NCBI GenBank assembly: GCA_964562615.1
Contig: CAZLUD010000001.1
Coordinates: 38,937 to 102,936, forward strand
Origin: an uncultured Candidatus Saccharibacteria bacterium
Lineage (GTDB): Bacteria > Patescibacteriota > Minisyncoccia > Phycocordibacterales > UBA12088
Direction of reading: 5' to 3'
Length of the DNA stretch: 64,000 bases
Shown piece after piece: positions 1-64,000 of the stretch. Each line of letters begins with the position of its first letter. The stretch's first letter is position 1. The notes beneath the pieces are model-generated. The model had not been told where the DNA came from, made no database searches, and worked only from the letters and a program-made list of their open reading frames with translations. Made by a program: the position numbers and the translations under genes.

Positions 1-628
1 TGCATGACAGGACCTGGTCACCTATAACATGAACACGAAGCTCATATCTCTTAGGGATGTATTTTTGAAAAAGACAAGGGCTGCCGTTTAGAATATTTGG
101 ATCAATGGTACCTGCATTAATTTGGGAAGTGAGAATGCACTTATTCTCTAGGTGCACTCCGAGATTCCCTTGCTTAATTACAACGAGATCATTGCAAGCG
201 AAAGATAAGAGTTCTTCTTTACTGTTGGTAAAAATTGTATCAGGTGTCTTGAAGCCAATTGTTGTAGCAAGTTGTAACTGACCCAAGATGTTTTTGTTTC
301 TTAAAGTTGCCGATGGACGATTGATCCATCTAGCACCAGAGAATGCTGACTCCATCCACTCTTTAAGTGAGTCCCACGATGCTAAGAATAGTTTACGTTC
401 GTTTTCATCTTTGAACCAATCTTGTTTATAACTGATTCTAGGATGATGCACAAATACTGCGTTTGGCACTCGTTCAAAACGCTTACCAATAGCAACCCTT
501 GGAAAACATCCCAATTTCTGTGTATCAAAATTGAAATTGATACGTTCAACTGATGTGTGTAATTTGCAATTGGTCTCAATCACATCTGCATGAGTATTCT
601 CACTACGAGATAGCACCATGATAGACAT
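1..628 (-). CDS. ATP-grasp ligase of the MdnC/MvdD (graspetide/microviridin-type) family; N-terminal ~209 aa only, the gene runs off the window start
   Basis: Open minus-strand frame from ATG at 626-628 to position 1 with no stop, which is why the ORF track does not list it. AAGGAG lies 7 nt upstream of the ATG. Translation MSIMVLSRSENTHADVIETN...FNFDT...NKNILGQLQLATTIGFKTPDTIFTNSKEELLSF...LFQKYIPKRYELRVHVIGDQV matches motifs I recall from MdnC-type ATP-grasp enzymes (SRDNES..VI, FRFDTDRFP, KQLQLQVARQLGL.IP.T, FQENIPK..ELRI.IVGEQ). Confidence 0.6.
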   Translation of the reverse strand, partial: MSIMVLSRSENTHADVIETNCKLHTSVERINFNFDTQKLGCFPRVAIGKRFERVPNAVFVHHPRISYKQDWFKDENERKLFLASWDSLKEWMESAFSGARWINRPSATLRNKNILGQLQLATTIGFKTPDTIFTNSKEELLSFACNDLVVIKQGNLGVHLENKCILTSQINAGTIDPNILNGSPCLFQKYIPKRYELRVHVIGDQVLSC

Positions 629-645
629 TTTGACTCCTTTAAGGA

Positions 646-673
646 GTTGCCTACCTTGTTAAGGGTAGGCAAC
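646..673 (-). promoter_or_regulatory. Perfect 10 bp stem hairpin (gttgcctacc / ggtaggcaac) between the small upstream ORF and the ATP-grasp gene; candidate attenuator or partial terminator
   Basis: Inverted repeat read directly from the sequence. It lies 18 nt upstream of the ATP-grasp start codon and 12 nt downstream of the small ORF stop. Confidence 0.4.
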
Positions 674-684
674 CTACCTATTGG

Positions 685-777
685 TTACTCGTTGTTTTCG
701 TTACTTGAGTACTCGGTCGTTGGGCTTGCACCCTGAACGACAGGTGCTTCGGTGACGAAAAGGAACAGTAGACTCAT
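685..777 (-). CDS. Candidate graspetide precursor peptide, 30 aa (MSLLFLFVTEAPVVQGASPTTEYSSNENNE); a 34 aa form starts at the ATG at 787-789
   Basis: Hand-translated minus-strand ORF with stop TAA at 685-687 and GGAG 6 nt upstream of the ATG at 775-777. The C-terminus is rich in Thr/Ser and Glu/Asn, and the ORF sits immediately upstream of a graspetide-type ATP-grasp gene on the same strand. Below the 60 aa cutoff of the ORF track. Confidence 0.3.
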   Translation of the reverse strand: MSLLFLFVTEAPVVQGASPTTEYSSNENNE

Positions 778-1000
778 TTCAAACTCCATTGATTCGAGGT
801 TAAGCTTCCCAACACGTTTACACAACAGGGGTCATGCAAATGTTGGTCCAATTACAACCTAACATAATGCTTATTTATGTAAAGGATTAAGGAAACATTA
901 GGATTGCCAACAAACAATTATGCTATTGACTTTTCATAATAAAAACTTGTGATTGTTCAATCTCATCGGGGCATTTATTGATTTTGACCCATACAAAAAG

Positions 1001-1013
1001 TGGTGGACCATAG
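1001..1013 (-). repeat. 13 nt direct copy (12/13 matches) of the tRNA-Ala 3' end including the encoded CCA (tggtggaccatag versus tggtggaccctag at 1210-1222)
   Basis: Direct comparison of the two sequences; same orientation as the tRNA and about 200 bp downstream of its 3' end. Confidence 0.4.
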
Positions 1014-1209
1014 GTGACGCACACCTCAATACAAGCAATACCTGGTACTGCCCGTGGTGCGGCACAAAACAACTCCTAGAAGAAACTCCAAATTCAAGAA
1101 TTGCTACGCTCAGATAAGCGCTGTGACAAAAGCAGCAGCGTTTACTGCTGTTCAGTCCTTTGTAAGTAGACAAAAGAAAACCGCCAGACTGGTGACGGTT
1201 TATCAAATT

Positions 1210-1285
1210 TGGTGGACCCTAGCGGATTCGAACCGCTGACCTCCTGAGTGCAAAACAGGCGCTCTACCAACTGAGCTAAGGGCCC
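1210..1285 (-). tRNA. tRNA-Ala (anticodon UGC), CCA encoded
   Basis: Reverse complement GGGCCCTTAGCTCAGTTGGTAGAGCGCCTGTTTTGCACTCAGGAGGTCAGCGGTTCGAATCCGCTAGGGTCCACCA folds as a cloverleaf with anticodon loop TTTGCAC, G3:U70 in the acceptor stem (the Ala identity element) and T-loop GGTTCGAATCC. Confidence 0.9.
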
Positions 1286-1574
1286 GAGAAGTCGGCGCGA
1301 AAGTGCACCGACACGGATATATGAGCGAACTCACAAGAACAAAGTGCAAGGAATCACCTTCATAGAGACAAAACCCTCCAGCGACCCCTTGCGTAGATAC
1401 TGTAGCTGATTTTTGCCTAGAGTGCAATTGTGCAGGGGTAAAAAGGAAGACTATACTAGTAGAAGCAACCAGAAGGAGTGTCTCTTATGACTTGGTTTTT
1501 TGCGTTACTTCGCTGGCTATTTCCTGGGCTTTATAAGCCCATGTTCACCAAGAAGGAGTAGGCAGATTATTGTT

Positions 1575-1599
1575 AAGGCGTGCCCGCAGGGCACGCCTT
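1575..1599 (-). terminator. GC-rich hairpin (aaggcgtgccc..gggcacgcctt) just downstream of the ddl stop; putative terminator
   Basis: 11 bp perfect inverted repeat. No strong T-tract follows, so confidence is modest. Confidence 0.35.
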
Positions 1600-1604
1600 C
1601 TCAA

Positions 1605-2573
1605 CTATCTATGTAGCGCCAAGGTAAGTAAATGATCCAAAAAGTCTGGAAATTCGCACCCTACCGCTTTTAGCGCTTTTGGCACGAGGGATTCGCTGGT
1701 AAGTCCCGGGAGGGTATTAGTTTCTAGGTAAAAAATGCCTCGTTTTGAATGAATGATAAAATCGCTTCGTGAGTAATGTCTGAGTCCTAACGCTTCATGA
1801 ATGCTTTTGGCAAGACGTGATAATTCATAAGTTTCGTCTTTGGTGAAGTTGCCTGGACAACGCTCTTCACTATTACCTTTATATTTTGCATCATAGTCAA
1901 AAAAGCTACTTCCTGTCTTTGGGACTATTTCTATTGGCAACATGGCGTACAGTGGTTCAGAACGAAAATGTTCAAGCACCCCAACTGTTGCCTCCTTGCC
2001 TTGTATATATTCCTCAACTAACACCCTTGGGCTTATTTCAAACGCGGCGCGTACCGCATCTTCAAATGCAGCAAACGTACGTGGTAGTGACACCCCTACA
2101 CTAGAGCCGGAGTGTGCAGGCTTTACCACAAGTGGTGGTGCAAATGTTTTAAATGCACGAACCAAGTCTCCCGCGTGCGTACTTGAAACCACCAACTCAA
2201 CAGACCCTGGTGTTTTTAGCCCGGCTGTTTTTGCAATATCCTTTGCGCGTAGCTTATTCATTGCAAACGCACTCCCTAGTGCCTTTGAGCCAGTATAGCG
2301 GACCCCAACAGTATCCATAAGACGCTGTATCTGCCCATCCTCACCATATGTACCGTGAAGCGCATTAAATACTACATCTACTTGTCGTAGCACTGAGATT
2401 GGTTCTACAGGTCTTCCTTGATGGTGCCACACACCACTTGTATCAATAAAAATATCTTTTGCGTGATACTTTTCACTTGGGAGATGTTGTAGTACCTCGG
2501 CACCTGTACGCAAAGACACCTCATACTCATGTGAGGGTCCACCACGAACCACGCCTACTCGTACCCTATGCAT
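1605..2573 (-). CDS. ddl: D-alanine--D-alanine ligase
   Basis: ORF track 1605..2618. Start moved to the internal ATG giving MHRVRVGVVRGGPSHEYEVSL, the canonical Ddl N-terminus. ATP-grasp body with EEYIQGKEATVGVL and C-terminal LETNTLPGLT. Confidence 0.85.
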   Translation of the reverse strand: MHRVRVGVVRGGPSHEYEVSLRTGAEVLQHLPSEKYHAKDIFIDTSGVWHHQGRPVEPISVLRQVDVVFNALHGTYGEDGQIQRLMDTVGVRYTGSKALGSAFAMNKLRAKDIAKTAGLKTPGSVELVVSSTHAGDLVRAFKTFAPPLVVKPAHSGSSVGVSLPRTFAAFEDAVRAAFEISPRVLVEEYIQGKEATVGVLEHFRSEPLYAMLPIEIVPKTGSSFFDYDAKYKGNSEERCPGNFTKDETYELSRLAKSIHEALGLRHYSRSDFIIHSKRGIFYLETNTLPGLTSESLVPKALKAVGCEFPDFLDHLLTLALHR

Positions 2574-2607
2574 ACAATAATTATAGCACCAGGTGTCACT
2601 TCTCCTA

Positions 2608-3861
2608 TTACTCTCCAAATGATGCGCGTTGGCGCTTTTTTCTGTGCCACTCTATAGCAAATCGGTGTGCCTCGGCATTCGCTAAAATAATTGCTCGATC
2701 AATTGATGCTATTGCAGAGAGAGCAGGCGGCATGATGCCGATTATTTCTTTTGCTTTGTGATGCTCATCTTTTGTCACTGCAACAACAGGTATTTCATAG
2801 CCAAACGACGCAAGCACCTTTTGTGCCACACTCAGTTGTGCCTTAGCTCCATCTACAACCACCAATGTTGGGAGTCGCCACTCATGGTGAGTACATCGTC
2901 GCTCCAACACCTGCTTTAATGCACCCGTATCATCCGCACTTGTTATGCCGTTTATAATAAATTTTCTGTACTCAGTTTTTTGCACCTCCCCATTTTCAAC
3001 CACGGTCATAACTCCGACCATTTCCTTTCCTGAGGTGTGCGCAATGTCATACGCCTCAATGCGCACGGATGAGCCTGGCTCGTACAATGCTTCTCGCTTG
3101 ATAAGTGAAATGTCCCGTATGTGTTTAAGTGCGTATAGCTGGCGCTTTCGCTCCCCTGCTCGTTCAAACAACTCAGCATGTGCATACTCTTCCATCTCTT
3201 TGCTTAGTCTATCCAAGAGCTGTTTCTTCTTTCCTGAAAACAGAAGAATAATGTGTCGAATTGTTTTTGCATACTCACGCACACCATCGGCATCACTTTT
3301 TGGATATATACCTAATGATTGATAAAAGGCAATTTTGCCCTTTTCTGTCTTTGATGTAGCACTACCAACTGGATGCTTGGTATCAAAGAATGGAAAAATC
3401 TTTCTTATGAGTAGCAACGCTTCGGTTAGCTGATTTCCATACGGAAATGGTCCAAAAAGCTTTTTGATTTCTGATTTTTTAAATGCAGTAGACAAATCTT
3501 TTCCGCGTACCTTAAGCACTCGTGGAAATGCTTCATTGGTAATCACCACATAGTTATAGCTTTTATCATCCTTAAGGAGCGTGTTGTACTTTGGCTTATA
3601 GGTCTTAATTAAATTGGCTTCAAGGATAAGCGCTTCAAGCACTGAGTCTGTCGTACGATAATCTAGTATGTGTGCTTCTTCAACCATTTTTACAATGGTT
3701 GGACTTCTGCTTTCCACTAAATCCTTTGCGAAATAGCTTTTTGTTCGATCTTTTAGCGATGTTGCCTTACCTATGTACAACACCTTTTTTTGCTTATTAA
3801 GAAAAAAGTACACCCCTGGTGTTTGCGGTATATTTTTATTTTTTAGATATTCCTTTTGCAT
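2608..3861 (-). CDS. uvrC: Excinuclease ABC subunit C, short form (417 aa)
   Basis: N-terminal GIY-YIG motif (PGVYFFLNK...VLYIGKATSLKDRTKSYF) and a C-terminal RNase-H-like endonuclease region (LVVVDGAKAQL...). It lacks the long UvrB-interaction/HhH extension of canonical ~600 aa UvrC. Lies in an operon-like block with uvrA and uvrB. Confidence 0.8.
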   Translation of the reverse strand: MQKEYLKNKNIPQTPGVYFFLNKQKKVLYIGKATSLKDRTKSYFAKDLVESRSPTIVKMVEEAHILDYRTTDSVLEALILEANLIKTYKPKYNTLLKDDKSYNYVVITNEAFPRVLKVRGKDLSTAFKKSEIKKLFGPFPYGNQLTEALLLIRKIFPFFDTKHPVGSATSKTEKGKIAFYQSLGIYPKSDADGVREYAKTIRHIILLFSGKKKQLLDRLSKEMEEYAHAELFERAGERKRQLYALKHIRDISLIKREALYEPGSSVRIEAYDIAHTSGKEMVGVMTVVENGEVQKTEYRKFIINGITSADDTGALKQVLERRCTHHEWRLPTLVVVDGAKAQLSVAQKVLASFGYEIPVVAVTKDEHHKAKEIIGIMPPALSAIASIDRAIILANAEAHRFAIEWHRKKRQRASFGE

Positions 3862-3885
3862 ACGAGTAGTGAAAAGAAGTGCCCC

Positions 3886-4146
3886 CTAAGAGGGGGCGGG
3901 AACAAGCTTTACATAGAGCGCATCAAATTTTTGATGTAGATCAACGTGTGGGCAAGTTTTAAAGTATAGCGCTATTTGCTGTAAGCAAGGGATGCTAAGT
4001 TCTGCTTCTTGTAAGTGCACAAGCACCTGTTCATAGTACATTCTTGAGTCGGCACCTTCACTTGTAATGGACGCTTTATAGATAGCATCCAATATTGCTC
4101 CCACATGTTGGGAGGGTGTAAGTATATGCAACCCGTGACTTTGCAT
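3886..4146 (-). CDS. Hypothetical small protein between uvrC and uvrA
   Basis: ORF track 3886..4188. Start moved to MQSHGL because AAGGGGG lies 7 nt upstream. No recognisable motifs. Confidence 0.4.
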   Translation of the reverse strand: MQSHGLHILTPSQHVGAILDAIYKASITSEGADSRMYYEQVLVHLQEAELSIPCLQQIALYFKTCPHVDLHQKFDALYVKLVPAPS

Positions 4147-4187
4147 GACAAGCCCCCTTTTGACTTCCCTAAAAAATAATACTAGCA

Positions 4188-6770
4188 CTACTTTAAATAT
4201 CTTGCCAGATATGCGCCGGTGTGGCTTCCTTTGGTCTTTGCCACTTCTTCTGGGGTTCCCTTGGCTACCACCTTACCACCTCGCACTCCACCCTCTGGGC
4301 CAATATCAATAAGGTAGTCTGCGTTTTTAATAAGATCAAGATTGTGTTCAATAATAACCACCGAGTGACCTCTTCGCACTAGCTCTTGAAGGATATCAAT
4401 GAGTCGCTGTACGTCTTCATAATGAAGTCCCACAGTAGGCTCATCAAGAAGGTATATTGTTTTTGTTACACTAGATCTATATAGCTCTGATGCAATTTTT
4501 AACCGCTGCGCCTCGCCACCTGAGAGAGTGGTCGCACTTTGTCCAAGCTGAAGATATGAAAGACCGGTTTCTTCAAGAATACGTAGACGATCATATATCT
4601 GAGGGATATCTTCAAAAAAGACAATCGCCTCTTCAATGGTCATTTGCAGTATTTCGTGAATACTCTTCTTTTTATACTTAACCTCAAGTGTCTCCTTCAT
4701 AAACCTCTTTCCGTCGCACACATCGCAGGTTACATATACCGTAGGAAGAAAATGCATTTCAACCGCAATTAGTCCATTGCCTTGGCATGTTTCGCATCGC
4801 CCACCTTTTACATTGAAAGAAAATCTACTTGGCTTCCATCCACGTGCTCGTGCTTCATTTGTCTCCGCAAATAGCTCACGTATAAAGGTAAATGCGCCCG
4901 TATACGTAGCTGGGTTTGATCGAGGGGTACGCCCAATTGGCGATTGGTCAATAAGTACCGTACGCCCCAAGTATTCTGTACCGGTAAGACTCGCTATGTT
5001 GTATAGCTTTGTGGTTCTGTGACTTTTTTCAAGTCTTGCAAGAAGATTTCTATGCAGAATTTCGTACATAAATGATGACTTACCAGACCCCGAGACACCA
5101 GTGATGCATACCAGCTTTCCAAGCGGAACATCAACATTCATATTTTGGATATTAAATATTGATCCGCCACGGATTTTAAGCGAGCCTTTGTCTGTATCTC
5201 TCCTACTCTCTGGCACCGGTATTTTTTTGTCTCCTCGAAGGTACGCCACCGTGCTTGAGCCACTCACATCCTTCTTTGCCTTTAACAAGGTATCAACATA
5301 GTCGGCTACCATCACCTCACCACCGTGCCGTCCTGCCTTTGGTCCGATATCAATAAGGTAATCAGCAGATAGTATGGTGTCTTCATCGTGCTCTACTACT
5401 ATAATGGTGTTACCTAAGTCTCTAAGGTCTAGCAAGGTTTTGATAAGTCTGTCGTTATCACGTTGATGGAGTCCAATGGTAGGTTCATCAAGTACATAGA
5501 GTGCCCCGACAAGTCCACTACCAAGCTGGCTCGCTAGGCGTATGCGCTGTGCTTCGCCACCTGAGAGGGTGTTTGCTTTTCTATCGAGGGTAAGATACTC
5601 GATACCAACATTGATCATAAATTGCAGGCGATTGCTTATCTCTTTGAGTATCACACCAGCAATTTCTTTCTCTTTCTTTGTAAGTGAAAGAGTAGCAATA
5701 AACTTCATTGCATCTTCTATTGAAAGATTTACAAATTCAACGATGTTTTTACCCTCTCCTTTTTTATCTCCGCCCACATATACATTGAGCGCTTCTTTTC
5801 TTAGGCGGGCGCCATGACAAACATCACACACTTCGCTATTAAATATCCCCGCCATGCCAAGCCCATTACAGTTAGGACACGCGCCATACGGTGAGTTAAA
5901 AGAAAATAGTCGTGGCTCCACCTCCGGAAAGGGCGTACCGTCGGTAGGGCAAATAAACTTAGATGAGAGCATTTGCTCTGTGCCATCTGGAAATATGAGT
6001 TTAATAAGTCCATCGCTTTCATGCAGCGCTTGTTCGATTGCTTCTCCTAATCGCTCGTCTGAGCCTTTTTTATCTTCGGTAAATTCAGTAACAAAAATAT
6101 CATCCACCACCACATCAATGTGGTGACGCTTGTTTCTATCGAGCTCTATTTTGTCACGAAGGGATTTTGTTTCGCTGTCTATCACTACCTGCTCATACCC
6201 TTTACCCAAAAGGTCATAAAGCATTTGATAGTACTCGCCCTTGCGCCCCACAACAAGCGGTGCAAGTATGCGAAGTTTTAAATCATTAACCGCGACGCCC
6301 ATTACCTTCTTACTAGTCTTCTTTAGGTCAATTGCTTTAACTGCGTGTATAGCGACTGCCTTCATTTCTTCAATGGACATCTTAGTGATGCGTGCATCAC
6401 CCTCCATACAATACGCCTTTCCGACACGCGCATATAAAATACGAAGATAGTCGTATATTTCAGTAATGGTAGCTACAGTAGAGCGTGGGTTATTGGAGCG
6501 AGACTTTTGATCTATTGATATCGCAGGCGAGAGCCCCGTTATTTCTTCAACATCAGGCTTTTGCATCTGATTAAGAAATTGACGTGCATAGGAAGATAGC
6601 GACTCAACATAGCGTCGTTGTCCTTCTGCAAAAATGGTATCAAATGCAAGTGATGATTTTCCTGAGCCAGACATGCCTGTTATGGCAATCATTTTATTCC
6701 TTGGCATTTCTACCGTGATGTTTTTGAGATTATGTGTTTTTGCTCCTTTTACTATTATTTTGTCGTCCAT
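4188..6770 (-). CDS. uvrA: Excinuclease ABC subunit A
   Basis: N-terminus MDDKIIVKGAKTHNLKNITVEMP. Two ABC ATPase cassettes (GMSGSGKSSLAF and GVSGSGKSSF) with a Zn-finger CxxC insertion. Confidence 0.9.
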   Translation of the reverse strand: MDDKIIVKGAKTHNLKNITVEMPRNKMIAITGMSGSGKSSLAFDTIFAEGQRRYVESLSSYARQFLNQMQKPDVEEITGLSPAISIDQKSRSNNPRSTVATITEIYDYLRILYARVGKAYCMEGDARITKMSIEEMKAVAIHAVKAIDLKKTSKKVMGVAVNDLKLRILAPLVVGRKGEYYQMLYDLLGKGYEQVVIDSETKSLRDKIELDRNKRHHIDVVVDDIFVTEFTEDKKGSDERLGEAIEQALHESDGLIKLIFPDGTEQMLSSKFICPTDGTPFPEVEPRLFSFNSPYGACPNCNGLGMAGIFNSEVCDVCHGARLRKEALNVYVGGDKKGEGKNIVEFVNLSIEDAMKFIATLSLTKKEKEIAGVILKEISNRLQFMINVGIEYLTLDRKANTLSGGEAQRIRLASQLGSGLVGALYVLDEPTIGLHQRDNDRLIKTLLDLRDLGNTIIVVEHDEDTILSADYLIDIGPKAGRHGGEVMVADYVDTLLKAKKDVSGSSTVAYLRGDKKIPVPESRRDTDKGSLKIRGGSIFNIQNMNVDVPLGKLVCITGVSGSGKSSFMYEILHRNLLARLEKSHRTTKLYNIASLTGTEYLGRTVLIDQSPIGRTPRSNPATYTGAFTFIRELFAETNEARARGWKPSRFSFNVKGGRCETCQGNGLIAVEMHFLPTVYVTCDVCDGKRFMKETLEVKYKKKSIHEILQMTIEEAIVFFEDIPQIYDRLRILEETGLSYLQLGQSATTLSGGEAQRLKIASELYRSSVTKTIYLLDEPTVGLHYEDVQRLIDILQELVRRGHSVVIIEHNLDLIKNADYLIDIGPEGGVRGGKVVAKGTPEEVAKTKGSHTGAYLARYLK

Positions 6771-6818
6771 ATCAATTGATTGCTCAAAAGAGCACGTTAC
6801 GCGTGGTTCGAGTATACA

Positions 6819-8888
6819 CTATTTTCGCTTCCATCTCTTGCGCGCCTTTTTTGCTCCATCGTCTCCCATAAGCTCTGCAATTTCGTCTCGCAGAATGGCG
6901 GCAGTCTCAAAGTCTAGTAATTTTACCGCTTCTTCCATTTGTGTGCGTTTTTCAGCAATGGTTGCCTCTGGGTTGTTGTCGTATAGCGCTCGGTCTATTT
7001 CAAGTAATGCGCCGACCGCCTTTTTGTGTTCGGTTCGAAGGTGTTCTGTGATGTCATTAATAGATTTCTTGATACTGGTTGGTGTAATATTATGAGCAAC
7101 ATTGTATGCGTGTTGCACTTCACGTCTGCGACGTGTCTCGTTAATCGCTTTACTCATTGAGTCAGTCACCTCGTCCGCATACAGTATCACCTTACCTTCG
7201 ACATTTCGTGCAGCTCTTCCCATGGTTTGCATCAGGGATGTTTCTGAGCGCAAAAAGCCTTCTTTGTCAGCATCAAGTATCCCCACCAACGTTACTTCTG
7301 GTAGATCAAGACCCTCACGCAACAAGTTTACTCCTACCAGCACATCAAATGTCCCTTTTCTAAACTCAGTGAGTGTGGTGATTCGGTCAATGGTTTTTAC
7401 ATCGCTATGCAGATACTCTGCCTTAATATCTTTTTCTTTGAGAAATTCAGCAAAGTCTTCTGCCATTTTCTTGGTAAGAGTAGTCACAAGCACTCGTCCT
7501 CCCTTTTTTACTGCCGTACTTGTCTCGTGTATAAAATCTTTTACTTGTCCGCCGTACTTGCCTTTAGCAAGAATCGGACGAACCTCGATTTCGGGATCAA
7601 GTAGTCCTGTTGGGCGCACTATCTGCTCTGCAATGCCACCCATTGGCGGCACTGAATGTTCCTTTTCATAAACACCAGGAGTTGCCGAGGTATAGATTGT
7701 TTGCCCCACTCGAGCCTCAAATTCAGTAAAGGTAAGTGGTCGATTATCTTTTGCGCTTGGTAATCTAAATCCATGGTCAACCAGTGTCTGCTTTCGCGAT
7801 TGGTCACCAGCAAACATGGCCCTGAGTTGTGGCACCGTCACATGAGACTCATCAATAATGGTAATAAAGTCAGGTGAGCCGTCTTTATGATGTGGAAAAT
7901 AATCAATGAGCGTATACGGTGGATCACCAGCGTTTCTTCCATCAAAATGTCGTGAGTAGTTTTCTACCCCATTGCAATATCCAACCTCTCGTATCAGAGC
8001 AAGGTCATAGTTCGTTCTACGTTTGAGACGCTCTGCTTCTAGAATTTTTCCTTCTTTCTCAAACACCTTTAATTGCGCCGCAAGCTCAGCCTTAATATCT
8101 TTTGCAGCGCGCTCACGTTCTTCTTCAGGAGTTACGTAGTGCTTTGCAGGGAAAATAAAAATACTATCTACCTCTTTTACGAGCGCTCGAGAGACAGGGT
8201 CAATGATTGATATTGATGATATACCTGAACCCATAAATGCTACTCGATAAATAATCTTTTCATTGATGGGCATTATTTCAAGCACATTTCCTCTCCCTCT
8301 AAACTCCCCCGGCGAGAGGTCTGCGTTAGTACGGGTAAAATAAATCGCCACAAGCTTTCTTACCATTTCAGCCCTCGTTATTGTCACCCCTTTTGCCAAT
8401 TTGACATTAACCTTTTCATACTCACTTGGGGAGCCAAGTCCGTAAATACATGATACTGATGCCACCACAATGACATCGGTTCGAGTGAGGAGTGCTTGAG
8501 TTGCCGAGTGACGCAAGCGATCAATCTCTTCGTTTACCATTGCCTCCTTTTCAATATAGGTATCAGACGTGGGCATGTACGCCTCTGGTTGATAGTAATC
8601 GTAGTACGAAACAAAGTAGTGCACTGCCGCATCAGGAAAGAACTCTTTATATTCTTGCGCGAGCTGTGCTGCAAGTGTCTTGTTATGAGCAATAACAAGC
8701 GCAGGCTTGTTTACCGTTGCAATTACATTAGCGGCAGTAAATGTCTTGCCTGAACCAGTTACACCAATAAGGGTCTGGTGTCGAAGACCCTTTTCGTATC
8801 CTGATAGCAATGTCGAAATAGCCTTGGGTTGATCACCTGAGGGCTTATACTTTGATACCAGGGTAAATGGGTTGCGTGACTTTGCCAT
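6819..8888 (-). CDS. uvrB: Excinuclease ABC subunit B
   Basis: LIGVTGSGKTFT Walker A, YDYYQPEAY motif and C-terminal UVR domain (ILRDEIAELM). Confidence 0.95.
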   Translation of the reverse strand: MAKSRNPFTLVSKYKPSGDQPKAISTLLSGYEKGLRHQTLIGVTGSGKTFTAANVIATVNKPALVIAHNKTLAAQLAQEYKEFFPDAAVHYFVSYYDYYQPEAYMPTSDTYIEKEAMVNEEIDRLRHSATQALLTRTDVIVVASVSCIYGLGSPSEYEKVNVKLAKGVTITRAEMVRKLVAIYFTRTNADLSPGEFRGRGNVLEIMPINEKIIYRVAFMGSGISSISIIDPVSRALVKEVDSIFIFPAKHYVTPEEERERAAKDIKAELAAQLKVFEKEGKILEAERLKRRTNYDLALIREVGYCNGVENYSRHFDGRNAGDPPYTLIDYFPHHKDGSPDFITIIDESHVTVPQLRAMFAGDQSRKQTLVDHGFRLPSAKDNRPLTFTEFEARVGQTIYTSATPGVYEKEHSVPPMGGIAEQIVRPTGLLDPEIEVRPILAKGKYGGQVKDFIHETSTAVKKGGRVLVTTLTKKMAEDFAEFLKEKDIKAEYLHSDVKTIDRITTLTEFRKGTFDVLVGVNLLREGLDLPEVTLVGILDADKEGFLRSETSLMQTMGRAARNVEGKVILYADEVTDSMSKAINETRRRREVQHAYNVAHNITPTSIKKSINDITEHLRTEHKKAVGALLEIDRALYDNNPEATIAEKRTQMEEAVKLLDFETAAILRDEIAELMGDDGAKKARKRWKRK

Positions 8889-8910
8889 AGACTAAGACTA
8901 CACGATTTTC

Positions 8911-10101
8911 TTAAACTGACGAATCTAATTTTTCACGTTCAAGGCGAAGTAGCCGTTCAAGAAAAAATACATTCGACATACTACAGAGCACTCCGCCGAG
9001 CATCTCACCACTGCGTAGTAGATGCGCCACGTATGCTTTTGTATACCCCTTCAACCGTTCGCACTCGCCCGTCTCATCAAGTGGGCTCTCATCGTGTTTG
9101 TAGCGCTCGTTACAAAGATTGATTTTTTCACCCTGCGCGTTGTATATCATACCTGTCCTACCAAGCCGAGTTGGCTGCACACAATCAAATAAATCAATGC
9201 CTTTTTCTATACCGCTTATAACATCCTCCGGTTCTCCAATACCAAGCAAATGACGTGGTTTATCCTCAGGCAATATATCGGTCACCCATCCCACGGCGGT
9301 GTCCAAGTCCTCTTTTACATATGAGCCGCCAATGCCATACCCATCAAAATCCATATCTGCAAAAAATCGAGCACTTTCTTTCCTTAAATCCTCAAATCTT
9401 CCACCCTGCACAATACCAAAGAGTGCCTGCCGCTCTCCCATGGTGGTGTTTTGTCTATGTGCACTAAGAGAGCGCTTTGCCCAGCGGTGCGTTCTCTCCA
9501 TTGCTTCTAATTGATACGCATGATCTGCCGTAGCGCTAGTACATTCATCAAAAGCAAAAATTATGTCCGCGCCAATGTTGTGCTGTATTTCGATAGAACG
9601 CTCAGGAGTAAAGCGATGAAGAGTACCATCGATGTGTGAGGTAAAGGTCACCCCTTCATCATCTATTACTGCAAGCTTTCCGTGTTCAGAGAGTATATCA
9701 GGATCAAAAAACACTGGTCTTCTTTCATGCGCCACGCTGTCTATATCTGCTTTTGCCACCTTGGTAAGGTTCTTTCCAAACGCAGCACCAAGTGAGAATA
9801 CTTGAAATCCTCCCGAGTCAGTTGAGACTGGTCCATCCCAGTTCATAAATGAGTGAATCCCTCCCAATTTTTTTATTATTTCGTCTCCTACGGTGAGGTA
9901 TAGATGGTACGTATTTGCGATAACCGCATCAACACCTAGCGCTTTCCAATCATGTGCACCAATACCCTTTAACGTTGCCTTTGTGGCAACAGGAAGCAGT
10001 GTTGGTGTCTCGATAATACCGTGGGGGGTTATAAGCCTCCCCCGTCGCGCTTTACTATTTGTTTTCTTTTTAAGAATTTCAAATGTTATTGGCTTTTTCA
10101 T
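8911..10101 (-). CDS. tgt: Queuine tRNA-ribosyltransferase
   Basis: ARRGRLITPHGIIETPTLLPVATKATLKG, YHLYL and a zinc-site C-terminal region. Start set at MKKPITFEIL rather than the upstream in-frame ATG of the ORF track. Confidence 0.85.
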   Translation of the reverse strand: MKKPITFEILKKKTNSKARRGRLITPHGIIETPTLLPVATKATLKGIGAHDWKALGVDAVIANTYHLYLTVGDEIIKKLGGIHSFMNWDGPVSTDSGGFQVFSLGAAFGKNLTKVAKADIDSVAHERRPVFFDPDILSEHGKLAVIDDEGVTFTSHIDGTLHRFTPERSIEIQHNIGADIIFAFDECTSATADHAYQLEAMERTHRWAKRSLSAHRQNTTMGERQALFGIVQGGRFEDLRKESARFFADMDFDGYGIGGSYVKEDLDTAVGWVTDILPEDKPRHLLGIGEPEDVISGIEKGIDLFDCVQPTRLGRTGMIYNAQGEKINLCNERYKHDESPLDETGECERLKGYTKAYVAHLLRSGEMLGGVLCSMSNVFFLERLLRLEREKLDSSV

Positions 10102-10179
10102 AGATAGAAAAATACGCAACAATAACAAGCGCAACCGCGCAGGCGATTGCTCTTGTCATAGTACTAGGCATACTACGCA

Positions 10180-10542
10180 TTAGAGCGTGCAAGAAGTCTT
10201 CTCTGCAAGCGTTTCTAAGGTGACCACCCCGGTAAGGACTGAGCTGTCCTTAAATACCCACGTAGGATACCCTTCTACACCCGCATCTGTGCATACCGAC
10301 AACACTCCCTTTCCATCTGGGGTAGAGCATTCTACATACGGAAGAAGTGATGCTGATTTTCCAAAGAGAGCCTTTTGCTCTTTGCAATGAGGGCACCAAA
10401 AGGCACCATAAAATGTTGCCCCACTATCCGCAACACACTGTGCAAATGCGTCCTTTGGTCCTGGCATAAACATATTTGCCAAAAACAGACCAATGACAAT
10501 TATAAGTCCAATTACCCCCGTCCAAATTGTTTTTTTACTCAT
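10180..10542 (-). CDS. Membrane-anchored thioredoxin-like protein (VKOR-associated Trx-like type, WCPHC motif)
   Basis: N-terminal transmembrane helix. YGAFWCPHCKEQKALFG resembles the Trx-like domain fused to bacterial VKOR. Confidence 0.6.
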   Translation of the reverse strand: MSKKTIWTGVIGLIIVIGLFLANMFMPGPKDAFAQCVADSGATFYGAFWCPHCKEQKALFGKSASLLPYVECSTPDGKGVLSVCTDAGVEGYPTWVFKDSSVLTGVVTLETLAEKTSCTL

Positions 10543-10560
10543 AGTATGGTGACTATACCA

Positions 10561-11352
10561 CTATTTCCCACGAGGTGGGAGTGGTACAAAATAACTTGTA
10601 ATTGCAGCATATTTTCGATATGCAGGATCAGTCATAAACTTTCTTTCAAGCATTGGGCCAGTCACAAACAAAAGTATGTAGGTGATGGTGATTGGTGAAA
10701 TAAATACTAGATATGCCCACACCCCATCAAGCATACTTGCAGCCATACACGCCATACCCCACCATATCATTGACTCACCAAAATAATTTGGCCGTCTTGA
10801 ATATCTAAATAGCCCATGAGAAAGGATGCTTCCCTTATTTGCGGGGTCCTTGGTAAATCTATCAAGTTGATAATCTGCGAGCGCCTCAAAAAAGTAGCCA
10901 ATTGCAAAAAGACTAGTGCCGAGCATAAACACCCACGGCTCTGCCGCAGCAACGGATGACAATCCTAGTACTATTGGCAATGAGACAATGAGTATAATAA
11001 TCCCCTGGAGAACAAATACCTGAAACAGCGTGCGGAGATAAAAGTACGCAGTGCCGTGTAATAACCACTCCTCACGCCACGCGCAATATCTAAAATCTTC
11101 CCCTTTGCCGATTTTTCGTAAGTATATCCGTAATGACAAACGAATACCCCACGCAAACAAAAAGAGCATCAATAATTTTTGTGCAATAGATGCGTCAGGC
11201 GCCATGCCATAGAGTGCTGCGCCTATAATCATAAATACGATCCCGTACGCTATATCCATTATGCTATTGTCTTTCAGTAGTAGTGCTATTGCGTAAAGAC
11301 ACAATGCCACACTGGTTACTATTGCTATTGCAGTTATGAATGAGAATATCAT
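10561..11352 (-). CDS. DUF1295 / steroid 5-alpha-reductase-like polytopic membrane protein
   Basis: Multi-transmembrane protein with an SRRPNYFGE-type motif (LFRYSRRPNYFGESMIWWG). The start overlaps the stop of the upstream ABC ATPase gene in an ATGA arrangement. Confidence 0.6.
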   Translation of the reverse strand: MIFSFITAIAIVTSVALCLYAIALLLKDNSIMDIAYGIVFMIIGAALYGMAPDASIAQKLLMLFLFAWGIRLSLRIYLRKIGKGEDFRYCAWREEWLLHGTAYFYLRTLFQVFVLQGIIILIVSLPIVLGLSSVAAAEPWVFMLGTSLFAIGYFFEALADYQLDRFTKDPANKGSILSHGLFRYSRRPNYFGESMIWWGMACMAASMLDGVWAYLVFISPITITYILLFVTGPMLERKFMTDPAYRKYAAITSYFVPLPPRGK

Positions 11353-12047
11353 CGTTTTGATTTTAACACAGATGTTGGTGTACCATCATTAACTAATGCA
11401 CCATCAGATAGTTCAAGTACACGCTTTGCCATTCGCGCATACTCAAGTTCGTGCGTTACCATAATAATAGTCTGCCCAGCTTTATTTAGCTCTTCAAGAT
11501 AGGTGAGCAATAAGGTAGAAGTAGCGGTATCGAGATTTGCCGTAGGTTCATCTGCAAACAATACTAGTGGATTGTGGGCAATTGCTCTTGCGATTGATAC
11601 TCGTTGTTGCTCTCCTCCGGAGAGTTGGCTTGGTCGGTTATCAAGCCGCTCGTTAAGTCCCAATCGTGCTAGTACTTCATGCGCCCTTTTTCTTGAGGGA
11701 GTACTGGCAAAACCCTGCATAAGTAGTGGTACCATAACGTTTTCGGTCGCACTAAGCTCAGGAAGAAGCGCATAGTCTTGAAAGACATATCCTAGGTTAA
11801 ATAGCCTATATCGAGTACGTACCGCATTTGAAAACGTTGATGTGTCTTCACCATTTAGAAACAACTCACCACTTGTTGGAATATCAAGAAGTGATAACTG
11901 GTACATAAGTGTACTTTTACCTGCGCCTGACTTACCCACAATAGCGACAAACTCGCCTTCATTTATTTTGACATCAACACCTCGTAGCGCGTGTGTTTCG
12001 TGCCCTGCTTTGCCATATATTTTTTTTAATTGTTTTGCTTCTATCAT
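11349..12047 (-). CDS. ABC transporter ATP-binding protein (MacB/LolD-like)
   Basis: GKSGAGKSTL Walker A, LSGGEQQRVSIARA signature and a D-loop. Ends with a TGA stop that overlaps the next start codon. Confidence 0.85.
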   Translation of the reverse strand: MIEAKQLKKIYGKAGHETHALRGVDVKINEGEFVAIVGKSGAGKSTLMYQLSLLDIPTSGELFLNGEDTSTFSNAVRTRYRLFNLGYVFQDYALLPELSATENVMVPLLMQGFASTPSRKRAHEVLARLGLNERLDNRPSQLSGGEQQRVSIARAIAHNPLVLFADEPTANLDTATSTLLLTYLEELNKAGQTIIMVTHELEYARMAKRVLELSDGALVNDGTPTSVLKSKR

Positions 12048-12048
12048 G

Positions 12049-13329
12049 TTATCTACCTAAAATAGCATCGAGTGCATTCTTTCGTACAATAATTTTAGCA
12101 GGCATATACCCCGCAATGATAGTGGTTATCATAAGTATCGATGCTCGTATAAAGGTGCCATTTGCCGTAACTGACAACATGCCATCTGAAAATGGAAAAT
12201 CAATTGGGTTAGCATTAAAGTACGGCAAGATAAACACGTACAACATCGTGAGTCCTACCCCAATACCCACCACCGCATAAAAGAGCGACAACATAACATA
12301 CGACAACTCGATAGTCGCCCCTGTTACGCCAATTGCCTTCAAAATACCAATGTACTTTTGGCGAGTAATTGCGGTAATAAAGATGATAATAAAAATGGTA
12401 ATTGACGCCACAATAACTGAAATTGCACCGATGATATTTCCCAAAAATGAAAACGTATCTTTTATTTCATCAAGAAACTCTCCTACTGCTTCTTCGGTAG
12501 TTCGTACGAGTGCATAGTCACCTGCGCCTTGCGCTATGAGTGAACGTTTAACAAGATCGATATTTTCTCCTGGCAAAAGACGTACTGCAAACTCATCAAC
12601 ATTGTAATCACTTCTGTTAATGAGGCGACGAAGTTCGTTTGCTGGTAAAAATACACGTAAATCAGTTGCATCGGCTTTTGTTTTTACCACTCCTTTAAGA
12701 AGGTAATCCTTTGCTGCATTGCCAATAGTTATGCGCACCTTATCGCCAACATACACATCTGAAACTGTTTGTAGTCCTATTTCCGATGGAAAGTATCTAT
12801 CAAGTAAATTAGCTCCCATTACTATTTGATCATCATCAAAATCAGTAATAAATTCTCCTTCAACAAGGTAGTTTTCTATATTAGTTACCCTTGCCTCTTC
12901 ACGCACGGTAATACCAGCAATAGAAACACCAATCTTATCTGGAAGTACATTACTCTCTGCTACTGAGCGCTGAAAATTAGCCTCAAGCGAGCCTGATTCT
13001 ACAAGCCGCTCCGAGTACCCTGCTATCCCGGGCTCTCCTGCAAGAATTGCCCGTATCGCGGTGCTACGCTCTATATATTGCTTCTCAGGAAATTTTGAAA
13101 TCAATATATCTCCTGCATAGCGTTCGTTGTACCCTTTTAATGACCCGTCAATAAGCCCAACAAGGAGTCCTGTGACTACCACAAGATTAAGAAACGTGAG
13201 CATCATGACAAATACCACAAGCAGGGTTTGCCACAGACTTGTTCGCATGAGGTAGCGAACCGCGAGAAAAAATGCCACTTGTAGTGATGAAAGCATATTA
13301 CTCTTCAAATCGAGCCACAATGTCACCAT
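12049..13329 (-). CDS. ABC transporter permease, FtsX/MacB-type
   Basis: N-terminal transmembrane helix, a large periplasmic domain and three C-terminal transmembrane helices. The start may be the internal MLSSLQ. Confidence 0.75.
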   Translation of the reverse strand: MVTLWLDLKSNMLSSLQVAFFLAVRYLMRTSLWQTLLVVFVMMLTFLNLVVVTGLLVGLIDGSLKGYNERYAGDILISKFPEKQYIERSTAIRAILAGEPGIAGYSERLVESGSLEANFQRSVAESNVLPDKIGVSIAGITVREEARVTNIENYLVEGEFITDFDDDQIVMGANLLDRYFPSEIGLQTVSDVYVGDKVRITIGNAAKDYLLKGVVKTKADATDLRVFLPANELRRLINRSDYNVDEFAVRLLPGENIDLVKRSLIAQGAGDYALVRTTEEAVGEFLDEIKDTFSFLGNIIGAISVIVASITIFIIIFITAITRQKYIGILKAIGVTGATIELSYVMLSLFYAVVGIGVGLTMLYVFILPYFNANPIDFPFSDGMLSVTANGTFIRASILMITTIIAGYMPAKIIVRKNALDAILGR

Positions 13330-14977
13330 CGTTTAGTCCACTCACAATTTCAACCATTCCACCGTTTGTTTGTCTGCCAATGGTTACCGCGCGCTTTGTG
13401 TCTTTCGGCAAAGATGCGTCATGTACGTAGTAATCACCCCCTTCTTTTATCAAAAACCTTCTTGGAATTGAAAGTACATCCTCTGCCACCACCACCTGTG
13501 TACGTGCATTGGCAGTCATTCCAGAGTAAACACGATCATCGGGTATTTTAAGCTGTAGCGTAACGCCATACGCAGAAATACCATCAATTTTTTTCTCAGC
13601 AGGATCTATGTCGGTGATAACCGCCATAAATTCTTCTGTAGGGCCGTACGCATCAAGGGTGATAATTACTTCCATTCCTCGATTGAGTCCGACAATGTCT
13701 ATTTCTGATACATCAGCTTTAATTTCAAATGATGCATCTGATGCAATAGTTATCAGTGGGGTAAATGCTGAAACCAGTTCCCCTTCAGAAATTTCGATTG
13801 CCGTAACAGTTCCAGCGATTGGCGAAATGAGTGCATGCTTTGAAACCAATGACTCATACTTTTGTACTAGTGCTCGCTGTGCATCTACCCGCGCCTGCTG
13901 TTCACGAAGTTTCTCTGGTGTGGTACCCGCCTTTAGAAGTGCCACTTCTTCTTTGGCGACACTAATATTAGAAAGCGCGATATTTCTTTTCTCCTCTGCA
14001 ATAGAAAGTGCTGAAAGTTGTGCAACCACCTGCGTACGAGATGCAGAGACTGCAGCACGCCATGTGTCTATCTTTTCTTGACTGAGTGATGCACTGGTGG
14101 TCAGTGAGTTTACTAGCAGTGAAAGACTCTCTAGGTATAGTTTAATTTCGGTGAGATTGTTTCTCGTGAGCAAGCTGTACGCCTCGTAGTCTATATCACT
14201 TGAAATACTTGTTGATGCAGCGGCAAGTCCGCTTGTTTTAATAAATAATGAGAGATAACTAAATAATGTTGATTGGCTAGTTTCGGTAGGAGTAGAAAAT
14301 GCAGTGGTCATTTTGGAGCGAAGTCGTTCAGAATTTTCAGACCACCTAAGCAAAAGGTTTTCAAGCTCGATTCTTTTTTGCTCAATACCATTTGCGAGTT
14401 TGTAATCAACCGCGTCAAATTTTAATTGTGGATTTAGCCGTGGACTGTCAAATAGCTGATCAGTGCTATTTCTTACGGCATTTTCAGCAACCGTATACGC
14501 ATCGATATATTCATCAGATAGTGCTTGAAGCGCATCATTAAGGGACTGTTCGTATGAGGCAACCTTTTCAACTTTTACCTGTATTTCTTCTTCGCGTACA
14601 CCTTTTATAAGAGAATCAAGTGACGCAACCTCAGCAGAAAGAACCGCGCGTGCTTGCGCAACATCTGAGCGCGCATCCGCATCGCTCAGTGTAGCTATTA
14701 CCTGCCCCTTTCGTAGGGTATCACCAACATCAACAGAGAGTGTTTGTAATTTACCTTGAAGTTCAAAACCAAGAGAGACCTCATCGGCAGGTTCAACTGA
14801 ACCACTGAATCTCACCTCATTCTTTAGTGTGGATCGTTCAACAGTAAATACCTCGTCTGGTAATTCATTTGAAAAATAGCGATAGCTTGGATATGCAATC
14901 GCTACTACTACTAGTGAGCTACCAATAACAAACGTTATCAAATGTTGTGATATCCAATTTTTAAGTGCGACAATCAT
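13298..14977 (-). CDS. Periplasmic adaptor (HlyD/MacA-like membrane fusion protein)
   Basis: N-terminal transmembrane helix, biotin-lipoyl-like segments and a long coiled-coil region. Operon with the permease and ATPase. Start chosen at MIVALKNW. Confidence 0.65.
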   Translation of the reverse strand: MIVALKNWISQHLITFVIGSSLVVVAIAYPSYRYFSNELPDEVFTVERSTLKNEVRFSGSVEPADEVSLGFELQGKLQTLSVDVGDTLRKGQVIATLSDADARSDVAQARAVLSAEVASLDSLIKGVREEEIQVKVEKVASYEQSLNDALQALSDEYIDAYTVAENAVRNSTDQLFDSPRLNPQLKFDAVDYKLANGIEQKRIELENLLLRWSENSERLRSKMTTAFSTPTETSQSTLFSYLSLFIKTSGLAAASTSISSDIDYEAYSLLTRNNLTEIKLYLESLSLLVNSLTTSASLSQEKIDTWRAAVSASRTQVVAQLSALSIAEEKRNIALSNISVAKEEVALLKAGTTPEKLREQQARVDAQRALVQKYESLVSKHALISPIAGTVTAIEISEGELVSAFTPLITIASDASFEIKADVSEIDIVGLNRGMEVIITLDAYGPTEEFMAVITDIDPAEKKIDGISAYGVTLQLKIPDDRVYSGMTANARTQVVVAEDVLSIPRRFLIKEGGDYYVHDASLPKDTKRAVTIGRQTNGGMVEIVSGLNDGDIVARFEE

Positions 14978-15022
14978 GCAACAATTGTAGCATGTGACCA
15001 CAAGTATACAGAGTGGATATGT

Positions 15023-15052
15023 GAAAGGGGTCCCTCATGCAGGACCCCTTTC
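15023..15052. terminator. 11 bp perfect hairpin (gaaaggggtcc..ggacccctttc) between the small ORF and the adaptor gene start
   Basis: Inverted repeat read directly from the sequence. No clear T-tract follows. Confidence 0.3.
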
Positions 15053-15289
15053 GTAAATAGTGTTGAATGTTATCTTTCCATTCACTATAGAAACTTTTTG
15101 TATTTTGAAATTACGCTTTGTGACATACTTTTTTACGTACACAAGCGCTTTTGTTCTAGACCCAAAAATTTTGATTGACCCTACAGCTGCACATTCGGGA
15201 TGGTAAAAGCAAAACGACCCCACCGCTGCGCTAGTAGACAAAAAATAATTGCCCACTGAGACAGCATAGCCAAGACCTCTTTTAGACAT
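15035..15289 (-). CDS. Hypothetical 84 aa protein
   Basis: ORF-track frame only; no recognisable motifs. Confidence 0.3.
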   Translation of the reverse strand: MSKRGLGYAVSVGNYFLSTSAAVGSFCFYHPECAAVGSIKIFGSRTKALVYVKKYVTKRNFKIQKVSIVNGKITFNTIYERGPA

Positions 15290-15325
15290 CCAGCTTCTCC
15301 CGTAACTTTGAGGAGTGTAGCAAAA

Positions 15326-16492
15326 TTATAAATGCGTGGCTATATATGAGAGTCTGTTGTACTTTGCCACTCGTTCGCCTCGTGACGGAGCCCCAATTTT
15401 GAGTCCATCAGCACCAACTGCGTAGGCAAAATCGGCTATAAAGTCATCGTTTGTTTCTCCAGAGCGATGTGATACTACCACCTGCCATCCGTACACTCTT
15501 GCAAGGTGTACCGCCTCAATGGTTTCAGAAACAGTACCTATTTGGTTTGGCTTTATAATTATTGAATTGATACTCTGACTTTCGTGCGCCTTCTTCATTC
15601 TGTTTTTGTTTGTCACCGTGAGGTCGTCACCACTTATCATGGTGTTACCACCTATCTCTTTTGTAAGAGTTGCAAATGCCTCAAAGTCATCTTCAAAAAA
15701 TGGATCTTCAATGTAGCGTACATCATACTGCTCTTTCATTTCTTTATACTGTGAACGCAATTCTCCGGCATCCATAAATGTTGATGTTGCTGCTGCATCG
15801 ATACCTAAGTCGATACTACCCCACAAACCTTCCGCTTCTGAAACCAATCGTATAAAGCGAAGTGGTTCAAGGTTATCCAACATGTTTGGCGCATACCCTC
15901 CTTCATCACCGCAGTTTCCAGCGTTGGGACCTTTTTCAGCAACCAATGCTTCTTTGAGTGCGTGATATATTGATTGCCCTGTCTTCATTGCAGCAATCAC
16001 GTCATTTGTTTTAGGAATTATCATGTACTCCTGAAAATCAAGCTCATTACCCGCATGAAGCCCGCCGTTTATGACATTCATATATAGCCGAGGCATCGCA
16101 ACTCGCATGTCTGCAACATCACTTATGTATTGCCAGGTTTTGCGGCCAGATGAAATAGCACTTACTCTCGCATAGGCAATAGAGAGGGCAAGCAAGGTGT
16201 TGGCGCCGAGCTTTGATTTGTTTGGTGTACCATCAAGCACGATAAGCTCCTCATCAAATGATTTTTGCTTATTTGCTTCGTAATGATTGATACGTGGTCC
16301 AATGATGGTCTCGACTGATCGTATCGCGTCTGCTTCAGGAGCGTGGAATGCTTCGTTAGTGCCAACGCTCTTCCCTTGCGGTACTGAAGCCCAGGCACTT
16401 GTACCATCGTCAAGCACCATAGTCACTTCAAGAGTGTCGTTTCCTCTAGAGTCTAGTATTGTACGAGCTGAAACATCGCGTATACGTGCCAT
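15326..16492 (-). CDS. eno: Enolase (short form, 388 aa)
   Basis: MARIRDVSARTILDSRGNDTLEV N-terminus, SHRSGETND motif and KPNQIGT. Confidence 0.9.
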   Translation of the reverse strand: MARIRDVSARTILDSRGNDTLEVTMVLDDGTSAWASVPQGKSVGTNEAFHAPEADAIRSVETIIGPRINHYEANKQKSFDEELIVLDGTPNKSKLGANTLLALSIAYARVSAISSGRKTWQYISDVADMRVAMPRLYMNVINGGLHAGNELDFQEYMIIPKTNDVIAAMKTGQSIYHALKEALVAEKGPNAGNCGDEGGYAPNMLDNLEPLRFIRLVSEAEGLWGSIDLGIDAAATSTFMDAGELRSQYKEMKEQYDVRYIEDPFFEDDFEAFATLTKEIGGNTMISGDDLTVTNKNRMKKAHESQSINSIIIKPNQIGTVSETIEAVHLARVYGWQVVVSHRSGETNDDFIADFAYAVGADGLKIGAPSRGERVAKYNRLSYIATHL

Positions 16493-16497
16493 AATAA

Positions 16498-17514
16498 TTA
16501 TTTGATTACGTTATTTTGTGGGGTGCCCTTGAAATAACTAGTGATATTCTCAATGGTGGTTTGTAAAATGCGTTCAAGTGCCTCTTGTGTATTAAATGCA
16601 CTATGTGGCGTCATAATAACATTTGGCATATCAATGAGCTTGTGATTGATAAGCGCCACCTTGAGGTTATGTGTATCAAGCGCTCCCTCTGAAAGCAGAT
16701 GCATTTCGTCTTTAATGAAGCCTTCTTCCTCTACGACATCAAGTCCCGCTCCACGCAGATAACCATCGGTAAGCGCCGTAAACAGCGCCTCTGTCTCAAC
16801 CACTGCGCCTCTACTTGTGTTGATGAGTACTGCTCCCTTTTTTATCGTACCAATATTACCCGCATGTATCATGTGATGTGTCTCCTTTAGATACGGCACA
16901 TGGATGCTTATAACATCACTTGCAGCGAGTAGCTCATCAAGTGACTCTGCATAGGTAAATCCGTAGACACTCTCAAGTGCTTTATTAGGAAATGCGTCAT
17001 AGCCGATAACTTTCATACCAAAGCCATTTCCAATTTTGATGGCATGTTGACCAATCCTTCCGGTACCTATAACACCGAGCGTCTTACCATTAAGATCAAA
17101 ACCTCGTAATGCTCTTGGATCATAGCTGCCATTTTCACGCAATTGTTCATATCCATCAAAAATTCTTTTTGAAAGCGCCAGCAACAATCCAAATGCGTGT
17201 TCGGCAACGGTATTTGCGCCATACGCAGGCACCGATGAGACAGTGATGCCTCGCTCTTTTGCGGCATCAATTGCTATGTGATCAAATCCAGTTGATCGAG
17301 TTGCGATGAGTCGTAATGCTGGCATTGCATCAATCACCTCCTTTGTCACCACAGAATCAACAAATACAGAAATCGCCTCTGCCTGTGCTGCCTCTTGCGG
17401 TATTGTCTCTGGTGACAATATGCCATCAAAAAATACTACCTGATGGTCTTTGAGCGATGAAAGATATATATCTTTCTCCCATGGTTCGTAGGTAAATACT
17501 AGAATAGTGGCCAT
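16498..17514 (-). CDS. D-isomer-specific 2-hydroxyacid dehydrogenase (glycerate/hydroxypyruvate or lactate type)
   Basis: GVIGTGRIGQHAIKIGNGFGMKVIGYD NAD-binding fold and a catalytic His region (IMTPHSAFNT). Confidence 0.8.
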   Translation of the reverse strand: MATILVFTYEPWEKDIYLSSLKDHQVVFFDGILSPETIPQEAAQAEAISVFVDSVVTKEVIDAMPALRLIATRSTGFDHIAIDAAKERGITVSSVPAYGANTVAEHAFGLLLALSKRIFDGYEQLRENGSYDPRALRGFDLNGKTLGVIGTGRIGQHAIKIGNGFGMKVIGYDAFPNKALESVYGFTYAESLDELLAASDVISIHVPYLKETHHMIHAGNIGTIKKGAVLINTSRGAVVETEALFTALTDGYLRGAGLDVVEEEGFIKDEMHLLSEGALDTHNLKVALINHKLIDMPNVIMTPHSAFNTQEALERILQTTIENITSYFKGTPQNNVIK

Positions 17515-17520
17515 AGATAA

Positions 17521-19920
17521 TTAGTTACGCTCCTGCTCTGCAATAATAGGTAATGTTTTAATTACGGTATCAGGAGAAAGTGAGACCGTATCAATCCCCT
17601 CAGTAACAAGAAACTTGGTAAAGTCAGGAAAATCAGATGGTGCTTGTCCACAAATGCCGACGTACTTACCTCGAGCTTTGCAAGCATGTATCACCATACG
17701 AATAAGTGATTTTACCGTGTCGTTATTTTCGTTTGCAATATGCGAAATAATGTCAGAGTCTCTATCCATACCAAGCGCAAGCTGGGTAAGGTCATTAGAA
17801 CCAATAGACATACCGTCGAATATATCAAGAAATGCATCTGCTTGAAGTACATTTGATGGTATTTCGCACATGACATACACCTCAAGATTTGATCCTTCTC
17901 CTCGCACAAGTCCCGCATCTGCCATTACCTGTAGCACTTCTTTGCCTTCTTGTGGTGTTCTGCAAAATGGAATCATTACCATGACATTAGATAAACCCAT
18001 TTTTTCTCGAACACGCTTTATTGCCTCGCACTCAAGCATAAATGCCGCACGAAACTTTTCGTCATAGTAACGGCTGGCACCACGCCAACCTATCATTGGA
18101 TTTTGTTCTTCTGGTTCGTAGAGTTCACCACCAAGAAGTGTGCGGTACTCGTTTGTCTTAAAGTCAGAGAATCTGATGATTACTTTGTGAGGATAAAATG
18201 CAGCACCGATTTTTGCTATACCTTCTGCAAGTTCACTTACATAATACTCTCGCTTGTCACGATAGCCTCTAGTTAAGAGGGTTATCTTTTCAACCAGTGC
18301 GGCATGCTTACTATTTGATGCAAGTGAATCAAAATTAATAAGCGCATTAGGGTGTACGCCAATGTGTGAGTTGATAATAAACTCAAGTCTACCCAACCCC
18401 ACGCCTTTGACTGGAAGATAATGATTTTTAAATGCCTCATCCGGTGAGCCGATATTTACCGTAACGGCAGTTCTCGTCTCTGGGATATTAGCAAGATTAT
18501 GCTCAAGTATTTCAAACGGAATCACTCCTTCGTATATCGCTCCCTCTTTACTATTTGAGCAATCAACAGTAACCATCATGCCCGTACGAAGAACGGTTGT
18601 TGCGTTTTCTGTACCAACAATACACGGAATACCAAGCTCGCGAGAAACAATAGCAGCATGTGATGTTCTGCCTCCTTTGTCGGTAACAATAGCGCTTGCT
18701 ATCTTCATGATAGGTTCCCAATCAGGATCAGTGATTTGTGTCACCAGTACCTCACCCTCTTCAAAAGAGTTAATTTCGCTTACATCTTTAATGACTCTCA
18801 CCTTACCAGTGGCAATCTTTGCACCGACTGAAGAGCCACTTGCAAGTAGTGTTCCTTTTTTTGAAAGACGATATTCTTTATACAACGTTTTGTCACTCAT
18901 TGAGTGAATAGTCTCTGGTCGCGCTTGCACAATAAACAGCTCCCCGGTCTTTCCATCTTTTGCCCACTCCATATCCATTGGTTGATAGTGTCCGTGGTAT
19001 GCAGAGAAGTGCTTTTCAATGATGAGCGCCCACTTTGCAAGGGTACGAATATCATCATCTGAAATTGCGTACGTGTCTCTATCGGGTTGTGGTACAGGCA
19101 CAATCACGCCTCCTGTATCGCCATACACCATTTTTACGTCCTTACTTCCCATGTCTTTGGCGATTATTCCGTCAAATCCCGCTTCAAGACTTGGTTTAAA
19201 TACAATAAAACTGTCTGGGGTTACCTTACCTTGTACTACCATCTCGCCAAGACCATACGAGGCGTCTATAACCACCACCTTATCAAAACCGGTCTCGGTA
19301 TCAATCGAAAACATAACACCACTTGCCCCTACATCACTGCGTACCATCTTTTGTACACCGACAGATAGCGATACGTCATCGTGTGCAAACCCTTTATCAA
19401 CACGATAGGATATTGCTCTATCAGTAAACAATGACGCAAAACATCGCTTGGTCTTATCTATAACATCCTCAGGTCCTACTACGTTAAGAAATGTTTCTTG
19501 TTGTCCGGCAAATGACGCGCCAGGAAGGTCTTCTGCGGTGGCACTTGAGCGTACTGCGACATCAGTATTCTTTCCGTACCGCTTGCATAGAGTTTCGTAT
19601 GCATCAGTAATGGCTTTTGCTAAGTCATCTGGAAATGATGCCGAGACAATAAGCGCTCTAATTTCTTTTCCACATCGCTGTAACTCGGGTACATTTCTTG
19701 TATCCAACCCCTTGAGTATGTCTTGTATTTTTTCTGTAAGACCTGCCTCTGAAATAAAGTAATCATATGCCTTTGCGGTTACCGCAAACCCATCTGGCAC
19801 CGACACGCCAAGTGGTATGAGATTTGCCACCATTTCTCCTAGCGCAGCGTTTTTACCACCAACGGCAGTTACATCTTTTATAGTAAGATCCTTAAACCAA
19901 ATGATGTGTTCAGATTCCAT
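17521..19920 (-). CDS. ppsA: Phosphoenolpyruvate synthase
   Basis: VGGKNAALGEM ATP-grasp N-domain, a central phosphohistidine domain (GGRTSHAAIVSRELGIPCIVG) and a C-terminal PEP-utilising TIM barrel. Confidence 0.85.
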   Translation of the reverse strand: MESEHIIWFKDLTIKDVTAVGGKNAALGEMVANLIPLGVSVPDGFAVTAKAYDYFISEAGLTEKIQDILKGLDTRNVPELQRCGKEIRALIVSASFPDDLAKAITDAYETLCKRYGKNTDVAVRSSATAEDLPGASFAGQQETFLNVVGPEDVIDKTKRCFASLFTDRAISYRVDKGFAHDDVSLSVGVQKMVRSDVGASGVMFSIDTETGFDKVVVIDASYGLGEMVVQGKVTPDSFIVFKPSLEAGFDGIIAKDMGSKDVKMVYGDTGGVIVPVPQPDRDTYAISDDDIRTLAKWALIIEKHFSAYHGHYQPMDMEWAKDGKTGELFIVQARPETIHSMSDKTLYKEYRLSKKGTLLASGSSVGAKIATGKVRVIKDVSEINSFEEGEVLVTQITDPDWEPIMKIASAIVTDKGGRTSHAAIVSRELGIPCIVGTENATTVLRTGMMVTVDCSNSKEGAIYEGVIPFEILEHNLANIPETRTAVTVNIGSPDEAFKNHYLPVKGVGLGRLEFIINSHIGVHPNALINFDSLASNSKHAALVEKITLLTRGYRDKREYYVSELAEGIAKIGAAFYPHKVIIRFSDFKTNEYRTLLGGELYEPEEQNPMIGWRGASRYYDEKFRAAFMLECEAIKRVREKMGLSNVMVMIPFCRTPQEGKEVLQVMADAGLVRGEGSNLEVYVMCEIPSNVLQADAFLDIFDGMSIGSNDLTQLALGMDRDSDIISHIANENNDTVKSLIRMVIHACKARGKYVGICGQAPSDFPDFTKFLVTEGIDTVSLSPDTVIKTLPIIAEQERN

Positions 19921-21238
19921 AATGTGATTTTATTGCAATAACAACGTCCGCTGTATTACTGCCAGTATAGCCCGTATCGACATAATCCCCAATCTGTTTA
20001 TATGCAGTATATGAATTATTATCTTCAAGCATAGCGGCAATTGATACACCGGCATGCACGGCGGTATCTTTTGCGAGTGTATCCGCAATTGCTCCAGCAA
20101 CGGGTGAATTATCCTTCCCATCCGTAGCACACGCAAGAATGGTTTCTCCATCTCGAATATGCATAAGTGCAGCAAGTGCTAATTCTTGGTTGCGACCACC
20201 ACTGCCTGTGCCGTTTATTGTTACCGTTGATTCTCCACCAAACAAAAGTATATGTTTGGGCTTTGTACTATGGAGTCTCTCTGCTATTGCTTTACCCACA
20301 TCACGCGCCTCACCATATAAACAATGCGTACAAATCTCTGCCGTGTATCCAAGTTCGTGCGCACGCGCCGCCATCGCGCGCAACAACACGGTATTTGACA
20401 CCACCAGCAAGTGCTCCGCCTTTTCAAAGTACTTTTCTTCCTTTGGGGTATCGACAAGATTTACATATGCAACGTTGCAAGCCTCTTGTAGGTTATACTT
20501 TTCAAATATTCGTGCAGCGTCTTCTTTGGTGGTGGTATCACGCAGCGTAGGGCCAGAGGCAATACATGAGAGCTCATCACCCACCACATCAGAAAAAATA
20601 AGTGAGAGTGAACGGGCGGGATATGCCGCCTTAGCAAGGTTACCGCCCCGAACAAGTGATAAATGTTTTCGTACAGTGTTTAACTCCTGAATAGTAGCGC
20701 CTGCCTTAAAAAGCTCTTCCACCACCACTCGCTCGTCTTCGCATGTATGATTTTCAGGGTGACACAAGAGGGTTGATGCGCCGCCTGATATAATAAACAA
20801 CACCAGATCATCCTCATTTGTTTCTTCTAAGAGAGATATTATTTCTTTTGAATACTCAATATTTTGCGTAGAAGGATAGGGGTGTGTACCCACCCTAAGG
20901 GCAATAGTATGAAGACCTGCTGGCTCATCCCGCACATCTACAGCAATACCCTTATGTATATTTTTGCCAAATATGCGCTCAAGCGAGAGAGATGCATCAA
21001 TAGAACATTTACCTATTGCAACAACAAATAGTCGTTTATACGACTCATGCGCAATCATGATTTTTTTATTGTCACAACCAGTACATACAATATGATCACG
21101 CTCGATTGTTATAGCGCGATCAATCACCTCTTTGGTAGCAATTGCAGTAAGCCCCGCCTCAAGCAGTGCAAGTGCTACGGCACGCTCTGGTGTACGCGAA
21201 AGCTGCTTTGTATTTTTTACAAACAGTCTGTTACTCAC
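19910..21238 (-). CDS. Glycerate 2-kinase (MOFRL/GckA-TtuD family)
   Basis: DUF4147-like N-domain plus a MOFRL C-domain with TGSGGRNQELALAA. Confidence 0.7.
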   Translation of the reverse strand: MSNRLFVKNTKQLSRTPERAVALALLEAGLTAIATKEVIDRAITIERDHIVCTGCDNKKIMIAHESYKRLFVVAIGKCSIDASLSLERIFGKNIHKGIAVDVRDEPAGLHTIALRVGTHPYPSTQNIEYSKEIISLLEETNEDDLVLFIISGGASTLLCHPENHTCEDERVVVEELFKAGATIQELNTVRKHLSLVRGGNLAKAAYPARSLSLIFSDVVGDELSCIASGPTLRDTTTKEDAARIFEKYNLQEACNVAYVNLVDTPKEEKYFEKAEHLLVVSNTVLLRAMAARAHELGYTAEICTHCLYGEARDVGKAIAERLHSTKPKHILLFGGESTVTINGTGSGGRNQELALAALMHIRDGETILACATDGKDNSPVAGAIADTLAKDTAVHAGVSIAAMLEDNNSYTAYKQIGDYVDTGYTGSNTADVVIAIKSHYGI

Positions 21239-21288
21239 CTATACATACTACATCATGTACAGCCTACCGCTTATACATGTTATCTACA

Positions 21289-22497
21289 TCAGATAGCAAG
21301 TGAGGGGTCACATGCCGTCATGTCAGTTGCACTGCTATCACATACCGCTCCTACCTCCTTTGCGGTGTCAGACTGTTCTTGTAATAGAGCAGCGCCAAGT
21401 ACGTAATACAAGCCAAACAGTACAAGCACGATACCCGCAACCAGTGTTGACCACTTCACAAATCTGGTTGACGTCGCCCACACCTTCATTGAAACAACCG
21501 CGATAGCAAATACCACGATTTCATCCAACATATAAAAGAACATAAAAACAGCAATCGAGCTTAGATAACCAAATGTAGAAAGTTCGAGCGTAGAGAGAAA
21601 TCCAGCAAACGTTACCGGTATTGCCGCAGAACAAGGAAATTCAACCACGGTTATCACACCAGCAAAGACCATCACCGCGCCTAGTGTTGCCATAATCCCC
21701 TTCCCAGCAAACGCCTTTTCGAGTAACGCAGAAGTACTCGAGACCACCATACCTGTACCCGCATCGCACGTAAGACCTTGAGTACGAAAACGATAGTATT
21801 CGTGCAAAAAATACACACCTCCCGCAAATGAAATGGCACCTACTACAAGTTCAAGCGCGCCTACATATGGACCAATGGCAGTAAAGAGCGTATGCCACAG
21901 TACGATAAGCAATCCGTAGGTAAATGCAGTAATAGCAATAAATAATCCGCCATATAGTACTACCAACTTTCTTTCACGCAGCTTGAGTACCATACCAAGC
22001 ACCAACATAAGCGCTCCTAGTGAACACACATTAAATCCATCAAGGACGCCAAGGAGTGCTGAAAGTGTAGGCACTGAATACGAGGTTGGATCCACAGAAC
22101 CTATAAACGGAAGCGTAAAGACGTTTGGTACCGCTGCCTCTATATTCATTAGTTTGTTATAGATACGCTCCTTAACGCCCGCATCAAAGCCCACAAAATA
22201 ACTACCATCGTAAAAGATGAGCGGTACAAGACCCCGATAGCGTTGCGCCTCAGGATACTCTTGTAGTACCTCATTTAGTACCACAATGTTTTGTGCCTGT
22301 GTAATATCAAATCGCTTCACCACTAGCTCTGGTACTTCTAGATGCATCTCATCCAAAAATTGCTGAGCCGCCTGACAGTGTGGACAGGTTGGTGAATAAA
22401 AAATCAAAAGAGGTTCAGTGACTCCCTCGCTTGCCATTACTACAGAGAGCGGAGAAAACGACACCAACAATGACAGTATAAAATATAGTATTTTCAT
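21289..22497 (-). CDS. Thioredoxin-like domain fused to a CcdA/DsbD-family transmembrane thiol-disulfide transporter
   Basis: Signal peptide, CPHC-containing Trx-like domain, then a multi-transmembrane CcdA-like domain with conserved Cys residues in the membrane helices. Confidence 0.7.
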   Translation of the reverse strand: MKILYFILSLLVSFSPLSVVMASEGVTEPLLIFYSPTCPHCQAAQQFLDEMHLEVPELVVKRFDITQAQNIVVLNEVLQEYPEAQRYRGLVPLIFYDGSYFVGFDAGVKERIYNKLMNIEAAVPNVFTLPFIGSVDPTSYSVPTLSALLGVLDGFNVCSLGALMLVLGMVLKLRERKLVVLYGGLFIAITAFTYGLLIVLWHTLFTAIGPYVGALELVVGAISFAGGVYFLHEYYRFRTQGLTCDAGTGMVVSSTSALLEKAFAGKGIMATLGAVMVFAGVITVVEFPCSAAIPVTFAGFLSTLELSTFGYLSSIAVFMFFYMLDEIVVFAIAVVSMKVWATSTRFVKWSTLVAGIVLVLFGLYYVLGAALLQEQSDTAKEVGAVCDSSATDMTACDPSLAI

Positions 22498-22503
22498 GTA
22501 GCA

Positions 22504-22944
22504 CTATGATACTTCACTGAGCCAACGTTTAGCCTTTTGCACGTCGGTAAACCATTTGATCTTATCATCACCAACACGCACTAAAGAGAGCACATGAAGC
22601 ACTCCGAGCGCTAAACTTTCTATATGTGATGAGGAACCTAGTACCGCAACTCTTTTTAATTGTGGTTGATTGAGTATTCGTGCGTATATTTCTTTAGTTA
22701 GAGGTGTGAGCACTTCTGTTGCACTGTCACCAAATTGTATTAAATCTACAATAGCGGTATACGACTTCTCTGGACTCATTCGTAAAATCTTTCTAAAGTC
22801 ATCCTCTATAAGCTCAGCGGTTCTCGCATTATCCTCCTCATGTGGTTCATTCCAAAAAAATATGAGCACAAGGAGATTCGACTCAGGATTGTTCTCTGAA
22901 TGAAATAACCTATAGCCCTCCCTAAGGAGTTCATCTGTCTTCAT
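22504..22944 (-). CDS. Hypothetical protein, possibly STAS/SpoIIAA-like fold
   Basis: Weak pattern only (…RVAVLGSSS…KIKWFTDVQKAKRWL). No firm motif. Confidence 0.3.
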   Translation of the reverse strand: MKTDELLREGYRLFHSENNPESNLLVLIFFWNEPHEEDNARTAELIEDDFRKILRMSPEKSYTAIVDLIQFGDSATEVLTPLTKEIYARILNQPQLKRVAVLGSSSHIESLALGVLHVLSLVRVGDDKIKWFTDVQKAKRWLSEVS

Positions 22945-22980
22945 ACCAACAGTATAAATTAAATTACCCTACCCGTTAAG

Positions 22981-23223
22981 CTAGTACCGCTTAAGCAGCA
23001 AAATAAACATGAGCGCCGCCGCGCCGAGTGATACCAGATTAACTGCAAAATTATAGGTCAGTACGCCAAAGCTAGCTTCATTAAGCAACAACATGAGGAC
23101 GCCTGCACCAAAAAGGGCTGCAAATGAGGGGCGGATGTCGTTTCCGTACTTATACAACGAGTACACCTGAACTACCCACGCAAGCATGATAAGAAGCAAC
23201 CCACCGGAAACAAGATCAATCAT
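22981..23223 (-). CDS. Small hydrophobic membrane protein (80 aa)
   Basis: Two predicted transmembrane helices; ORF track. Confidence 0.35.
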   Translation of the reverse strand: MIDLVSGGLLLIMLAWVVQVYSLYKYGNDIRPSFAALFGAGVLMLLLNEASFGVLTYNFAVNLVSLGAAALMFILLLKRY

Positions 23224-23432
23224 GAATGACGTTCAATGGAGATAAAGTACCCCATGCAAATACCCATTACTGAAAGTGATCCAACCATAAACGGCAACAG
23301 TGGCGCGTGTTCACTAGCAAACAACAACACGACCGCAGTAAGTCCAACGGAGATAGCTGCGATAGAAACAGCAATAGTCACAAATGGGTTATCACGAGTT
23401 TCCTTTTTTTGTACTTGTCTTGGCATATACAA
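23220..23432 (-). CDS. Small hydrophobic membrane protein (70 aa)
   Basis: Two predicted transmembrane helices; overlaps the downstream gene by 4 nt. Confidence 0.35.
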   Translation of the reverse strand: MYMPRQVQKKETRDNPFVTIAVSIAAISVGLTAVVLLFASEHAPLLPFMVGSLSVMGICMGYFISIERHS

Positions 23433-23634
23433 ACATTACTTATTGTTTGTAGTATACCGCACATTGCAAGGTTGCGATGAAAGTAATCCACACATCACCA
23501 CACTGAGTGTTTGTTATCCAAAGATAAGAGTAAACACCGTCGCAATGATACCTAGTGACACCCCAAGTGAAAGACCAAAAAACCACTCGATACCATGCTT
23601 GTCTAAATTAAATCTTCGTTCAACTTCTCGTTCA

Positions 23635-25692
23635 CTAATTAAATAAAGCCTTGAGTATTCTTCTTGTAGTGTTTGTAAGGCGTCGCGACTCATACGCTCT
23701 ACAGAGGGATAGTATTGCGCGTGCAGGGATAGGATACGGGTACGTAGTGTCAAGTAAATCTTTGACTGTAAGACCTTTTGCAGTTGCGAGTATAAGTTCT
23801 CGTACAAGCTCACCAGCATAGTCGCTGACAAGCGTACCACCGTAGATTTCTCCATTTTTACCAATATAAAGCGAAATGTATCCATGGGTAGCGTGTTCTA
23901 TTATAGACCTATCGTCATCACGTAATGAAAATACTTCTTTAGTATAAAATTGCTTTCGTTCTTTGAGTTGATTCTCTTGTAATCCAAATGTCGCGAGTGC
24001 TGGAGATGTATACATCACATTTGCAAATGTGTCAAGAGATACCTTCTTCCACAATGGTCGTGGTGCAAAGAACGTACGCAACACCACTGCCGCATGGAGC
24101 TCGGTAAGGTGGGTAAACTGTGCCCCACCCGCTGCATCGCCAACCACATACACATGCTTGTTTGACGTGCGCATAAACTCATCATGAGTAATCCTATTAC
24201 CCGAGTAAGTAATGCCTGCTTTCTCTAGCAACAAACCCTCAACAGACAGTTCTCTACCGATTGCAACCAATACCTTGTCCGCTTTAATGCGCGTCGTTGA
24301 CGAACCAGAAGTCACAAATACTTCATGAGGAGTAATTTCAGTGACCGTGCTGTCCATGTAAAAATCAATCCCCTCTTTGGTCATTGTCGTATACAGCACC
24401 TCTCCCGCCTCCCTTTCATACATAGGAAGAAGGCTTCCTGTATTATTGACTATTGTTACCTTACTCCCTAAGCGTGCAAATGCCTGACCGAGCTCAAGCC
24501 CAATAGGACCAGCTCCAATTACCACCAAATTGGTAGGAAGATCATCTAAGGCAAATACTTCAGTGTTATATAGCACATGCGGAAGTGTCGCACCCGAAAC
24601 AGAGAGTTTTCGTGGCGAGCTACCTGTAGCTATCACTATTTTTCTTCCAGAATATATTTTTCCTTCTACGGACACTGAGTGTGAACCAGCAAAACACGCC
24701 GATCCTATAACAACCTCATGCCCAAGTGATCTAAGATATTCTGCGCTTTCTTTTTCTCTAAAAACTTCTTGTGCTTGTGTAAGCAACTCGCGCACCTTTT
24801 TTAATGACACCACACCCTTTGTGGTAATACCAAACTCTGAGAGTCCGCGAGCGGCATGAACTTGATTTGCAATATGTAGTAGTCCTTTACTTGGCACGCA
24901 TCCACTATTGAGACAATCACCGCCGATATTACCTTCATCCTTCTCAATAATAAGAGTTTTGCACCCCACTCTTCGCAAAAATCCAGCAATGTTAAGACCA
25001 CCAGCACCAGCGCCAATGACTATGACATCAAAATCATATGATGACCTATCCAGTATTCGTGGCAACAACGACGAAACAATAAAAAGGAGCACAAACCATA
25101 GCGCGGCAATCACCACACCAAGCACGGTCGGCATGGCAATTACATTACCAAAATACACATACGCAAACGTACCAGGGATAATACCTACCACGGTACCAAT
25201 CACGTAATCTTTTGCGCGCACTTGTGTAAGTCCAAGGACAAAATTAAGCGCATTAAATGGAAACAGCGGTACAAGACGCAAAAATAGCATGGTAATAAGT
25301 CCGTGCTGTTCTAGCTTTTTGTCGTACTCATATATGGTACGTGCATAGGTGTGAAGTACGGCATCAACTGCCTCTTTTCCAAAAAAGCGGGACAGTATGA
25401 ACGCAAGAAACGCCCCGACACTTGCCCCAACCACAACAACTGCGGTACCCGTAAACGTACCAAACAATACCCCCGCAAGTATGGTAAAAGGTGTCCCCGG
25501 AAGAAATAGCACCGTAGCTAAAGCATACAGCGCAGCAAACAGTATCAATGATTGTGCGGTTGGTTGTGCTGAAAGAAAACTCCTTAGTGCGTCAGGAGAG
25601 AGCACATCAAACAACATATAGTGATGCGATAGATACCCAATCACCATCACTACTATAAGCAATGCTGCTATCTTTAATAATGAAGCGCTCAT
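23635..25692 (-). CDS. DedA/TVP38 membrane domain fused to an FAD-dependent pyridine nucleotide-disulfide oxidoreductase (lipoamide/mercuric-reductase-like)
   Basis: N-terminal ~200 aa polytopic DedA-like region. Then VIVIGAGAGG FAD-binding fold, redox-active GGDCLNSGCVPSK, a second Rossmann fold (VVIGAGPIGLE) and a dimerisation domain. Confidence 0.75.
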   Translation of the reverse strand: MSASLLKIAALLIVVMVIGYLSHHYMLFDVLSPDALRSFLSAQPTAQSLILFAALYALATVLFLPGTPFTILAGVLFGTFTGTAVVVVGASVGAFLAFILSRFFGKEAVDAVLHTYARTIYEYDKKLEQHGLITMLFLRLVPLFPFNALNFVLGLTQVRAKDYVIGTVVGIIPGTFAYVYFGNVIAMPTVLGVVIAALWFVLLFIVSSLLPRILDRSSYDFDVIVIGAGAGGLNIAGFLRRVGCKTLIIEKDEGNIGGDCLNSGCVPSKGLLHIANQVHAARGLSEFGITTKGVVSLKKVRELLTQAQEVFREKESAEYLRSLGHEVVIGSACFAGSHSVSVEGKIYSGRKIVIATGSSPRKLSVSGATLPHVLYNTEVFALDDLPTNLVVIGAGPIGLELGQAFARLGSKVTIVNNTGSLLPMYEREAGEVLYTTMTKEGIDFYMDSTVTEITPHEVFVTSGSSTTRIKADKVLVAIGRELSVEGLLLEKAGITYSGNRITHDEFMRTSNKHVYVVGDAAGGAQFTHLTELHAAVVLRTFFAPRPLWKKVSLDTFANVMYTSPALATFGLQENQLKERKQFYTKEVFSLRDDDRSIIEHATHGYISLYIGKNGEIYGGTLVSDYAGELVRELILATAKGLTVKDLLDTTYPYPIPARAILSLCRAYESRRLTNTTRRILKALFN

Positions 25693-25693
25693 A

Positions 25694-25972
25694 CTAATTA
25701 AGTAGATACATGCCTACTGCCTCGATAGCAACCTCACCAAAATAGATGTTGTATACCACCACCGCAAGTAGTAGCAATAAGGTAAACGCAAGTACGATTT
25801 TTGTTTTATCCTCCACCCCATAAGTATCCCACACATAGTATCTATAAGAAAATTGGAGATGCTTATTCAGCACCTCCAAGATGCCACAATGGCATTTACA
25901 GCACGGTGACCGTGTGGTCAGGCAATCTAACTCCATCTTGATTTTTTCCTCCAACATGATGGAGGATCCCAT
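25694..25972 (-). CDS. Small Cys-rich membrane protein (CLTTRSPCCKCHC plus one transmembrane helix), tightly coupled to the DedA-reductase gene
   Basis: Its stop is 2 nt before the downstream start. Five Cys in 12 residues, followed by a hydrophobic helix. The N-terminal 77 nt overlap another ORF; the true start may be MELDC at 25936. Confidence 0.35.
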   Translation of the reverse strand: MGSSIMLEEKIKMELDCLTTRSPCCKCHCGILEVLNKHLQFSYRYYVWDTYGVEDKTKIVLAFTLLLLLAVVVYNIYFGEVAIEAVGMYLLN

Positions 25973-26432
25973 GCACTATTACTGCTGGGAATCTTTTTTT
26001 TGCTTGCCTAATAGCATCACGAAGGTGCCTCTCGGCATCTTCGCATCCATCAAGGCAAGGAGTATGTGCACTTAAGACAAGCACCGTAGGACTGCTGTTA
26101 ATTACTGCAAATGCAAATCCTACCATTTTCCACTGTTTTTCTATATCTACAGTTTCTCGAGAAAAATTTCCCGCTCTTACTAAAGACAACGCCCTGCCGG
26201 GTATGACGATTTTTGTCATCGGGACATGATTACCTTCCCTTAGACCGAGGATTTTGTTAACTTTTTTCGCCATCCATCTCGAATGAAGTGGATCGAAACA
26301 ACCTACCGTTACTACCTGTTTAATGTATGTTTGCTCATGCACCCCACCAAAACTTATTTGGCCTAATGTAGGAGAAAACATACCACCCTGTACAAGACTC
26401 GTCTGGTTCTCCTTTGTGACCCCGAAAGGCAA
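25896..26432 (-). CDS. Hypothetical 178 aa protein (TTG start in the ORF track; internal ATG starts possible)
   Basis: Long ORF with no family recognised (VGFAFAVINSS…LSAHTPCLDGCED…VIVHGILHHVGG). Overlaps the small Cys-rich ORF in another frame. Confidence 0.3.
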   Translation of the reverse strand: MPFGVTKENQTSLVQGGMFSPTLGQISFGGVHEQTYIKQVVTVGCFDPLHSRWMAKKVNKILGLREGNHVPMTKIVIPGRALSLVRAGNFSRETVDIEKQWKMVGFAFAVINSSPTVLVLSAHTPCLDGCEDAERHLRDAIRQAKKRFPAVIVHGILHHVGGKNQDGVRLPDHTVTVL

Positions 26433-26484
26433 TACTCCTCTGTCAGGAGGTTGTCTATAGAGTTATCAACATGTCATTTTTTGA

Positions 26485-27606
26485 CTATGATTTCCAGAAC
26501 TTTTTAGCAAAGCGCCAGCCGTATTTTGCGGCAACCAAAAGCACAAATAGGTATAAACACAGCACCACTCCGTAAGCAAGCATGGTCAAAAGTCCAAGTG
26601 TAGCTTTTTGGAATGAGTTGCTGATCTCATTTACAAATTGTTCAAATGAACCTCTCCACGCATCAGCAAGACGCTCTGTGTCAACCAGTGGTCGCTCGTA
26701 TACCGAGACGGTAAAGAAGGTGTACTCAACCCTATCTAATTCTCGGGTCTTTGCTCGCTCAAGCCTATCTATTTCTGCCTCTATCATTAGTTTCTCGTTT
26801 GTTAGGCGTTCGATAAGTTGAATCTTGCTATCAATGATAACCGCGAGACTATCTGGATCATTTGCTTTAGTAGCGATTGACTGTATCTCATTATATGAGG
26901 AGAGAGCACTCGAAAGCGTCTCATCAATAACCTCTAATTTATTAGTAAGTGTAGAAATTGCATCGGTAAAATCTTTTACCTGTTCTTGTATGGTATAGGT
27001 CGACTCTGTAACATCTTCTGGGGTATAGCTATCAAGCAACGCTTTTACTTCTAACGCCTTCTCTTTTTCTACCTTAAATCGATAGTCACATCCCCTATCT
27101 GATTCATTACTACTTTCAAAAATAACGCGAGTGTCACTCTTTAGCGCGTACACAGCATCACACAACACCCCTGATGATGTTGGCGTATACGAATAGAAAA
27201 AATCTTGCACTTCAAATGCTTCTGCGGTATTACCCACAGAAGCACCGTATGGCGGCATTGGTGGCATCACTTCAATCGCTTGTGTTGCATTTCTGGTAGA
27301 AAATGTCGCGTCGCCATATGCAGAAATGTTTACCGGTCTTGCTGATGATCCAGCCCACATTGGTGATTCGCTTTCTATACCATAACCACCGTCTTTGTAT
27401 GAAAATGAATTATCATAATCATCATGGAGAGCAAACGGCATAGATATACCTGCGGAGCGTGAGAAGGTACTCAGTGACGAAAGCACAAGTGACGTCATAA
27501 ATATACCTACTGCTAAAAATGCTACTCCAAGACCAACCACCTTAAGTACACCTATTGGTGTCTTTATCGCGTTTTTTAGAAATTGCATACGTTTGTAGTA
27601 TAGCAT
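26485..27606 (-). CDS. Membrane-anchored coiled-coil protein (N- and C-terminal transmembrane helices)
   Basis: Hydrophobic segments at both ends with a heptad-rich centre. Start uncertain: 27639 is GTG, and ATG codons lie at 27606 and 27588. Confidence 0.4.
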   Translation of the reverse strand: MLYYKRMQFLKNAIKTPIGVLKVVGLGVAFLAVGIFMTSLVLSSLSTFSRSAGISMPFALHDDYDNSFSYKDGGYGIESESPMWAGSSARPVNISAYGDATFSTRNATQAIEVMPPMPPYGASVGNTAEAFEVQDFFYSYTPTSSGVLCDAVYALKSDTRVIFESSNESDRGCDYRFKVEKEKALEVKALLDSYTPEDVTESTYTIQEQVKDFTDAISTLTNKLEVIDETLSSALSSYNEIQSIATKANDPDSLAVIIDSKIQLIERLTNEKLMIEAEIDRLERAKTRELDRVEYTFFTVSVYERPLVDTERLADAWRGSFEQFVNEISNSFQKATLGLLTMLAYGVVLCLYLFVLLVAAKYGWRFAKKFWKS

Positions 27607-27646
27607 TACTTGTTGTAGGCAATAGCAACGTATCCGCACCGAGTTA

Positions 27647-27675
27647 TTGACAAAGTTATTAAAGCGTTCTATTAT
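27647..27675 (+). promoter_or_regulatory. Sigma70-like promoter TTGACA-17 nt-TATTAT upstream of the DEAD-box helicase gene
   Basis: Consensus -35 and near-consensus -10 hexamers with a 17 nt spacer. The implied 5' UTR is about 110 nt. Confidence 0.5.
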
Positions 27676-27790
27676 ATACGCAAGCTTTTGACTAACGTGT
27701 AGGGCTCTCTAGCTTATGGAGTTGATTCTATATCGCTCCTCATTATACCTGCACAGCCCTAACACAACCCCATACGGGGATTAATCCATC

Positions 27791-29071
27791 ATGTATTCAC
27801 CATCATCTAGCAGCCACAGGGGTGGCAAGCCTCGCAGTAACGCTCATACCAGTCATCGTCGCGCGCCTCATGGTGCGGGCGCTCCATATCGTGGAGGCAA
27901 CTCATCACGACCCTCTCGAGGGCGCGGTGGTAACCGCGGTGGCGGAAGAAAAATGCCGACATTTGACCCAACACGATTTATAAATACCAACCCAGCAACA
28001 GTAGAAGAGGTGGTGTACACGCACACGCACACATTTAGCACCTTTGGTCTTGATACGCGCCTTTCTAGCATCATAGAAGCAAGTGGTATCACTATCCCTA
28101 CCCCAATTCAGGATCAAATAATTCCTCATATTATCAAGGGGCATGATGTAGTAGGTATAGCCGAAACAGGAACAGGCAAAACCGCTGCGTTTCTTGTGCC
28201 GCTTATTGAGCGAACTATCAAAAAAGAAATACGCCAAACACTTATTCTTGCACCAACACGCGAGCTTGCTGTACAAATAGAAACCGAGCTTCGTACCCTA
28301 TCGAAAGGCCTTCACGTGTACTCAACTATTGTGGTGGGCGGTATGAGCATTGGCCCACAGATTCGCTCACTACGTGGTATCAACCACTTTATCATTGGTA
28401 CACCAGGGCGAGTCCTTGATCTTATTGAAAGAGGCAATATACAACCACGACACATGTCGGCGGTAGTACTTGATGAAGCAGATCGAATGCTCGACATGGG
28501 CTTTATTAACGACATGAGAACAATCATTTCTGCAATGCCAAAGGAGCGCCAAACGCTATTCTTCTCGGCTACTATGTCTGACAAAACAGATTCACTCGTA
28601 AGAGAATTTTTGCACAAGCCAATTACTGTCTCTGTAAAGAAGCAAGATGTGATTAGCACCATCGAGCAAACCATAGTGAAGTATGACGCACACAGCAAAT
28701 TTGAAACCCTACGCGCACTCTTTAATGACGCATCATTTTCTCGAGTGATCATCTTCGGTTCTATGAAGCACAGTGTAGAAGCACTTTCAAAGCAACTCAC
28801 TGAAGTGGGGGTTCCTTCGGAGTCTATTCACGGCAACAAGAATCACACCCAACGCCAACGCGCACTCTCAAGCTTTAAAAATGGCACGGTAAAGGTATTG
28901 GTTGCAACTGATGTTGCAGCTCGTGGTATTCACGTTAATGATGTATCGCATGTTATTAACTACGACCTACCACAAACATTTGAGGACTATGTGCACCGCA
29001 TTGGACGCACCGGTAGAGGTAAAAAACGAGGTAAGGCAATATCATTTGTGCCGTTTACCCATCGGTACTAA
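27791..29071 (+). CDS. DEAD-box ATP-dependent RNA helicase with an N-terminal Arg/Gly-rich tail
   Basis: Q-motif region, AETGTGKT, PTRELA, DEAD (VLDEADRMLDMGF), SAT and HRIGRTGR. The first ~55 aa are rich in R, G and S. Confidence 0.85.
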   Translation: MYSPSSSSHRGGKPRSNAHTSHRRAPHGAGAPYRGGNSSRPSRGRGGNRGGGRKMPTFDPTRFINTNPATVEEVVYTHTHTFSTFGLDTRLSSIIEASGITIPTPIQDQIIPHIIKGHDVVGIAETGTGKTAAFLVPLIERTIKKEIRQTLILAPTRELAVQIETELRTLSKGLHVYSTIVVGGMSIGPQIRSLRGINHFIIGTPGRVLDLIERGNIQPRHMSAVVLDEADRMLDMGFINDMRTIISAMPKERQTLFFSATMSDKTDSLVREFLHKPITVSVKKQDVISTIEQTIVKYDAHSKFETLRALFNDASFSRVIIFGSMKHSVEALSKQLTEVGVPSESIHGNKNHTQRQRALSSFKNGTVKVLVATDVAARGIHVNDVSHVINYDLPQTFEDYVHRIGRTGRGKKRGKAISFVPFTHRY

Positions 29072-29092
29072 CGGATACTAATGCTACTATCA

Positions 29093-29126
29093 AAAAGCCC
29101 CGAGTCTTTATGACTCGGGGCTTTTT
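29093..29126. terminator. Bidirectional rho-independent terminator between the convergent helicase and typA genes
   Basis: aaaa-gccccgagtc-tttat-gactcggggc-ttttt: a 10 bp GC-rich stem flanked by an A-tract and a T-tract. Confidence 0.65.
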
Positions 29127-29155
29127 GATAACCATAACCACACCTAGCATTGCTC

Positions 29156-30955
29156 CTAGCTTTTAGATTTATTTTTTGATCGCTCACTCTCCTTCAAAAA
29201 TCTTTTTCGTAGACGAACTGACTTTGGTGTTACCTCTAGAAGCTCATCATCTGCCATTATTTCAAGACCGATTTCAATGGTAAGTGTTAGTGGTGGCACA
29301 AGATCAAGCGCTTCATCAGAACCTGATGCGCGTACGTTGGTAAGCTGCTTACCCTTAGTTGGATTTACTGCCATCTCTTCACCCTTTGAGGTGTTTCCGA
29401 TTACCATACCTTCATATACCTCGGTAGCAGGGCCAATGTAGAGCGTGCCTCTATCTTGTAGATTCCAAAGAGAAAATCCAAGTGCCTTTCCGGTAGCCAT
29501 AGAGATCATAGAGCCAACAAATCGCTTCTTTACTTCTCCTGCATATGGCTTAAAGCCAATAAATCGAGAACACAAAATACCCTCACCTTTAGTATCAACA
29601 ATAAATTGGTTTCGGTAACCAAGGATTCCACGAGTTGGTCCTTCAAATATAAGTCGCACGGTATTTCCCTCTGGGATCATGTTTTGCATGATAAACAATC
29701 GCTGAGAGAGCTTTTCGATAATTGCTCCTTGAAAGGCAACCGGAGTATCAACTATGACTTCTTCAAATGGTTCCTTTTTTCCATCAGCATCTTCATGGAA
29801 GATTACCTGGGGCTGCGACACCGCAAGCTCGTACCCTTCACGGCGCATGTTTTCAAGCAAAATCGAAATATGCATTTCTCCGCGTCCATATACCTTGAAA
29901 AAGTTTCCATCTGAAAAATCAACTTGTAGTCCTACGTTTATCTCAAGCTCTCGTTCTAGTCGAGCCTTTATCTCTCTACTGGTAACAAATTTGCCTTCCT
30001 TACCGGCAAATGGTGAGGCGTTAGGCATAAACTCAAGTGCAATGGTAGGTTCATCAATAGCAATTGCTGGGAGTGGCTCAGCTCGCTCGTCTGTGGTAAG
30101 CGTGTCGCCAATGTTGATATCAGGAAAGCCGGCAACAAGAACAATGTCGCCCGCATATGCTTCGGTTACTACCTCTTTTGAAAGACCAACAAAGGTAGAG
30201 AGCTTAATTACTTTTCCACGTCGTGGCGCGCTTCCTTGTTGTAGCAAAAAGAGGTTAGCCCCATCTTTAATACATCCCTCATACACACGAGCAATCGCAA
30301 GTCTGCCGGTAAAGTTATCGTATCCAAGGTTAAATACCTGCGCACGAAGCACGTCACCCTCTGTGTATGCCTTTGCAGGTGGTACCTCTTCAAGAATAGT
30401 ATCAAGGAGAGGAGTTAGGTCAGTCGCAGTGTCTTCAAGTTTTCGCTTTGCGACGCCCTCTCTACCAATTGCATATACCACTTTAAAATTTGCCTGTTCA
30501 TCACTAGCGCCTAGTTCAAGAAACAACTCAAGCACCTGCTCCTCACATCGATGTGGGTCTGCGGCAGGTTTGTCGATTTTGTTAATTACTACGATAGGCT
30601 TGAGTCCTAGCTCAAGAGATTTTTTTAGCACAAAACGAGTTTGTGGCATTGGGCCTTCCTGCGCATCTACCACAAGAAGAACAGAGTCAATCGAGCGTAG
30701 CACTCGCTCTACTTCTGATCCAAAGTCGGCGTGTCCAGGCGTGTCTACGATATTAAGCTTTGTACCCTTGTATGAAAGAGAGGCATTTTTAGCATAGATA
30801 GTAATACCCCGCTCTTGTTCGAGCGCATTAGAATCCATGGTGATTGTGTCATCAGTCACCGCACCCGTTTGACGCATAAGCGCATCGGTAAGGGTGGTTT
30901 TGCCGTGGTCTACGTGTGCGATTATAGCTATGTTGCGTGTTTCTGTGTGTTGCAT
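29156..30955 (-). CDS. typA: Translational GTPase TypA/BipA
   Basis: IIAHVDHGKTTL G1 motif, DTPGHADF, NKIDK, and EF-G-like domains III-V plus a C-terminal domain. Confidence 0.9.
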   Translation of the reverse strand: MQHTETRNIAIIAHVDHGKTTLTDALMRQTGAVTDDTITMDSNALEQERGITIYAKNASLSYKGTKLNIVDTPGHADFGSEVERVLRSIDSVLLVVDAQEGPMPQTRFVLKKSLELGLKPIVVINKIDKPAADPHRCEEQVLELFLELGASDEQANFKVVYAIGREGVAKRKLEDTATDLTPLLDTILEEVPPAKAYTEGDVLRAQVFNLGYDNFTGRLAIARVYEGCIKDGANLFLLQQGSAPRRGKVIKLSTFVGLSKEVVTEAYAGDIVLVAGFPDINIGDTLTTDERAEPLPAIAIDEPTIALEFMPNASPFAGKEGKFVTSREIKARLERELEINVGLQVDFSDGNFFKVYGRGEMHISILLENMRREGYELAVSQPQVIFHEDADGKKEPFEEVIVDTPVAFQGAIIEKLSQRLFIMQNMIPEGNTVRLIFEGPTRGILGYRNQFIVDTKGEGILCSRFIGFKPYAGEVKKRFVGSMISMATGKALGFSLWNLQDRGTLYIGPATEVYEGMVIGNTSKGEEMAVNPTKGKQLTNVRASGSDEALDLVPPLTLTIEIGLEIMADDELLEVTPKSVRLRKRFLKESERSKNKSKS

Positions 30956-31033
30956 AAAAAAATGCGCGCATTCGCGCCACCAAACAATACATTACTTTTG
31001 CGAGTTTATCAATAGTATGCGCCGAGGTGTAAA

Positions 31034-31064
31034 TGCAAAAGGCCGCGAGCTTACGCTCGCGGCC
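31034..31064 (-). terminator. Rho-independent terminator downstream of the 31080..31610 gene
   Basis: 10 bp GC stem ggccgcgagc/gctcgcggcc with a 4 nt loop, followed on the minus strand by TTTTGCATTT. Confidence 0.5.
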
Positions 31065-31079
31065 TTCGGTGAGAGATAC

Positions 31080-31610
31080 TCACCTGGGGAGGTAATTCCC
31101 CGTAGTGTTGATCAGGTGATCGAATTGTGTATATTCTCTTTCGGGCCCTATACAGTCACACAACCTTTTGACCCCCTGAACGAGAGTTTTTTTCTCCTCA
31201 GCAGAAAAATCGTTGTACTTAATATAGTCGCAAACTCGATTCAGAATATTCTGAATCGATCCTCTTATATTCGACGGCTCACTTATGTGAGCCTCCCCGT
31301 CATGACCCTCCAATGAGGGGTGCGACACGTATGTCCCACCCAATGGAAGGAAGACCTTGACCCATATTTGAACGTACTTTGTGTGCGGCGAGACCCTCGC
31401 CTTTACCCTCACCTTACCATAATCCCCAGACAACTCATGCACGACATGGTGCAAAAAATCGAAGGGGCAGGAATTCTCATCGCAAAAGTCGAACTTTCGT
31501 GATGAGAACAGCTTCTGGGAAGGAAGGGTCGCGTTGATCATAGACATGATTCTTCTCCACCCCAATCTCGCATCAGCGTAGACGGGGTACCGGTTAGGCA
31601 AAGGCACCAT
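31080..31610 (-). CDS. Hypothetical protein (176 aa)
   Basis: ORF track; no family recognised. The start codon lies in the loop of a small hairpin. Possibly the C-terminal half of a gene split by the upstream 321 bp insert (see findings). Confidence 0.4.
   Translation of the reverse strand: MVPLPNRYPVYADARLGWRRIMSMINATLPSQKLFSSRKFDFCDENSCPFDFLHHVVHELSGDYGKVRVKARVSPHTKYVQIWVKVFLPLGGTYVSHPSLEGHDGEAHISEPSNIRGSIQNILNRVCDYIKYNDFSAEEKKTLVQGVKRLCDCIGPEREYTQFDHLINTTGNYLPR
31237..31258. repeat. 22 bp perfect palindrome cgattcagaatattctgaatcg inside the 31080..31610 CDS
   Basis: Read directly. It produces mirrored peptides (SIQNILNR) in ORFs on both strands. Confidence 0.6.
31579..31591. repeat. 13 bp direct repeat tagacggggtacc, copy 1 (second copy at 31913-31925)
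   Basis: Exact match read from the sequence. Both copies encode YPV in the flanking ORFs. Confidence 0.6.
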
Positions 31611-31714
31611 GCTCTTTGCCTTTCATCAAGGTCAAGGCCCTGATATCCGCTTCCAAACATTGCGGCGAGAGAGGGCCGAGGGAGACGCGCCGCAGCGCAC
31701 AAATGAAGGTATCC

Positions 31715-31767
31715 CTCACCACCTTCTATCAAAGGACTTATTAAGCCATCTCATAGAAGGTGGTGAG
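31715..31767 (-). promoter_or_regulatory. Long hairpin (15 bp perfect stem ctcaccaccttctat/atagaaggtggtgag, 23 nt loop) in the putative leader of the 31080..31610 gene
   Basis: Perfect inverted repeat read from the sequence, downstream of the minus-strand promoter-like element. Confidence 0.4.
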
Positions 31768-31802
31768 TATGTAGTTGTCGAGTAGCAACCTAAACTAGAT
31801 AT

Positions 31803-31831
31803 ATAATAGCACATTATATGCTCTATGTCAA
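31803..31831 (-). promoter_or_regulatory. Sigma70-like promoter (TTGACA-17 nt-TATTAT on the minus strand)
   Basis: Reverse complement reads aagcTTGACAtagagcatataatgtgcTATTATatatc. It would yield a ~185 nt structured leader before the 31610 start. Confidence 0.45.
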
Positions 31832-31872
31832 GCTTACCAGGAATGTTCAAATGCCCTGCAGGTTGGGTTTGT

Positions 31873-31903
31873 AAAAAAATACCCGCTAGTCGAAACTAGC
31901 GGG
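31873..31903 (-). terminator. Rho-independent terminator of the 31912..32673 gene
   Basis: 9 bp stem cccgctagt/actagcggg with a 4 nt loop, followed on the minus strand by TATTTTTTT. Confidence 0.55.
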
Positions 31904-31911
31904 CGGCTCGA

Positions 31912-32673
31912 TTAGACGGGGTACCCTAAGCTCTTCCGAGCAGCAATAAGAACGTTGTATATTTTTTCTTCCAATTCTGGCGATAGGTTGATGACATGGT
32001 TAGAACATAGTTGCAGTTTGTCATTAAGCATAACAAGTCTGTACGTAATGCGAAGTGTTCCATTATTAAACTCGAGAAGAACGACAGGGTGAAAAAACCC
32101 GTTATTTACGTCCACTCCATACAAGACTTTTGTTCCCAGCCCAAAAGGATCTTCCTGTGCACCATTTTCTTTTGTTGCATTTTCAAAAACACTACGCAAA
32201 TTGTCGAGTATTTTCTGTCTTGTACCATTCAATTTGCCTTCGGCGCATTGTCTGGTATACCAATGCAGGTCCCCCAAATCCAATACGTTACGTAATGCAT
32301 TGAAGACATTAACAAGTTCTGTAGTATTACTTGGATCTTCAACGAACCCTTCCAGGTGCTTGGTTATGTTATCCACTGATATGCGTACCGCACGTCTGCA
32401 AAAGAGACTTTCAAGGTACAAAGCCGGAATAAGTATTCCCGGAAGTAGTAGTGTTTTCAAATCACCTAAATAATTGTAGATAGCGATTCCACCTATAGAA
32501 AGCATAATGATTGCAAGAATCAATAGACCTCTTGCTAGAGGCCTGTCCCGTAGATGCATGGTTTCTACTTTGTGCATTTGCTCATCAAGTTCTAAGAGAC
32601 GGGTGATTTGTTTAGAGTCAAACATCTTCCACACTCCACTCACACCTCCCCATGAGGTGTTTTCTGGTAGCAA
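31912..32673 (-). CDS. Hypothetical membrane-anchored protein (253 aa)
   Basis: ORF track. One N-terminal transmembrane helix (LLILAIIMLSIGGIAIYNYL). The last codons overlap the second copy of the 13 bp repeat. Confidence 0.45.
   Translation of the reverse strand: MLPENTSWGGVSGVWKMFDSKQITRLLELDEQMHKVETMHLRDRPLARGLLILAIIMLSIGGIAIYNYLGDLKTLLLPGILIPALYLESLFCRRAVRISVDNITKHLEGFVEDPSNTTELVNVFNALRNVLDLGDLHWYTRQCAEGKLNGTRQKILDNLRSVFENATKENGAQEDPFGLGTKVLYGVDVNNGFFHPVVLLEFNNGTLRITYRLVMLNDKLQLCSNHVINLSPELEEKIYNVLIAARKSLGYPV
31913..31925. repeat. 13 bp direct repeat tagacggggtacc, copy 2
   Basis: Exact match to 31579-31591. Confidence 0.6.
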
Positions 32674-32695
32674 TGTACATTGATTACTTGCCTAG

Positions 32696-33961
32696 TCAAG
32701 ATTGCTGAGGCGTAGCCACCTGACTCCCTGCAACATAACCCGTAGTCCAACATAGCTGTAGCGAATAGCCACCCGATGGGCGGTTAATATGAAGCAAATC
32801 GCCAGTAACAAAAAGATTTTCTACCTTTTTTGACTGCATGGTTCGCATGTCTATTTCAGACAATACTACTCCCCCATCTGCAATTACTGCCCTATCAAAA
32901 CCCATAAGTCCATGGATACTCATTGGTAGCGCCTTGAGTAAACGAGTAATGGTTTTTCTATCTTCTTTACTTACAGAATGCACTCTGTTGCTTATATCAA
33001 CCACACCTTCAAGAAGTATTTCAATCCCCTTCACGGTACCTGCTGGTACAATATCTTTGAGTACGGTTCGTAGTGTTTTGTTTTTATTTGCATCGAAGAC
33101 ACTGATTATTCGCTTCTCAAGCGCTCCTAAGTCAGTATCTGGATACGCATCAATAGTAGCGGTTACCGCACCGGTGTGGAGTAGGTCTGCAACAGCAACC
33201 GCACTATTTAAAATGAGTGGACCTGATATTCCAAAATGGGTAAACAACAATTTTCCTGTTTTACTGAATGCCTTTTTGCCTTCAATAAAAAAGGTGATTT
33301 TCATAAAAGAAAGCGACACCCCTGCAAGCTTTTTACTCCATGGCTCCTTTGTCGCAAGCGGTACTATGGTGGGGGTTGGCTTTTGTACGGTGTGCCCAAG
33401 TGCTTTTAAAAATGCATATCCGTCTCCCGTTGATCCAGTCTCAGGATGCGATACCCCACCGGTAGCAAGGATATACTGTGATGCGGTATAGGTCGCCTTT
33501 CCGGCAACCACATGGGTAATACGTCCGTTCTCGTGCGCAATACTAGTTATTGGAGTACCAGTCTGTATCTCTACATTGCCCTTTTTTGCATACGCCGCAA
33601 GCACCTCAACCACATCATGTGCCTTTTGTGATTTAGGAAAAGCTCTCTTTCTTGCCTCAACCACAATCGGAAGTCCCTGTGACTCAAAAAAGTGGCACGT
33701 ATCCTTCATGCCAAATTGTGAAAATGGTGAATACAAAAATTGCTCTGCAGCACCATAGTGAGAAAGGAGGATTCGTTCATCTTCTTCTGCATTTGTGATA
33801 TTGCACCTACCCCCACCGGTAATACTAAGTTTCTCACCTACTTTTTTGTTTTTTTCTAAGAGAAGCACCGAGAGTCCTCGCTCGCCGGCGCGCCCTGCTG
33901 CCATAAGACCAGACGCGCCTCCCCCGATTACAATCACGTCGTACTTCTTACTCATCGTCAT
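32696..33961 (-). CDS. HI0933-family flavoprotein (BaiN/aminoacetone-oxidase-like NAD(FAD) dehydrogenase)
   Basis: YDVIVIGGGASGLMAAGRAGERGLSVLLLEKN dinucleotide-binding fold and the GGGRCNITN motif typical of HI0933-like proteins. Confidence 0.75.
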   Translation of the reverse strand: MTMSKKYDVIVIGGGASGLMAAGRAGERGLSVLLLEKNKKVGEKLSITGGGRCNITNAEEDERILLSHYGAAEQFLYSPFSQFGMKDTCHFFESQGLPIVVEARKRAFPKSQKAHDVVEVLAAYAKKGNVEIQTGTPITSIAHENGRITHVVAGKATYTASQYILATGGVSHPETGSTGDGYAFLKALGHTVQKPTPTIVPLATKEPWSKKLAGVSLSFMKITFFIEGKKAFSKTGKLLFTHFGISGPLILNSAVAVADLLHTGAVTATIDAYPDTDLGALEKRIISVFDANKNKTLRTVLKDIVPAGTVKGIEILLEGVVDISNRVHSVSKEDRKTITRLLKALPMSIHGLMGFDRAVIADGGVVLSEIDMRTMQSKKVENLFVTGDLLHINRPSGGYSLQLCWTTGYVAGSQVATPQQS

Positions 33962-33981
33962 ACAATAATTCTAACAGATTG

Positions 33982-35442
33982 CTACTTAGAAAGATCAAGT
34001 ATTTCATCAATACGTATCTGCTCTACAAATTCTGGTACGTGCGATACCAGTATCATCGCTCCCTTGTATGCATCAAGCGCCTTAGCAATAACCGGTAGAT
34101 GTCTAAAGTTTATGTGGTTTGTTGGCTCATCAAGAATAAGTAGCCCCGGCTTTTCAAGTACAAGCCGAGCAAATGCCACTAGCCCCTTTTGCCCTTCAGA
34201 GAGGCGTCCAATCTTAGTCTTGATCATCTCTGCATCAATCAAAAATCCTGCCGCGGTAGCACGCAGGCGCTCTTCAATCTTTTGATCCATCACTTCAAGG
34301 AGAGATTCAAGTACGGTATGTTCAAAATTAAGCGTAGAAAAATCCTGCCGATAGTAACCAATGCGCAGATCTCGCTCTAGCTCTACACCTTTTGCGGTGC
34401 CATTTGCAATACTCTCAAGCAAGGTACTCTTACCTATACCATTAGGACCACTAAGCAGTAGGTGTTTGTTTTTATTGAGTGATATATCAACGTTGTGCGT
34501 CACCACTTTGTGGTTTTTCATGGTACTTAGTGAGGTGATGTGTACCAACTTTCCTGAAAGCTCTTCTTGATGCGGGATGGTAAAAGGGCGAATAGTCTTA
34601 TCCTCCTTTCGTACCTCAACCATATCCTCTTCCATCTGCTCGGCCTTTTCGCGCATGCGCTTGGCTAGTAGTCGCATCTGTCCTCCTTTATTTGCAAAAA
34701 AGTTTGCTTTATCTTTATTTTCTTGCGCGGCCTTTGCAAGCTGGGCATTTTTTCTATTTTCTTTTTCGATTCGTGCGCTAATGTCTCTAAGTACATCTGT
34801 ATAGTTACCCGCGTATTGCTCTATCTTTTTGGTGCGTACATCAAGATACAAGACGCCTTCAGTAAAGGCATTAAGAAACTCAGTATCGTGCGAGATAACA
34901 ATAATCGATTTTTTATAGTTTTTGAGAAAGTCAGTGAGATGCGCAATACCCGCCTTATCAAGATTGTTAGTTGGCTCATCAAGAAGAAGAAGGTCTGGTT
35001 CTTGAATAAGCGCTGATGCCAAGAGTAAGCGTGCTTGCTGTCCACCAGAAAAGGTATTCATGATTCTGTCATGCACCTTTTCGTGCCCCTTCAGGTGTAC
35101 TACCTCAAGTACCTCATCGATTCGGGGATCAATGTCATGTACTTTCTTAGGAAAACATTTCTGAAAAAACTCTCTCACCGAGAGGGTAAGCTCATCTCGA
35201 GGTATCACCTGTCGCGATAGTGCTATAGATAATCCGTGAGAAATATTTATTTTACCCTCTTCAGGAGTGTGGGTACCCATCATAAGGGAGAAGATGGTAC
35301 TCTTTCCTGCGCCGTTTTGCCCCATGAGCGCAAGCTTTATACCTCTTCGCACTGAAAAATCCACCACATCTAAAATGGGCTTGTTGTGTCCAAACTCAAA
35401 TGACACTTTTTCAAATGAAAGAATTGCTTCTGCTTTCGACAT
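33982..35442 (-). CDS. ABC-F family ATPase (tandem ABC cassettes, no transmembrane domain; Uup/EttA-like)
   Basis: Two Walker A motifs (GQNGAGKST and GPNGIGKST) and two LSGG signatures (FSGGQQARL and LSEGQKGLV), with a charged linker between them. Confidence 0.8.
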   Translation of the reverse strand: MSKAEAILSFEKVSFEFGHNKPILDVVDFSVRRGIKLALMGQNGAGKSTIFSLMMGTHTPEEGKINISHGLSIALSRQVIPRDELTLSVREFFQKCFPKKVHDIDPRIDEVLEVVHLKGHEKVHDRIMNTFSGGQQARLLLASALIQEPDLLLLDEPTNNLDKAGIAHLTDFLKNYKKSIIVISHDTEFLNAFTEGVLYLDVRTKKIEQYAGNYTDVLRDISARIEKENRKNAQLAKAAQENKDKANFFANKGGQMRLLAKRMREKAEQMEEDMVEVRKEDKTIRPFTIPHQEELSGKLVHITSLSTMKNHKVVTHNVDISLNKNKHLLLSGPNGIGKSTLLESIANGTAKGVELERDLRIGYYRQDFSTLNFEHTVLESLLEVMDQKIEERLRATAAGFLIDAEMIKTKIGRLSEGQKGLVAFARLVLEKPGLLILDEPTNHINFRHLPVIAKALDAYKGAMILVSHVPEFVEQIRIDEILDLSK

Positions 35443-35472
35443 ATATGTGTACCCTAGCTACGCCGTTGCGAT

Positions 35473-35970
35473 TTACTTTTTTGCTGCCTTTTTTGCAACC
35501 GTTGCTTTTACCTTTTTAGGCGGAGCGACTTCTTCTGTTTCTGGAGCGTCATCCGCAATAAGTAGCCCTTCCACGGCGCGAATCAGTCTTTCTAGTTTTT
35601 GATTTACTGCCTTTAGTTCTGTGGTAAGTGCATCAACACCACCCACAGACACCGAGCTTGTGTGTGTAGATTCTGGCACTTGTCGCTTTGCGACAAAAGA
35701 TTGTTTTGCTTCTCTATCACCATATCTTCCTTCTGTAGATCCAAAGCACTCTTTGCAGTACACAGGCTTTCCAGCAGATGGTCTAAATGGTACCTCGCAC
35801 GCCTTTCCACACACTGAGCATGTTGCTTTAAATAGCTCTAGTCGTTCAGTACGCGCAGGTCGCATCTTTGAACCAAATACCGCTCTCTGAGATTTTGGTG
35901 CGCCAAACACAGGCTTTCCACCCTTTCCGGCAAATGGCTTTTTCCCTCCTCTATTCATGTATGCTGACAT
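35473..35970 (-). CDS. Zinc-ribbon protein (CxxC…CxxC) with a Lys/Ala-rich histone-H1-like C-terminal tail
   Basis: CSVCGKACEVPFRPSAGKPVYCKECF is a four-Cys ribbon. The C-terminus is PPKKVKATVAKKAAKK, and the N-terminus is glycine- and lysine-rich. Confidence 0.5.
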   Translation of the reverse strand: MSAYMNRGGKKPFAGKGGKPVFGAPKSQRAVFGSKMRPARTERLELFKATCSVCGKACEVPFRPSAGKPVYCKECFGSTEGRYGDREAKQSFVAKRQVPESTHTSSVSVGGVDALTTELKAVNQKLERLIRAVEGLLIADDAPETEEVAPPKKVKATVAKKAAKK

Positions 35971-36027
35971 AATGAATAGAGTGTGGTCTATTTTTGGCTA
36001 AATAGCAAGCGCCCCAATAAATGCTTG

Positions 36028-36432
36028 CTACGCCTGCGGCATGGCAAGTGCCTGATGAATCCCGAAGATATTATTCTCGGTGTCATAAAAGTATGCCTGA
36101 TGTGCCATTCCTGCTATCTCAAACTTTGGTGTTTGTACTGAGCCACCAGCAGCAAGTATCTTTTCTGACATAGCATCTATATCATCAACTACTACCGTAC
36201 AGACAAATGCATTTACACCTTTCCCCTTTTCTAACACAGGGCCATGTCGCTTTAACAAGCCGCCACTAATACCAGCTTCTGTGCTCCCTTGCGGTGCGGT
36301 CATGACCATATAGTAGTCGTAGCCCAGCCCCTTCCACTCTTCTATCACCCACCCAAATACACTGGTATAAAAGGCAATTGCCCGTGGTATATCATCAACT
36401 TGTATTTCAAAATGTAGTACTCGATTACTCAT
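36028..36432 (-). CDS. Glyoxalase/bleomycin-resistance/dioxygenase (VOC) family protein
   Basis: HFEIQVDDIPRAIAFYTSVFGW and a second beta-alpha-beta-beta-beta module (VVVDDIDAMSEKILAAGG). Confidence 0.7.
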   Translation of the reverse strand: MSNRVLHFEIQVDDIPRAIAFYTSVFGWVIEEWKGLGYDYYMVMTAPQGSTEAGISGGLLKRHGPVLEKGKGVNAFVCTVVVDDIDAMSEKILAAGGSVQTPKFEIAGMAHQAYFYDTENNIFGIHQALAMPQA

Positions 36433-36562
36433 GAATGTATGGTTACACTAATACAACCACTCTACCAGTATTCTGTGTAATTTGTAAGCAGCAATCAACT
36501 TCTCACCTCATACCTAGTCCCTCTTGCAACGATCTCAACAGCTATCCATCTACTAGAGTAGA

Positions 36563-36994
36563 CTACCAATTTAAATACGTAATAGTGAGCTGAAGACACG
36601 TAGCAAAGGTGCCCCACAAAAGGTACGGAATATTTATGTAGACCGCCCAGCGCATATCTGGCACTGCATACCACAGCGCAAGAAGCGCCCACACCAAAGT
36701 AACCACCACAAGCAAGATATCGATAGATGCAAGAAGATTATTTTGTAAGCCAAACTGTATCGGCGTAAACGCAAAGTTAAAGATTAGGTTAAGTGCAAAT
36801 GGCAGTGCAACCATCCACGAAATCACTCCCGTGTAGGCTTTATAAAATACCATGCTAAAGGTAACCGCGATTATGGCATACAGCACTGTCCAGACAGGAC
36901 CAAATAGCCACGCAGGAGGCGACCACCACGGTTTAACAAGAGCAAGATAGTACGTAGGTTCATTCATAGAGACAGTATACCATTTGACAATCAA
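36563..36994 (-). CDS. tspO: TspO/MBR (tryptophan-rich sensory protein) family membrane protein; apparently lacks TM1 (see findings)
   Basis: LVKPWWSPPAWLFGPVWTVLYAIIAV is the hallmark TspO motif, followed by four transmembrane helices. The ORF-track start is TTG; the first ATG gives MNEPTYY at 36967. An in-frame TGA lies 9 codons upstream. Confidence 0.65.
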   Translation of the reverse strand: MIVKWYTVSMNEPTYYLALVKPWWSPPAWLFGPVWTVLYAIIAVTFSMVFYKAYTGVISWMVALPFALNLIFNFAFTPIQFGLQNNLLASIDILLVVVTLVWALLALWYAVPDMRWAVYINIPYLLWGTFATCLQLTITYLNW

Positions 36995-37012
36995 TGCTGT
37001 GCTATATATATT
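36984..37012 (+). promoter_or_regulatory. Sigma70-like promoter TTGACA-17 nt-TATATT driving plus-strand transcription into the TspO-LUD spacer
   Basis: Consensus -35 and a good -10. The predicted transcription start (~37019) coincides with the first base of a 10 bp closing stem. Confidence 0.45.
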
Positions 37013-37018
37013 CGACGT

Positions 37019-37210
37019 GGTTCAGGCAAACACCGGCTTGGAATGCACGCAGGTGCCGCTTGCGTTTAGGGTTCGAAGCCCTTTCGGTGGGGTCAACGAC
37101 TTATCCTTCCTGCGAAGCATAAGTGGGAGACAGAGAAACCAGTGCTCAGCACATAGGCGTACAAGACCTGCCTGAACCACCACGCCACCCATTATTATGA
37201 GTGGCGTTTT
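37019..37210 (+). ncRNA. Candidate small RNA (~190 nt): promoter, a 160 nt body closed by a 10 bp terminal stem (GGTTCAGGCA…TGCCTGAACC), then a hairpin and T-tract terminator
   Basis: All elements read from the sequence. No plus-strand CDS lies downstream. Several internal helices are possible. The architecture (5' and 3' ends paired, irregular long hairpin) is 6S-like but unverified. Confidence 0.4.
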
Positions 37211-37243
37211 GCATACTATATATAATAAGACGATAAGCTTCAC

Positions 37244-37861
37244 CTAGAAACCAAGTTTCTCTTTCACAATAATCACCATTACCTTTCTTCCCATAAAGGC
37301 AGGTTCACATTCAATCGTAAGCACTTTTGATAGTACCGTACCGCCCATCCCCACTTCTTTCATACGTACATCTTCAAGCGGAACCACATACTCGCGGATA
37401 CGCTGCATGGCATCAGCGTGGGTTGGCGTTATCTTTTGTGCTCCCACCACAAAAATAATATTCTTTGAAGTAAATACGATAGGTGGCAACTGACTCCCTG
37501 ATGCAGAAGCTATTATCAGCTCACCAGTTTGTGCAAGCGCATGAACGCTACCAAGATAGTACTCAGCAAACAACGATGCATTTCGTAGCTCTTGCTTTTT
37601 TGCAGGATCACTCTCTGCAACCACGCTCGCATGGAGATTATTCCATCCATGCGTATCTGATTTTAGGTAGTCTACTAGCCCAATCTCTTCAAGGGTTCGA
37701 GATGAACCGTTGTTTACAGAGGCTCCCTGAGGGATAAGCTCGATCACTTTTGCTAGCGCCTCTTCTTTGGTGGCAACCACCACCGCTTCAATATTACGCT
37801 CGGTAAGTGCTTTGGTGGCTTGTTCAATAATGTTGTCATCCGGTAGTAGATCGTAACTCAT
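37244..37861 (-). CDS. LUD-domain protein (LutC/YkgG-like, DUF162)
   Basis: Size and pattern consistent with the LUD domain (…IIFVVGAQKI…). Moderate confidence. Confidence 0.55.
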   Translation of the reverse strand: MSYDLLPDDNIIEQATKALTERNIEAVVVATKEEALAKVIELIPQGASVNNGSSRTLEEIGLVDYLKSDTHGWNNLHASVVAESDPAKKQELRNASLFAEYYLGSVHALAQTGELIIASASGSQLPPIVFTSKNIIFVVGAQKITPTHADAMQRIREYVVPLEDVRMKEVGMGGTVLSKVLTIECEPAFMGRKVMVIIVKEKLGF

Positions 37862-37930
37862 ACAATAGTTATGTTACTGATTAAAGGTGAATACTCCACA
37901 ATAGTGCACTATACCACGCTCCCTACGTTC

Positions 37931-38293
37931 CTATTGCTTTGATTTTTCTTCTTTGAGGCGGTATGAAATTATTTTTTTAATAAGCGACACTGGCAATGGC
38001 TCGTAGTATGAAAAGCGAATGCACCCTTTAGAAAAAGATATATTTCGTTTTGTTAGCTCATCAGCATACGCAACAACGCCAGAAGGTGCAGGATAAAACC
38101 CTAGGTGTCCTTTCATCGCTGCAAAATGAACAACATTTTTTCCATATAGCTGTATGGTAGGCATACCGTACCTAATCACCTCCTCACCCTTAGGAACAAG
38201 CGAATTAATAAGCGCTCTCATTTCTTTTACCTTAGGCAAAAACTCTGGTGCCACCCCTTTCATATACTCTTGTATCGTAGAATAATCTTTCAT
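37931..38293 (-). CDS. DUF1801 (YdhG-like) domain protein
   Basis: VVHFAAMKGHLGFYP pattern typical of DUF1801. Confidence 0.5.
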   Translation of the reverse strand: MKDYSTIQEYMKGVAPEFLPKVKEMRALINSLVPKGEEVIRYGMPTIQLYGKNVVHFAAMKGHLGFYPAPSGVVAYADELTKRNISFSKGCIRFSYYEPLPVSLIKKIISYRLKEEKSKQ

Positions 38294-38326
38294 GTGTAGT
38301 GTTGCTACTCTCTACTATTATCATTC

Positions 38327-38743
38327 CTATAATCCATACAACCCAATAAGCGCTGCCGCTATCCATGAGCACACCGACACTCCTCCTGATACCAGTAGTA
38401 CATGCTGTTCATCTTTTCCTAGAGACGCATACGTCGCTGCCGACGCTTTATGCATCAGTGCATTAATAAAGAAGCTATTTATTAATAGTGTAGTTACGCA
38501 AGCAAGCTTTGCATAAAAGAGCGGTTTCTCAAGTAATATCTCCCACATTGGTAGCGCGGTAGCTACACCAGTAGCAATAAGCAGCAACAAACCCGCCATG
38601 ACTGCCCGATGTGTCCAAACGATCTTTTTTTGAGGTATGGTTGCTGATCTACCCGTAACATAGGCGACACCAAGATGATCACCGTACAATACCGCAGGTA
38701 CAGTGATGAGTAGTGCAAGAAAGTGAAGTGATACGGTGTCCAT
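38327..38743 (-). CDS. Hypothetical polytopic membrane protein (138 aa)
   Basis: Four predicted transmembrane helices; no motif recognised. Confidence 0.4.
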   Translation of the reverse strand: MDTVSLHFLALLITVPAVLYGDHLGVAYVTGRSATIPQKKIVWTHRAVMAGLLLLIATGVATALPMWEILLEKPLFYAKLACVTTLLINSFFINALMHKASAATYASLGKDEQHVLLVSGGVSVCSWIAAALIGLYGL

Positions 38744-39231
38744 TATTTGATGATACCTATCTCATAACCAGTAATAGTTTCTTGCGGGCGTGCATCACCA
38801 CTGTGTTGTCCGGTAAAGGCAGCAGTACCATCAATACCGCAAATACCAAGTATTCGCTTAGCGCCACCAGGGTGTTTTGTGATAAACGAAGTAAGGTCGT
38901 ACACCTTACCCTCAACGATAGTCCAACATGAACTTTGATTATTATGAAGCGCAACGTCGGCAGTAGTGTAGCTAGCAACAGTAGTTGGCTTGGTGGTTGG
39001 CTCAGTGGTTGGTGTTGATGATGGGGCGGTTGTTGGAGTTGATACTGATGCTTCTGAAGAAGCACCTTCTGTTTGTGTTGGTGCACTTGGCGTTACAGTT
39101 ATATCTGCTGAAGTGGTTTCTGATACAGAGGTATCTACAGTGCGATTATCAGCAGGCGACATAACAATATATGCCCCAATAAAAATGATAAAAACGCCGG
39201 CAACAATGCCAAGTAATGTTTTTGTTGTCAT
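38743..39231 (-). CDS. Membrane-anchored cytochrome b5-like heme/steroid-binding domain protein with a Ser/Thr/Pro-rich linker
   Basis: C-terminal domain with a pattern typical of cyt b5-like domains (HNNQSSCWTIVEGKVYDLTSFITKHPGG…CGIDGTAAFTGQHS). N-terminal transmembrane helix. ATG at 39231 chosen; a TATAAT box 6 nt upstream suggests a leaderless transcript. The ORF-track start at 39270 is TTG. Confidence 0.55.
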   Translation of the reverse strand: MTTKTLLGIVAGVFIIFIGAYIVMSPADNRTVDTSVSETTSADITVTPSAPTQTEGASSEASVSTPTTAPSSTPTTEPTTKPTTVASYTTADVALHNNQSSCWTIVEGKVYDLTSFITKHPGGAKRILGICGIDGTAAFTGQHSGDARPQETITGYEIGIIK

Positions 39232-39365
39232 GTGCCGATTATATACCAATCTCCCCCTTTTGTTTATCAAAAGGTGATTACTAATCTAGTCATGACAGTA
39301 AGTGCAAATCATAACTATCCCGATTTCCGATTTTTATGGAGTAGATTGTGACTTACTCTAGCTTT

Positions 39366-40118
39366 CTACTTCTTTGAAAATCCTTCAAGTGCGCGAAGTG
39401 CTTCAACCGGAATCATATATACCACCGTGTTACTTTGGTCTGAGGAAATATCATTAATTGATTGCAGTGTGCGTAAATGAAGCGCTCCGGGCATACTTGA
39501 AAGCATCTCTGCAGCTTTGGCGAGATTTTGTGACGCTGCAAGTTCACCTTCTGAGTTAATGATCACCGCTCTTTTCTCACGCTCTGCTTCAGCTTGCTTT
39601 CCTATGGTGCGCTCCATATCTGCTGGCAGACTCACATCTTTGAGTTCAACATTTTGCACCTTAAGTCCCCAGGCATCTGTTTCTTTGTCTACTATCTCAC
39701 GAATACGCTCTGCAATTTTATCCCTACTTGAAAGGAGCTCATCAAGGGTTACTTCGCCCACAATATTTCGCATCGTTGTTTGTGCGTATTGCGATATAGC
39801 ATACTGATAGTCCTCAACCTCTATCACTGCCTTGTTTGCATCTACTACTTTGTAGTAGATAACGGCATTTACCCGTACGACTACGTTATCCCGTGTGATG
39901 GCATTTTGATCTGGTACGTCTACCGCTTTTGTACGGATATCTACTTTTTGATACCCCTGCACAATAGGAAACACGAGGCGCCACCCAGGCTCCATAATGC
40001 TCGTAAATTTACCAAGGGTGAACTTCACCCCTCGCTCATACTGATTTATTTGGCGGATACTTACCACCACAAGCGTGATAAGTGCTATGACTATAATGTA
40101 CAAAAGTGATGTGGTCAT
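39366..40118 (-). CDS. SPFH/band-7 (stomatin-like) membrane protein
   Basis: N-terminal transmembrane helix, SPFH domain and a C-terminal coiled coil (ERTIGKQAEAEREKRAVIINSEGELAASQNLAKAAE). Confidence 0.75.
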   Translation of the reverse strand: MTTSLLYIIVIALITLVVVSIRQINQYERGVKFTLGKFTSIMEPGWRLVFPIVQGYQKVDIRTKAVDVPDQNAITRDNVVVRVNAVIYYKVVDANKAVIEVEDYQYAISQYAQTTMRNIVGEVTLDELLSSRDKIAERIREIVDKETDAWGLKVQNVELKDVSLPADMERTIGKQAEAEREKRAVIINSEGELAASQNLAKAAEMLSSMPGALHLRTLQSINDISSDQSNTVVYMIPVEALRALEGFSKK

Positions 40119-40201
40119 AGCGGTGCATTAGATACTGATATGTATGCAGTATACCACTCACCAACACACGCGTGAATAACTCCTTGGCTTTGAGAAAATA
40201 C

Positions 40202-40221
40202 TAATCGTGGCTGTCCCTATT
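40202..40221. repeat. 20 bp direct repeat taatcgtgGctgtccctatt, copy 1 (copy 2 at 42204-42223 with one mismatch)
   Basis: Read directly. Both copies are intergenic and flank a ~2 kb three-gene segment. Confidence 0.55.
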
Positions 40222-40318
40222 TTCTACCCTATTCGCTACTGGTCGTCTGATGCAAAGAATAACTGGGTATGTTTAAAGAAGAGACCCCATCCTACGATGG
40301 GGTTTAAGTTAGCCGTGA

Positions 40319-40768
40319 TCATTCGCTAGATGCATGAGTAACGATGGCATCATAAATATTGTCCTCCTTCAAAACAATTTGTTGCGCATATACTATACCC
40401 CTTGGGAGATAGTTGGGGTGATAGAAACGTAGCTGACCTTGATCAGCGCTCAGATCCTCCGGAATACTTGAGAGAATTCGAATATCGATAGTCGATTGAG
40501 GTGACTCGGATACATCATTCCCTTGGCCTACAATTCGTTTTGTTCGCTGTATTGCTACAATCTTATCTGTACTCAACATTTTATTGAGAACACTAATCAG
40601 ATCGGAACTGTCTTTGAACCTTCGAGTGAAGTGAGTCTCTAACTCTTTCATAGTGACCCCTAGATGGCCATTGCCACCACAGGTCTGGTGATTCCGCTGT
40701 CGACGCTCTTTGTAAACGATAATTACTGCCGAAAGAAACTTCTGTTTCGAGGCAAGTGTACCAGTCAT
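40319..40768 (-). CDS. Hypothetical protein (149 aa), compositionally distinct (GC-richer codons)
   Basis: ORF track; no family recognised. Confidence 0.4.
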   Translation of the reverse strand: MTGTLASKQKFLSAVIIVYKERRQRNHQTCGGNGHLGVTMKELETHFTRRFKDSSDLISVLNKMLSTDKIVAIQRTKRIVGQGNDVSESPQSTIDIRILSSIPEDLSADQGQLRFYHPNYLPRGIVYAQQIVLKEDNIYDAIVTHASSE

Positions 40769-41022
40769 CCAACGCTCCTCCAGTTGGTCTACTTACAGTA
40801 AATACAATTTAGGCAATTAATTCAAGGTGTGTATGTCGCAAGGTGCTGAATCATGACTATCAGCATTTTTCATTTCCGAAGAAATAATAGTGCCTGTCCA
40901 TACAATTTCTGCCTTGGTGAAGAGCTTGATTTAATACATTTCTATATATATCCTATATAGTGGTTGTGAACTAAAAACTACTCACAGTTTGCAACAACCT
41001 AACCAGTCTGGGAGAAACGTCA

Positions 41023-41556
41023 ATGCATCTACAAGTGTCTAACCCCGACCCCCACAAGGTCACACGACTCAGCGAAGACACAATCCCCTCAGTAAAGGGA
41101 GAGTGGTATAACTACCGCTCTGTATTCACACCAATGCGACCGCTTGGCTACCTCATGAAGTGCAAGGCGAACAAGGACAGGCCATTGTGTTTCGTTGAGG
41201 AGAACGATGGTGTCGACATAACCTTTGTGTTCGACGAGGAGGTTGTTCAGGTTTGCTCACCAGACTCGGAGCACTCCCTGAAGATGATGGCTGGCCGAGT
41301 TGACCCTAAAACTCTCAAGAAGGTCAACTTCGTTCAAACATCTCTAACCAAAGTGCAGTTTGACGCTATTCGAATAGGTAAAGATGTTGTCAGTCTACTC
41401 ACGGTGTGCCAGAGCGGATCGGTGGCAAATTGTTTGCTAGTAACGAAGGGTATAATTCTGGCTATCAAAACGCAAGCAGGGATATACTGCTTGATGCGAG
41501 CTACAGAGGTAAACCCTCACAAGGTATGCTTTGATGCATGCCACATACTTCTCTAG
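41023..41556 (+). CDS. Hypothetical protein (177 aa), GC-richer codon usage than its surroundings
   Basis: ORF track. Third-position G/C-rich codons (ccc, gac, aag, gtc) contrast with neighbouring AT-rich genes. No family recognised. Confidence 0.45.
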   Translation: MHLQVSNPDPHKVTRLSEDTIPSVKGEWYNYRSVFTPMRPLGYLMKCKANKDRPLCFVEENDGVDITFVFDEEVVQVCSPDSEHSLKMMAGRVDPKTLKKVNFVQTSLTKVQFDAIRIGKDVVSLLTVCQSGSVANCLLVTKGIILAIKTQAGIYCLMRATEVNPHKVCFDACHILL

Positions 41557-41582
41557 AATTACTTTCAGCACACAGCTCTGCC

Positions 41583-41614
41583 GAGAAATCTCTCGGCAGA
41601 GCTGCAAGTCTTTA
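41583..41614 (+). terminator. 14 bp perfect hairpin cagctctgccgaga/tctcggcagagctg downstream of the 41023..41556 gene
   Basis: Perfect inverted repeat with a 4 nt loop. No T-tract follows. Confidence 0.45.
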
Positions 41615-41687
41615 GAATAATTGTTGAGTAATAGCAATAAAGTTATACTCAGTAATACTTTTTTAAACTAAATTAAGTAAATAAATT

Positions 41688-42158
41688 ATGCATATACGAG
41701 AATTTGAAAAAAATGACCAGGAAGCTGTAGAAAAAATATTTGCCTTATATTGGACAGACCCAGAGTTTCTTAAAGAGCTTTCAGATGAATTGGAATCGTA
41801 TATCCAAATACACCAACATAGTGAGTCTGGTTTCTTTGTTGCTGAAAAAAATGCGGAGATTTTAGGAATAGTCGGTTTTAAGAAATTGCCTGATTACCTA
41901 AAACCATTTGCAAAAACCAGTAGGCCTGTTGAGTTTTATATTATTGCTGTGAAGAATAAAAGAGCTGGCGTAGGAAAGATCTTGAAATCAAGACTAATTG
42001 AAGAAGCGTATAAATCTGGTTTTAGTGAGATTCTTCTGTATAGTCCAGGTTCTCACAATGAATCCTGGAAATTTCATGACATTCTAGGTTTTGAAAGAGT
42101 TGGAGAGGTGACTCCCCCAGAAGATGATATTGGACACGTCTGGCGAAAGATTCTGTAG
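41688..42158 (+). CDS. GNAT-family N-acetyltransferase
   Basis: FYIIAVKNKRAGVGKILKSRLIEEAYKSGFSEILLY matches the acetyl-CoA-binding motif A of GNATs. The gene and its upstream region are very AT-rich. Confidence 0.7.
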   Translation: MHIREFEKNDQEAVEKIFALYWTDPEFLKELSDELESYIQIHQHSESGFFVAEKNAEILGIVGFKKLPDYLKPFAKTSRPVEFYIIAVKNKRAGVGKILKSRLIEEAYKSGFSEILLYSPGSHNESWKFHDILGFERVGEVTPPEDDIGHVWRKIL

Positions 42159-42202
42159 ATGCTTTCTATGGGCAGGTCAGGACCCATTCTTCACTTGTAT
42201 AT

Positions 42203-42757
42203 TTAATCGTGACTGTCCCTATTCCCTCTCTTCTGAATCTTTTTTCCAATTTCTTTTAAATCCCTCAAGAAAACATTCTTATTGTTTACCATCCTATAGG
42301 AGTTTGGATGTTTGATGCAGAATACGTGTTTGAAACTTGGAAATGTGGGGAGGAAAAGTTTCTCTGTATTTTTTCCAATACATAGAATCGAAGTAGTTTC
42401 CTTCACCCCGAGAATTTTAAATTGCTTTTCCAAACTCTTAATATTATCTCTCATAAATTTTCCATCCTTCTCTTTCCATTTCCGAATTACAATCCCAGAT
42501 TTTGGTTCAGGACAAAATATAAGATCGGTCATGTATGAACCTAGAAATGGCGACCTTGAAAATCCTTCTAAATACCATTTGTCAAAACGATGTCCAACTT
42601 TGTGATAATTCTCTCCAAACTTAATCACCGCAGCGGGATTGAGACCAATTATGACAATTCGGCAATGCAATAATTTTGTAGTTTTCCTGGGATCAAATGG
42701 CCAAATCGCAAACGATGCCGTTGTAAATTGTTTCAGTTTTTTAAGTTTTTCTTTCAT
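42203..42757 (-). CDS. Uracil-DNA-glycosylase-superfamily-like protein (Mug/TDG-like motifs)
   Basis: HCRIVIIGLNPA resembles UDG motif 1 (GINPG), and CIKHPNSY resembles motif 2 (HPSP). Low-moderate confidence. Confidence 0.35.
   Translation of the reverse strand: MKEKLKKLKQFTTASFAIWPFDPRKTTKLLHCRIVIIGLNPAAVIKFGENYHKVGHRFDKWYLEGFSRSPFLGSYMTDLIFCPEPKSGIVIRKWKEKDGKFMRDNIKSLEKQFKILGVKETTSILCIGKNTEKLFLPTFPSFKHVFCIKHPNSYRMVNNKNVFLRDLKEIGKKIQKRGNRDSHD
42204..42223. repeat. 20 bp direct repeat taatcgtgActgtccctatt, copy 2
   Basis: 19/20 identity to 40202-40221. Confidence 0.55.
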
Positions 42758-42808
42758 ATAAAATTTGGGTCATGGAGGAAACAGGGACGACATCCGAACT
42801 ACACTTTT

Positions 42809-43450
42809 TTAGTTATTCAATACTTCTCTTAAGGCCATGTCTACTCGTTTAAACGTAAAGTAAAATCCTTTTACAAAATCATCCTTTGCAAAATCTTCAA
42901 GGCCTGGAATACATCTTTTTTCAGCAGATAGCTTTGGATCAAGCTGGACGTTTATATCAAAAGGATGACATCCACCTTCATAGAGACTATATCCTAAATT
43001 GTAATAATATTCAGCTCCAGTAGCCATTGTATTCAAGTCCTCACGAATTTCCTCGCCAAGAACCACTTCAATGCGAGGTATAACGTTATAGTAGTTATCA
43101 AGTGCGAGTCTTAATTTTTCTAACCGACTTCTAAAGGCACTATCAGTCCAGTGCCTCTTATCCGGGAATTTGGGTTCGCCTTCTGAATCCCAAACAATCC
43201 CCCCTCTTAGTGCCGTCTCTTCAACGTTAATATCGGTTGTTTTAACTAAAGCTAGAACGTCACGAAGGTCGTATATTGCAACAAGCGCATCTCTTGCAAC
43301 ATTGTATTTATCTAAACCTCTTGTTTCTTCATACCAAACATTTAGAGCCAGAAAGGCTATAGCAACTAGTATCCCTTGGAGAAATACATTTATCCATACT
43401 GCAATTGAGTCGGTCTTTATTGCTTTTAGTTTTCTTAAAAAATTTCTCAT
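42809..43450 (-). CDS. Hypothetical membrane-anchored protein (213 aa)
   Basis: ORF track; one N-terminal transmembrane helix; no family recognised. Confidence 0.4.
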   Translation of the reverse strand: MRNFLRKLKAIKTDSIAVWINVFLQGILVAIAFLALNVWYEETRGLDKYNVARDALVAIYDLRDVLALVKTTDINVEETALRGGIVWDSEGEPKFPDKRHWTDSAFRSRLEKLRLALDNYYNVIPRIEVVLGEEIREDLNTMATGAEYYYNLGYSLYEGGCHPFDINVQLDPKLSAEKRCIPGLEDFAKDDFVKGFYFTFKRVDMALREVLNN

Positions 43451-43696
43451 TACTAGGTGTTATTCTTACCAACCATGCAGGGATAATGGGGACTGGGACA
43501 ATATTCAAGCAAATATCGTGTCCTAATTACTCTTCGGTCTTCCCACTCCCAGCTACTGCAACTCGAGCTGTTCTTGGCATAAATATATTAATATCACACT
43601 TTATTTGATTTTATTGTCCTTGTCCTTATTTCTATCTTAAGGCTCCTTTTTGTTTTGCTTCCTTCGCTTTGTCTAAGAGTTTTTGCAAATCCATAT

Positions 43697-43945
43697 TTAC
43701 TTGAATTTAAGCTTGTCTCCGAAGAACCACAAAAAGAAAGCTGCGCCAGCAAAAAAGTAGGCGGCTTCAGTATATCCTAAAACTTCCGCACCTATGGCTA
43801 AAAATAAACTTACTATCCAATAGAAACCAAGGTCTTTGTGAGCGTTGTGTGCTCCGCCAGAATAAATACTGATAATAATTATGCCTAAAATTCCAAGAAC
43901 TATGTAGTTAAGAATCATGGTGTAAATTATAACCCCTCCAATCAA
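43697..43945 (-). CDS. Small membrane protein (82 aa, three predicted transmembrane helices)
   Basis: ORF track; hydrophobic throughout. Confidence 0.35.
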   Translation of the reverse strand: MIGGVIIYTMILNYIVLGILGIIIISIYSGGAHNAHKDLGFYWIVSLFLAIGAEVLGYTEAAYFFAGAAFFLWFFGDKLKFK

Positions 43946-44378
43946 GTTGTCCCTTGTAAGACGCTGCCGGGAAGTTATTTGAACTGGAGTTGATCTGTAC
44001 GATTATTTGAGCAATTCCAACAATTATTGAAATAATGATTGCCGCAATAGCTATTCGAGTAGCACGTTTACCACCTTCTTGTGCCATTTTTAGCTCCAAA
44101 TAGTCGACCGCAGCGGCAATACCTTGAGCGCTTAAATAATATACTTCCCGAAGCTTGCGGCCTTTAGGAAGAAATTCTTCGGAAATGATCCAGATTAGTG
44201 GAGCATTTCCATTTAGTCCGTTGAAAAACATCCAATGAATCCACGTCCATTCCTCATCAGACAAATTAAGAGCGTCTTTCATTTCTGCTTCTGTAAAGCC
44301 TGTATGTTGTTTTTCATACGCCCACAGTAGCGTACGTACGTAGATAGATTTTTCTGGTTTTACATCCATAATCCCCAT
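43908..44378 (-). CDS. Hypothetical protein with a C-terminal transmembrane helix
   Basis: ORF track 43908..44489. Start moved to the internal MGIMDV because the upstream part overlaps the inverted tRNA-fragment hairpin. Uncertain. Confidence 0.3.
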   Translation of the reverse strand: MGIMDVKPEKSIYVRTLLWAYEKQHTGFTEAEMKDALNLSDEEWTWIHWMFFNGLNGNAPLIWIISEEFLPKGRKLREVYYLSAQGIAAAVDYLELKMAQEGGKRATRIAIAAIIISIIVGIAQIIVQINSSSNNFPAASYKGQLDWRGYNLHHDS

Positions 44379-44535
44379 TGTATCGTTTTGGACAGATTTG
44401 CTAAGCGACGCGACTTGAGCGCGAGAACCTATCACGACTTGGCTGCCGAACCTCAAATCTTCACTCCTTGGAAACCCACGGTTTTCCATAGCCTTCCTTC
44501 ACGGGAAAACAGCTGTTTTCCCGACCCCTTTCGCG

Positions 44536-44552
44536 TTCGAATCCAAGTCCGA
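44536..44552 (+). repeat. Inverted 17 nt copy of the tRNA-Gln 3' end (gttcgaatccaagtccg) 26 nt beyond the tRNA 3' terminus
   Basis: The reverse complement is identical to tRNA positions 51-67 (T-loop to acceptor). It forms a long hairpin with the tRNA 3' half. Confidence 0.55.
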
Positions 44553-44574
44553 CATCGCTCATTTCATTCGCTAG

Positions 44575-44645
44575 CTGCCGGACTTGGATTCGAACCAAGA
44601 TACACGCCTCCAAAGGGCGTAGTCCTACCATTAGACGATCCGGCA
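44575..44645 (-). tRNA. tRNA-Gln (anticodon UUG)
   Basis: Reverse complement TGCCGGATCGTCTAATGGTAGGACTACGCCCTTTGGAGGCGTGTATCTTGGTTCGAATCCAAGTCCGGCAG folds as a cloverleaf with anticodon loop CTTTGGA, U1:A72 and G73 (Gln identity). CCA is not encoded. Confidence 0.85.
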
Positions 44646-44686
44646 ATGGCTACATCAGGCACTTTAGCACAAGAAATTATATGATT

Positions 44687-45316
44687 CTAGCTGAAAAAGC
44701 TTTTGCGTATGGGGGTAAATCTTTCTACGCGCCACTTCCCTTCTGTTGTGCTGGTTGCATGAAAGCCTGCACAATGCGCAAGCTCGGCAATTACCGCAAG
44801 GGGGCGGCGAAAAAATGGCACAAATCTGTTACCCTTTAGCACATCCGCCATCTCTAAAATAATAGCATTGTGCGCAATAATAAGTAGCCTCTCTTGCGGT
44901 GCCGCACCTGCGTGTATACGCGCGAGCGCCTTAGTGGTTCTTGCTCTAAATTCATACGGATTTTCTTCATCACTGTGGTGCGCGCGACTTGCGCCAAGCA
45001 AAAAAAGTAGTGAGGCGATATAGAGTGAGCGTGGATGAAAGTATGAAAGATCAGCAAGCACTGATGGGCGGCGCTCTTCACGCAAATCTTCATGACATGA
45101 GAGTGGTACACCAAGTGCCTTAGCAACAATGGTTGCGGTTTGCATGGCTCGTGTTGCGGTACTTGTCTCTATGTGGGTAATACCGTGTGTGGAGAGTGCT
45201 GCTGCTAGTGCGCGTGCCTGCTCCTCCCCTTTTGGCGATAGTGGAGTGTGGTGCCTTTGGTGTGCAAGACGAGCGTTGTGCCCTGTTATCCCATGTCGCA
45301 CGATAAACAATTCCAT
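44687..45316 (-). CDS. Histidine phosphatase (phosphoglycerate-mutase-like) family protein
   Basis: LFIVRHGITGHN RHG motif. Start set at MELFIVRHG to avoid overlap with dnaX. Confidence 0.65.
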   Translation of the reverse strand: MELFIVRHGITGHNARLAHQRHHTPLSPKGEEQARALAAALSTHGITHIETSTATRAMQTATIVAKALGVPLSCHEDLREERRPSVLADLSYFHPRSLYIASLLFLLGASRAHHSDEENPYEFRARTTKALARIHAGAAPQERLLIIAHNAIILEMADVLKGNRFVPFFRRPLAVIAELAHCAGFHATSTTEGKWRVERFTPIRKSFFS

Positions 45317-45317
45317 A

Positions 45318-46331
45318 CTAGGAGAGTACCTCAAGAAGAGAAAGCTCAAGCACAATGTATGGGTCGTATGCCTTTGGCATAGTGCCAAGCGCGCTCAGGA
45401 GCCCAATTAATGCCTTTTTTGCTAGCGCCTCATCAATACTGCTAAGAAGTAGTACATCCGCTTCAGAAAATCCTTCTTCGTATTTCTTAGCAAGAAGAGG
45501 TGCCACCGTATAGAGTAGTGCTTGTCTAAATTTTCGTACTAAAAGCTCAGCAAGTAGTACTGGGTGCATGCCATCGCGTGAGGCTTTTGCTAACTCGGCA
45601 AATACCGCCTCTTTATCTCCACTTTTTATTGCAGATAAAAGAGCGTGTACTAATGCTCCCTTTGGGGCGCCGGTCATGCTCTCTACTACTTCTCTTGTGA
45701 TGGCGGTTCCATCGGTTGCGCTCATTGCCTTTTGCAATATGCCATGCGCATCACGAAAGGAACCTTCTGCGATAAGCGCGATAAGTTCTGTTGCTTCTTT
45801 TTCTATGCTATACCCCTCCTTTTTGGTTACCGCCTCAAGCATTGCCACAAGCGTAGTGGGTGATGGTTGTTTGAAATGAAGCGTCTGACAACGCGAAATA
45901 ATTGTCTCAGGAAGGCGGTCAATCTCGGTGGTTGCAAGAATAAACATGACATGAGCAGGTGGCTCTTCGAGCGTTTTGAGGAGTGCATTAAATGCTTCTT
46001 TAGTGAGCATGTGCACCTCGTCAATGATGTATACCTTTTTTGGAGATTCAAAGGGCAATACGGCAATGGCGCTTTTTAGCTCTCGCACATCATCAATACC
46101 TCTGTTTGATGCAGCGTCTATCTCTACCAAATCATTGTGCGTGCAGCCAACCGCATCCGCGAGGATACGCGCAATGGTGGTCTTGCCGGTGCCGCGGGGG
46201 CCAGCAAATAGGTATGCATGGGCAACGGCGTTATCTTTGAGGGCGCCTTTAAGTGTTTGTACTATGTGGTCTTGCCCTAAGACTTCACTGAAGGATTTTG
46301 GACGGTATTTTCTGTATAGTGCCTCGCTCAT
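45318..46331 (-). CDS. dnaX: DNA polymerase III subunit gamma/tau, short form
   Basis: LYRKYRPKSFSEVLGQDHIV…YLFAGPRGTGKTTIARILA, DEVHML and SRCQTLHF sensor motifs. Start chosen at MSEALYRKYRP. Confidence 0.8.
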   Translation of the reverse strand: MSEALYRKYRPKSFSEVLGQDHIVQTLKGALKDNAVAHAYLFAGPRGTGKTTIARILADAVGCTHNDLVEIDAASNRGIDDVRELKSAIAVLPFESPKKVYIIDEVHMLTKEAFNALLKTLEEPPAHVMFILATTEIDRLPETIISRCQTLHFKQPSPTTLVAMLEAVTKKEGYSIEKEATELIALIAEGSFRDAHGILQKAMSATDGTAITREVVESMTGAPKGALVHALLSAIKSGDKEAVFAELAKASRDGMHPVLLAELLVRKFRQALLYTVAPLLAKKYEEGFSEADVLLLSSIDEALAKKALIGLLSALGTMPKAYDPYIVLELSLLEVLS

Positions 46332-46425
46332 GTATGGCTTAGTATAGCAGAGGTTTATGGTAGCCAAAACTCCACACAAAAAGCGCCCATAGACGGCGCT
46401 TTTTGTGTGGAGTTTTGTTGAGTGA

Positions 46426-46800
46426 TTACTTCTTTTCTACTTTCTTTGCTGTCTTTGTTGCTTTTGGTTTTGGGGCAAGTTCTTTCTCTATTTCTTTCCA
46501 ATGCTTCTTTAGTTCTGCGCCAAGTTTTTTTGCTTCTACCTCTCCTACTGATGCTGCCTTTTCGTACTTGGCAGTAACGGTATCTACCACCTTCATAAAC
46601 TTATCCTTGTCTACTTCTTTAAGTTTTTCTACCTGCTCAAGAACCTCACCCTTTGCCTTTAGCATCCAACCCTTTGCCTTCTTTCGGTTCTTTGCTGCTT
46701 CTTTAGTGCCATATAAAAAGTATGCGCTTGCAATTCCGGCGACGGCAGCTGCTGCTATCCCTAGCTTTACCCCAGCGCCCGATGCTTGTTTCTTAGCCAT
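46426..46800 (-). CDS. Lys-rich protein with an N-terminal transmembrane helix (124 aa)
   Basis: ORF track; low-complexity K/E/A-rich. Confidence 0.4.
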   Translation of the reverse strand: MAKKQASGAGVKLGIAAAAVAGIASAYFLYGTKEAAKNRKKAKGWMLKAKGEVLEQVEKLKEVDKDKFMKVVDTVTAKYEKAASVGEVEAKKLGAELKKHWKEIEKELAPKPKATKTAKKVEKK

Positions 46801-46824
46801 GCAGTATGATTAACACAATAATAA

Positions 46825-47148
46825 TTACGCTGATTCATCATCTTCTCGCTTTGTACGCTTTGCCCTCTTTGGCTTTGCGCCCGATCCAAATCGTTCTGCC
46901 TGATGAGCGACAAACGACATAATCGGCATTATTTTTGACTCACCTTCTTCTACCATCTTTTTCACGGTATCTACTCCGTCAGATACTGAACGCACTCCCT
47001 TTCTTACCGTATCTGTTATCTCTGCGATGGTACGTACTATTTTTAGTACATAATAAAGAACTACGATAACCATCACGGTTACAAGCACCACCGCAACGGA
47101 GGTGATATAGAAAAAAATATTCGTCTGAAGAATGAGCTCGCTTTCCAC
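46825..47148 (-). CDS. Small membrane protein (DUF948-like architecture)
   Basis: One N-terminal transmembrane helix plus a charged tail; ORF track. Confidence 0.35.
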   Translation of the reverse strand: MESELILQTNIFFYITSVAVVLVTVMVIVVLYYVLKIVRTIAEITDTVRKGVRSVSDGVDTVKKMVEEGESKIMPIMSFVAHQAERFGSGAKPKRAKRTKREDDESA

Positions 47149-47198
47149 CTCTATAGTATCCCTCTCATATGCATGGGGCGCAATGTGTATAACAGTGC

Positions 47199-48179
47199 CT
47201 AGTCGTGAGTGGCAAGAAACTGGGTAATTACCTCCTTCACCTCAAGAGCGGTTTGCACATTCATGAGGCGCTCGCGCAAGTCTTTGGCGCCGTCAAAGCC
47301 AGAAACATAGGATTTATACATGCGGCGCACTTTTATAAAATGTTTATGAGGCAACAATTCTTCATATAGGGCGGTATGCGCAAGTAGCGCGCTGAGTCTA
47401 TCGCGTAGCGATAGGGTTGCTTCGTTTACTCGCTCATCAAAGAGCCATGGTCTACCAAACACCGCTCGCCCAATCATAGCCCCATCAGCTCCTGTTGCGG
47501 CTATTTTAGCTCGGGCATCGTCAAGACTTTGAACATCACCATTACCCAGTATGCGCGCGCTACTACCGCACTCGTCTCGTATTTCTACGGCGCGCGCTAC
47601 TCTCTCCCACCGCGCTGGGACAAGGGATAATTCTTTTTTAGTACGTGCATGAATAGTCACCGCAGATGGCTCTCCCCTAAGGAGGGTAGGGAGCCACGTC
47701 TCAAGCTCGTCTTTGTTATACCCTAATCGTGTTTTTACCGATACTGGGAGGCCGCTCTTTTTTGCAGCATGGATAAGGGCAACTGCCTGCTCGGGATACC
47801 GTATGAGCTCTGCACCAGCTTTTTGCTTCATCACACTTCTGTCGGGGCATCCCATGTTGATATCTACTCCATCAAATCCAAGTGATGCTACCAGCCTTGC
47901 TGCATACTCCATCATGTCGGGAGAGTGCGTAAATAGCTGCGCTACAATAGGTCGCTCTGCTGCATCATACTGCAAATCAAGCATGAGGGGATTTTCAGCG
48001 TCGGGTATTTTTTGCACTTCTCTGGTGTGATACAGACCATCAGCAGAGACAAACTCTGTCCACATCACATCCGCGCTTTTGTATGAGGCGATAAGTTTTC
48101 TAAATGCAGGATCAGTGGCATCCGCCATTGGCGCAAGGGCAAAAAAGGGCTTTTTGAGATTGTTCCAAAATGAGTCCAT
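47199..48179 (-). CDS. tRNA-dihydrouridine synthase
   Basis: FFALAPMADATDPAFR N-terminus and a TIM-barrel flavoenzyme pattern (…MGCPDRSVMKQKAGAEL…). Confidence 0.8.
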   Translation of the reverse strand: MDSFWNNLKKPFFALAPMADATDPAFRKLIASYKSADVMWTEFVSADGLYHTREVQKIPDAENPLMLDLQYDAAERPIVAQLFTHSPDMMEYAARLVASLGFDGVDINMGCPDRSVMKQKAGAELIRYPEQAVALIHAAKKSGLPVSVKTRLGYNKDELETWLPTLLRGEPSAVTIHARTKKELSLVPARWERVARAVEIRDECGSSARILGNGDVQSLDDARAKIAATGADGAMIGRAVFGRPWLFDERVNEATLSLRDRLSALLAHTALYEELLPHKHFIKVRRMYKSYVSGFDGAKDLRERLMNVQTALEVKEVITQFLATHD

Positions 48180-48249
48180 ACCTGAAGCCTAGCAATTGAC
48201 TAATTACTGTCAAATGTGCAAAGTATTAGTAGCAACAACGGAGGTGCAA

Positions 48250-48549
48250 ATGAGTGACGGGAGATCGCAAGAAATATATATTGCCGGTGTTGGGTACTTA
48301 ACAATAACCAAGTCCCCGGAGGTGTTGGCAAAAATACCCGACTCAGAAGGAGCGTGGGTTGTTTGTAATCATGAGCATCTATTTGTCCCTTTCTATAGAG
48401 ATATGGCATCAATTATCAACCCAGAGATAGCTACTGCGAATAATCTTGCATTTGTTTGCTTGTCCAGAACAATTACTGAAGAAGAAATTTTGTTGTTGAA
48501 AAAAAGATTAAGTCAAAAGAAAGGTCAGAGAGTAGTAGCAAACAATTGA
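48250..48549 (+). CDS. Hypothetical protein (~100 aa)
   Basis: ORF track 48196..48549. Start moved to the ATG preceded by GGAGGTG. No family recognised. Confidence 0.35.
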   Translation: MSDGRSQEIYIAGVGYLTITKSPEVLAKIPDSEGAWVVCNHEHLFVPFYRDMASIINPEIATANNLAFVCLSRTITEEEILLLKKRLSQKKGQRVVANN

Positions 48550-48551
48550 TA

Positions 48552-48582
48552 GGGGGGCGTTCAACATATTTGAACGCCCCTC
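48552..48582. terminator. Bidirectional rho-independent terminator (13 bp stem, 5 nt loop, T-rich tail) between convergent genes
   Basis: aggggggcgttcaa-catat-ttgaacgcccct, followed by cccttattta. Confidence 0.6.
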
Positions 48583-48588
48583 CCTTAT

Positions 48589-51018
48589 TTATATAGTTAT
48601 CGTCTGTCCTCTTTTAACCTCTCCTGCTATTAGCTTGTCTGCCACCTTTTGTTCTATATGTTCTTGTATTGCCCTATTCATTGGGCGAGCACCAAATTGT
48701 GGGTCGTATCCCTCTTTTACTATCATCTCAAGCATTGCATCTGATACCTCAAGGTTTACCCCTTGCTCTCTTAGTCGCTTTTTTAACTTTAGGAGCATAA
48801 GACCGGCGATTTTTTTAATATGCTCAACAGAAAGTGGGTGAAAGACAATAACACCATCAAAGCGGTTAAGTAGCTCGGGTTTAAAAATCCCTCGCTTGAT
48901 GATTTCATTGGTAAGGTCATCAGCATGTAATGATGGGTCAATGTCACTTTTTGCGTACTCCCATATTTTATCGCTTGCCGCATTTGATGTTGCTATCACA
49001 ATAACGTTGCGTGCGTTTACCCGCTTGCCGTGAGCGTCAGAAAATTGCCCCTCATCAAGAATCTGAAGAAATAGATCATGAACGTCTGGATTTGTTTTTT
49101 CAAACTCATCCAAAAGCACAATGCCGTACTGCCCCTCTCTTAGTGCGCTTGATAGCGTTCCGGCTTTTCCAGATTGAAATGAGCCAATGAGTCTATCAAG
49201 GGCATCAGCACCTCGATACTCGCTCATGTCAAAGCGCATGATTTTTTCTTTGTTTCCAAAAAACACCTCAGCAAGCGCCTTTGTGGTTTCGGTCTTTCCT
49301 ACACCAGTAGGTCCTAAGAACAAAAACGATCCCATCGGTCGCTCCATAGTACGTACTCCCGCCCGAGACCTTCGCATGGCCTTTGCTATAGCGGTTACCG
49401 CTTCGTCTTGCCCAATGATTTTTTCATGTAGTCGCTTTTCCAAATCGATAAGCATTTTTTGTTCTTCTTTGGTTGGGGCGCTAAGGGGTATGCCTGTTTT
49501 TCCTTCTACAAGCGTGAGTACGTCTTTTTGTACAATATATCCCTGCTTGTGTGCTACTGCAGTAGTTACCAATTCTCGCATAAGGTCAAATCCCTTGTCT
49601 GGCATCACCCCATTTGCAAAGTATCTGTCTGCGCTTCGTATGACTTCCAATATTGCTTGGTAGGTAAAAAACACACCATGTCGCTCTTCAAGCATGAGCG
49701 ACTCACGCCCCAAGACACGCACCAACATGTACTCGTCTAAATCTTCAACAAATACTGTATCAAAATACTGCATGATGGTTCCGTGCTTTTCTAGCGTGTG
49801 GTGATACGCCTGTGGGTCATCGGTAAAGATGATTTGCAAATCTTTCGATGAAAAGTACGGCGTCATCAAATCAATCACATCTACTCCTATTGCCTTGGTC
49901 GCCTCTATAAATGAGGTGACATTTTGTACCACCAAAATAATATTGCCTGCATATGCAGACTGGTCGAGTATCTTTATAAATTCATGCTCAAATGCGCCAG
50001 ATGCCTTACCGGTCTCTACCATAGCGGTAGGGTTGAAAATAAACACCGTCTTATCCATAAGGGGAGGAAGTGCGCTCCCTTCTTTAATACGGCGAGCAAT
50101 GCGAGCAATGATTTCCATTTCTCCTATTCCAGGCTCTCCTACCAATAGCACATTGGATTGTCGGTTTCGCGACAAAATAGTTTCAAGTTTGTCTACCTCT
50201 TCACGTTCACGCCACGCAAATTGCGATGACTCGTACACTGCATCCGTTACAATGTCGTGACCGTACTTGTCCAAAAAGTATGTTTGTCCATAGCCAAGTG
50301 ATCTGCCTATTGCAGGGAATCTTCCCAAGTTATCTCTTCCCCACCAGCGTTGACGCAATCTACGTTCTCTGAAAATTTCTTCTACCCATAGCGAGGTACC
50401 GACAAAATCACTTTCTTGAACTTCTACAGAAAACAAAAATTCTTGCAGTGACGTATCCGCACGATAGATTGCAGATGCATACTTAGAGATGGTTACCGGA
50501 CCCTCTCCATAAAAGCTAACGGCACCACCACTTAGGTGTGCCCGCTGACTTTGCAAAAATTGCTCGCGTGCATCATCACTCACTCCTAATCGGGTAAGAA
50601 TAACGCCACCAAAGTATGAGGTAAGAAACCCCTCGGTAACATCATACGGATTGGTCGAGTACACAATAGAACTAACTTCAAAACTTACCGAAGTAGACCC
50701 GTGACTTTCTAGTTCTGCAAGGACAAAATCAAGTCCGCGATAGTAGTATGATCTTCTAAACCACTCAAGCAGGGCAAACGAAGTCCATAGTGAAAATAGT
50801 ATAAGCGAGCTTCCTGCCCAGAGAGTCTCGAAGCTGGTGATAAAGGGAGATGCTTGTGGCACAACAATAGCCGCTGCAAAAAGGATCACCATTGCAAAAA
50901 ATGCCGCTGCAATAACACGAGAAATTCTTCTGCGCACCGGCGTGTCGATAGTAGCCTCAAGAACAAAGATGGGTGCAAAGTGCTTATATACGTATTCTTG
51001 TAGGTCAGCAAAGCTCAT
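48589..51018 (-). CDS. Membrane-anchored Clp/Hsp100-type AAA+ ATPase with a degenerate D1 Walker A
   Basis: The C-terminal D2 is canonical (GPTGVGKTE, GARPMNRAIQ). D1 reads VGEPGIGEMEIIARIA instead of GEPGVGKTAIV. Two N-terminal transmembrane helices and no ClpB N-domain. Start set at MSFADLQEY. Confidence 0.7.
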   Translation of the reverse strand: MSFADLQEYVYKHFAPIFVLEATIDTPVRRRISRVIAAAFFAMVILFAAAIVVPQASPFITSFETLWAGSSLILFSLWTSFALLEWFRRSYYYRGLDFVLAELESHGSTSVSFEVSSIVYSTNPYDVTEGFLTSYFGGVILTRLGVSDDAREQFLQSQRAHLSGGAVSFYGEGPVTISKYASAIYRADTSLQEFLFSVEVQESDFVGTSLWVEEIFRERRLRQRWWGRDNLGRFPAIGRSLGYGQTYFLDKYGHDIVTDAVYESSQFAWREREEVDKLETILSRNRQSNVLLVGEPGIGEMEIIARIARRIKEGSALPPLMDKTVFIFNPTAMVETGKASGAFEHEFIKILDQSAYAGNIILVVQNVTSFIEATKAIGVDVIDLMTPYFSSKDLQIIFTDDPQAYHHTLEKHGTIMQYFDTVFVEDLDEYMLVRVLGRESLMLEERHGVFFTYQAILEVIRSADRYFANGVMPDKGFDLMRELVTTAVAHKQGYIVQKDVLTLVEGKTGIPLSAPTKEEQKMLIDLEKRLHEKIIGQDEAVTAIAKAMRRSRAGVRTMERPMGSFLFLGPTGVGKTETTKALAEVFFGNKEKIMRFDMSEYRGADALDRLIGSFQSGKAGTLSSALREGQYGIVLLDEFEKTNPDVHDLFLQILDEGQFSDAHGKRVNARNVIVIATSNAASDKIWEYAKSDIDPSLHADDLTNEIIKRGIFKPELLNRFDGVIVFHPLSVEHIKKIAGLMLLKLKKRLREQGVNLEVSDAMLEMIVKEGYDPQFGARPMNRAIQEHIEQKVADKLIAGEVKRGQTITI

Positions 51019-51019
51019 A

Positions 51020-51397
51020 TTACATAACACTTATAGCCACCCCAAGCGCGACAAGTCCAGGAATAATAATTGGTATAAAAAACCACACGACAAATAATAG
51101 TAGCCCGAGACTAAAGGTAAGGATAAGAAAAACAAGTCCAATTATTATTAGGATACTGCGTATGCAAAATCCAACGATACGCATAATAAGACTGACGATA
51201 ATCACCTCTGCTAGTTTGTCGAGGTGCAAGCCGCCACTGTACCGCTCGCTTAATCGTTGAAAGGGGTCAAATAATGTACGTAGCAAGATAGGTATCGAAA
51301 ACACATGGAGTACAAACCACATAAAGTTTACCCACACACCAAGATATTCTTTTGGTGCGCGCGTATAATGCCAAAGCGTGTAGTAATACAACAGCAT
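51020..51397 (-). CDS. Hypothetical polytopic membrane protein (125 aa)
   Basis: ORF track; about four transmembrane helices. Confidence 0.4.
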   Translation of the reverse strand: MLLYYYTLWHYTRAPKEYLGVWVNFMWFVLHVFSIPILLRTLFDPFQRLSERYSGGLHLDKLAEVIIVSLIMRIVGFCIRSILIIIGLVFLILTFSLGLLLFVVWFFIPIIIPGLVALGVAISVM

Positions 51398-51417
51398 TAG
51401 AAATAGTATACCGCGAC

Positions 51418-52272
51418 TTACCCGTCTATGGGGAGAGTTGCTGTTCCCTGCGGGGTATCCTCACCAACAAATCGATAATACAGTTTCTTTCCAAATCGCA
51501 TATCAATGTAGTCAATACTTGAAATAGCAATATCACGCAGTGGCTCCTCATTAAAGATGGTAATAATCATATCTGCCCGTGCAGAAAGTTCATCCTCAAT
51601 ATTAATACGAATTTCAGGACCGTTTTTGATAGTCAAAAATGCTTCTTGCTCATCTTCACTAATAGCAACCTGCGTAATTGGATACTCATGCGCTGTCAAA
51701 AACGACACCAGCTCGCTTAGGTGGGTATAGTGCGCTGGAGCTATCAATGTCTTTCCAAGTGGCGCTTCTGTACTACCCTCTTTTGAGTATTTTACATACA
51801 CCGAGTCCGAAAAGATGGGGGCAAGAGCGTATCCAATAGCAGTCTCATCTATGTAGTAACACGATGCATCTGCCATGCACCATAGCGCGTGCGGCTCTCG
51901 CTCAACCACTGCTATCTCAAGTGCGGTTAGTCCCGCTCGTGTTACAGCGACCTCTTTCATTCTTGGGAGAGAATTCAAAATTTGTGCCGCAATCACATCA
52001 AGAGGAACAAGGAGTATGTTATTTTGCGGAAAAATAAAAAAAGATTTTTTGTTGAGTACCTCATTTGCTTGCGCTTGTATGGTTGCCACTTCCTCTACGG
52101 CATTACCATGCACAACAATGGTAGAAATTCGCCAAAATGCCATATGGAGGGAATACACCATGGCTACCACCGCAACAATTACACACAAAGAAATCACTCC
52201 TGTTCGTATGAGTAGCTTTTTTCTGTATCTCGCTTTACGTTCTAGTGAGGAAAATGTATGCGGCCTCGGCAT
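51418..52272 (-). CDS. FtsQ/DivIB-like cell-division protein (transmembrane anchor plus POTRA-like domain)
   Basis: N-terminal transmembrane helix, then ISTIVVHGNAVEEV…ILLVPLDVIAAQILNSLPRMKEVAVTRAGLTALEIAVVEREPHALW, resembling the FtsQ POTRA/beta domain. Confidence 0.5.
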   Translation of the reverse strand: MPRPHTFSSLERKARYRKKLLIRTGVISLCVIVAVVAMVYSLHMAFWRISTIVVHGNAVEEVATIQAQANEVLNKKSFFIFPQNNILLVPLDVIAAQILNSLPRMKEVAVTRAGLTALEIAVVEREPHALWCMADASCYYIDETAIGYALAPIFSDSVYVKYSKEGSTEAPLGKTLIAPAHYTHLSELVSFLTAHEYPITQVAISEDEQEAFLTIKNGPEIRINIEDELSARADMIITIFNEEPLRDIAISSIDYIDMRFGKKLYYRFVGEDTPQGTATLPIDG

Positions 52273-52276
52273 ATAC

Positions 52277-53548
52277 CTATAAGCGTATCACGTCTTTGCC
52301 CATGTAGGGACGAAGCACCTCAGGAATAACAATCGAGCCATCTTCTTGCTGATTGTTTTCAATGATTGAGATCAAAATACGTGGGGTAGCGATAGCCGTA
52401 TTATTGAGCGAGTGCGCAAAACGCATTTTTCCACTTTCATCTTTGTATCGAATATTCAATCGACGTGTCTGAAAATCATGGAAGTATGAAGCGCTGTGTG
52501 TCTCGCGATAAGTCTGCTCGCTTGGGACCCACGCTTCAATGTCGTACTTCTTTACCTGTCCAAGACCAATGTCTGCTCCACAGTTAAGCACCACGTGGTA
52601 TGGCACATTAAGAAGCTGTAGTAGTTTTTCAGAATTGCTGGTGAGCTCTTCATGAAAGGCAACTGATGTCTCGTGTGATGCCTCGCATAGTATGACTTGC
52701 TCAAACTTGAAGAATTCATGCACACGCATAATACCCTTGGTGTCTTTTCCGTGGCTTCCTGCTTCTCGTCTAAAACATGGTGAAAAAGCAAAGTACTTCA
52801 TCGGGAGTGATGCCCCATCGAGCACCTCATCCATAAAGTATCCCATCATCGAAACCTCTGCCGTTCCCGCTAGGTAGTCACCATCTTGTGTCTTATACAA
52901 ATCTTCTTCTGACTGTGGTAGATAGCCGGTGCCCAAAAATGGTTCGCGGCGTACCATACTAGGGACAATCATTGGCACATACTCTGGCTTTTGTTTAAGA
53001 AAATGATCCATCACAAATTGCCATACCGCAAAATTAAGCCGAGCGCCGTCACCCTTTAAAAAGTATCCTCTAAACCCAGCAACCTTTGTACCACGTTCAA
53101 GATCAAGCATGTTAAGCGCCAACATCAAGTCAACGTGACTCTTTGGGGTAAATGAAAATGTTGGAATAGTACCCCATGTTCGCACTTCTTTATTATCTTT
53201 ATCACTCTCACCATCTGGTACCGTCATGTCTGGTACGTTGGGTACCTGCACCATAAGCAGCTGCCACTCTTGCATTACCTGCTTCAATTTTTCTTCTTCT
53301 TTTTGTAGCTCATCCTTATGGACACGCATTTTACTAATGAGTATCTCTCTTTCGCTTGCATTTGCTGCCTTGGTAATGCCGTCTGATGCAGCGTTTTGCA
53401 TCGCTCGCAATTCATCCACCTTTTGCTGAAGTTGCTTTCGCTCGTCATCAAGAGACACAAGTCTATCCAAATCAACGGTGACGTGCTTTTTTCTTGCCGC
53501 ATCCTTTACTACGTCCAAATTTTCGCGAATGAATTTAATATCGAGCAT
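52277..53548 (-). CDS. serS: Seryl-tRNA synthetase
   Basis: N-terminal coiled-coil arm (MLDIKFIRENLDVV…) and a class II catalytic core (motif 2 FRREAGS, motif 3 GLGQ). Confidence 0.9.
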   Translation of the reverse strand: MLDIKFIRENLDVVKDAARKKHVTVDLDRLVSLDDERKQLQQKVDELRAMQNAASDGITKAANASEREILISKMRVHKDELQKEEEKLKQVMQEWQLLMVQVPNVPDMTVPDGESDKDNKEVRTWGTIPTFSFTPKSHVDLMLALNMLDLERGTKVAGFRGYFLKGDGARLNFAVWQFVMDHFLKQKPEYVPMIVPSMVRREPFLGTGYLPQSEEDLYKTQDGDYLAGTAEVSMMGYFMDEVLDGASLPMKYFAFSPCFRREAGSHGKDTKGIMRVHEFFKFEQVILCEASHETSVAFHEELTSNSEKLLQLLNVPYHVVLNCGADIGLGQVKKYDIEAWVPSEQTYRETHSASYFHDFQTRRLNIRYKDESGKMRFAHSLNNTAIATPRILISIIENNQQEDGSIVIPEVLRPYMGKDVIRL

Positions 53549-53654
53549 ACTAGTGATTATTTTCCCGTATATCCATAACGGTAGCAGTACACGGGAAAGA
53601 GGTCAAACACCTCTACCCTATTGCACGCGCAGGTACCTAGACTACAATAGTGAC

Positions 53655-54527
53655 ATGGACACAATATACACCTGTGCCACCGATACTACCTTTCCTCTTT
53701 TAGCTACCATTTCTGATGCACCAAAGTCCCTCTACGCAATCGGCACTCTCCCTCAAAAAGAATACAAGTACCTGTGTGTCGTAGGGACACGCTCTCCTAC
53801 TGCATATGGCGCTATGGTCGTAGAAAAGTTACTCGCAGGATTAACGCAGTATCCAATATGTATCGTCTCTGGACTTGCGCTTGGTATTGATGGCATTGCG
53901 CACGAACAAGCACTTGCGCTTGGTTTACCAACTATCGCGGTTCCAGGTTCAGGACTCCGCGAAGATGTGCTGTATCCACGTCGCCATCGAATCCTCGCAA
54001 AAAAAATCGTGAGTAGCGGTGGATTGTTACTCTCTGAGTTTGAACCTGATTTCACCGCACAAATGTGGAGCTTCCCAAAGCGCAACCGCATTATGGCGGG
54101 ACTCTCTCATGCAACACTTATAATAGAAGCAACTGAAAAATCCGGCACGCTTATTACTGCCCGATTAGCACTCGAGTACGGCAGAGAAGTCCTTGCGGTA
54201 CCTGGGTCAATATATAGCGCCACCTCGCAACTACCCCATGCCCTAATAAGAGACGGGGCAACACCAATTCGCACACCAGAGGATATCCTTGAAGCGCTAG
54301 GTATTAGCACATACGCTGATACCCCTCCTCAACCACGCATACTCTCGGCTGCTGAGCGGGCGGTACTCTCTATTATAAGTAGAGAGCCAATGGAACGAGA
54401 TGTGTTGTTGCGCGAATTGCGTATGCCACCCCATGAAGCCATTACCCTTTTTAGCGCAATGGAATTGCGCGGACTACTACACGAGCAAGGAGGGTATATG
54501 TATCCAAGCATCACGTACACACCGTAG
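53655..54527 (+). CDS. dprA: DNA-processing protein DprA (Smf)
   Basis: Rossmann-like DprA core (VVGTRSPTAYG…VSGLALGIDGIAHEQAL…TIAVPGSGL…EFEP) and a C-terminal winged-helix-like region. Start at MDTIYTC to avoid overlap with serS. Confidence 0.8.
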   Translation: MDTIYTCATDTTFPLLATISDAPKSLYAIGTLPQKEYKYLCVVGTRSPTAYGAMVVEKLLAGLTQYPICIVSGLALGIDGIAHEQALALGLPTIAVPGSGLREDVLYPRRHRILAKKIVSSGGLLLSEFEPDFTAQMWSFPKRNRIMAGLSHATLIIEATEKSGTLITARLALEYGREVLAVPGSIYSATSQLPHALIRDGATPIRTPEDILEALGISTYADTPPQPRILSAAERAVLSIISREPMERDVLLRELRMPPHEAITLFSAMELRGLLHEQGGYMYPSITYTP

Positions 54528-54661
54528 TGTTGCTGTACATAGTTGATACCATTAGTACAACACGTGCATTGGTTGTACACAGTGCTGTTATTTGCACTCT
54601 TTGTACTGCTGTGGTATTGATTGCCCTGCACGAGCGTGTAGAGAACAATACATAACTATCC

Positions 54662-57022
54662 ATGAAATTAATTATCGTTGAGTCGCCTGCAAAGGCAAAG
54701 ACAATTTCAAAATATGTATCTGCCATGCCAGAATTTAAAGACGAGCGTGTAGAAGTGCGCGCGTCTATTGGGCATGTACGTGACCTTCCTAAGAGCAATA
54801 AGCATGCTATTGACATAGAGGCGGGATTTGTTCCCCACTATGAAATTGCAAAGGGTAAAGACAAAGTGATTTCTGATCTCTCCGCACTTTCAAAAAAAGC
54901 AGACGGCATTATCCTCGCAACCGACCCGGACAGAGAGGGCGAGGCAATTGCGTGGCATTTATATGAGGCCCTATCGCTCCCAGCATCAAAAACCAAACGA
55001 GTTACCTTTAACGAAATTACCAAAGAGGCAATACAGGAGGCGATACGATCTCCTCGTGATATAGATCAAAATCTCAGAAAGGCGCAAGAGGCACGAAGGG
55101 TGCTTGATAGACTAGTGGGCTATGATCTTTCTGGTCTTATCTGGAAAAAAGTGCGGTACGGACTATCCGCAGGAAGAGTACAGTCTCCAGCACTGCGCAT
55201 CATCATGGAGCGTGAGCGTGAGATACGCGCATTTATCCCTGAAGACTATTTTGTTATTGAGGCAATACTCAAGGCTCATGAAGGTACTGAATTTACCGCT
55301 ATATGCTCAGAAGAGCCCAAAACAAGTGCTGAAGCTGATGACATACTCACCAAGGGTAACAACGGCGCCTGGTACGTAAAAGAAATAAAAGAGACAGACA
55401 CCGCCCGCTCACCAAAACCTCCCTTTACTACATCCACCCTGCAACAGGTGGCTAGTACCCGTCTTGGCTTTTCACCAAGCCGCACTATGGGTGCAGCGCA
55501 AAAGCTATATGAAGCGGGACATATTACCTATATGCGTACCGACTCACCTGCACTATCTACACAGGCACGCAATGCAATTAGTGAGTATGTGACGGATACC
55601 TTTGGAAAAAAGTACCACACAGGAAGAGAGTACAGTGCTAAATCAAAAAACGCTCAGGAAGCACACGAAGCAGTACGCCCGACTACCATATCAGTACGAA
55701 GCGCAGGTGATAACGAAGATCAAACACGTCTCTACGACCTTATATGGAAGCGTACCGTTGCTTCACAAATGACCGACGCACTTATGAAGAAAACCCGTCT
55801 TGCGGTTACTATTAGCAATCATACTATTCCAGATTTTGTTGTTAATGGTTCTAGAATTCTTTTTGATGGATGGATGATGGTTGATCCTGCGGCGCGTACC
55901 GAAGAAGTTGAAATACCGCCAGTAAAAGAAGGCGAGGCGCTATCCCTTATTGCTATACACAAAGAAGCAAAGCAAACACAGCCACCTGGTCGCTACTCAG
56001 AAGCGGGACTTATTAAAGAGCTTGAAAAGCGCGGTATCGGACGACCATCTACCTATGCCTCAATCATAAAGACACTTGGTGACCGAGGGTATGTCGAGAA
56101 GCAGGGTCGCACACTGTTACCCACCATTACCGGTGACGTGGTGTCCTCGTTTTTAGAAACACACTTCCCTACTTATATTAGCGATACCTTTACGGCAGAA
56201 ATGGAAGACGAGCTGGATGATATTGCCGATGGAAAACGCTCGTATGAAAAAACCCTCAAGGATTTTTATACCCCATTTACTAAAGAAGTATTGTCAAAAG
56301 CAGACATAGAAAAGCAGACATCATTAGGAAAGGCGCCTGAAGAATTTCCTTGCCCAAAGTGCGGCGCTGCTATGGAGTACAAACTTTCTAAGAATGGAAC
56401 ATTTATGAGTTGTACGAAATTTCCTGAATGTGACGGTGCCCGCACTGAAGCAGGAAAAGAAATTTCACTCAATGAACCAATTGGTATATACCCAGAAACC
56501 GGTGAGCCAATTTATCTTATGGAAGGAAGATTTGGTGCATACGTACAAGTTGGCGATGGTGCCAAAAAGGAGGGTAAGAAAAAGATAAAGCCAAAACGAG
56601 CAAGTGTACCAGCGGGGTATGACCTTGCAACAATCACTCTTGCCGATGCACTAAAGTTTTTGAGCTTGCCGCGAGTGCTTGGAAACCACCCAGAAACTGG
56701 TGAAGCAATATCTGCTAGTGTTGGTAAATTTGGACCATTTATAGTCCACCAAAGTGATTTTAGATCTCTAAAGGAGGACGATGTATACACCATAGAACTT
56801 CCCCGTGCTCTTGAAATATTAAGCGAGCCAAAGCAACGCCGAGGCGCAAAAATAGCTCGAGAAGTAGGCGCGCATCCAAAGACGGGTAAACAGATAAAAG
56901 TATTCACCTCAAAACAAGGGTACTTTCTTAAGCGCGGATTTACCAATGTGTATCTCCCTAAAGAGATTGATATTGAGGCACTCACCGTAGAGCAGGCTCT
57001 TGAATACCTCAAGAAAAAATAG
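54662..57022 (+). CDS. topA: DNA topoisomerase I
   Basis: TOPRIM (MKLIIVESPAKAKTI…), catalytic Tyr region (ITYMRTDS), C-terminal Zn-ribbon (CPKCGAAMEYKL…CTKFPECDG) and a basic tail. Confidence 0.9.
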   Translation: MKLIIVESPAKAKTISKYVSAMPEFKDERVEVRASIGHVRDLPKSNKHAIDIEAGFVPHYEIAKGKDKVISDLSALSKKADGIILATDPDREGEAIAWHLYEALSLPASKTKRVTFNEITKEAIQEAIRSPRDIDQNLRKAQEARRVLDRLVGYDLSGLIWKKVRYGLSAGRVQSPALRIIMEREREIRAFIPEDYFVIEAILKAHEGTEFTAICSEEPKTSAEADDILTKGNNGAWYVKEIKETDTARSPKPPFTTSTLQQVASTRLGFSPSRTMGAAQKLYEAGHITYMRTDSPALSTQARNAISEYVTDTFGKKYHTGREYSAKSKNAQEAHEAVRPTTISVRSAGDNEDQTRLYDLIWKRTVASQMTDALMKKTRLAVTISNHTIPDFVVNGSRILFDGWMMVDPAARTEEVEIPPVKEGEALSLIAIHKEAKQTQPPGRYSEAGLIKELEKRGIGRPSTYASIIKTLGDRGYVEKQGRTLLPTITGDVVSSFLETHFPTYISDTFTAEMEDELDDIADGKRSYEKTLKDFYTPFTKEVLSKADIEKQTSLGKAPEEFPCPKCGAAMEYKLSKNGTFMSCTKFPECDGARTEAGKEISLNEPIGIYPETGEPIYLMEGRFGAYVQVGDGAKKEGKKKIKPKRASVPAGYDLATITLADALKFLSLPRVLGNHPETGEAISASVGKFGPFIVHQSDFRSLKEDDVYTIELPRALEILSEPKQRRGAKIAREVGAHPKTGKQIKVFTSKQGYFLKRGFTNVYLPKEIDIEALTVEQALEYLKKK

Positions 57023-57173
57023 AGCACCCAAGACTTGCTTGGGCGCCACTACATGTTGATGCTATTTTTTATTTTTCTTTTCTACCTTCTCTAACCTTTC
57101 TCTTGCGTCTCTTTTCCTTATTTCTTTCTGCTTTTCTGGACAAGAAAGTCTATTTCCATCAACGTGAATATTT

Positions 57174-57201
57174 CCACACAACATGCATGTATGTTGTGGA
57201 T
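57174..57201 (+). promoter_or_regulatory. Imperfect hairpin (tccacacaacat/atgttgtgga) immediately upstream of the RelA/SpoT homolog start region
   Basis: Inverted repeat with one 2 nt bulge. Function unknown. Confidence 0.25.
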
Positions 57202-57271
57202 TTAGATGCAACACGTAGGTCAACACACTTCCTCCCATTGCCTTTACCGCACAAGACTATACAATCTTTAT

Positions 57272-58795
57272 ATGGAAATGCAATCATCTAAAGAACTTGT
57301 CACCCTCATGCACTCCCCAAGCAAGGAGGATATTGCCTTGGTTGAAAAGGCATACACCTTTGCCATGGATGCACACAAAGATCACAAGCGACTTAGCGGC
57401 GAGCCGTACTTTATCCACACCTACGCCACCGCAAAAAAGCTTGCAGAAATAGGCATGGGCGCACAAACCATTGCCGCAGGACTACTTCATGACACCATTG
57501 AAGACGTGGGGGTCTCTCCTGAGGATATTCGTCGTGAATTTGGTGATGAAATACTCTTTCTTGTAGATGGGGTAACCAAGCTAGGGAAGCTTAGGTACCA
57601 AGGACTAGAGCGACATGTTGAGTCACTCCGAAAATTGTTTGTGGCAACTAGCCAAGACGTTCGTATTCTTATCATCCGCCTCATGGATAGACTGCATAAT
57701 CTTGAGACACTTGAGCATGTGCGTGAAGACAAGCGCAAACGCATCGCGCTAGAGACACTAGAGATTTATGCCCCTATTGCAGACAGGCTTGGTATGGGCT
57801 TCCTCAAACGTTCACTTGAGGATCTGTCGTTTGCGTATGTATACCCTGAGGATTACAAAACCATCAGTGACCTTCTTAATGACAAGGAGAAGAAGATGGA
57901 GATGGCACTTAACGAAGTACAGCACACACTTAAGCGTGAGCTAGCAAAGGCGGGACTTCGTGATTTTCATACTAGCTCTCGAATCAAGGGTTTATATAGT
58001 CTATGGCGCAAGCTTGCTCGCAAAGACAATGATATCGAAAAGATTTTTGATATTGCCGCGATACGAGTAGTAGTTACCTCGATAGATGACTGTTATAGAG
58101 CGCTTGGTATCGTACATGCGCAATGGAGACCGCTTCCTGGTCGTATCAAAGACTTTATTGCATTTCCTAAACCTAATGGCTACCAATCACTCCATACGAC
58201 AATTTTTGCAGGTGATGGCTCTATCATTGAGGTACAAATCAGAACACCTGACATGCAAAAGGAGTCTGAGTGGGGTATTGCTAATCACCTCTCGTACAAA
58301 GAGCAAGGGAGAGGTGAGGGGCGCTTTTTGTGGGTGTGGCAAATGCTTCCAGGATTTGGAAAAAAGAAACTAGCAACACCAGCAGATACCACAAAGCCAA
58401 GTAGTGAGATACCCGAATGGATAGAAGAAATAGCACACGCGCAACGCTCTGTACTAGAGGGTGAGGAATTTTTAGATGAACTCAAGGGTGACTTTTTTAG
58501 TCATCGTGTATTTGTCTTTACGCCAAAGGGAGATGTGATTGATCTACCTATTGATTCTAGCCCAGTTGATTTTGCCTATACCATCCATTCAGACATTGGT
58601 GATCATCTCTCTGGTGCAAAGGTAAATGGCAAGCTTGTCTCGCTAGATACTAAACTAAAAAACGGCGACATCGTTGAAATTGAAACAAAAAAGTCAAACA
58701 AGCCATCAAAGAAATGGCTTGAACATGCAAAGACCTCAATTGCAAAGCGTCACATACGAAATGCGCTGGGGCTCACCCCTATCGTTAAAAAATAA
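57272..58795 (+). CDS. Short RelA/SpoT homolog (HD hydrolase + synthetase + TGS, ~510 aa, no ACT/C-terminal regulatory region)
   Basis: HD motif (AAGLLHDTIEDVG), synthetase domain (…GRIKDFIAFPKPNGYQSLHTTI…) and TGS (VFVFTPKGDVIDLP…GAKVNGKLVSL). Start taken at MEMQSS. Confidence 0.8.
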   Translation: MEMQSSKELVTLMHSPSKEDIALVEKAYTFAMDAHKDHKRLSGEPYFIHTYATAKKLAEIGMGAQTIAAGLLHDTIEDVGVSPEDIRREFGDEILFLVDGVTKLGKLRYQGLERHVESLRKLFVATSQDVRILIIRLMDRLHNLETLEHVREDKRKRIALETLEIYAPIADRLGMGFLKRSLEDLSFAYVYPEDYKTISDLLNDKEKKMEMALNEVQHTLKRELAKAGLRDFHTSSRIKGLYSLWRKLARKDNDIEKIFDIAAIRVVVTSIDDCYRALGIVHAQWRPLPGRIKDFIAFPKPNGYQSLHTTIFAGDGSIIEVQIRTPDMQKESEWGIANHLSYKEQGRGEGRFLWVWQMLPGFGKKKLATPADTTKPSSEIPEWIEEIAHAQRSVLEGEEFLDELKGDFFSHRVFVFTPKGDVIDLPIDSSPVDFAYTIHSDIGDHLSGAKVNGKLVSLDTKLKNGDIVEIETKKSNKPSKKWLEHAKTSIAKRHIRNALGLTPIVKK

Positions 58796-58799
58796 AAGA

Positions 58800-59780
58800 C
58801 TAGATAGAAAAATTTCGAACAGAGTATAGCTCACTCTCCTCTTCTTCTTTCTTTGGCATGTCATCTGTGTATAGTGACGCCTCTTCAGGAGCTGGTTCAA
58901 TACCGGTAGCCTCAGCAAGGGTTATAGCGGGCGCGCCTAATGAGTGCTGCAATCTATCAAGAATACTCTTGATGTCACTGGTGTCATAAAAGTCTATGGT
59001 GACTTTTCCTCCTTGATCTTTTGGCTGAATGGTTACTCTTGTGCCGAGTGTCTCGGTGAGTGTGCGCTCAAGCTCAAGCATATCTGGTGGGAGTGGCTTT
59101 TTTCGAGCTCTGTCTTCTGCGATACGCCGTGCTATACCCTCAGCTTCACGTACGGTAAGGCGCTTGAGTAACATTTCTTTATAGAGCGTTCGCTGCTCCT
59201 CAGGTCTATCCACTAACATCATAAGTGGTCTGGTAAGTCCTTCGGTTATCTCCCCTTTTGCAAGACTATCAAGCATGTCTTGTGGCAACATGAGCATACG
59301 TATGGTGTTTGATACGTACTCTCTACTTTTACCAAGCTTTTTACCAATCTCTGTGTGCTTGTATCCATACGTATCTACAAGCTGCTTAAAGGCGAGTGCT
59401 CTATCTACCGCATTGAGATCTTCTCGATGCAGGTTTTCTATGATAGCAAGCTCTAGCTTCATTTTGTCACTCTGCTCACCCGCGCGGATTATAACCGGCA
59501 ACAGGGTAAGCCCTGCGAGTTTTGATGCACGTAATCTACGCTCTCCTGCGATAAGCTCATATTCAACCGTGATACCTACATCAGGTTTTTCTATTTCTTT
59601 TCGAGTTACTACGAGTGGCTGAAGCAAACCGTACTGTCTGATAGAGTCTGCGAGCTCTCGCATTTTTGCTTCATCAAACTCTTTTCGAGGCTGAAATGGG
59701 TTTGGCTTTATCTTGTCTAATTCAACCCAAAAGATTGATTCATAGTATTGCCTATCTGATTTTGCTTCTTGTGCGCTCAT
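58800..59780 (-). CDS. parB: ParB/Spo0J-family partition protein (no adjacent parA in the window)
   Basis: ParB N-domain (IAGERRLRASKLAGL, GLLQPLVV), HTH region and C-terminal dimerisation region. Confidence 0.85.
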   Translation of the reverse strand: MSAQEAKSDRQYYESIFWVELDKIKPNPFQPRKEFDEAKMRELADSIRQYGLLQPLVVTRKEIEKPDVGITVEYELIAGERRLRASKLAGLTLLPVIIRAGEQSDKMKLELAIIENLHREDLNAVDRALAFKQLVDTYGYKHTEIGKKLGKSREYVSNTIRMLMLPQDMLDSLAKGEITEGLTRPLMMLVDRPEEQRTLYKEMLLKRLTVREAEGIARRIAEDRARKKPLPPDMLELERTLTETLGTRVTIQPKDQGGKVTIDFYDTSDIKSILDRLQHSLGAPAITLAEATGIEPAPEEASLYTDDMPKKEEEESELYSVRNFSI

Positions 59781-59845
59781 GCAAAACAGTATAGCAAATA
59801 TTGTTATAGTGGAAAAATTTCAAAAAACCGTTATAGTTTGACCAT

Positions 59846-59928
59846 GCTGGGGTGGCGGAATGGTAGACGCGATTGACTCAAAATCAATTGCCCGAAAGGG
59901 TGTGAGGGTTCAAGTCCCTCCTCCAGCA
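59846..59928 (+). tRNA. tRNA-Leu (anticodon CAA), type II with a long variable arm
   Basis: GCTGGGGTGGCGGAATGGTAGACGCGATTGACTCAAAATCAATTGCCCGAAAGGGTGTGAGGGTTCAAGTCCCTCCTCCAGCA. Anticodon loop CTCAAAA, long variable stem-loop, discriminator A. CCA not encoded. Confidence 0.85.
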
Positions 59929-59951
59929 CAAACGAGTGAAGCGAGTGTAGT

Positions 59952-60053
59952 ACTGGAGGAGAACAGTACCTTCGTACTGTTCGTAGGGACTTGCACCACA
60001 AGAGTATTTCCATTTTACTAACTCACTTTGTTCGTAAGTAAAATTGGTCATGA
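59952..60053 (+). repeat. Repeat unit R1 of a tRNA-Leu-associated repeat family (~100 nt)
   Basis: The core (gggacttgcaccacaagagtatttccattttactaactcactttgttcgtaagtaaaattggtcatgacc) aligns with R2 and R3. It carries the hairpin aacagtaccttcgtactgtt, which is also present with compensatory changes in R3. Confidence 0.6.
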
Positions 60054-60115
60054 CCGGAGCCTTATCGAGCGAATGCGAGATGGCGAGGTCCGACCTAATT
60101 TTTACGACCGTAGGG

Positions 60116-60147
60116 AGATAAAAATGGAAGTACCCTTGTGGCCGACC
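60116..60147 (-). repeat. Partial inverted copy (R4) of the repeat core (agataaaaatggaagtacccttgtggccgacc)
   Basis: Reverse complement matches the ccacaagggcatttccattttt core of R1/R2. Confidence 0.45.
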
Positions 60148-60186
60148 AGCGTTCTTATGAGCGAAGCGAATTAGCAAAAGCGTGTC

Positions 60187-60202
60187 AGTCCCTCCTCCAG
60201 CA
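60187..60202 (+). repeat. 16 nt exact direct repeat of the tRNA-Leu 3' end (agtccctcctccagca)
   Basis: Identical to 59913-59928 in the same orientation, 259 bp downstream of the tRNA. Confidence 0.6.
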
Positions 60203-60250
60203 CCATGAACAAAGGAGTCAGAAGCGGAGCTTTTGACGACTATTGTGAAT

Positions 60251-60330
60251 TGCTGGAGGAGGGACTTGTACCACAAGGGCATTTCCATTTTTCTAACTCG
60301 CGTTGCTCGTAAGTAAAATTGGTCATCGCC
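60251..60330 (+). repeat. Repeat unit R2; it begins with an inverted 18 nt copy of the tRNA-Leu 3' end (tgctggaggagggacttg)
   Basis: About 85% identical to R1 and R3 over ~70 nt; 37 nt identical to R3. Confidence 0.6.
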
Positions 60331-60497
60331 GTAGGCGGTCTACGATTTTGCGAAATGAAGTGAAGCAAAATTGTCGCCGAGCTGGGGTCGAGAGTGCTTA
60401 GTGGTTTAGAACGTAGTGAATAAACTACTTAGCAACTCGTGACCAAGTCCTCCAACACTCAAGAAATATAGCCAAAAATCTCAACAAGTATATTTAC

Positions 60498-60803
60498 TTA
60501 TTTTGATTTATTTTGATTTTCTTCTCGTGCCAGGCGCGTAGATAGATCAGCAAGTTCTTTTTGCGCTTGTGCTGCCTTTCTTTTGAAATCTTCTATTTGC
60601 TTTTTAATTGTTTCTGCCTCTTGATCCTTGCGCTCAAGTATTCTTTTCATTCTTTCTATGTCACCTTCCTTTCTTTTTATTTCTTCCTCATCCTTTTTAA
60701 TTTCAGCTTCTTTTTTTGTTAATTCTGAATTCAGTCTTTCTTCTTGCTTTTCAAGATTTTCTATCTCTCTTTCTGTTTGTTGTATTAATTGTTCTATGGC
60801 CAT
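60498..60803 (-). CDS. Small coiled-coil protein (101 aa, E/K-rich)
   Basis: ORF track; heptad-rich with no transmembrane helix. Flanked by the repeat family. Confidence 0.45.
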   Translation of the reverse strand: MAIEQLIQQTEREIENLEKQEERLNSELTKKEAEIKKDEEEIKRKEGDIERMKRILERKDQEAETIKKQIEDFKRKAAQAQKELADLSTRLAREENQNKSK

Positions 60804-60873
60804 AGGTATATTGGTCTAAGTGTATATTTAATAGTATACAAGCATTGCCTAAGAAGAAAAGTATGGAATACTC

Positions 60874-61773
60874 ATGTCAATGAGTAAGCAAAAAGCAATT
60901 GCCGTAGTGGGTCCAACTGCCTCAGGTAAAAGTGCCCTAGCTATAACCCTTGCAAAAGAGATACACGGAGAAGTTATCTCTGCTGATTCACGTCAGGTAT
61001 ATGAAGGATTTGATACCACCACCGCAAAGGTGACGCCGGAAGAAATGTTAGGTATTCCTCATCACTTACTAGATATTGCCCCTATTGAAAGAGAGTACAC
61101 CGTCGCAGACTTTGTACACGATGGAAAGGCGGCAATTACTAGTATCGCCGCAAAAGGTGCTATTCCTATTATTGCAGGTGGTACTGGATTTTATATAGAT
61201 GCACTGCTGTTTGGACAATCTTTACCCCAAGTACCACCAAACCAAGTGCTTCGTGCATCACTTACTACAATGACCACCGATACCCTTTTTGCCATGCTAC
61301 AAGCAAAGGATCCTCACAGAGCCGCTACAATTGAACAACAAAATAAGCAGCGCCTCATCAGAGCTCTTGAAATAGTAGACACACTTGGAGTAGTGCCTCC
61401 TCAAGCAACTATGAGCGACGCACCGTACGACACGCTATGGATAGGTATCCTGTGGCAGCGAGATGAGTTAATCCAGCGAATACACGAAAGGGTTTTACAC
61501 CGTGTAGATAATATGATTACAGAAATCAGCAATGAGAGGAATCGCCTCACCCCTCAAATTGCCTCACGTCTTGGCTTTGATTTTACCCTCACCCTTTCAT
61601 ACGTAGAGGGCGCAATGACAAAAGACGCACTTATAGATGCTCTTACACAAAAGGATGCTGCCTATGCCCGCAGACAGATGACGTGGTTTAAACGAAACAA
61701 GCAAATCACCTGGCTTTCGCCAGAAACACTTCCATCGTCTGCCATTGATCTTGCGCGGCGATTTCTTGCGTAG
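60874..61773 (+). CDS. miaA: tRNA dimethylallyltransferase
   Basis: AIAVVGPTASGKSALAITLA P-loop, SADSRQVY, and IAGGTGFY. Confidence 0.9.
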   Translation: MSMSKQKAIAVVGPTASGKSALAITLAKEIHGEVISADSRQVYEGFDTTTAKVTPEEMLGIPHHLLDIAPIEREYTVADFVHDGKAAITSIAAKGAIPIIAGGTGFYIDALLFGQSLPQVPPNQVLRASLTTMTTDTLFAMLQAKDPHRAATIEQQNKQRLIRALEIVDTLGVVPPQATMSDAPYDTLWIGILWQRDELIQRIHERVLHRVDNMITEISNERNRLTPQIASRLGFDFTLTLSYVEGAMTKDALIDALTQKDAAYARRQMTWFKRNKQITWLSPETLPSSAIDLARRFLA

Positions 61774-61800
61774 CTCGGCTAAAGAGTATCGTATTAACAC

Positions 61801-61821
61801 GACGATAGTAATTCTATCGTC
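61801..61821 (+). terminator. 8 bp hairpin gacgatag/ctatcgtc just after the miaA stop
   Basis: Inverted repeat read from the sequence; no T-tract, so confidence is low. Confidence 0.25.
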
Positions 61822-62002
61822 ACTGAAGCTTTGGCATGGCAAAGCTCAGCATATGCGATATCTGTGGCGGGCATTGCCACGCCGTTGCGTATGCGAAGGC
61901 GGGCCCACTCCGATTGGCGTCAGCTCACTAAGCACGTTGTGCTAAGTGGCTCCTGCCCGACCTCGCCTGTCGTGCTCGCTATGCTCCGCGCGACATGGCT
62001 CC

Positions 62003-62115
62003 GGTGCTGACCAATTTTTGTTACGAGCACTGCGAGTTAGAAAAATGGAAATGCCCTTGTGGTACGAGTCGGAACAAACAGCACGAAGGTGCTGTTTTGT
62101 GTTCCCTTCACTCGC
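62003..62115 (-). repeat. Repeat unit R3 (inverted orientation relative to R1/R2)
   Basis: Reverse complement aligns with the R1/R2 core. It contains the hairpin aacagcaccttcgtgctgtt, covarying with the R1 hairpin. Confidence 0.6.
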
Positions 62116-62227
62116 TAGACGCTCGTTGCGGGCCCACTCCGACTCGAACGGAGGACGCTGGTTTTGGAGACCAGAATTTTACCTCTAAACTATAGGCCCG
62201 TTATATTTGATTCCCTCAGGTGGCGTA

Positions 62228-62252
62228 GAAAAGCGCCCATGAGGCGCTTTTC
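62228..62252 (-). terminator. Rho-independent terminator downstream of rpmG (bidirectional A/T-flanked hairpin)
   Basis: gaaaagcgcc-catga-ggcgcttttc. Confidence 0.55.
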
Positions 62253-62263
62253 ATACTACCCTA

Positions 62264-62416
62264 TTATTTAGCTTCTTTAAAGACTACGTGCTTTCTAAGT
62301 TTTGCTGAGTACTTTTTTAGCTCAATTTTTCGAGCTACTTTCTTCTTATTTTTACGGGTATAGTACGTCTCGCCCGTTTCTTTATTTTTGATTTTAATCA
62401 ATCTTTCATTGGCCAT
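62264..62416 (-). CDS. rpmG: 50S ribosomal protein L33
   Basis: Hand translation MANERLIKIKNKETGETYYTRKNKKKVARKIELKKYSAKLRKHVVFKEAK (50 aa) matches the L33 pattern (Y.T.KNK…KLELKKY…KH..FKE.K). Below the ORF-track size cutoff. Confidence 0.8.
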   Translation of the reverse strand: MANERLIKIKNKETGETYYTRKNKKKVARKIELKKYSAKLRKHVVFKEAK

Positions 62417-62482
62417 AATGAGAAACTATACATGGATAAACATAATTGGTCAAACAAGCTTTAGGTAGATATTTAAGATTGA

Positions 62483-63961
62483 CTACAGAGAGCATGAGGC
62501 AGTTCTCGCCTGATTGCAGTAGATTGAAAAGTGTGATTTTCCTGAACCAAGAGTAGGTACAACTCTAACATTATCATCTGGAATAGGTGTGCCAGCTAAC
62601 CTTGAAGCTGCTAGTAGATCGTCCTTTTCTTTTTGATTGTTAACCTCCCATTCTGCCTTCATTCCAGTACTATTTGCCGCATTTACTACCTTGTTAATGT
62701 TTTGAAGCTCAGATTGAGTGTAGTACGCATCATTATATGATGGATTTGTAAAATCAAAATCAGCGCAGGTACCATTACTATGACAGGCGTTAACATGATT
62801 TACCGTGTCGTAGGCAGATGTCATTACAATCGCTTCAGATCCTGAGCTATCCAAGTTACTTTTAAATGTAGACAGCTTGGAATTATATGCGGGATCTACA
62901 TAACACACACCACCTGTATACGAGCAACCACTATTTGGATACGCAGTAGATTGTTCCAACCCACTTGGTGGTGTCGTTGGAGTTGTAGGAGTGGTTGGGG
63001 TTGTAGGGGTTGTAGGTTGACTGCTTTCAAGCGCAGCTATTTCACCATCCAGCGCTGCTCGTCTTATTGCAATATTAACGCAGACTTCTCTAGATGAATT
63101 TGCTGCAATATCACACTGATTTCTAATTCCTTCTGAAATTAAGGATCTCCTTTCTGCGCGTAATCTCTCTAAATTTTCTCTATCATTTATAGTTGCAATA
63201 TTCTCCAAGATTTGTAATCTTTCTGCACGATACGCATCAAGTTTTGCCTGCGATTCTCTTATACAAGCCACTCTATCAGATTCATATGCAAAGTTTTCGC
63301 ACAATTCAATTTCTCTTTCTAATCTTTGAATTTCAGTTTCTGCATTGGTGAGCGCCTCTCTAGCTTTGGTTATTTCAGTTGCTACAGTAACTACTTGCCC
63401 TGCGTTAGGATTTGGTAACAAACCTGCATTTCTTCCATCGTTCTGACAAGCAATCTGACTAACATCGGCAAGCGATCTTCCTGCAAGGGTATTTAGTACA
63501 GTATTTACCACAACCCACGCACCAAGCACTGCAACAAATCCAAAGAGTACATTCCAAAATATACCCTTTGCCTTAGAAATATTTCCTGGATTAGTGCTGG
63601 AGGTAAGGTACAAAAATCCAGCATAGGTGAACATGATACTCGCAAGAAGTGCAGACGCGAGTATTATGAATCTAATTATTCTTTGGATAGTAGCAAGAAA
63701 TTCGCACGGCCCACAACTGCTTGTATCTCCCACGTGATAACCTCTATTACATGTTACTAATCCCGATGCGTTTTCATTTGCTCCAAACTGTGTATTGGTG
63801 ATATCAACCACCTGCGCACTCTGTGACGAATCAATATATGGCGAATCAGCTACCCCACGTACCGCTACTATCGATGAAGAAAGATCAAAAGCAGGTAACA
63901 CGCCACCATGTTCGCCTTTTTCAACAACCATCCCAGCTCCTATAAGCAAGAAGAATTGCAT
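62483..63961 (-). CDS. Large membrane/secreted protein with a TrbC/VirB2-like double transmembrane hairpin, coiled coil, (TPT)n linker and a Cys-containing C-terminal domain
   Basis: Signal-like N-terminus, then two adjacent transmembrane helices (RIIRFIILASALLASIMFTYAGFLYL…IFWNVLFGFVAVLGAWVVVNTVL). Coiled coil, TTPTTPTTPTTPTTPP linker and a C-terminal domain with seven Cys. Confidence 0.45.
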   Translation of the reverse strand: MQFFLLIGAGMVVEKGEHGGVLPAFDLSSSIVAVRGVADSPYIDSSQSAQVVDITNTQFGANENASGLVTCNRGYHVGDTSSCGPCEFLATIQRIIRFIILASALLASIMFTYAGFLYLTSSTNPGNISKAKGIFWNVLFGFVAVLGAWVVVNTVLNTLAGRSLADVSQIACQNDGRNAGLLPNPNAGQVVTVATEITKAREALTNAETEIQRLEREIELCENFAYESDRVACIRESQAKLDAYRAERLQILENIATINDRENLERLRAERRSLISEGIRNQCDIAANSSREVCVNIAIRRAALDGEIAALESSQPTTPTTPTTPTTPTTPPSGLEQSTAYPNSGCSYTGGVCYVDPAYNSKLSTFKSNLDSSGSEAIVMTSAYDTVNHVNACHSNGTCADFDFTNPSYNDAYYTQSELQNINKVVNAANSTGMKAEWEVNNQKEKDDLLAASRLAGTPIPDDNVRVVPTLGSGKSHFSIYCNQARTASCSL

Positions 63962-64000
63962 CGCAACTGCAGCAAAAATTATTTTAACTGATGGTGAGTG

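Follow-up and report, generated by a model that had tools for sequence, protein, structure and literature searches.

The segment between an SPFH/Band-7 gene and tRNA-Gln in an uncultured Parcubacteria bacterium is a 4.4-kb patchwork of lineage-specific genes beside a conserved tRNA. We propose that it is probably a lineage-specific mosaic accessory islet, located in the variable flank immediately 3' of tRNA-Gln in Parcubacteria/Paceibacterota.

Gene content and composition of the segment

The window, the whole 64-kb stretch of DNA that was analyzed, contains the segment and its neighbors as follows.

39366 to 40118, minus strand: SPFH/Band-7 gene, left neighbor of the segment (Pfam PF01145, E 5e-42)
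40319 to 40768, minus strand: o1, a 149-aa orphan protein of average GC
41023 to 41556, plus strand: o2, 177 aa, GC-rich, HmuY-like beta fold; member of a small family restricted to CPR
41688 to 42158, plus strand: o3, a GNAT N-acetyltransferase, AT-rich (Pfam PF00583)
42203 to 42757, minus strand: o4, a divergent uracil-DNA-glycosylase (UDG)-superfamily protein, 184 aa, very basic
42809 to 43450, minus strand: o5, 213 aa, single membrane helix at the N terminus plus a helical domain
43697 to 43945, minus strand: o6, two hydrophobic segments, overlapping the end of o7
43908 to 44489, minus strand: o7, a 193-aa open reading frame with a C-terminal membrane anchor; probable extent of the gene 43908 to 44369, starting at Met41
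44574 to 44645, minus strand: tRNA-Gln(UUG) (ttg), where the conserved gene order ends
44687 to 46379, minus strand: histidine phosphatase and DnaX genes, conserved flank on the right

All seven open reading frames that the earlier note had placed between the SPFH gene and tRNA-Gln were present at their positions, and there was no further long open reading frame on either strand of the segment. The tRNA gene is on the minus strand with its 3' end toward the segment, which agrees with the claim that the segment is on the 3' side of the tRNA. The UDG-like protein and the GNAT are both real, as their Pfam scores exceeded the curated cut-offs (o4 against PF03167, E 6e-10, 39.7 bits, cut-off 24.3, profile positions 7 to 136 of 141; o3 against PF00583, E 1.6e-8, 35.3 bits, cut-off 20.7), and so are the three membrane proteins, each of o5, o6, and o7 having strongly hydrophobic segments. 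Profile searches of the seven open reading frames (Pfam, NCBIfam, and PHROGs) found no integrase, transposase, relaxase, or phage gene and no match to a recombinase family, confirming that no integrase is visible. No integrase pseudogene was detectable among the open reading frames of at least 40 aa in the segment, and no phage, viral-contig, or plasmid similarity was found for it.

The segment had been described as compositionally heterogeneous. Its composition was atypical from 41.6 to 44.4 kb (o3 to o7; tetranucleotide z 5.1) but not in o1, whose GC of 0.43 is average. When the tetranucleotide deviation was calculated in 2-kb windows, its maximum over the 64 kb was at 41.5 to 44 kb (z 5.1 and 4.6, at a GC of 0.37), and the GC content at 41.5 to 44.5 kb was 0.36 to 0.39, versus a mean of 0.436. 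Of the two hypothetical proteins reported to be GC-richer, o2 is so (GC 0.48; GC3 0.56, z +2.3) and o1 is not. The GNAT gene was wrongly singled out as very AT-rich, since its GC of 0.365 is no lower than that of o4 to o6 (0.35 to 0.37). Amino acid composition accounts for part of the low GC of o3 to o6. The proposed distinct codon usage turned out to be mild, with the synonymous-codon likelihoods of 7/7 open reading frames within about 1.4 SD of those of the window's genes.

Conserved gene order stops at tRNA-Gln

The order tRNA-Leu...Dus-DnaX-tRNA-Gln was common to the window (45.3 to 60 kb) and seven distant Parcubacteria loci. The shared order stopped exactly at tRNA-Gln, and the accessory cargo beyond it differed by lineage. 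In one locus (L001), the 3' flank of tRNA-Gln carries GrpB, an N6/N4 methylase, and a MutH-like nuclease (a restriction-modification [R-M] system) and is likewise AT-rich (GC 0.367 versus 0.461), while the same flank carries GIY-YIG, APH, glyoxalase, NUDIX, and methyltransferase genes in a second locus (L006) and hydrolases and a zeta toxin in a third (L002). In L091, Dus-DnaX-tRNA-Gln is followed after about 90 nt by an SPFH gene in the same orientation. This "empty site" may be a coincidence, because in CPR genomes SPFH genes are found beside various tRNAs (in 6 of 62 loci, with 1.6 expected). The SPFH protein was 82 to 91% identical in 80 CPR metagenome loci, where its neighbors were unrelated, and none of the seven segment genes occurred at any of these SPFH loci of other CPR genomes (absent from 80/80).

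The earlier note had suggested comparing gene order among related genomes. This comparison was made within the species, where the conspecific contigs reaching the segment (from several samples, 97 to 100% identity) all had the same gene order, with no presence/absence polymorphism of the segment among them. Since the islet is in every such contig, its present behavior is that of ordinary accessory DNA of the chromosome. The collections searched contained no relative at genus or family level, and the segment was absent from every distant relative compared (DnaX about 50% identical); the term "acquired" therefore rests on a comparison with very distant genomes.

A probable mosaic of near-orphan genes

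The segment genes are near-orphans with patchy and unlinked distributions, with the exception of the o2-GNAT pair. All homologues of o7 start at Met41, and the gene therefore probably spans 43908 to 44369. The six homologues (48 to 69% identity) are in unrelated contexts, one of which looks phage- or mobile-like (GIY-YIG, DUF2726, and MazG). o6, which has 73 aa in public gene calls (43697 to 43918), had no match in Pfam, PADLOC, or PHROGs and no relative at the loci compared. Among 5.8 billion proteins, a single homologue of o5 was found (64% identity); its genome is unrelated, has 48% GC, and has nothing else in common with the window. The low-confidence helical model of o5 had no fold match. 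The left half of the segment contains the following further elements.

40202 to 40221, plus strand: direct repeat D1, copy A, 20 nt, TAATCGTGGCTGTCCCTATT
40284 to 40303, minus strand: terminator-like hairpin directly after o1
41573 to 41604, plus strand: perfect 14-bp hairpin between o2 and the GNAT gene
42204 to 42223, plus strand: direct repeat D1, copy B, the final codons of o4

The 20 homologues of o2 are all from CPR genomes, mostly standing alone amid assorted accessory genes, R-M and Shedu-type proteins among them. Cys47 and a C-terminal Cys-His (the "DACHILL" end) are invariant in the family, and Cys78 is present in at least 90% of the members. The o2 protein was classified as an HmuY beta-sandwich fold; no N-terminal hydrophobic segment, signal peptide, or lipobox was found in it. 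o3 had weak NCBIfam similarity to small-molecule acetyltransferases, with no equivalog cut-off reached. In one other genome (L184), a 75%-identical o3 homologue directly follows an o2 homologue, with the GC contrast (0.32 versus 0.57) and the intergenic promoter-like sequence kept, a GC-rich hairpin at the equivalent place after the o2 homologue, and a different left neighbor. This was the sole co-occurrence of segment genes elsewhere in the loci compared.

o1 had no match in Pfam, NCBIfam, PHROGs, or PADLOC and just 4 remote relatives (24 to 36% identity) among 1.84 billion representatives. The D1 copies, which are 19/20 identical, bracket the 2.0-kb block o1-o2-GNAT; two copies in the window compare with 0.02 expected by chance. 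Copy A on the minus strand encodes NRDSHD-stop, which resembles the end of o4. Because D1 brackets o1-o2-o3 and its right copy is the 3' end of o4, we infer that the three genes entered by insertion at the end of o4.

We propose that the islet is built of pieces acquired separately, at least two or three in number. The first would be the AT-rich, co-oriented run o7-o6-o5-o4, in which three small membrane proteins are followed by the divergent UDG-superfamily glycosylase. The second would be the two-gene module of o2, a putative ligand-binding protein with the HmuY fold and Cys/His residues, and o3, and the third would be the orphan o1. In terms of function, o4 may excise some damaged or modified base, o3 with o2 as its ligand-binding partner could carry out small-molecule N-acetylation, and o5 to o7 may have envelope-associated roles. 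The earlier proposal of an acquired island or decayed mobile element was thus right in that this is accessory-type DNA in a variable tRNA flank, where the gene order stops at tRNA-Gln, the genes are patchy near-orphans, and other cargo is found elsewhere; the segment has no mobility gene and, with two or three modules at the least, is a mosaic and not a single decayed element.

On the other hand, the segment may be old, vertically inherited, lineage-specific DNA, for which the tRNA is merely a synteny breakpoint and the low GC results from lysine/isoleucine-rich small and membrane proteins together with relaxed selection. The codon-choice likelihoods, the presence of the segment in every conspecific contig reaching it, the absence of both mobility genes and att repeats, the average composition of o1, and the abundance of orphan genes in CPR genomes are consistent with such an origin. 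However, no part of the 64 kb has a larger tetranucleotide deviation, the homologue of o5 (64% identical) is in an unrelated genome, the o2-GNAT module recurs beside a different left neighbor, the three-gene block is bracketed by the significant D1 repeat, and other lineages have other cargo at the same tRNA flank. Vertical inheritance thus appeared unlikely.

Repeats and the trailer element at tRNA-Gln

The mosaic islet borders a small repeat element beside tRNA-Gln that is odd and undescribed. This element and the one candidate boundary repeat were located as follows.

40319 to 40333, plus strand: D15 repeat, 15 nt, distal copy (14/15), at the stop codon of o1
44437 to 44573, minus strand: tRNA-Gln trailer element, structured, non-coding, taking up the last 135 nt or so before the tRNA
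44442 to 44451: weak sense copy of the tRNA-Gln 3' end, in the trailer
44502 to 44523: hairpin in the trailer
44535 to 44554: 20-nt antisense copy of the tRNA-Gln T-loop-to-acceptor sequence, in the trailer
44564 to 44578: D15 partner copy, the last 5 nt of tRNA-Gln and 10 nt of the trailer

The tRNA-Gln trailer is homologous to a tRNA-Phe trailer in L092, and the trailer elements have no Rfam entry. A small element follows each of tRNA-Gln, tRNA-Leu, and tRNA-Trp, copying the 3' end of its own tRNA first in antisense and then in sense. The inverted tRNA fragment by tRNA-Gln was considered as the att scar of the segment and was rejected, as it belongs to this separate family of tRNA-trailer elements.

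D15 (GCA[G/T]CTAGCGAATGA; copies 4,245 nt apart) was the sole candidate for a tRNA-derived boundary repeat. It is weak in this role because comparable matches (13-mers with at most 1 mismatch) occurred in 11/100 shuffles, and the far segment boundary showed no convincing att repeat of the 3' end of the tRNA. Another origin considered was the integration of one island by an integrase at the very 3' end of tRNA-Gln, with the two D15 copies (44564 to 44578 and 40319 to 40333) as its limits and with later loss of the integrase; the segment would then be what is left of this island. While the location at the tRNA 3' end, the recurrence of D15 from the tRNA-Gln end at the o1 stop codon, and the atypical composition of part of the segment fit this idea, the repeat is short (14/15) and covers just 5 nt of tRNA-Gln, the interior is a mosaic both compositionally and phylogenetically, no integrase pseudogene was seen, and the inverted tRNA fragment has a separate identity. 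Such a single island is therefore very improbable.

o4 and the question of defense

The suggestion that the segment holds a small defense or toxin-type system gained no pointer from PADLOC, Pfam, or PHROGs, speculation about the UDG-like gene aside. PADLOC gave two chance-level hits for all seven open reading frames (E 0.03 to 0.04), in a version (2.0) that predates Brig1/Brig2. o4 had no NCBIfam, PDB-sequence, phage, or viral-contig match, and no NCBIfam model or PDB sequence placed it in a characterized UDG family. Motif-like GLNPA and HPNS were read by eye only. The o2-o3 pair was rejected as a GNAT toxin-antitoxin pair, there being no adjacent RHH or DUF1778 antitoxin and no toxin-antitoxin signature in PADLOC or Pfam.

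Single-gene UDG-superfamily defense enzymes exist, and Brig2 homologues tend toward A/T-rich, recently acquired regions (PMC11078745; bioRxiv 10.1101/2025.10.29.685425). That o7-o6-o5-o4 is a small antiphage module, in which o4 excises modified phage bases like Brig1/Brig2, possibly with help from the membrane proteins, is the least probable of the origins and roles considered: this precedent, the divergence of o4 from any close characterized relative, its AT-rich variable region, and the R-M system (L001) and zeta toxin (L002) at the equivalent flank speak for it, but there is no PADLOC hit and no known defense gene nearby within the window, o4 to o7 do not co-occur elsewhere, and o4 may be no more than the repair glycosylase of the cell, the view being limited to 64 kb of the genome.

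Comparison with known systems

o2 shares 13 to 17% identity with the HmuY-family heme-binding proteins HmuY, Tfo, and PinO. It conserves Cys47, Cys78, and the C-terminal Cys-His, while the HmuY proteins have a His pair instead. Unlike them, it is paired with a GNAT gene, is confined to CPR genomes, and has no signal peptide or lipobox.

The o2-o3 module resembles the GNAT toxin-antitoxin pairs TacT, AtaT, and KacT in having a conserved partner gene upstream of the GNAT gene. However, the antitoxins of those pairs are small RHH or DUF1778 proteins, while the partner of o3 is a 177-aa HmuY-fold protein, and the 131-nt gap between o2 and o3 contains a strong hairpin as well as a promoter-like sequence of its own.

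By class and context only, o4 can be likened to Brig1/Brig2 as a highly divergent UDG-superfamily gene that stands alone in a variable, A/T-rich region; unlike glycosylases of that type, it adjoins no defense systems or mobile-element genes.

The mosaic islet differs from known tRNA-flanking genomic islets, or "flexible genome" hot spots, in having no integrase, no clear tRNA-derived repeat, and no presence/absence polymorphism in the available data, and in its host, a small-genome CPR bacterium. Like them, it is directly 3' of a tRNA at the end of a conserved gene block, with a partly atypical composition, patchy genes, and differing cargo at the same spot in relatives. The islet is ordinary accessory DNA at a tRNA-flank hot spot, of a kind already known.

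Gene content and composition of the islet

All seven ORFs (o1 to o7) listed in the earlier note were found between the SPFH gene and tRNA-Gln, in a segment of about 4.4 kb that we call the islet.

Features of the islet and its bounds
39366-40118, minus strand: SPFH gene, left bound of the seven-ORF segment
40319-40768, minus strand: o1
41023-41556, plus strand: o2, HmuY-like fold
41688-42158, plus strand: o3, GNAT
42203-42757, minus strand: o4, UDG superfamily
42809-43450, minus strand: o5, membrane protein
43697-43945, minus strand: o6, membrane protein
43908-44369, minus strand: o7 (probable extent), membrane protein
44574-44645, minus strand: tRNA-Gln(UUG), right bound of the seven-ORF segment

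The GNAT and UDG identities were borne out by Pfam matches beyond the curated cut-offs (o3, PF00583; o4, PF03167). The three membrane hypotheticals were also recovered, with hydrophobic helices in o5 (one, N-terminal), o6 (two) and o7 (one, C-terminal). ORFs o1, o2, o5, o6 and o7 had zero matches in Pfam, NCBIfam, PHROGs and PADLOC, and the structure model of o5 was helical (pLDDT 66) and gave no significant fold match. Since the homologues of o7 start at its Met41 in every case, the gene probably extends over 43908-44369.

The segment had been described as compositionally heterogeneous, with two GC-richer hypotheticals and distinct codon usage. The heterogeneity holds for part of it only: the 2-kb windows centred at 42.5-43 kb showed the top tetranucleotide deviation in the 64 kb (z 5.1 and 4.6) and a GC of 0.37 versus 0.436 for the whole window. 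The GC content was 0.35 to 0.37 in o3 to o6 and 0.40 in o7. Only o2 was GC-richer (0.48; GC3 0.56, z +2.3), whereas o1 was average (0.43). Distinct codon usage was an overstatement, because the synonymous-codon likelihoods of the seven ORFs differed from those of the other 58 by about 1.4 SD at most.

A variable flank beside a conserved DnaX-tRNA-Gln junction

The host was placed in the Parcubacteria/Paceibacterota (CPR). None of 185,579 species representatives had a DnaX more than 51% identical to that of the host, and Parcubacteria MAGs matched best. In seven Parcubacteria loci with DnaX 46-51% identical, the gene order of the window was kept (~60 kb down to DnaX, then tRNA-Gln), and nothing past tRNA-Gln matched the left side of the window. 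The cargo past tRNA-Gln differed among the relatives, and each cargo was clearly accessory.

Cargo past tRNA-Gln in fetched loci
L001: GrpB, N6/N4 DNA methylase with MutH-like nuclease, HIT, MBL-fold protein
L006: GIY-YIG, APH-family kinase, glyoxalase/bleomycin-resistance, peptidase S51, NUDIX, methyltransferase
L002: alpha/beta hydrolases and zeta toxin

The flank past tRNA-Gln in L001 had 36.7% GC versus 46.1% upstream. An apparent ORF similarity downstream of tRNA-Gln in L002 was discarded, as it was caused by the tRNA itself.

On the other side, a scan of JGI metagenomes for the SPFH gene yielded 80 CPR loci with SPFH 82-91% identical and unrelated neighbours, none of which encoded o1 to o7. 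Such identity amid unrelated neighbours points either to unusual constraint on the SPFH/Band-7 gene or to its exchange between lineages of the CPR. One locus, L091, carried Dus-DnaX-tRNA-Gln and then, about 90 nt further on, SPFH, in the same relative orientation as in the window. L091 may represent an empty site, which we take as suggestive only, because in 6 of 62 loci, versus 1.6 expected, SPFH followed a tRNA downstream by no more than 600 nt, and these tRNAs had several identities. It was also the sole SPFH locus with DnaX and Dus, which were about 50% identical to those of the window.

Conservation of the islet within the species

By exact-protein look-ups the same species turned up in a number of public samples, from Logan runs, a JGI metagenome and two NCBI metagenome assemblies, with contigs 97-100% identical to the window in nucleotide sequence. 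The seven-gene order was identical in every conspecific contig reaching the segment. Conservation of the order across related genomes, which would indicate core DNA, was thus assessed within the species only, because the search found no genus- or family-level relatives. Logan contigs that ended at the tRNA were not taken as a sign of variability, since such ends are expected from shared tRNA k-mers.

In three contigs from other samples (L082, L083 and L086), divergence from the window was about 3.4% over 37.1-39.83 kb (37146-39831) and fell to 0-1 base difference (about 0.04%) over 39.83-42.75 kb (39832-42746), with the switch inside the SPFH gene. The islet could have been recently shared between diverged strains. 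In one of the three samples, however, the right flank was also about 99.8% identical and the divergent patch at 37.1-39.83 kb may be the exception, so we drew no conclusion about a recent sweep of the islet. L084 and L085 showed intermediate mosaic patterns of divergence, which indicate recombination within the population. L087, a 12-kb contig of another assembly that is otherwise identical, had ten substitutions bunched at the start of o2 (41009-41061 of the window); the N-terminus of o2 is the weakly conserved, low-confidence part of the protein.

Distribution of the islet genes and the o2-GNAT pair

The islet genes were sparsely distributed elsewhere. A search of 5.8 billion proteins returned one homologue of o5 (64% identical), on a contig of 48% GC with nothing else in common with the window, and o1 had four remote relatives in 1.84 billion representatives. 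The six homologues of o7 (48-69% identity) lay in unrelated contexts: one on a different CPR contig from the same metagenome, and another on a contig of 30% GC, phage-like or mobile in appearance, that carries GIY-YIG, DUF2726 and MazG-like genes.

The o2 family is small, with 20 members confined to CPR genomes, mostly as single genes amid miscellaneous accessory genes. Its conserved residues are Cys47, Cys78 and a C-terminal Cys-His, and o2 has no signal peptide. In Doudnabacteria, the accessory genes around the o2 homologue included a type I R-M specificity subunit and a Shedu-type protein. In these loci (L181-L183), the homologue P0022 lay amid small hypothetical genes, HTH_5 regulators, GIY-YIG and DUF6309, the Shedu-type protein being SduA_C; the surroundings look like a defence or variable region.

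Among all fetched loci, the only co-occurrence of islet genes was o2 followed by GNAT in L184, with o2 57% and GNAT 75% identical to those of the window. L184 also kept the GC contrast (0.57 versus 0.32), the hairpin and the promoter-like sequence between the genes. Since L184 keeps both the pair and the contrast, the difference in composition between o2 and o3 is a property of a two-gene module, not a mark of two separate acquisitions here. This CPR-specific pair of a HmuY-fold protein and a GNAT, with its striking GC contrast retained in a second genome, is a lead in itself.

Boundaries and origin of the islet

A 20-nt direct repeat (D1, 19/20) flanks o1-o2-GNAT, with copies at 40202-40221 and 42204-42223; two copies occur in the window versus 0.02 expected. 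The right copy comprises the last six codons and stop of o4; the left one, lying between o1 and SPFH with no ORF ahead of it, spells NRDSHD-stop too. The 2.0-kb block of o1-o2-GNAT would thus have been inserted where o4 ends, at its 3' end. A second repeat, of 15 nt (D15, 14/15), pairs 44564-44578 (the last 5 nt of tRNA-Gln and 10 nt of its trailer) with 40319-40333 at the o1 stop codon. D15 may mark the outer boundary of the islet, as a weak candidate only, because matches of this quality occurred in about 1 in 10 shuffles.

The segment contained no integrase or other mobility gene, and the islet had no phage, plasmid-type or viral-contig similarity. A phage or plasmid origin was rejected: 50,697 phage records searched by tblastn with o4 and o7 yielded no match, nor did IMG/VR in pattern and tblastn scans with o1, o2 (profile), o4, o5 and o7 (profile). 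The sole PHROGs match was a generic acetyltransferase, for the GNAT.

The earlier observation is largely right. The proposal of a horizontally acquired island or decayed mobile element is partly supported: it stands as far as an accessory islet at a tRNA flank, and weakens where mobility genes are lacking and the content is mosaic. We read the segment as a mosaic of accessory genes in a hot spot that recurs at this tRNA flank, probably built in at least two steps. As an island, the segment is ordinary. Its wider interest is a recurrent variable hot spot in small-genome Parcubacteria, beside a deeply conserved DnaX-tRNA-Gln junction and filled with differing accessory genes, integrases not being visible.

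Possible tRNA-templated elements downstream of tRNA genes

A 20-nt inverted copy of the 3' part of tRNA-Gln (19/20) lies at 44535-44554. It was rejected as an att scar of the islet, because the antisense layout was also found after tRNA-Leu, tRNA-Trp and tRNAs in unrelated contigs. These non-coding stretches, called trailer elements here, are the most unusual lead and the part most deserving a further look.

Trailer elements in the window and in fetched loci
44437-44573, minus strand: tRNA-Gln trailer element
59930-60330, plus strand: tRNA-Leu trailer element (tRNA-Leu at 59846-59929)
61900-62127, minus strand: tRNA-Trp trailer element (tRNA-Trp at 62128-62199)
L105, 1982-2133: trailer element
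L095, ~8837-9024, minus strand: trailer element
L147, 1689-1842: trailer element
L167, 9637-9795: trailer element
L017, ~6959-7161, minus strand: trailer element
L092, 1525-1780: trailer element

In the layout they share, a short spacer separates the tRNA from an antisense copy of its own T-loop-to-acceptor part; a structured middle and a sense copy of that part follow. The Leu and Trp elements begin with a leader motif and a stretch antisense to the acceptor and T-arm of their own tRNA, the stretch being interrupted by a conserved hairpin. They end with a conserved tail, of which the window has four copies, and then, 212-256 nt downstream, the 3' end of the tRNA as a direct repeat. Their cargo is 81-92% identical, while the antisense and sense arms track the respective tRNA. 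The tRNA-Gln trailer is homologous to the tRNA-Phe trailer in L092.

We surveyed all fetched loci with aragorn for tRNAs with an antisense match and, farther downstream, a direct repeat, each 11 nt or longer. The full layout was present downstream of 8 of the 74 tRNAs with enough flank, versus 0 of 74 in the upstream control, and the cases included CPR tRNA-Gln, Ser and Met and two Firmicutes MAGs. With the tRNA left out, six of these eight folded into a closed structure with a terminal stem of antisense arm and direct repeat; the tRNA-Trp element does not fold in this way. Rfam matched no family except tRNA in the window and the trailer elements, and a literature search for the layout found nothing relevant.

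The trailer elements of the CPR and Firmicutes contigs might be an undescribed class of tRNA-3'-end-templated elements, possibly hairpin-forming attachment sites of miniature integrative elements that mark or create tRNA-flank hot spots, a reading we consider doubtful. If it were true, cargo like the 4.4-kb islet would gather at such hot spots; if mobile or functional, the elements could account for the targeting of cargo to tRNA flanks where genomes have no classical integrases.

Several other features lie near these tRNAs or upstream of dnaX. The ORFs at 59884-60288 (minus) and 61946-62188 (plus) overlap the trailer repeats, have the worst codon-usage scores of the window (z -2.6 and -3.2) and are probably not genes. 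A very AT-rich ORF of 101 aa at 60498-60803 (minus; GC 0.33; GC3 0.21, z -2.5), just past the tRNA-Leu trailer and adjoining miaA, may be one more small insertion beside a tRNA. Just upstream of dnaX, between it and the 124-aa gene that comes before, a perfect inverted repeat of 23 bp (7-nt loop; 46365-46417) is probably a terminator or regulatory hairpin.

Comparison with known systems

The suggestion that the unknowns might hold a defence or toxin system found no support: PADLOC gave chance-level matches only, and the islet is without a recognisable system of either kind. The arrangement of o3 is unlike that of GNAT-toxin/antitoxin pairs.

Brig1 and Brig2 are UDG-superfamily enzymes that each act as a single-gene defence against phages whose DNA bears modified bases; homologues of Brig2 tend to occur in A/T-rich regions of recent acquisition (PMC11078745; bioRxiv 10.1101/2025.10.29.685425). 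Our o4 resembles them as a UDG-superfamily protein in an A/T-rich variable region; it is divergent and basic, and neither NCBIfam nor PDB sequence assigned it to a class. It could equally be the cell's repair glycosylase, and a role in phage defence seems very improbable; o4 is nonetheless a lead as a candidate for this recently recognised form of defence.

For the trailer elements, the order of sense, short spacer, antisense, middle and sense is, speculatively, what integration of a small circle via a folded hairpin site would leave. In this respect they possibly resemble CTX phage and integron cassettes, which integrate through folded single strands.

Follow-up and report, generated by a model that had tools for sequence, protein, structure and literature searches.

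Elements of the IS200/IS605 type have sub-terminal hairpin ends without inverted repeats, and their transposases, of about 130-150 aa, are multi-copy. Systems of the REP/REPIN-RAYT kind have reportedly been treated by Nunvar in 2010, by Bertels and Rainey in 2011 and by Ton-Hoang in 2012. Closest to the case presented here is the TIRYT/TIRtron system, in which a RAYT-like Y1 gene is accompanied by non-hairpin terminal inverted repeats (TIRs) with the sequence GGGGWSAS (Di Nocera, De Gregorio & Rocco 2013, BMC Genomics 14:522; PMC3733652). The TIRYTs probably equal subclass 2.1 of the TnpA-Y1 proteins of Quentin et al. 2018 (PMC6006769), including RAYT group 1 of Bertels et al. 2017, and GGGGWSAS is the published consensus of their TIRs (PMC3733652, PMC6006769). 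As a class, these HUH transposases are numerous, look domesticated and have received very little study; in the literature searched, the term TIRYT was found in two works only, both computational.

Here, a 20 bp repeat in a 64 kb stretch of DNA (the window, i.e. the whole stretch that was analyzed) was compared with these systems. It is most probably a TIRYT-type repeat, occurring as solo copies in a CPR bacterium.

Repeat copies and neighboring genes in the window

The repeat copies and the features around them are the following:

40202-40221, plus strand: copy 1 of the 20-mer, TAATCGTGGCTGTCCCTATT (on the minus strand AATAGGGACAGCCACGATTA), between hyp149 and the SPFH gene, both on the minus strand
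40227-40233, plus strand: half-repeat CCCTATT, 5 nt outside copy 1
40284-40303, minus strand: terminator-like hairpin that follows hyp149 and, when the minus strand is read, lies shortly before copy 1
40319-40768, minus strand: hyp149, an orphan with copy 1 on one side and the degenerate copies on the other
40848-40867, plus strand: degenerate copy, GAATCATGACTATCAGCATT, 14/20, between hyp149 and hyp177
40885-40904, plus strand: degenerate copy, TAATAGTGCCTGTCCATACA, 15/20, 37 nt past the copy at 40848
41023-41556, plus strand: hyp177, the first gene of the hyp177-GNAT pair (41023-42158)
41688-42158, plus strand: GNAT gene, the second of the pair, with matches to acetyltransferases only
42203-42757, minus strand: gene of the UDG superfamily, 184 aa (Pfam PF03167, E 6e-10), the 3' end of which runs into copy 2
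42204-42223, plus strand: copy 2 of the 20-mer, TAATCGTGACTGTCCCTATT, matching the consensus at all 20 positions
44574-44645, minus strand: tRNA-Gln(ttg), marking the conserved dnaX-HisPhos-tRNA-Gln anchor

Copies 1 and 2 are identical at 19 of 20 positions and lie in direct orientation, both on the plus strand, with hyp149, hyp177 and GNAT between them; the positions, the identity and the bracketed genes are thereby the same as in the preliminary description. They were the sole matches in the 64 kb at up to three mismatches. Together with the two degenerate copies, this gives a window total of four, all in the same orientation and all within 2 kb. The degenerate copy at 40848 is of a quality for which about 0.007 matches are expected by chance in its intergenic stretch. 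For the 20-mer itself the chance expectation is 0.02 matches, and none out of 100 dinucleotide-preserving shuffles held two, in agreement with the earlier remark that a chance match is unlikely. Both copies, with the G/A difference between them, were also recovered in independent assemblies from seven samples. A chance or low-complexity match, or an assembly artefact, for which only the short length of the repeat speaks, thus has a vanishingly small probability.

The 20-mer alone has a minimum free energy of 0 kcal/mol as folded DNA, and in its window contexts it folded no better than shuffled sequences (z-scores of -0.8 to +0.7). This absence of folding is consistent with a TIR but not with the hairpin of a REP, and the hairpin or REP reading was rejected.

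Both copies had been described as intergenic. This is correct for copy 1, which is situated 84 nt upstream of the SPFH start codon, before a promoter-like TTCACG-17-TATACT with an upstream TG. Copy 2, on the other hand, is coding: on the minus strand it reads AAT AGG GAC AGT CAC GAT TAA, i.e. N R D S H D stop. These six codons and the stop terminate the UDG-family ORF (42203-42757), which appears identically in public gene calls. The single mismatch to copy 1 is synonymous in this reading frame (AGC versus AGT). Homologues of the UDG-family protein are 169-178 aa long, with variable tails that end 6-13 residues earlier, and the NRDSHD tail is unconserved across 17 of them. As the motif is also non-coding elsewhere, the idea of an orphan 3' end of the UDG-family gene was discarded.

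Hyp149 had no Pfam, PHROG or NCBIfam match, and only five proteins at E<=1e-3, its own product included, were found among 1.84 billion representatives. Domain and profile searches assigned no family to hyp177. The hyp177-GNAT two-gene unit is present in other Paceibacteria, with other neighbors and without the motif, and the adjacency of the two genes is kept in relatives despite their contrast in GC content (hyp149 0.43, hyp177 0.48, GNAT 0.365). The drop in GC starts between hyp177 and GNAT and continues through copy 2 to about 44.3 kb. A low-GC island bounded by the repeat was rejected, as the limits of the drop do not match the repeat positions.

Occurrence of the 20-mer in metagenomes

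The exact 20-mer was identified in 18 metagenome contigs, representing 13 distinct contexts. Four of these are coding and are unrelated coincidences, i.e. the CxxxCxxC region of radical-SAM proteins (two contexts), RelA/SpoT and an HTH protein. Among the nine non-coding contexts, five have the 20-mer just upstream of a Y1 gene, or a remnant of one, whose product starts with MPRLARVDLG. The contexts L102, L104, L105 and L106 hold solo copies with no Y1 gene, and solo copies are found also in L121 and L125, where tandem upstream copies furthermore adjoin the Y1 genes. Viral contigs gave no match to the 20-mer, and the motif was not found at up to three mismatches in 1.45 Mb of 80 other Paceibacteria loci. 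The preliminary description had named a common element unrelated to these genes as grounds against its inference, and this is essentially what the dispersal over nine unrelated non-coding contexts amounts to.

Y1 transposase genes and their terminal inverted repeats

Complete MPRLARVDLG genes encode 223-225 aa with a Pfam Y1_Tnp domain (E 3e-15, residues 14-128). The best-scoring NCBIfam model is REP_Tyr_transpos, a trait shared with REP/REPIN-RAYT systems, at 65.3 and 66.8 bits, which is below its cut-off of 80. The L118 protein contains HWH as its HUH motif as well as YVERNP, in line with the class-2 signature 'Y---NP' (PMC6006769). No Pfam HTH or DnaA_C match was obtained at E<=0.01 for the C-terminal part of about 100 aa, and the assignment of the family to subclass 2.1 is putative only. 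The family comprises at least 2452 homologues, and the named ones are mostly from Parcubacteria, Paceibacterota or Kaiserbacteria.

All seven Y1 genes examined (in L118, L114 and L119, two in L121 and two in L125) have an inverted partner of the repeat at their other end. Gap-free alignments were obtained for six of the seven pairs, with 84-100% identity over lengths of 22-43 nt (for five of the six, 91-100% over 22-24 nt). The pair of L121 gene 1 aligns with a one-base indel. Intact elements have a 5' copy, which in the sense of the gene reads AATAGGGACAGTCACGATTA, 17-29 nt upstream of the ATG, and an inverted 3' partner that overlaps or closely follows the stop codon. The variants AACCGTGACTGTCCC(C/G)GTT, AATGGTGGCTGACCCCATT and CAATCGTGACTGTCCCCATT differ between genes and match within each pair, i.e. 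each gene copy retains its own matched pair of ends. The variant found in the window is present exactly at the 5' side of the genes in L118, L114 and L119, to whose flanking sequence copy 1 is identical at 19 of 20 positions. Beside the repeats of intact elements in L118, L113, L108 and L114 there are outward (GTCCCTATTWCC)n sub-repeats, which the half-repeat at 40227-40233 in the window resembles.

The motif is thus the TIR of these genes, with an inverted architecture, matching of variants within pairs and no hairpin. The published consensus GGGGWSAS was recognized here too: GGGGACAG, which fits it, was read in L125, in L121 gene 1 and, on the 3' side, in L114 and L119, and GGGGTCAG in L121 gene 2 agrees with it at 8 of 8 positions. 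At 7 of 8 it is matched by AGGGACAG, which is found in the copies of the window and, on the 5' side, in L118, L114 and L119. Like in TIRYT/TIRtrons, a RAYT-like Y1/HUH gene is situated between long, non-hairpin inverted repeats (in the relatives, not in the window), the 3' TIR may overlap the gene end, every gene has its own TIR variant, and TIRs are also found single, paired or grouped away from the gene. There are also differences from published TIRYTs. The hosts belong to the candidate-phyla Parcubacteria/Paceibacteria, a group unmentioned in the 2018 survey, and the window has solo direct copies only; a tblastn search of its 64 kb gave no TIRYT gene (best E 0.13). In Parcubacteria, TIRYTs of a family whose end sequence of 20-24 nt is sharply conserved are widespread. 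A defined 20-mer and a defined protein also make TIRYT binding and cleavage open to in vitro work.

The other two systems are less similar. With REP/REPIN-RAYT systems the elements share a mostly low-copy Y1 gene, flanks of inverted short repeats and a repeat that occurs elsewhere in extragenic or gene-end positions. Unlike REPs and REPINs, the 20-mer is non-palindromic and free of hairpins, it lacks a GTAG or GT[AG]G tag, and no high copy number was seen (four copies in 64 kb). IS200/IS605 elements belong to the same transposase fold family (Pfam Y1_Tnp, HUH, catalytic Tyr), but the proteins found here are about 223 aa long, they carry the Y---NP signature, and they go together with inverted repeats of 20-24 nt without hairpins.

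Comparison with close relatives

Eight contigs from the same species (97-100% identical) were available for comparison. All eight are occupied, with the same G/A difference between the copies, and no empty or excised site was found among them. Comparison of strains had been proposed earlier as a check on an att-type insertion, and at this level it speaks against one.

A relative at 90% identity, L127, keeps hyp177-GNAT together with copies of the motif. At its positions 45-64, ATAAAGTGACTGTCCCTATT is the counterpart of the degenerate copy at 40848 and has an exact 15-nt core; at 110-129, TAATTATGCCTGTCCCCACA is the counterpart of the copy at 40885. Both are better preserved than the copies at the matching positions of the window. 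Homology between the window and L127 at first seemed to break at exactly 40885. On alignment this turned out to be just a more diverged intergenic stretch with no junction.

Other relatives were less informative. An SPFH-anchored comparison gave 80 species with more than 80% conservation of the SPFH protein, none of them syntenic with the window. The closest homologues of the UDG-family protein are 66% identical, and L095 is partly syntenic (ClpB-Dus-dnaX...UDG); both are too distant for a feature of 20 bp.

Origin of the repeat copies

The explanation that we favor, at a probability of roughly 0.8, is that the two 20-mers of the window represent the TIR of a TIRYT-type element in solo form. 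They may have stayed behind from a resident element that lost its transposase gene or had it replaced; alternatively, a transposase with its gene at another place in the genome may have dispersed them in trans, in the way that RAYTs disperse REPs. One copy would have landed in the 3' end of the UDG-family gene, or become joined to it, and would now give the tail and the stop codon. The bracketing of three genes would then be a by-product of clustering and not the footprint of a single cassette insertion. Because the 64 kb lack a Y1 gene, a cognate enzyme in the host genome is putative. Moreover, the four window copies are direct, as opposed to the inverted pairs of intact elements, so the cluster is not simply a decayed TIRtron. 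On this reading, solo TIRYT ends are retained, may form clusters and may be recruited by a host gene as its 3' end. Of the earlier suggestion that the repeat is a shared regulatory or recombination site, the recombination part came close, given that the 20-mer is the cognate TIR of a Y1/HUH transposase family.

As regards copy number, this is low, and a mass dispersal like that of REPs was not seen, which is a point against the TIR explanation.

The alternative raised in the preliminary description was that of attL/attR-like scars of a site-specific insertion. In a more detailed form, a 2 kb hyp149-hyp177-GNAT element would have inserted at the 3' end of the UDG-family gene, duplicating a 20 bp core and regenerating the end of the gene. 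This would resemble the att sites of elements that target tRNA genes or gene 3' ends, where the repeat is direct and one copy constitutes the gene 3' end, and it draws on the near-identity of the two copies, on the NRDSHD-stop frame with its synonymous mismatch in both, and on copy 2 truly ending the UDG-family ORF. That tail is an unconserved one, however, and neither in nor beside the segment is there an integrase or other recombinase, the neighbors being SPFH and the UDG-family gene. Nor is the repeat specific to a junction, as nine unrelated contexts outside coding sequence also hold it and inverted copies of it border Y1 genes, and the strain-level contigs are all occupied. Considering also that hyp177-GNAT occurs beside other genes without the motif, that two degenerate copies lie within the segment and that the three genes are of mixed GC content, insertion as a single cassette is unsupported, and we regard att scars as very improbable. 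Nothing shows that the three bracketed genes arrived as one inserted cassette, and the repeat should not be annotated as the att sites of a three-gene island. Somewhat less improbable, albeit still unlikely, is that the 20-mer is a putative protein-binding regulatory site, i.e. an operator or promoter recognized by the Y1 C-terminal domain or another factor and common to several transcription units. The 5' copies of intact elements are indeed close to the ATG and next to -10-like sequences, e.g. TGGTATAAT, copy 1 precedes the promoter-like site of SPFH, and the AATAGGG...GATTA strand is the sense strand of the adjacent gene or genes for both window copies and in L102, L105 and L106, but not in L104. 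Against this, copy 2 lies within the 3' end of a coding sequence, where two genes converge, the 3' copies of intact elements overlap the stop codon and point away from any gene, and the left/right matching of inverted copies per gene is typical of element ends and not of operators. A promoter scan yielded no more sites than shuffled sequences did, and by manual inspection no consistent -35/-10 geometry was found across contexts, so the promoter version was dropped. A regulatory role is compatible with the TIR explanation and does not exclude it.

A further possibility starts from the order of the cluster, which is copy, hyp149, copies, hyp177-GNAT, copy and UDG-family gene. HUH enzymes cut both ends of an element on one strand, and direct copies are in principle substrates. 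Same-strand TIRYT recognition copies could then delimit gene cassettes, and a Y1/HUH enzyme acting on single strands would, by cutting at two direct copies and rejoining the ends, remove or insert the genes between them as single-stranded circles. No empty or excised variants were found, and no second context with the same cassette flanked by the motif, and we consider such an exchange highly unlikely. If true, it would amount to a cassette-exchange system in reduced CPR genomes, with a hot spot downstream of tRNA-Gln.

The tRNA gene recurs in other contexts as well. In L118, a distant relative, the order is dnaX-HisPhos-tRNA-Gln(ttg), one gene, and then TIR-Y1-TIR, and in L114 the element begins 126 nt after a tRNA-Gln. 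In the window, the repeat cluster occupies the variable stretch that comes downstream of dnaX-HisPhos-tRNA-Gln, and it is here that L118 bears its intact element.

Lastly, with identities of 20/20 and 19/20, copies 1 and 2 are oddly intact for old relics, given the decayed copies in their neighborhood. Their strong preservation hints at a recent origin or at selection.

Repeat copies in the window

Two copies of a 20-mer bracket the genes hyp149, hyp177 and GNAT, as the preliminary description had reported and as coordinates and gene calls confirmed. When the whole 64 kb was scanned, copies 1 and 2 were the sole matches at up to three mismatches. Dinucleotide-preserving shuffles gave a mean of 0.02 matches and never two, bearing out the view that a chance match is unlikely; the pair is real and non-random. 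Two degenerate copies, spaced 37 nt apart, were found between hyp149 and hyp177. The 20-mer is non-palindromic and, as single-stranded DNA, gave no fold either alone or in its window context.

Features of the repeat locus (window positions)
40202-40221, plus strand: copy 1, TAATCGTGGCTGTCCCTATT
40227-40233: CCCTATT half-repeat 5 nt beyond copy 1, like the sub-repeats outward of the terminal inverted repeats (TIRs) of intact elements
40319-40768, minus strand: hyp149, between copies 1 and 2
40848-40867, orientation of copies 1 and 2: degenerate copy, 14/20, hyp149-hyp177 gap
40885-40904, orientation of copies 1 and 2: degenerate copy, 15/20, hyp149-hyp177 gap
41023-41556, plus strand: hyp177, between copies 1 and 2
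41688-42158, plus strand: GNAT acetyltransferase (Pfam E 1.6e-8), between copies 1 and 2
42203-42757, minus strand: UDG-superfamily ORF, 184 aa (Pfam UDG E 6e-10; same ORF in public gene calls)
42204-42223, plus strand: copy 2, TAATCGTGACTGTCCCTATT

Both copies had been taken as intergenic, which does not hold for copy 2, situated inside the 3' end of the UDG-family ORF. Read on the minus strand, AAT AGG GAC AGT CAC GAT TAA makes up the final six codons and stop of this ORF. Both copies translate as NRDSHD-stop, their single mismatch being synonymous, and an element inserted in the 3' end of the UDG-family gene, regenerating it, was therefore considered. This was rejected since NRDSHD is not a feature of the family: in 17 homologues (43-67% identity) the tail varies and the protein stops 6-13 residues sooner. 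More likely, the UDG-family gene reads into the repeat, and copy 2 would, as a side effect, now provide the C-terminal tail and stop codon.

The UDG-family gene is also part of a low-GC block (41560-44300; GC 0.35-0.39 vs 0.44 for the window), together with GNAT, hyp213 and hyp82. With its homologues in relatives the product shares 66% identity, against only 39-53% for ClpB, Dus and dnaX of those relatives; this may reflect either unusual conservation or horizontal exchange. One such relative, L095, likewise has the UDG-family gene downstream of dnaX.

The 20-mer outside the window

An exact scan with TAATCGTGNCTGTCCCTATT gave no match in viral contigs and one match apiece in 18 metagenome contigs, or 13 contexts once duplicates were merged. 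The concern that the motif might be a common element unrelated to the bracketed genes was largely justified: it is dispersed, and mostly non-coding (9 of 13 contexts). In the other four the motif falls by coincidence within the coding sequence of unrelated genes: a RelA/SpoT domain, an HTH protein and two radical-SAM genes, in which it specifies N-R-x-C-P-Y of the CxxxCxxC box. At five of the nine non-coding loci (L108, L113, L114, L118 and L107/L115), the minus-strand reading AATAGGGACAGTCACGATTA precedes a gene whose product begins MPRLARVDLG by 17-30 nt, or somewhat more in L107/L115, where the gene is a 47-aa remnant. On the side of the motif away from the gene, each of these five loci has a different sequence. 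Serine-recombinase genes or fragments occur ~100-400 bp from the motif in L113 and in L115/L107, in the latter beside the Y1 remnant, and the element seems to reside in mobile-element-rich regions.

The complete MPRLARVDLG gene product (223-225 aa) has a Pfam Y1_Tnp (IS200-like) domain at E 3e-15, and among NCBIfam models it scores best against 'REP-associated tyrosine transposase' (65-67 bits, below the cut-off of 80). The family comprises at least 2452 homologues, the named ones mostly labelled Parcubacteria, Paceibacterota or Kaiserbacteria. Relaxing the search showed that in L118 and L114 the gene also has a copy at its opposite end, inverted relative to the first; this 3' copy overlaps the stop codon (AAA TCG TGA ctgtccctatt). 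An inverted partner was present for all seven Y1 genes examined. Six pairs are ungapped (22-43 nt, 84-100% identity; five of them 22-24 nt, 91-100%), while that of L121 gene 1 requires a one-base indel. The variants differ among genes and match inside each left/right pair, which is the behavior expected of functional element ends.

Repeat variants at the ends of the Y1 genes examined
L118, L114 and L119: AATCGTGACTGTCCC(T/C)ATT
L121, gene 1: AACCGTGACTGTCCC(C/G)GTT
L121, gene 2: AATGGTGGCTGACCCCATT
L125, both genes: CAATCGTGACTGTCCCCA(T/A)T

As judged by sequence, the 20-mer is the cognate end of a Y1/HUH gene family, found in inverted pairs that flank the gene and also on its own. Partial sub-repeats, (GTCCCTATTWCC)n, lie outward of the TIRs. 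In L114 they are enlarged into an array that runs outward from the 3' TIR for ~180 bp (3560-3740 of the motif-oriented copy) and consists of GGAAATGGGGAC(AG)-type units; gene callers could render it as a spurious G/N/E/M-rich ORF. In L121 and in L125 (Kaiserbacteria CP060229.1 and GCA_964481965.1), two diverged TIRYT paralogues occur at a distance of 3.5-4 kb, and each has a TIR variant of its own. L125 has additional solo TIR copies between them, and L121 an IS3-type rve/HTH_Tnp_1 gene pair directly upstream of the first.

Similarity to TIRYTs

RAYT-like tyrosine transposase genes with long terminal inverted repeats instead of REP hairpins were described by Di Nocera et al. 2013 (PMC3733652), who introduced the terms TIRYT for the protein and TIRtron for the unit. 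Many of their TIRs share GGGGWSAS, some overlap the gene end, and TIRs also occur single, dimeric or grouped (PMC3733652). According to Quentin et al. 2018 (PMC6006769), TIRYTs probably correspond to TnpA-Y1 subclass 2.1, which includes RAYT group 1 of Bertels et al. 2017 (PMC6006769; PMC5581495), and class 2 has the signature 'Y---NP' (PMC6006769). The present family resembles these in several respects: GGGGACAG or GGGGTCAG is found in the relatives' TIRs and AGGGACAG in the window copies (vs GGGGWSAS), the L118 protein contains YVERNP as well as HWH, the 3' TIR overlaps the gene end in L118 and L114, and solo copies occur beside inverted pairs. The term TIRYT appears in just two works of the literature searched, and the survey of Quentin et al. 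2018 (PMC6006769) makes no mention of Parcubacteria. Within the known, poorly studied TIRYT-type repeats, the feature represents a new member, hosted by a CPR bacterium.

Strain comparison and origin of the copies

Flanking genes and public contigs with identical proteins point to an uncultured Patescibacteria (Parcubacteria/Paceibacteria-like) as the window host. Eight independent contigs from seven samples (97-100% identity) have the identical arrangement and all keep the G/A difference between the copies. In the proposed comparison of strains, all eight are occupied, with no empty site or variant without the 2 kb. The closely related L127 (90.5% nucleotide identity over hyp177-GNAT) has better copies at the positions of the degenerate ones, one with the exact 15-nt core, and its contig terminates in AAATGGTGAC, ~26 nt past the GNAT stop, i.e. 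the position of copy 2. Because its copies match in position, the locus is, on this comparison, a cluster of four direct copies older than the window/L127 split. Directly upstream of hyp177, an imperfect inverted repeat (GGTTGTGAAC...GTTTGCAACAACC, 40962-40999) keeps its position and form (TTGTCAAC...GTTGACAA-like) ahead of the hyp177 homologues of L127, L131, L132 and L133, and probably serves the hyp177 gene family as an operator or 5'-leader hairpin.

The initial reading of the copies as attL/attR-like scars of a three-gene cassette found no support, and the evidence is against the segment being a cassette. GC is mixed (hyp149 0.43, hyp177 0.48, GNAT 0.365), and the low-GC stretch does not stop at copy 2 but takes in the UDG-family gene and hyp213. 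The gene hyp149 is an orphan (five proteins at E<=1e-3, including its own product, among 1.84 billion representatives). The pair hyp177-GNAT is conserved and occurs elsewhere without the motif beside other genes (Nuc_deoxyrib_tr, NUDIX); hyp177 is also paired with a Peptidase_S66 gene replacing GNAT. Family searches identified no recombinase in the bracketed segment and its neighbors. The looser alternative of a recombination site is supported by the 20-mer being an end sequence of the Y1/HUH family. No Y1 homologue is encoded in the 64-kb window (best tblastn E 0.13). The window copies could be what is left of a resident TIRtron after loss or replacement of its gene in this variable region, or could have been dispersed in trans by a TIRYT whose gene lies elsewhere; neither reading accounts for how well copies 1 and 2 are preserved beside decayed neighbors.

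Proximity to tRNA genes

The cluster lies downstream of dnaX-HisPhos-tRNA-Gln(ttg). The distant relative L118 (dnaX 45% identical) has the order dnaX-HisPhos-tRNA-Gln(ttg)-one gene-TIR-Y1-TIR, its tRNA-proximal TIR being oriented, in relative terms, like the window copies, and the L114 element starts 126 nt past a tRNA-Gln(ctg). A tRNA-Gln link is suggestive only, because the remaining family members examined are not near tRNA-Gln.

The 3'-terminal 20 nt (44576-44595) of the window's tRNA-Gln(ttg) (44574-44645, minus strand) recur inverted (19/20) at 44535-44554, 21 nt downstream. Pairing of this copy with the T-arm and acceptor strand of the tRNA itself would give a strong predicted hairpin; the copy could be an old integration scar or part of a terminator that uses the tRNA end. 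Two independent Logan contigs, L001 and L003 (SRR12762283, SRR12762285), both end exactly at 44643, inside the tRNA, which suggests strain heterogeneity or an assembly-breaking repeat. Further repeats surround tRNA-Leu(caa) and tRNA-Trp (59846-62199): the tRNA-Leu 3' end (59913-59929) has an exact further copy at 60187-60203 and an inverted one at 60251-60272, a 75-nt direct repeat (87%) links 59985-60059 and 60260-60334, and a 72-nt inverted repeat (89%) links 60263-60334 and 61999-62070. These may represent a tRNA-targeting element or duplicated tRNA-flank modules.

Follow-up and report, generated by a model that had tools for sequence, protein, structure and literature searches.

The main motor of ClpA, ClpB and ClpC is D2. 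Known Hsp100s take their substrates in at the N-domain/D1 face and thread them out at the D2 face. Skd3/CLPB is a single-ring relative and an active disaggregase. It has a ClpB-D2-type ring only, with ankyrin repeats in place of the D1 ring, no M-domain, no ClpP partner, an N-terminal hydrophobic or membrane-associated segment and the canonical GYVG pore loop. Torsins, which act with LAP1/LULL1, are ClpB-D2-like AAA+ proteins at the membrane with non-canonical pore loops and a small membrane-protein cofactor; they sit in the ER lumen and have no Arg finger, which is supplied by the cofactor. In NSF (D2) and Pex1/Pex6 (D1), one of two stacked rings works without hydrolysis and has a structural or assembly role.

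Here we analysed a Clp/Hsp100-like ATPase gene of an uncultured Candidatus Saccharibacteria bacterium within a window of 64,000 nucleotides (GCA_964562615.1 CAZLUD010000001.1:38937-102936). Positions are counted along the window, and the features given with coordinates lie on the minus strand, apart from one strandless hairpin. Motif statistics come from 79 family members, locus statistics from the best 80 of at least 587 relatives and partner statistics from 78 assessable loci.

The ATPase and its two AAA+ modules

The ATPase gene (48589..51018), which a previous sequence-only reading had singled out, is a real open reading frame. Its frame is intact and encodes 809 aa plus a stop codon, the product is identical in public gene calls, and the same protein is found in three independent assemblies. 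The start codon is ATG (with an alternative in-frame GTG at 51030, the product would be 4 aa longer). The AF2 model (pLDDT 83.6) matched ClpC/ClpB best in Foldseek (E 1e-43 to 1e-42 over 570-780 columns), and phmmer against the PDB returned ClpC, ClpB and ClpA (ClpC 3j3t, E 2e-103). The phmmer comparison with ClpC resolved two tandem Clp modules (D1, aa 244-483, 82 bits; D2, aa 495-808, 270 bits). The ATPase is a member of the class I Clp/Hsp100 superfamily with two stacked AAA+ modules and a two-tier fold. It scored below the cut-offs of the curated ClpB equivalogs (TIGR03346, 416.6 bits vs. 1232.1; NF008118, 357 vs. 1417) and of the ClpA equivalog (TIGR02639, 360.1 vs. 993.15). Pfam found no Peptidase_M41 domain, the C-terminal end of the protein being ClpB_D2-small.

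D2 (aa 520-727, 48838..49461) matched Pfam AAA_2 (PF07724, E 2e-40, 138.9 bits vs. a cut-off of 27), and the D2-small or lid domain (aa 728-809, 48592..48837) matched ClpB_D2-small (PF10431, E 3e-28, 97.9 bits vs. 21.9). The description of D2 as canonical was borne out by its motifs: Walker A GPTGVGKTE (aa 569-577, 49288-49314), Walker B LLDEFEK (49096-49119), sensor-1 ATSN (48979-48993), the Arg finger NRFD (48856-48879) and, in the lid, sensor-2 GARP (48673-48696). All D2 catalytic residues, including the Arg finger and sensor-2, are kept in 79/79 family members. In place of the GYVG pore loop, D2 has a loop that is shorter by four residues (LIGSFQSGKAGTLS, 49150-49191), with a core of 7-9 aa that is variable in the family. 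The pore Tyr column is deleted in 75 of the 79 members, the window protein among them; within the window's clade, 17/26 members retain a Phe in this shortened loop, and 14/53 members outside that clade have an aromatic residue there. The aligned D2 columns were also inspected for a ClpP-docking loop, a check that the sequence-only reading had named. The window protein has no IGF, IGL or VGF tripeptide in this region (48916-48975), where it reads SDKIWEYAKSDIDPSLHADD, and the family has no conserved [ILVM]G[FLM] there (such a motif is sporadic, in 4/79 members); in these columns, IGF is present in every one of the ClpA, ClpC-like and CPR ClpB-type references. Docking to ClpP as in ClpA/C/X is consequently not expected.

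D1 (aa 270-490, 49549..50211) is well folded in the AF2 model and has no Pfam AAA match. Its Walker A remnant GEPGIGEME (aa 294-302, 50113-50139) aligns to GEPGVGKTA of ClpC. The P-loop had been called dead, with Lys replaced by Met and Thr by Glu; the first statement stands, while the residue assignment was one register off, and the ClpC alignment gives K300E/T301M. Re-alignment to ClpC, ClpA and ClpB was unambiguous and found no intact Walker A (GK[ST]) elsewhere in D1. The other motifs are degenerate too: the Walker B remnant ILVVQNV (49918-49938) has VVQN for FIDE (DE to QN), the pore loop (49987-50013) has KASGAFE for KYRGEFE and has lost its Tyr, and the Arg-finger region TIMQYF (49762-49779) has MQYF for ERRF. 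Across the 79 family members, D1 keeps the Walker A Thr/Ser in 11, the Walker B catalytic Glu in 10, the Arg finger in 11 and the pore aromatic in none. Approximately three quarters of the relatives have Lys or Arg at the Walker A Lys position. In the window protein this residue is Glu, which makes nucleotide binding unlikely, and judged by its motifs D1 is predicted to be nucleotide-dead and catalytically incompetent.

Compared to a 92%-identical relative, which has the same motif pattern (dead D1, canonical D2), dN/dS was 0.023 in D1, 0.026 in D2 and 0.039 in the whole protein. The degenerate D1 is under strong purifying selection, equal to that on D2. The proposal of a single engine thus agrees with the family data, where the D2 catalytic set is kept in 79/79 members and D1 has degenerate motifs that differ between members. 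The premise behind it, that ClpA, ClpB and ClpC strictly need both nucleotide-binding domains, was too strong, given D2 as the main motor and the activity of Skd3. Neither ring has the canonical aromatic (Ar-Phi-Gly) pore loop that grips substrate, and processive threading therefore cannot be assumed for the unfoldase that had been proposed. This loss also speaks against extraction: neither processive threading nor extraction need take place.

Membrane anchor, N-domain and membrane partner

The N-terminus consists of a cytoplasmic amphipathic helix (aa 3-23, 50950..51012, a helix in AF2) followed by two predicted transmembrane (TM) helices, TM1 (aa 26-52, 50863..50943) and TM2 (aa 64-92, 50743..50829). 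Kyte-Doolittle 19-mer peaks were located at aa 35-53 (3.0) and aa 66-84 (1.6), AF2 placed helices there, and both hydrophobic helices are conserved in nearly all relatives. The mean number of Lys plus Arg was 4.8 ahead of TM1, compared to 0.12 in the loop and 2.35 beyond TM2. Hydropathy, AF2 helices and this positive-inside bias fit a hairpin with N-in/C-in topology, and they uphold the two N-terminal TM helices and the membrane tether that had been proposed. In nine relatives a zinc-finger-like motif (CxxCxGxG...CxxCxGxG) replaces the amphipathic helix ahead of the hairpin; lying before TM1, on the predicted cytoplasmic side, it also fits N-in topology.

The sequence-only reading had found no ClpB N-domain, and Pfam indeed gave no Clp_N match. 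Profile comparisons lead to a different conclusion. Direct hhalign of the N-domain (aa 113-231, 50326..50682, all-helical in AF2) against Clp_N aligned one repeat only (probability 24.8%). However, aa ~122-228 aligned to the N-domain of longer relatives (P0028-type) with 96.9% probability (E 1.3e-10), and that domain aligned to the canonical Clp_N double repeat with 98.6% (E 7e-16). This transitive homology points to a reduced and divergent derivative of Clp_N. A family-specific Trp/Arg-rich linker (RWWGRDNLGRFPAIG...YGQTYFLDKYG, aa 224-253, 50260..50349) leads into D1, and its columns R224, W226, L231, G238, Y243 and G244 are invariant or nearly so in the family alignment. The absence of a middle domain was confirmed: from the PDKxxDL motif to the start of D2 there are 40 aa in the window protein and 40-42 aa in all members, compared to 44 in ClpA, 97 in a ClpC-like reference and 171 in CPR ClpB. 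Without an M-domain, DnaK coupling of the ClpB kind is not expected.

The unusual partner that had been suggested for this ATPase was found next to it. A gene for a small membrane protein of 125 aa (sTM, 51020..51397, AF2 pLDDT 91.4) ends with its stop codon 1 nt before the ATG of the ATPase, and the junction sequence predicts that the ATPase gene is translationally coupled to it. sTM has WHY near its N-terminus, FSIPILLRTLFDPFQR, a basic amphipathic helix and a C-terminal pair of hydrophobic helices with an invariant Pro. The family signature in the alignment is W[HWQ]Y, then LLRTLF.PW+R, then a TM helix with the invariant Pro. No Pfam or NCBIfam family was found for sTM; a profile search gave 1218 matches, all short 'hypothetical' proteins, and the family comprises at least 1746 clusters at 50% identity. 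One further match, P0261, a 414-aa 'fusion', was set aside because it looks like a miscalled read-through. Phage_holin_4_2 matched one of 35 partners (20.6 bits vs. a cut-off of 28.8); we treated this match as hydrophobic noise on account of its single occurrence and its score below the Pfam cut-off.

In an HMM search of the best 80 loci, the ~125-aa sTM adjoined or was fused to the ATPase in 78/78 assessable loci. It was immediately upstream on the same strand in 68, and fused in frame to the ATPase N-terminus in 10. These adjacent or fused pairs span many CPR lineages. Because the genes are coupled here and fused in other lineages, sTM and the ATPase very probably form one membrane complex. 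The topology of the last sTM helix is ambiguous, and the fused forms would imply that the C-terminus is outside the cell.

Distribution, gene neighbourhood and possible role

At least 587 relatives of the ATPase were found in GTDB species genomes. The best 80 of them are nearly all labelled CPR, the few other labels being on CPR-like MAGs, and the phylogenetic distribution, which had been marked for checking, thus extends across the ultra-small Patescibacteria (CPR). The searchable literature on CPR Clp/AAA+ proteins, membrane-anchored Hsp100 and pseudo-ATPase Clp gave no description of an ATPase-sTM family, and neither did a Saccharibacteria Tn-seq paper. The one thing that this search yielded on the topic was a set of family-level counts of CPR ClpP, ClpX and ClpC.

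In the window, the module is the end of a tightly packed gene string, serS-ftsQ-sTM-clp. The upstream FtsQ-type POTRA protein (51418..52272; POTRA_1, 25.7 bits vs. a cut-off of 23) has a weak NCBIfam FtsQ match and is conserved at position -2 in 13 loci. A 13-bp GC-rich hairpin (48552..48582) lies between the ATPase stop codon and a convergent 117-aa ORF, for which Pfam and NCBIfam gave no identity; it is likely a bidirectional terminator that ends the operon. Besides serS-ftsQ-sTM-clp in the window's lineage, two further dcw arrangements were observed: sTM-clp-mraZ-rsmH-ftsL-PBP (FtsI) in a second lineage and mraZ-rsmH-ftsL-sTM-clp-GT4 (MraY-type) in a third. A PBP or L,D-transpeptidase gene lies downstream of the module in 8 loci, and a dcw or peptidoglycan gene lies within four genes in 36/80 loci. 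Adjacency to dcw genes is found in fewer than half of the loci, and compact genomes place many unrelated genes side by side.

We interpret these data, with a probability of roughly one half, as a Patescibacteria-wide family of class I Clp/Hsp100 paralogues rebuilt as a D2-powered membrane machine, which together with sTM remodels or extracts membrane clients. The TM hairpin (N-in/C-in) and a short flexible linker would hold the ATPase at the cytoplasmic face of the membrane, with its reduced Clp_N domain, its dead but maintained D1 and its competent D2. The protein would assemble into a hexameric double ring of the usual kind. With the anchor at the N-terminus, the N-domain/D1 face would be turned towards the membrane and D2 would hang into the cytoplasm, which is the geometry of FtsH and Msp1. 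D1 may serve as a structural assembly or spacer ring, as NSF D2 or Pex1/6 D1 do, and D2 alone would use ATP hydrolysis to exert force on clients embedded in the membrane or associated with it. sTM would present or regulate these clients, which would be pulled out of the membrane or have their complexes taken apart. Such a machine would work independently of ClpP and DnaK. That the module recurs beside or inside dcw clusters suggests clients in the divisome or in the envelope-synthesis machinery.

The same motor might instead be a Torsin-like switch that does not thread, a reading we consider rather doubtful, in which D2 cycles to gate, assemble or disassemble sTM (for example as a channel- or holin-like oligomer) or the TM bundle. 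Both rings lack the canonical pore-loop aromatics, the short D2 loop varies across the family, the membrane cofactor appears obligate (adjacent or fused in 78/78 loci), and the ATPase and sTM are predicted to be almost wholly cytoplasmic or membrane-embedded with tiny external loops. Torsins themselves are ClpB-D2-like, have no aromatic pore loops and need membrane-protein cofactors. Unlike Torsins, however, 79/79 members of this family retain a D2 Arg finger of their own together with the full set of motor motifs, and most of the window's clade keeps a Phe in the shortened loop. The zinc-finger-like N-termini and the Clp_N-derived domain of relatives suggest client handling, and the holin match that would favour a gated oligomer is weak, in 1/35 partners and below the Pfam cut-off. 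An alternative role as a membrane-tethered, ClpP-dependent protease, FtsH-like in function and filling the near-absence of ClpX in CPR, is improbable. The supplementary data of PMC6744442, as their columns read, list the ClpP family in 1327 CPR genomes and ClpX in 33, and by those columns ClpP would need another ATPase partner. However, canonical soluble ClpC/ClpB-type proteins already occur in CPR (examples are P0039 and, in L078, the gene directly preceding the module), and the neighbour analysis of the best 80 loci found no conserved protease gene. The window D2 loop, moreover, has no IGF/IGL/VGF (sporadic in the family, 4/79, with IGF in all references), and ClpP coupling was rejected for want of this docking loop.

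Export is equally hard to credit. A PTEX-HSP101-like motor would take proteins from the cytoplasm, unfold them and drive them through a pore made of the TM hairpins and sTM, for which an Hsp100-type ring permanently joined to at least 18 TM helices per hexamer would be suited, and CPR live as episymbionts that might deliver proteins to their hosts. But with threading from D1 to D2 and the D1 face tethered to the membrane, transport would be expected to run from the membrane to the cytoplasm; the pore loops are degenerate, the AF2 models have no extracellular domains, and no secretion-system genes were linked to the module in the best 80 loci. The loss of every catalytic motif in D1 could also be taken for decay (a degenerating paralogue, a pseudogene or an assembly artefact), and PADLOC gave D2-level matches to DolB and PDC-M37B, as for a mobile defence component of the DolB kind. 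These possibilities are already essentially refuted by the intact frame and the identical protein in three independent assemblies, by dN/dS values of 0.039 overall and 0.023 in D1, and by the conservation of the family across CPR in a housekeeping context. The defence ATPase was rejected because the PADLOC matches cover the generic D2 region only (aa 517-687/786); there is no Dodola partner gene, no DolA, and no match among the neighbours.

We propose more tentatively that sTM and the D1-dead Clp are an unrecognised, CPR-universal membrane machine. It would be a new class of Hsp100-derived dislocase or remodeller without ClpP, DnaK or canonical pore loops, would belong to the division and envelope apparatus, and could extract or recycle divisome membrane proteins such as FtsL, FtsQ or PBPs. 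A large share of bacterial diversity belongs to the Patescibacteria, in which most conserved membrane proteins lack an assigned function. The orphan sTM family is now linked to a recognisable motor, which provides a handle on both. For the AAA+ field the family is a natural experiment, an Hsp100 with a D1 that is dead and under selection, with both canonical pore loops lost and now part of a putative integral membrane complex. Both known output couplings (ClpP and DnaK) would be lost as well, and the family can test which functions truly depend on the first ring and on the pore loops. Its repeated embedding in dcw clusters is a testable lead into CPR division and envelope upkeep.

Comparison with known systems

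ClpA shares D1, D2, the lack of a middle domain and, in what is probably a reduced form, the N-domain with the window ATPase; the alignment is contiguous (aa 270-808 vs. ClpA 191-732), and the D1-to-D2 linkers are similar (40 vs. 44 aa). ClpA, however, is soluble, both of its ATPase sites are active, and it carries Tyr pore loops as well as the IGL/IGF loop that docks ClpP. The window ATPase instead combines a TM hairpin with a dead D1 and a shortened D2 pore loop, and it lacks the ClpP loop. ClpC, ClpB and Hsp104 are the best matches in sequence and fold, with AAA_2, ClpB_D2-small and, probably, a Clp_N-derived N-domain in common. The window ATPase differs from them in its inactive D1, its membrane anchor, its dedicated membrane partner and the lack of a coiled-coil M-domain, and MecA/DnaK-type regulation is not expected for this last reason. 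The pore tyrosines of ClpB/Hsp104 (KYRG in D1, GYVG in D2) have no counterpart in the window ATPase, where D1 has KASG and the D2 Tyr is deleted.

The D2 of Skd3/CLPB matches that of the window protein (PDB CLPB entries, E 1e-34 to 1e-31), but the window ATPase keeps a pseudo-D1 ring and has GYVG deleted. In contrast to Torsins, the family carries an Arg finger of its own in D2, together with sensor-2 (79/79 members), and this D2 must be cytoplasmic. FtsH, Msp1/ATAD1 and Bcs1, which extract or translocate membrane proteins, would share the predicted geometry, with an N-terminal TM anchor, the pore entrance at the membrane and membrane-protein clients, but they belong to a different AAA+ clade and have a single ring with canonical aromatic pore loops; the M41 protease domain of FtsH is absent from the window ATPase. 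The window D1 resembles NSF D2, Pex1/Pex6 D1 and other inactive AAA+ tiers in being the inactive one of two rings; it has lost its catalytic residues and yet stays under purifying selection. The inactive NSF D2 ring still binds ATP, whereas the Glu in place of the Walker A Lys makes this improbable for the window D1. The window locus has the N-terminal helices, the upstream sTM (1-nt gap), the degenerate D1, the conserved D2 and the 7-9-aa pore core of the ATPase-sTM family. We regard this module as a family delineated in this analysis and as a putative, undescribed two-part CPR machine, often beside cell-division genes.

Domain architecture and membrane anchor of the Clp protein

The clp gene lies at positions 48589-51018 of the window on the minus strand and encodes 809 amino acids from an ATG start. 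An in-frame GTG four codons 5' of this ATG is a less likely start because the homologues start at ATG. The 809-aa product was identical in the public gene calls of three independent assemblies. Pfam searches detected AAA_2 (aa 560-721) and ClpB_D2-small (aa 729-809), with only a weak AAA_lid_9 match in the first half of the protein, no AAA match for the first AAA+ module (D1) and no Clp_N. In a search of solved structures, the protein aligned as two modules with ClpC, ClpB and ClpA. In this alignment, the D1 Walker A reads GEPGIGEME (GEPGVGKTA in ClpC), Walker B VVQN (canonical FIDE), the pore loop KASGAFE (canonical KYRGEFE) and the arginine finger MQYF (canonical ERRF). The alteration of all four elements against ClpC bears out a sequence-only reading in which D1 was considered dead. 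That reading was right in that both the Walker A Lys and Thr are lost, but its substitutions (Lys to Met, Thr to Glu) were one register off; Lys is replaced by Glu300 and Thr by Met301. All the catalytic elements are present in the second module (D2), as expected of the canonical domain it had been called.

The two N-terminal transmembrane helices proposed from the sequence (aa 26-52 and 64-92 in the AlphaFold model, AF2) were supported by hydropathy, the model itself and conservation. Mean Lys plus Arg content is 4.8 ahead of TM1, 0.12 within the loop and 2.35 beyond TM2, which fits an N-in/C-in orientation of the hydrophobic hairpin. The middle domain is indeed absent (D1-to-D2 linker of 40 aa vs. 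171 aa in ClpB). The N-domain, also thought to be missing, appears to be retained in a reduced form: in hhalign comparisons, the N-domain of longer relatives is matched by residues ~122-228 (96.9%) and itself matches the canonical Clp_N double repeat (98.6%).

Distribution and conservation of the family

The protein search identified about 25 full-length homologues (32-92% identity), and scanning a single genome for each GTDB species revealed at least 587 relatives. Phylogenetic distribution had been proposed as a check, and nearly all of the best 80 relatives, analysed as genomic loci, carry Patescibacteria (CPR) lineage labels. They include Parcubacteria/Paceibacteria groups (Taylor-, Kaiser-, Vogel-, Giovannoni-, Yanofsky- and Nealsonbacteria), Magasanikii-, Uhr- and Andersenbacteria, and Berkel-, Wirth- and Levybacteria. 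A few metagenome-assembled genomes (MAGs) named Gammaproteobacteria, Bdellovibrionales or Pacearchaeota archaeon (loci L036, L052, L055, L058, L067, L069 and L080; one a 915-kb 'chromosome') harbour the same clp and partner genes on CPR-like contigs, and these labels are probably wrong.

Catalytic positions were counted in a MAFFT alignment of 79 family members with ClpB, ClpA and ClpC-like references. All 79 members keep the D2 Walker A Lys/Thr, Walker B Asp/Glu, sensor-1 Asn and arginine finger, and 78/79 keep the sensor-2 Arg. In D1, the Walker A Lys position is occupied by Lys in 35 members, Arg in 27 and other residues in 17; the Walker A Thr/Ser is kept in 11/79, the catalytic Walker B Glu in 10/79 and the arginine finger in 11/79, and the pore aromatic was found in none of the 79. 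The D2 GYVG tyrosine column is deleted in 75/79, and the D2 pore-loop core is 7-9 aa long vs. 13 in canonical proteins; a loop Phe ('GSF') is kept by 17 of the 26 members of the window's clade; outside that clade, only 14 of 53 have an aromatic. The linker measures 40-42 aa throughout. The ClpP-docking IGF/IGL loop, another proposed check, is not present in the family save for a sporadic [ILVM]G[FLM] tripeptide (4/79). Members are identical to the window protein at 18% of positions in the transmembrane region, 21% in the N-domain, 28% in D1, 51% in D2 and 42% in the lid.

Against a 92%-identical relative, dN/dS was 0.023 in D1, 0.026 in D2 and 0.039 overall, ratios that are approximate given the high dS. 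D1 is not decaying. The closest relative keeping the Walker A Lys is P0002 (63% identity; GEAGIGKLE), so the Lys to Glu change is recent and arose in an already hydrolysis-dead D1. Nine relatives of the Magasanikii/Uhr/Wirth type (L058, L060-L063 and L072-L075), and also the homologue P0029, carry two CxxCxGxG motifs (a four-Cys, DnaJ-type zinc-finger signature) in the first ~60 aa, on the cytoplasmic N-terminus ahead of the hairpin, where the window protein has an amphipathic helix.

Source annotations of the members are generic (ClpA, ClpC or 'Clp protease ATP-binding subunit'), and all NCBIfam equivalog scores are far under the cut-offs. The family is of the Clp/Hsp100 kind, with an uncharacterised obligate partner, and is covered by no curated model. 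A full-text literature search, incomplete in coverage, returned no description of a membrane-anchored, D1-degenerate CPR Clp or of its small partner. In the CPR family list (entries of Supplementary file 4, PMC6744442), the ClpC/ClpB family comprises 3294 proteins averaging 821 aa and is classed as cytoplasmic, the TM helix count being 0; the membrane-anchored paralogue may be lumped there with canonical Clp ATPases.

The membrane partner and the gene neighbourhood

Directly upstream of clp, a gene (sTM; 51020-51397, minus strand) encodes a 125-aa membrane protein whose stop codon lies 1 nt from the Clp ATG. It belongs to no Pfam or NCBIfam family. Features common to its relatives are W[HWQ]Y and FFS..LLRTLF.PW+R motifs, a basic amphipathic helix and hydrophobic C-terminal helices containing an invariant Pro. 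AF2 models the protein with confidence (pLDDT 91.4), but the fold matches are generic. A profile search yielded 1218 matches, all of them short proteins lacking Pfam domains. The few that carry a source name are given as 'hypothetical protein', apart from one labelled fatty-acid desaturase, and all organisms named are patescibacteria. An exhaustive HMMER search detected 1,746 partner clusters (E<=1e-3) among 1.84 billion cluster representatives, almost all of 105-160 aa.

Every ORF of the 80 loci was searched with a partner HMM. The partner ends just upstream of clp in 65 loci and is adjacent in three more, allowing for start-site choice and motif matching. Another 10 (L030, L031, L042, L051, L052, L055, L057, L069, L077 and L078), from several lineages including Portnoy-, Moranii-, Berkel- and Levybacteria, carry it as an in-frame fusion at the Clp N-terminus (N-terminal ~130-160 aa), with one additional TM helix after it. 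With the two loci truncated by contig ends set aside, the partner is adjacent or fused in 78/78 assessable loci. That the two genes are strictly adjacent, translationally coupled and repeatedly fused is strong sequence-level evidence that both proteins act as one membrane complex. From the single extra helix of the fused forms it follows that the partner C-terminus would be extracellular, and that either the split-form Clp acquired its N-helix and TM1 or the fused form lost them. In L078 (Levybacteria MAG), the fused gene (7143-9791) is directly preceded by a canonical soluble ClpC/B-type gene (4414-7122), which has an intact D1 and a GYVGY pore loop; soluble and membrane paralogues therefore coexist side by side.

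The window region is ordinary CPR housekeeping (UvrA, UvrB, PEP synthase/PPDK, BipA, RelA/SpoT, TopA, DprA, SerRS, DnaX and Dus). The serS, ftsQ-type POTRA, sTM and clp genes are tightly packed (gaps of 4, 20 and 1 nt), with a 13-bp GC-rich hairpin 3' of the clp stop. Relative to division/cell-wall genes, the sTM-clp pair occurs in three arrangements: serS-ftsQ-sTM-clp, often followed by a PBP/L,D-transpeptidase gene (13 loci of the window's lineage); sTM-clp-mraZ-rsmH-ftsL-like-PBP; and mraZ-rsmH-ftsL-like-sTM-clp-GT4(MraY/WecA-type)-DUF192. A division/cell-wall cluster (dcw) or peptidoglycan gene lies within four genes in 36/80 loci, far above the few percent expected by chance on a rough estimate; the link is absent in the other loci, and loci are not phylogenetically independent.

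Other genes were also observed in the window. A 117-aa ORF (48196-48549, plus strand), convergent with clp, had no Pfam, NCBIfam or PADLOC match; gene callers place a 111/97-aa gene at the same position and strand in the close relatives L081 and L084. Between dnaX and dus, two genes (46426-46800 and 46825-47148, minus strand) encode lysine-rich proteins of 124 and 107 aa with one N-terminal hydrophobic helix each and no family match; both have counterparts of equal size and position in L081 and L084. A 685-aa protein (23635-25692, minus strand) joins an N-terminal VTT/DedA-type membrane domain to a complete pyridine-nucleotide-disulphide oxidoreductase (Pyr_redox_2 plus dimerisation domain), a fusion that looks unusual. 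A 492-aa protein (62483-63961, minus strand) with T4SS_pilin (PF18895) near its N-terminus could be one of the surface-appendage proteins typical of CPR bacteria.

Proposed mechanism

At the sequence level, the protein has one active ATPase tier (D2), whose intact trans-acting arginine finger implies assembly into a ring, whereas the D1 tier is conserved but dead. It is anchored in the membrane by its N-terminus, has an obligate membrane partner and lacks M-domain and ClpP loop. In Hsp100 hexamers, the N-domains sit atop D1, and substrate enters at D1 and leaves at D2. By this architecture, the ring would hang below the membrane with its D1 entrance toward the bilayer, as in FtsH and Msp1. That entrance is also where the partner's conserved cytoplasmic portion of ~80 aa would lie, and there it could serve as receptor, regulator or plug. 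The four-Cys motifs before TM1, along with the Clp_N remnant, suggest that clients are handled at the cytoplasmic face. We favour a remodeller or dislocase that acts on membrane-associated proteins independently of ClpP and DnaK; its candidate clients are divisome or envelope proteins.

The main caveat to this reading is that canonical pore loops are lost from both rings, which keeps alive a Torsin-like switch, where ATP hydrolysis would reshape the partner or the TM bundle with no threading. A ClpP-coupled protease would suit genomes that commonly have ClpP and rarely ClpX (families in 1327 and only 33 CPR genomes respectively, on our reading of the columns of Supplementary file 4, PMC6744442). 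However, such a protease is disfavoured, as the docking loop is missing. CPR bacteria also have soluble canonical ClpC/ClpB-type proteins that carry IGF (P0039 and the upstream gene of L078) and can serve ClpP. An export motor is likewise disfavoured by the ring polarity and the lack of external domains.

In the favoured remodeller or dislocase, D2 would be the sole motor and D1 a structural or assembly ring, as NSF-D2 or Pex1/6-D1. In ClpA and ClpB, too, the main motor is D2, in agreement with the title of PDB 6qs4 among the matches listed.
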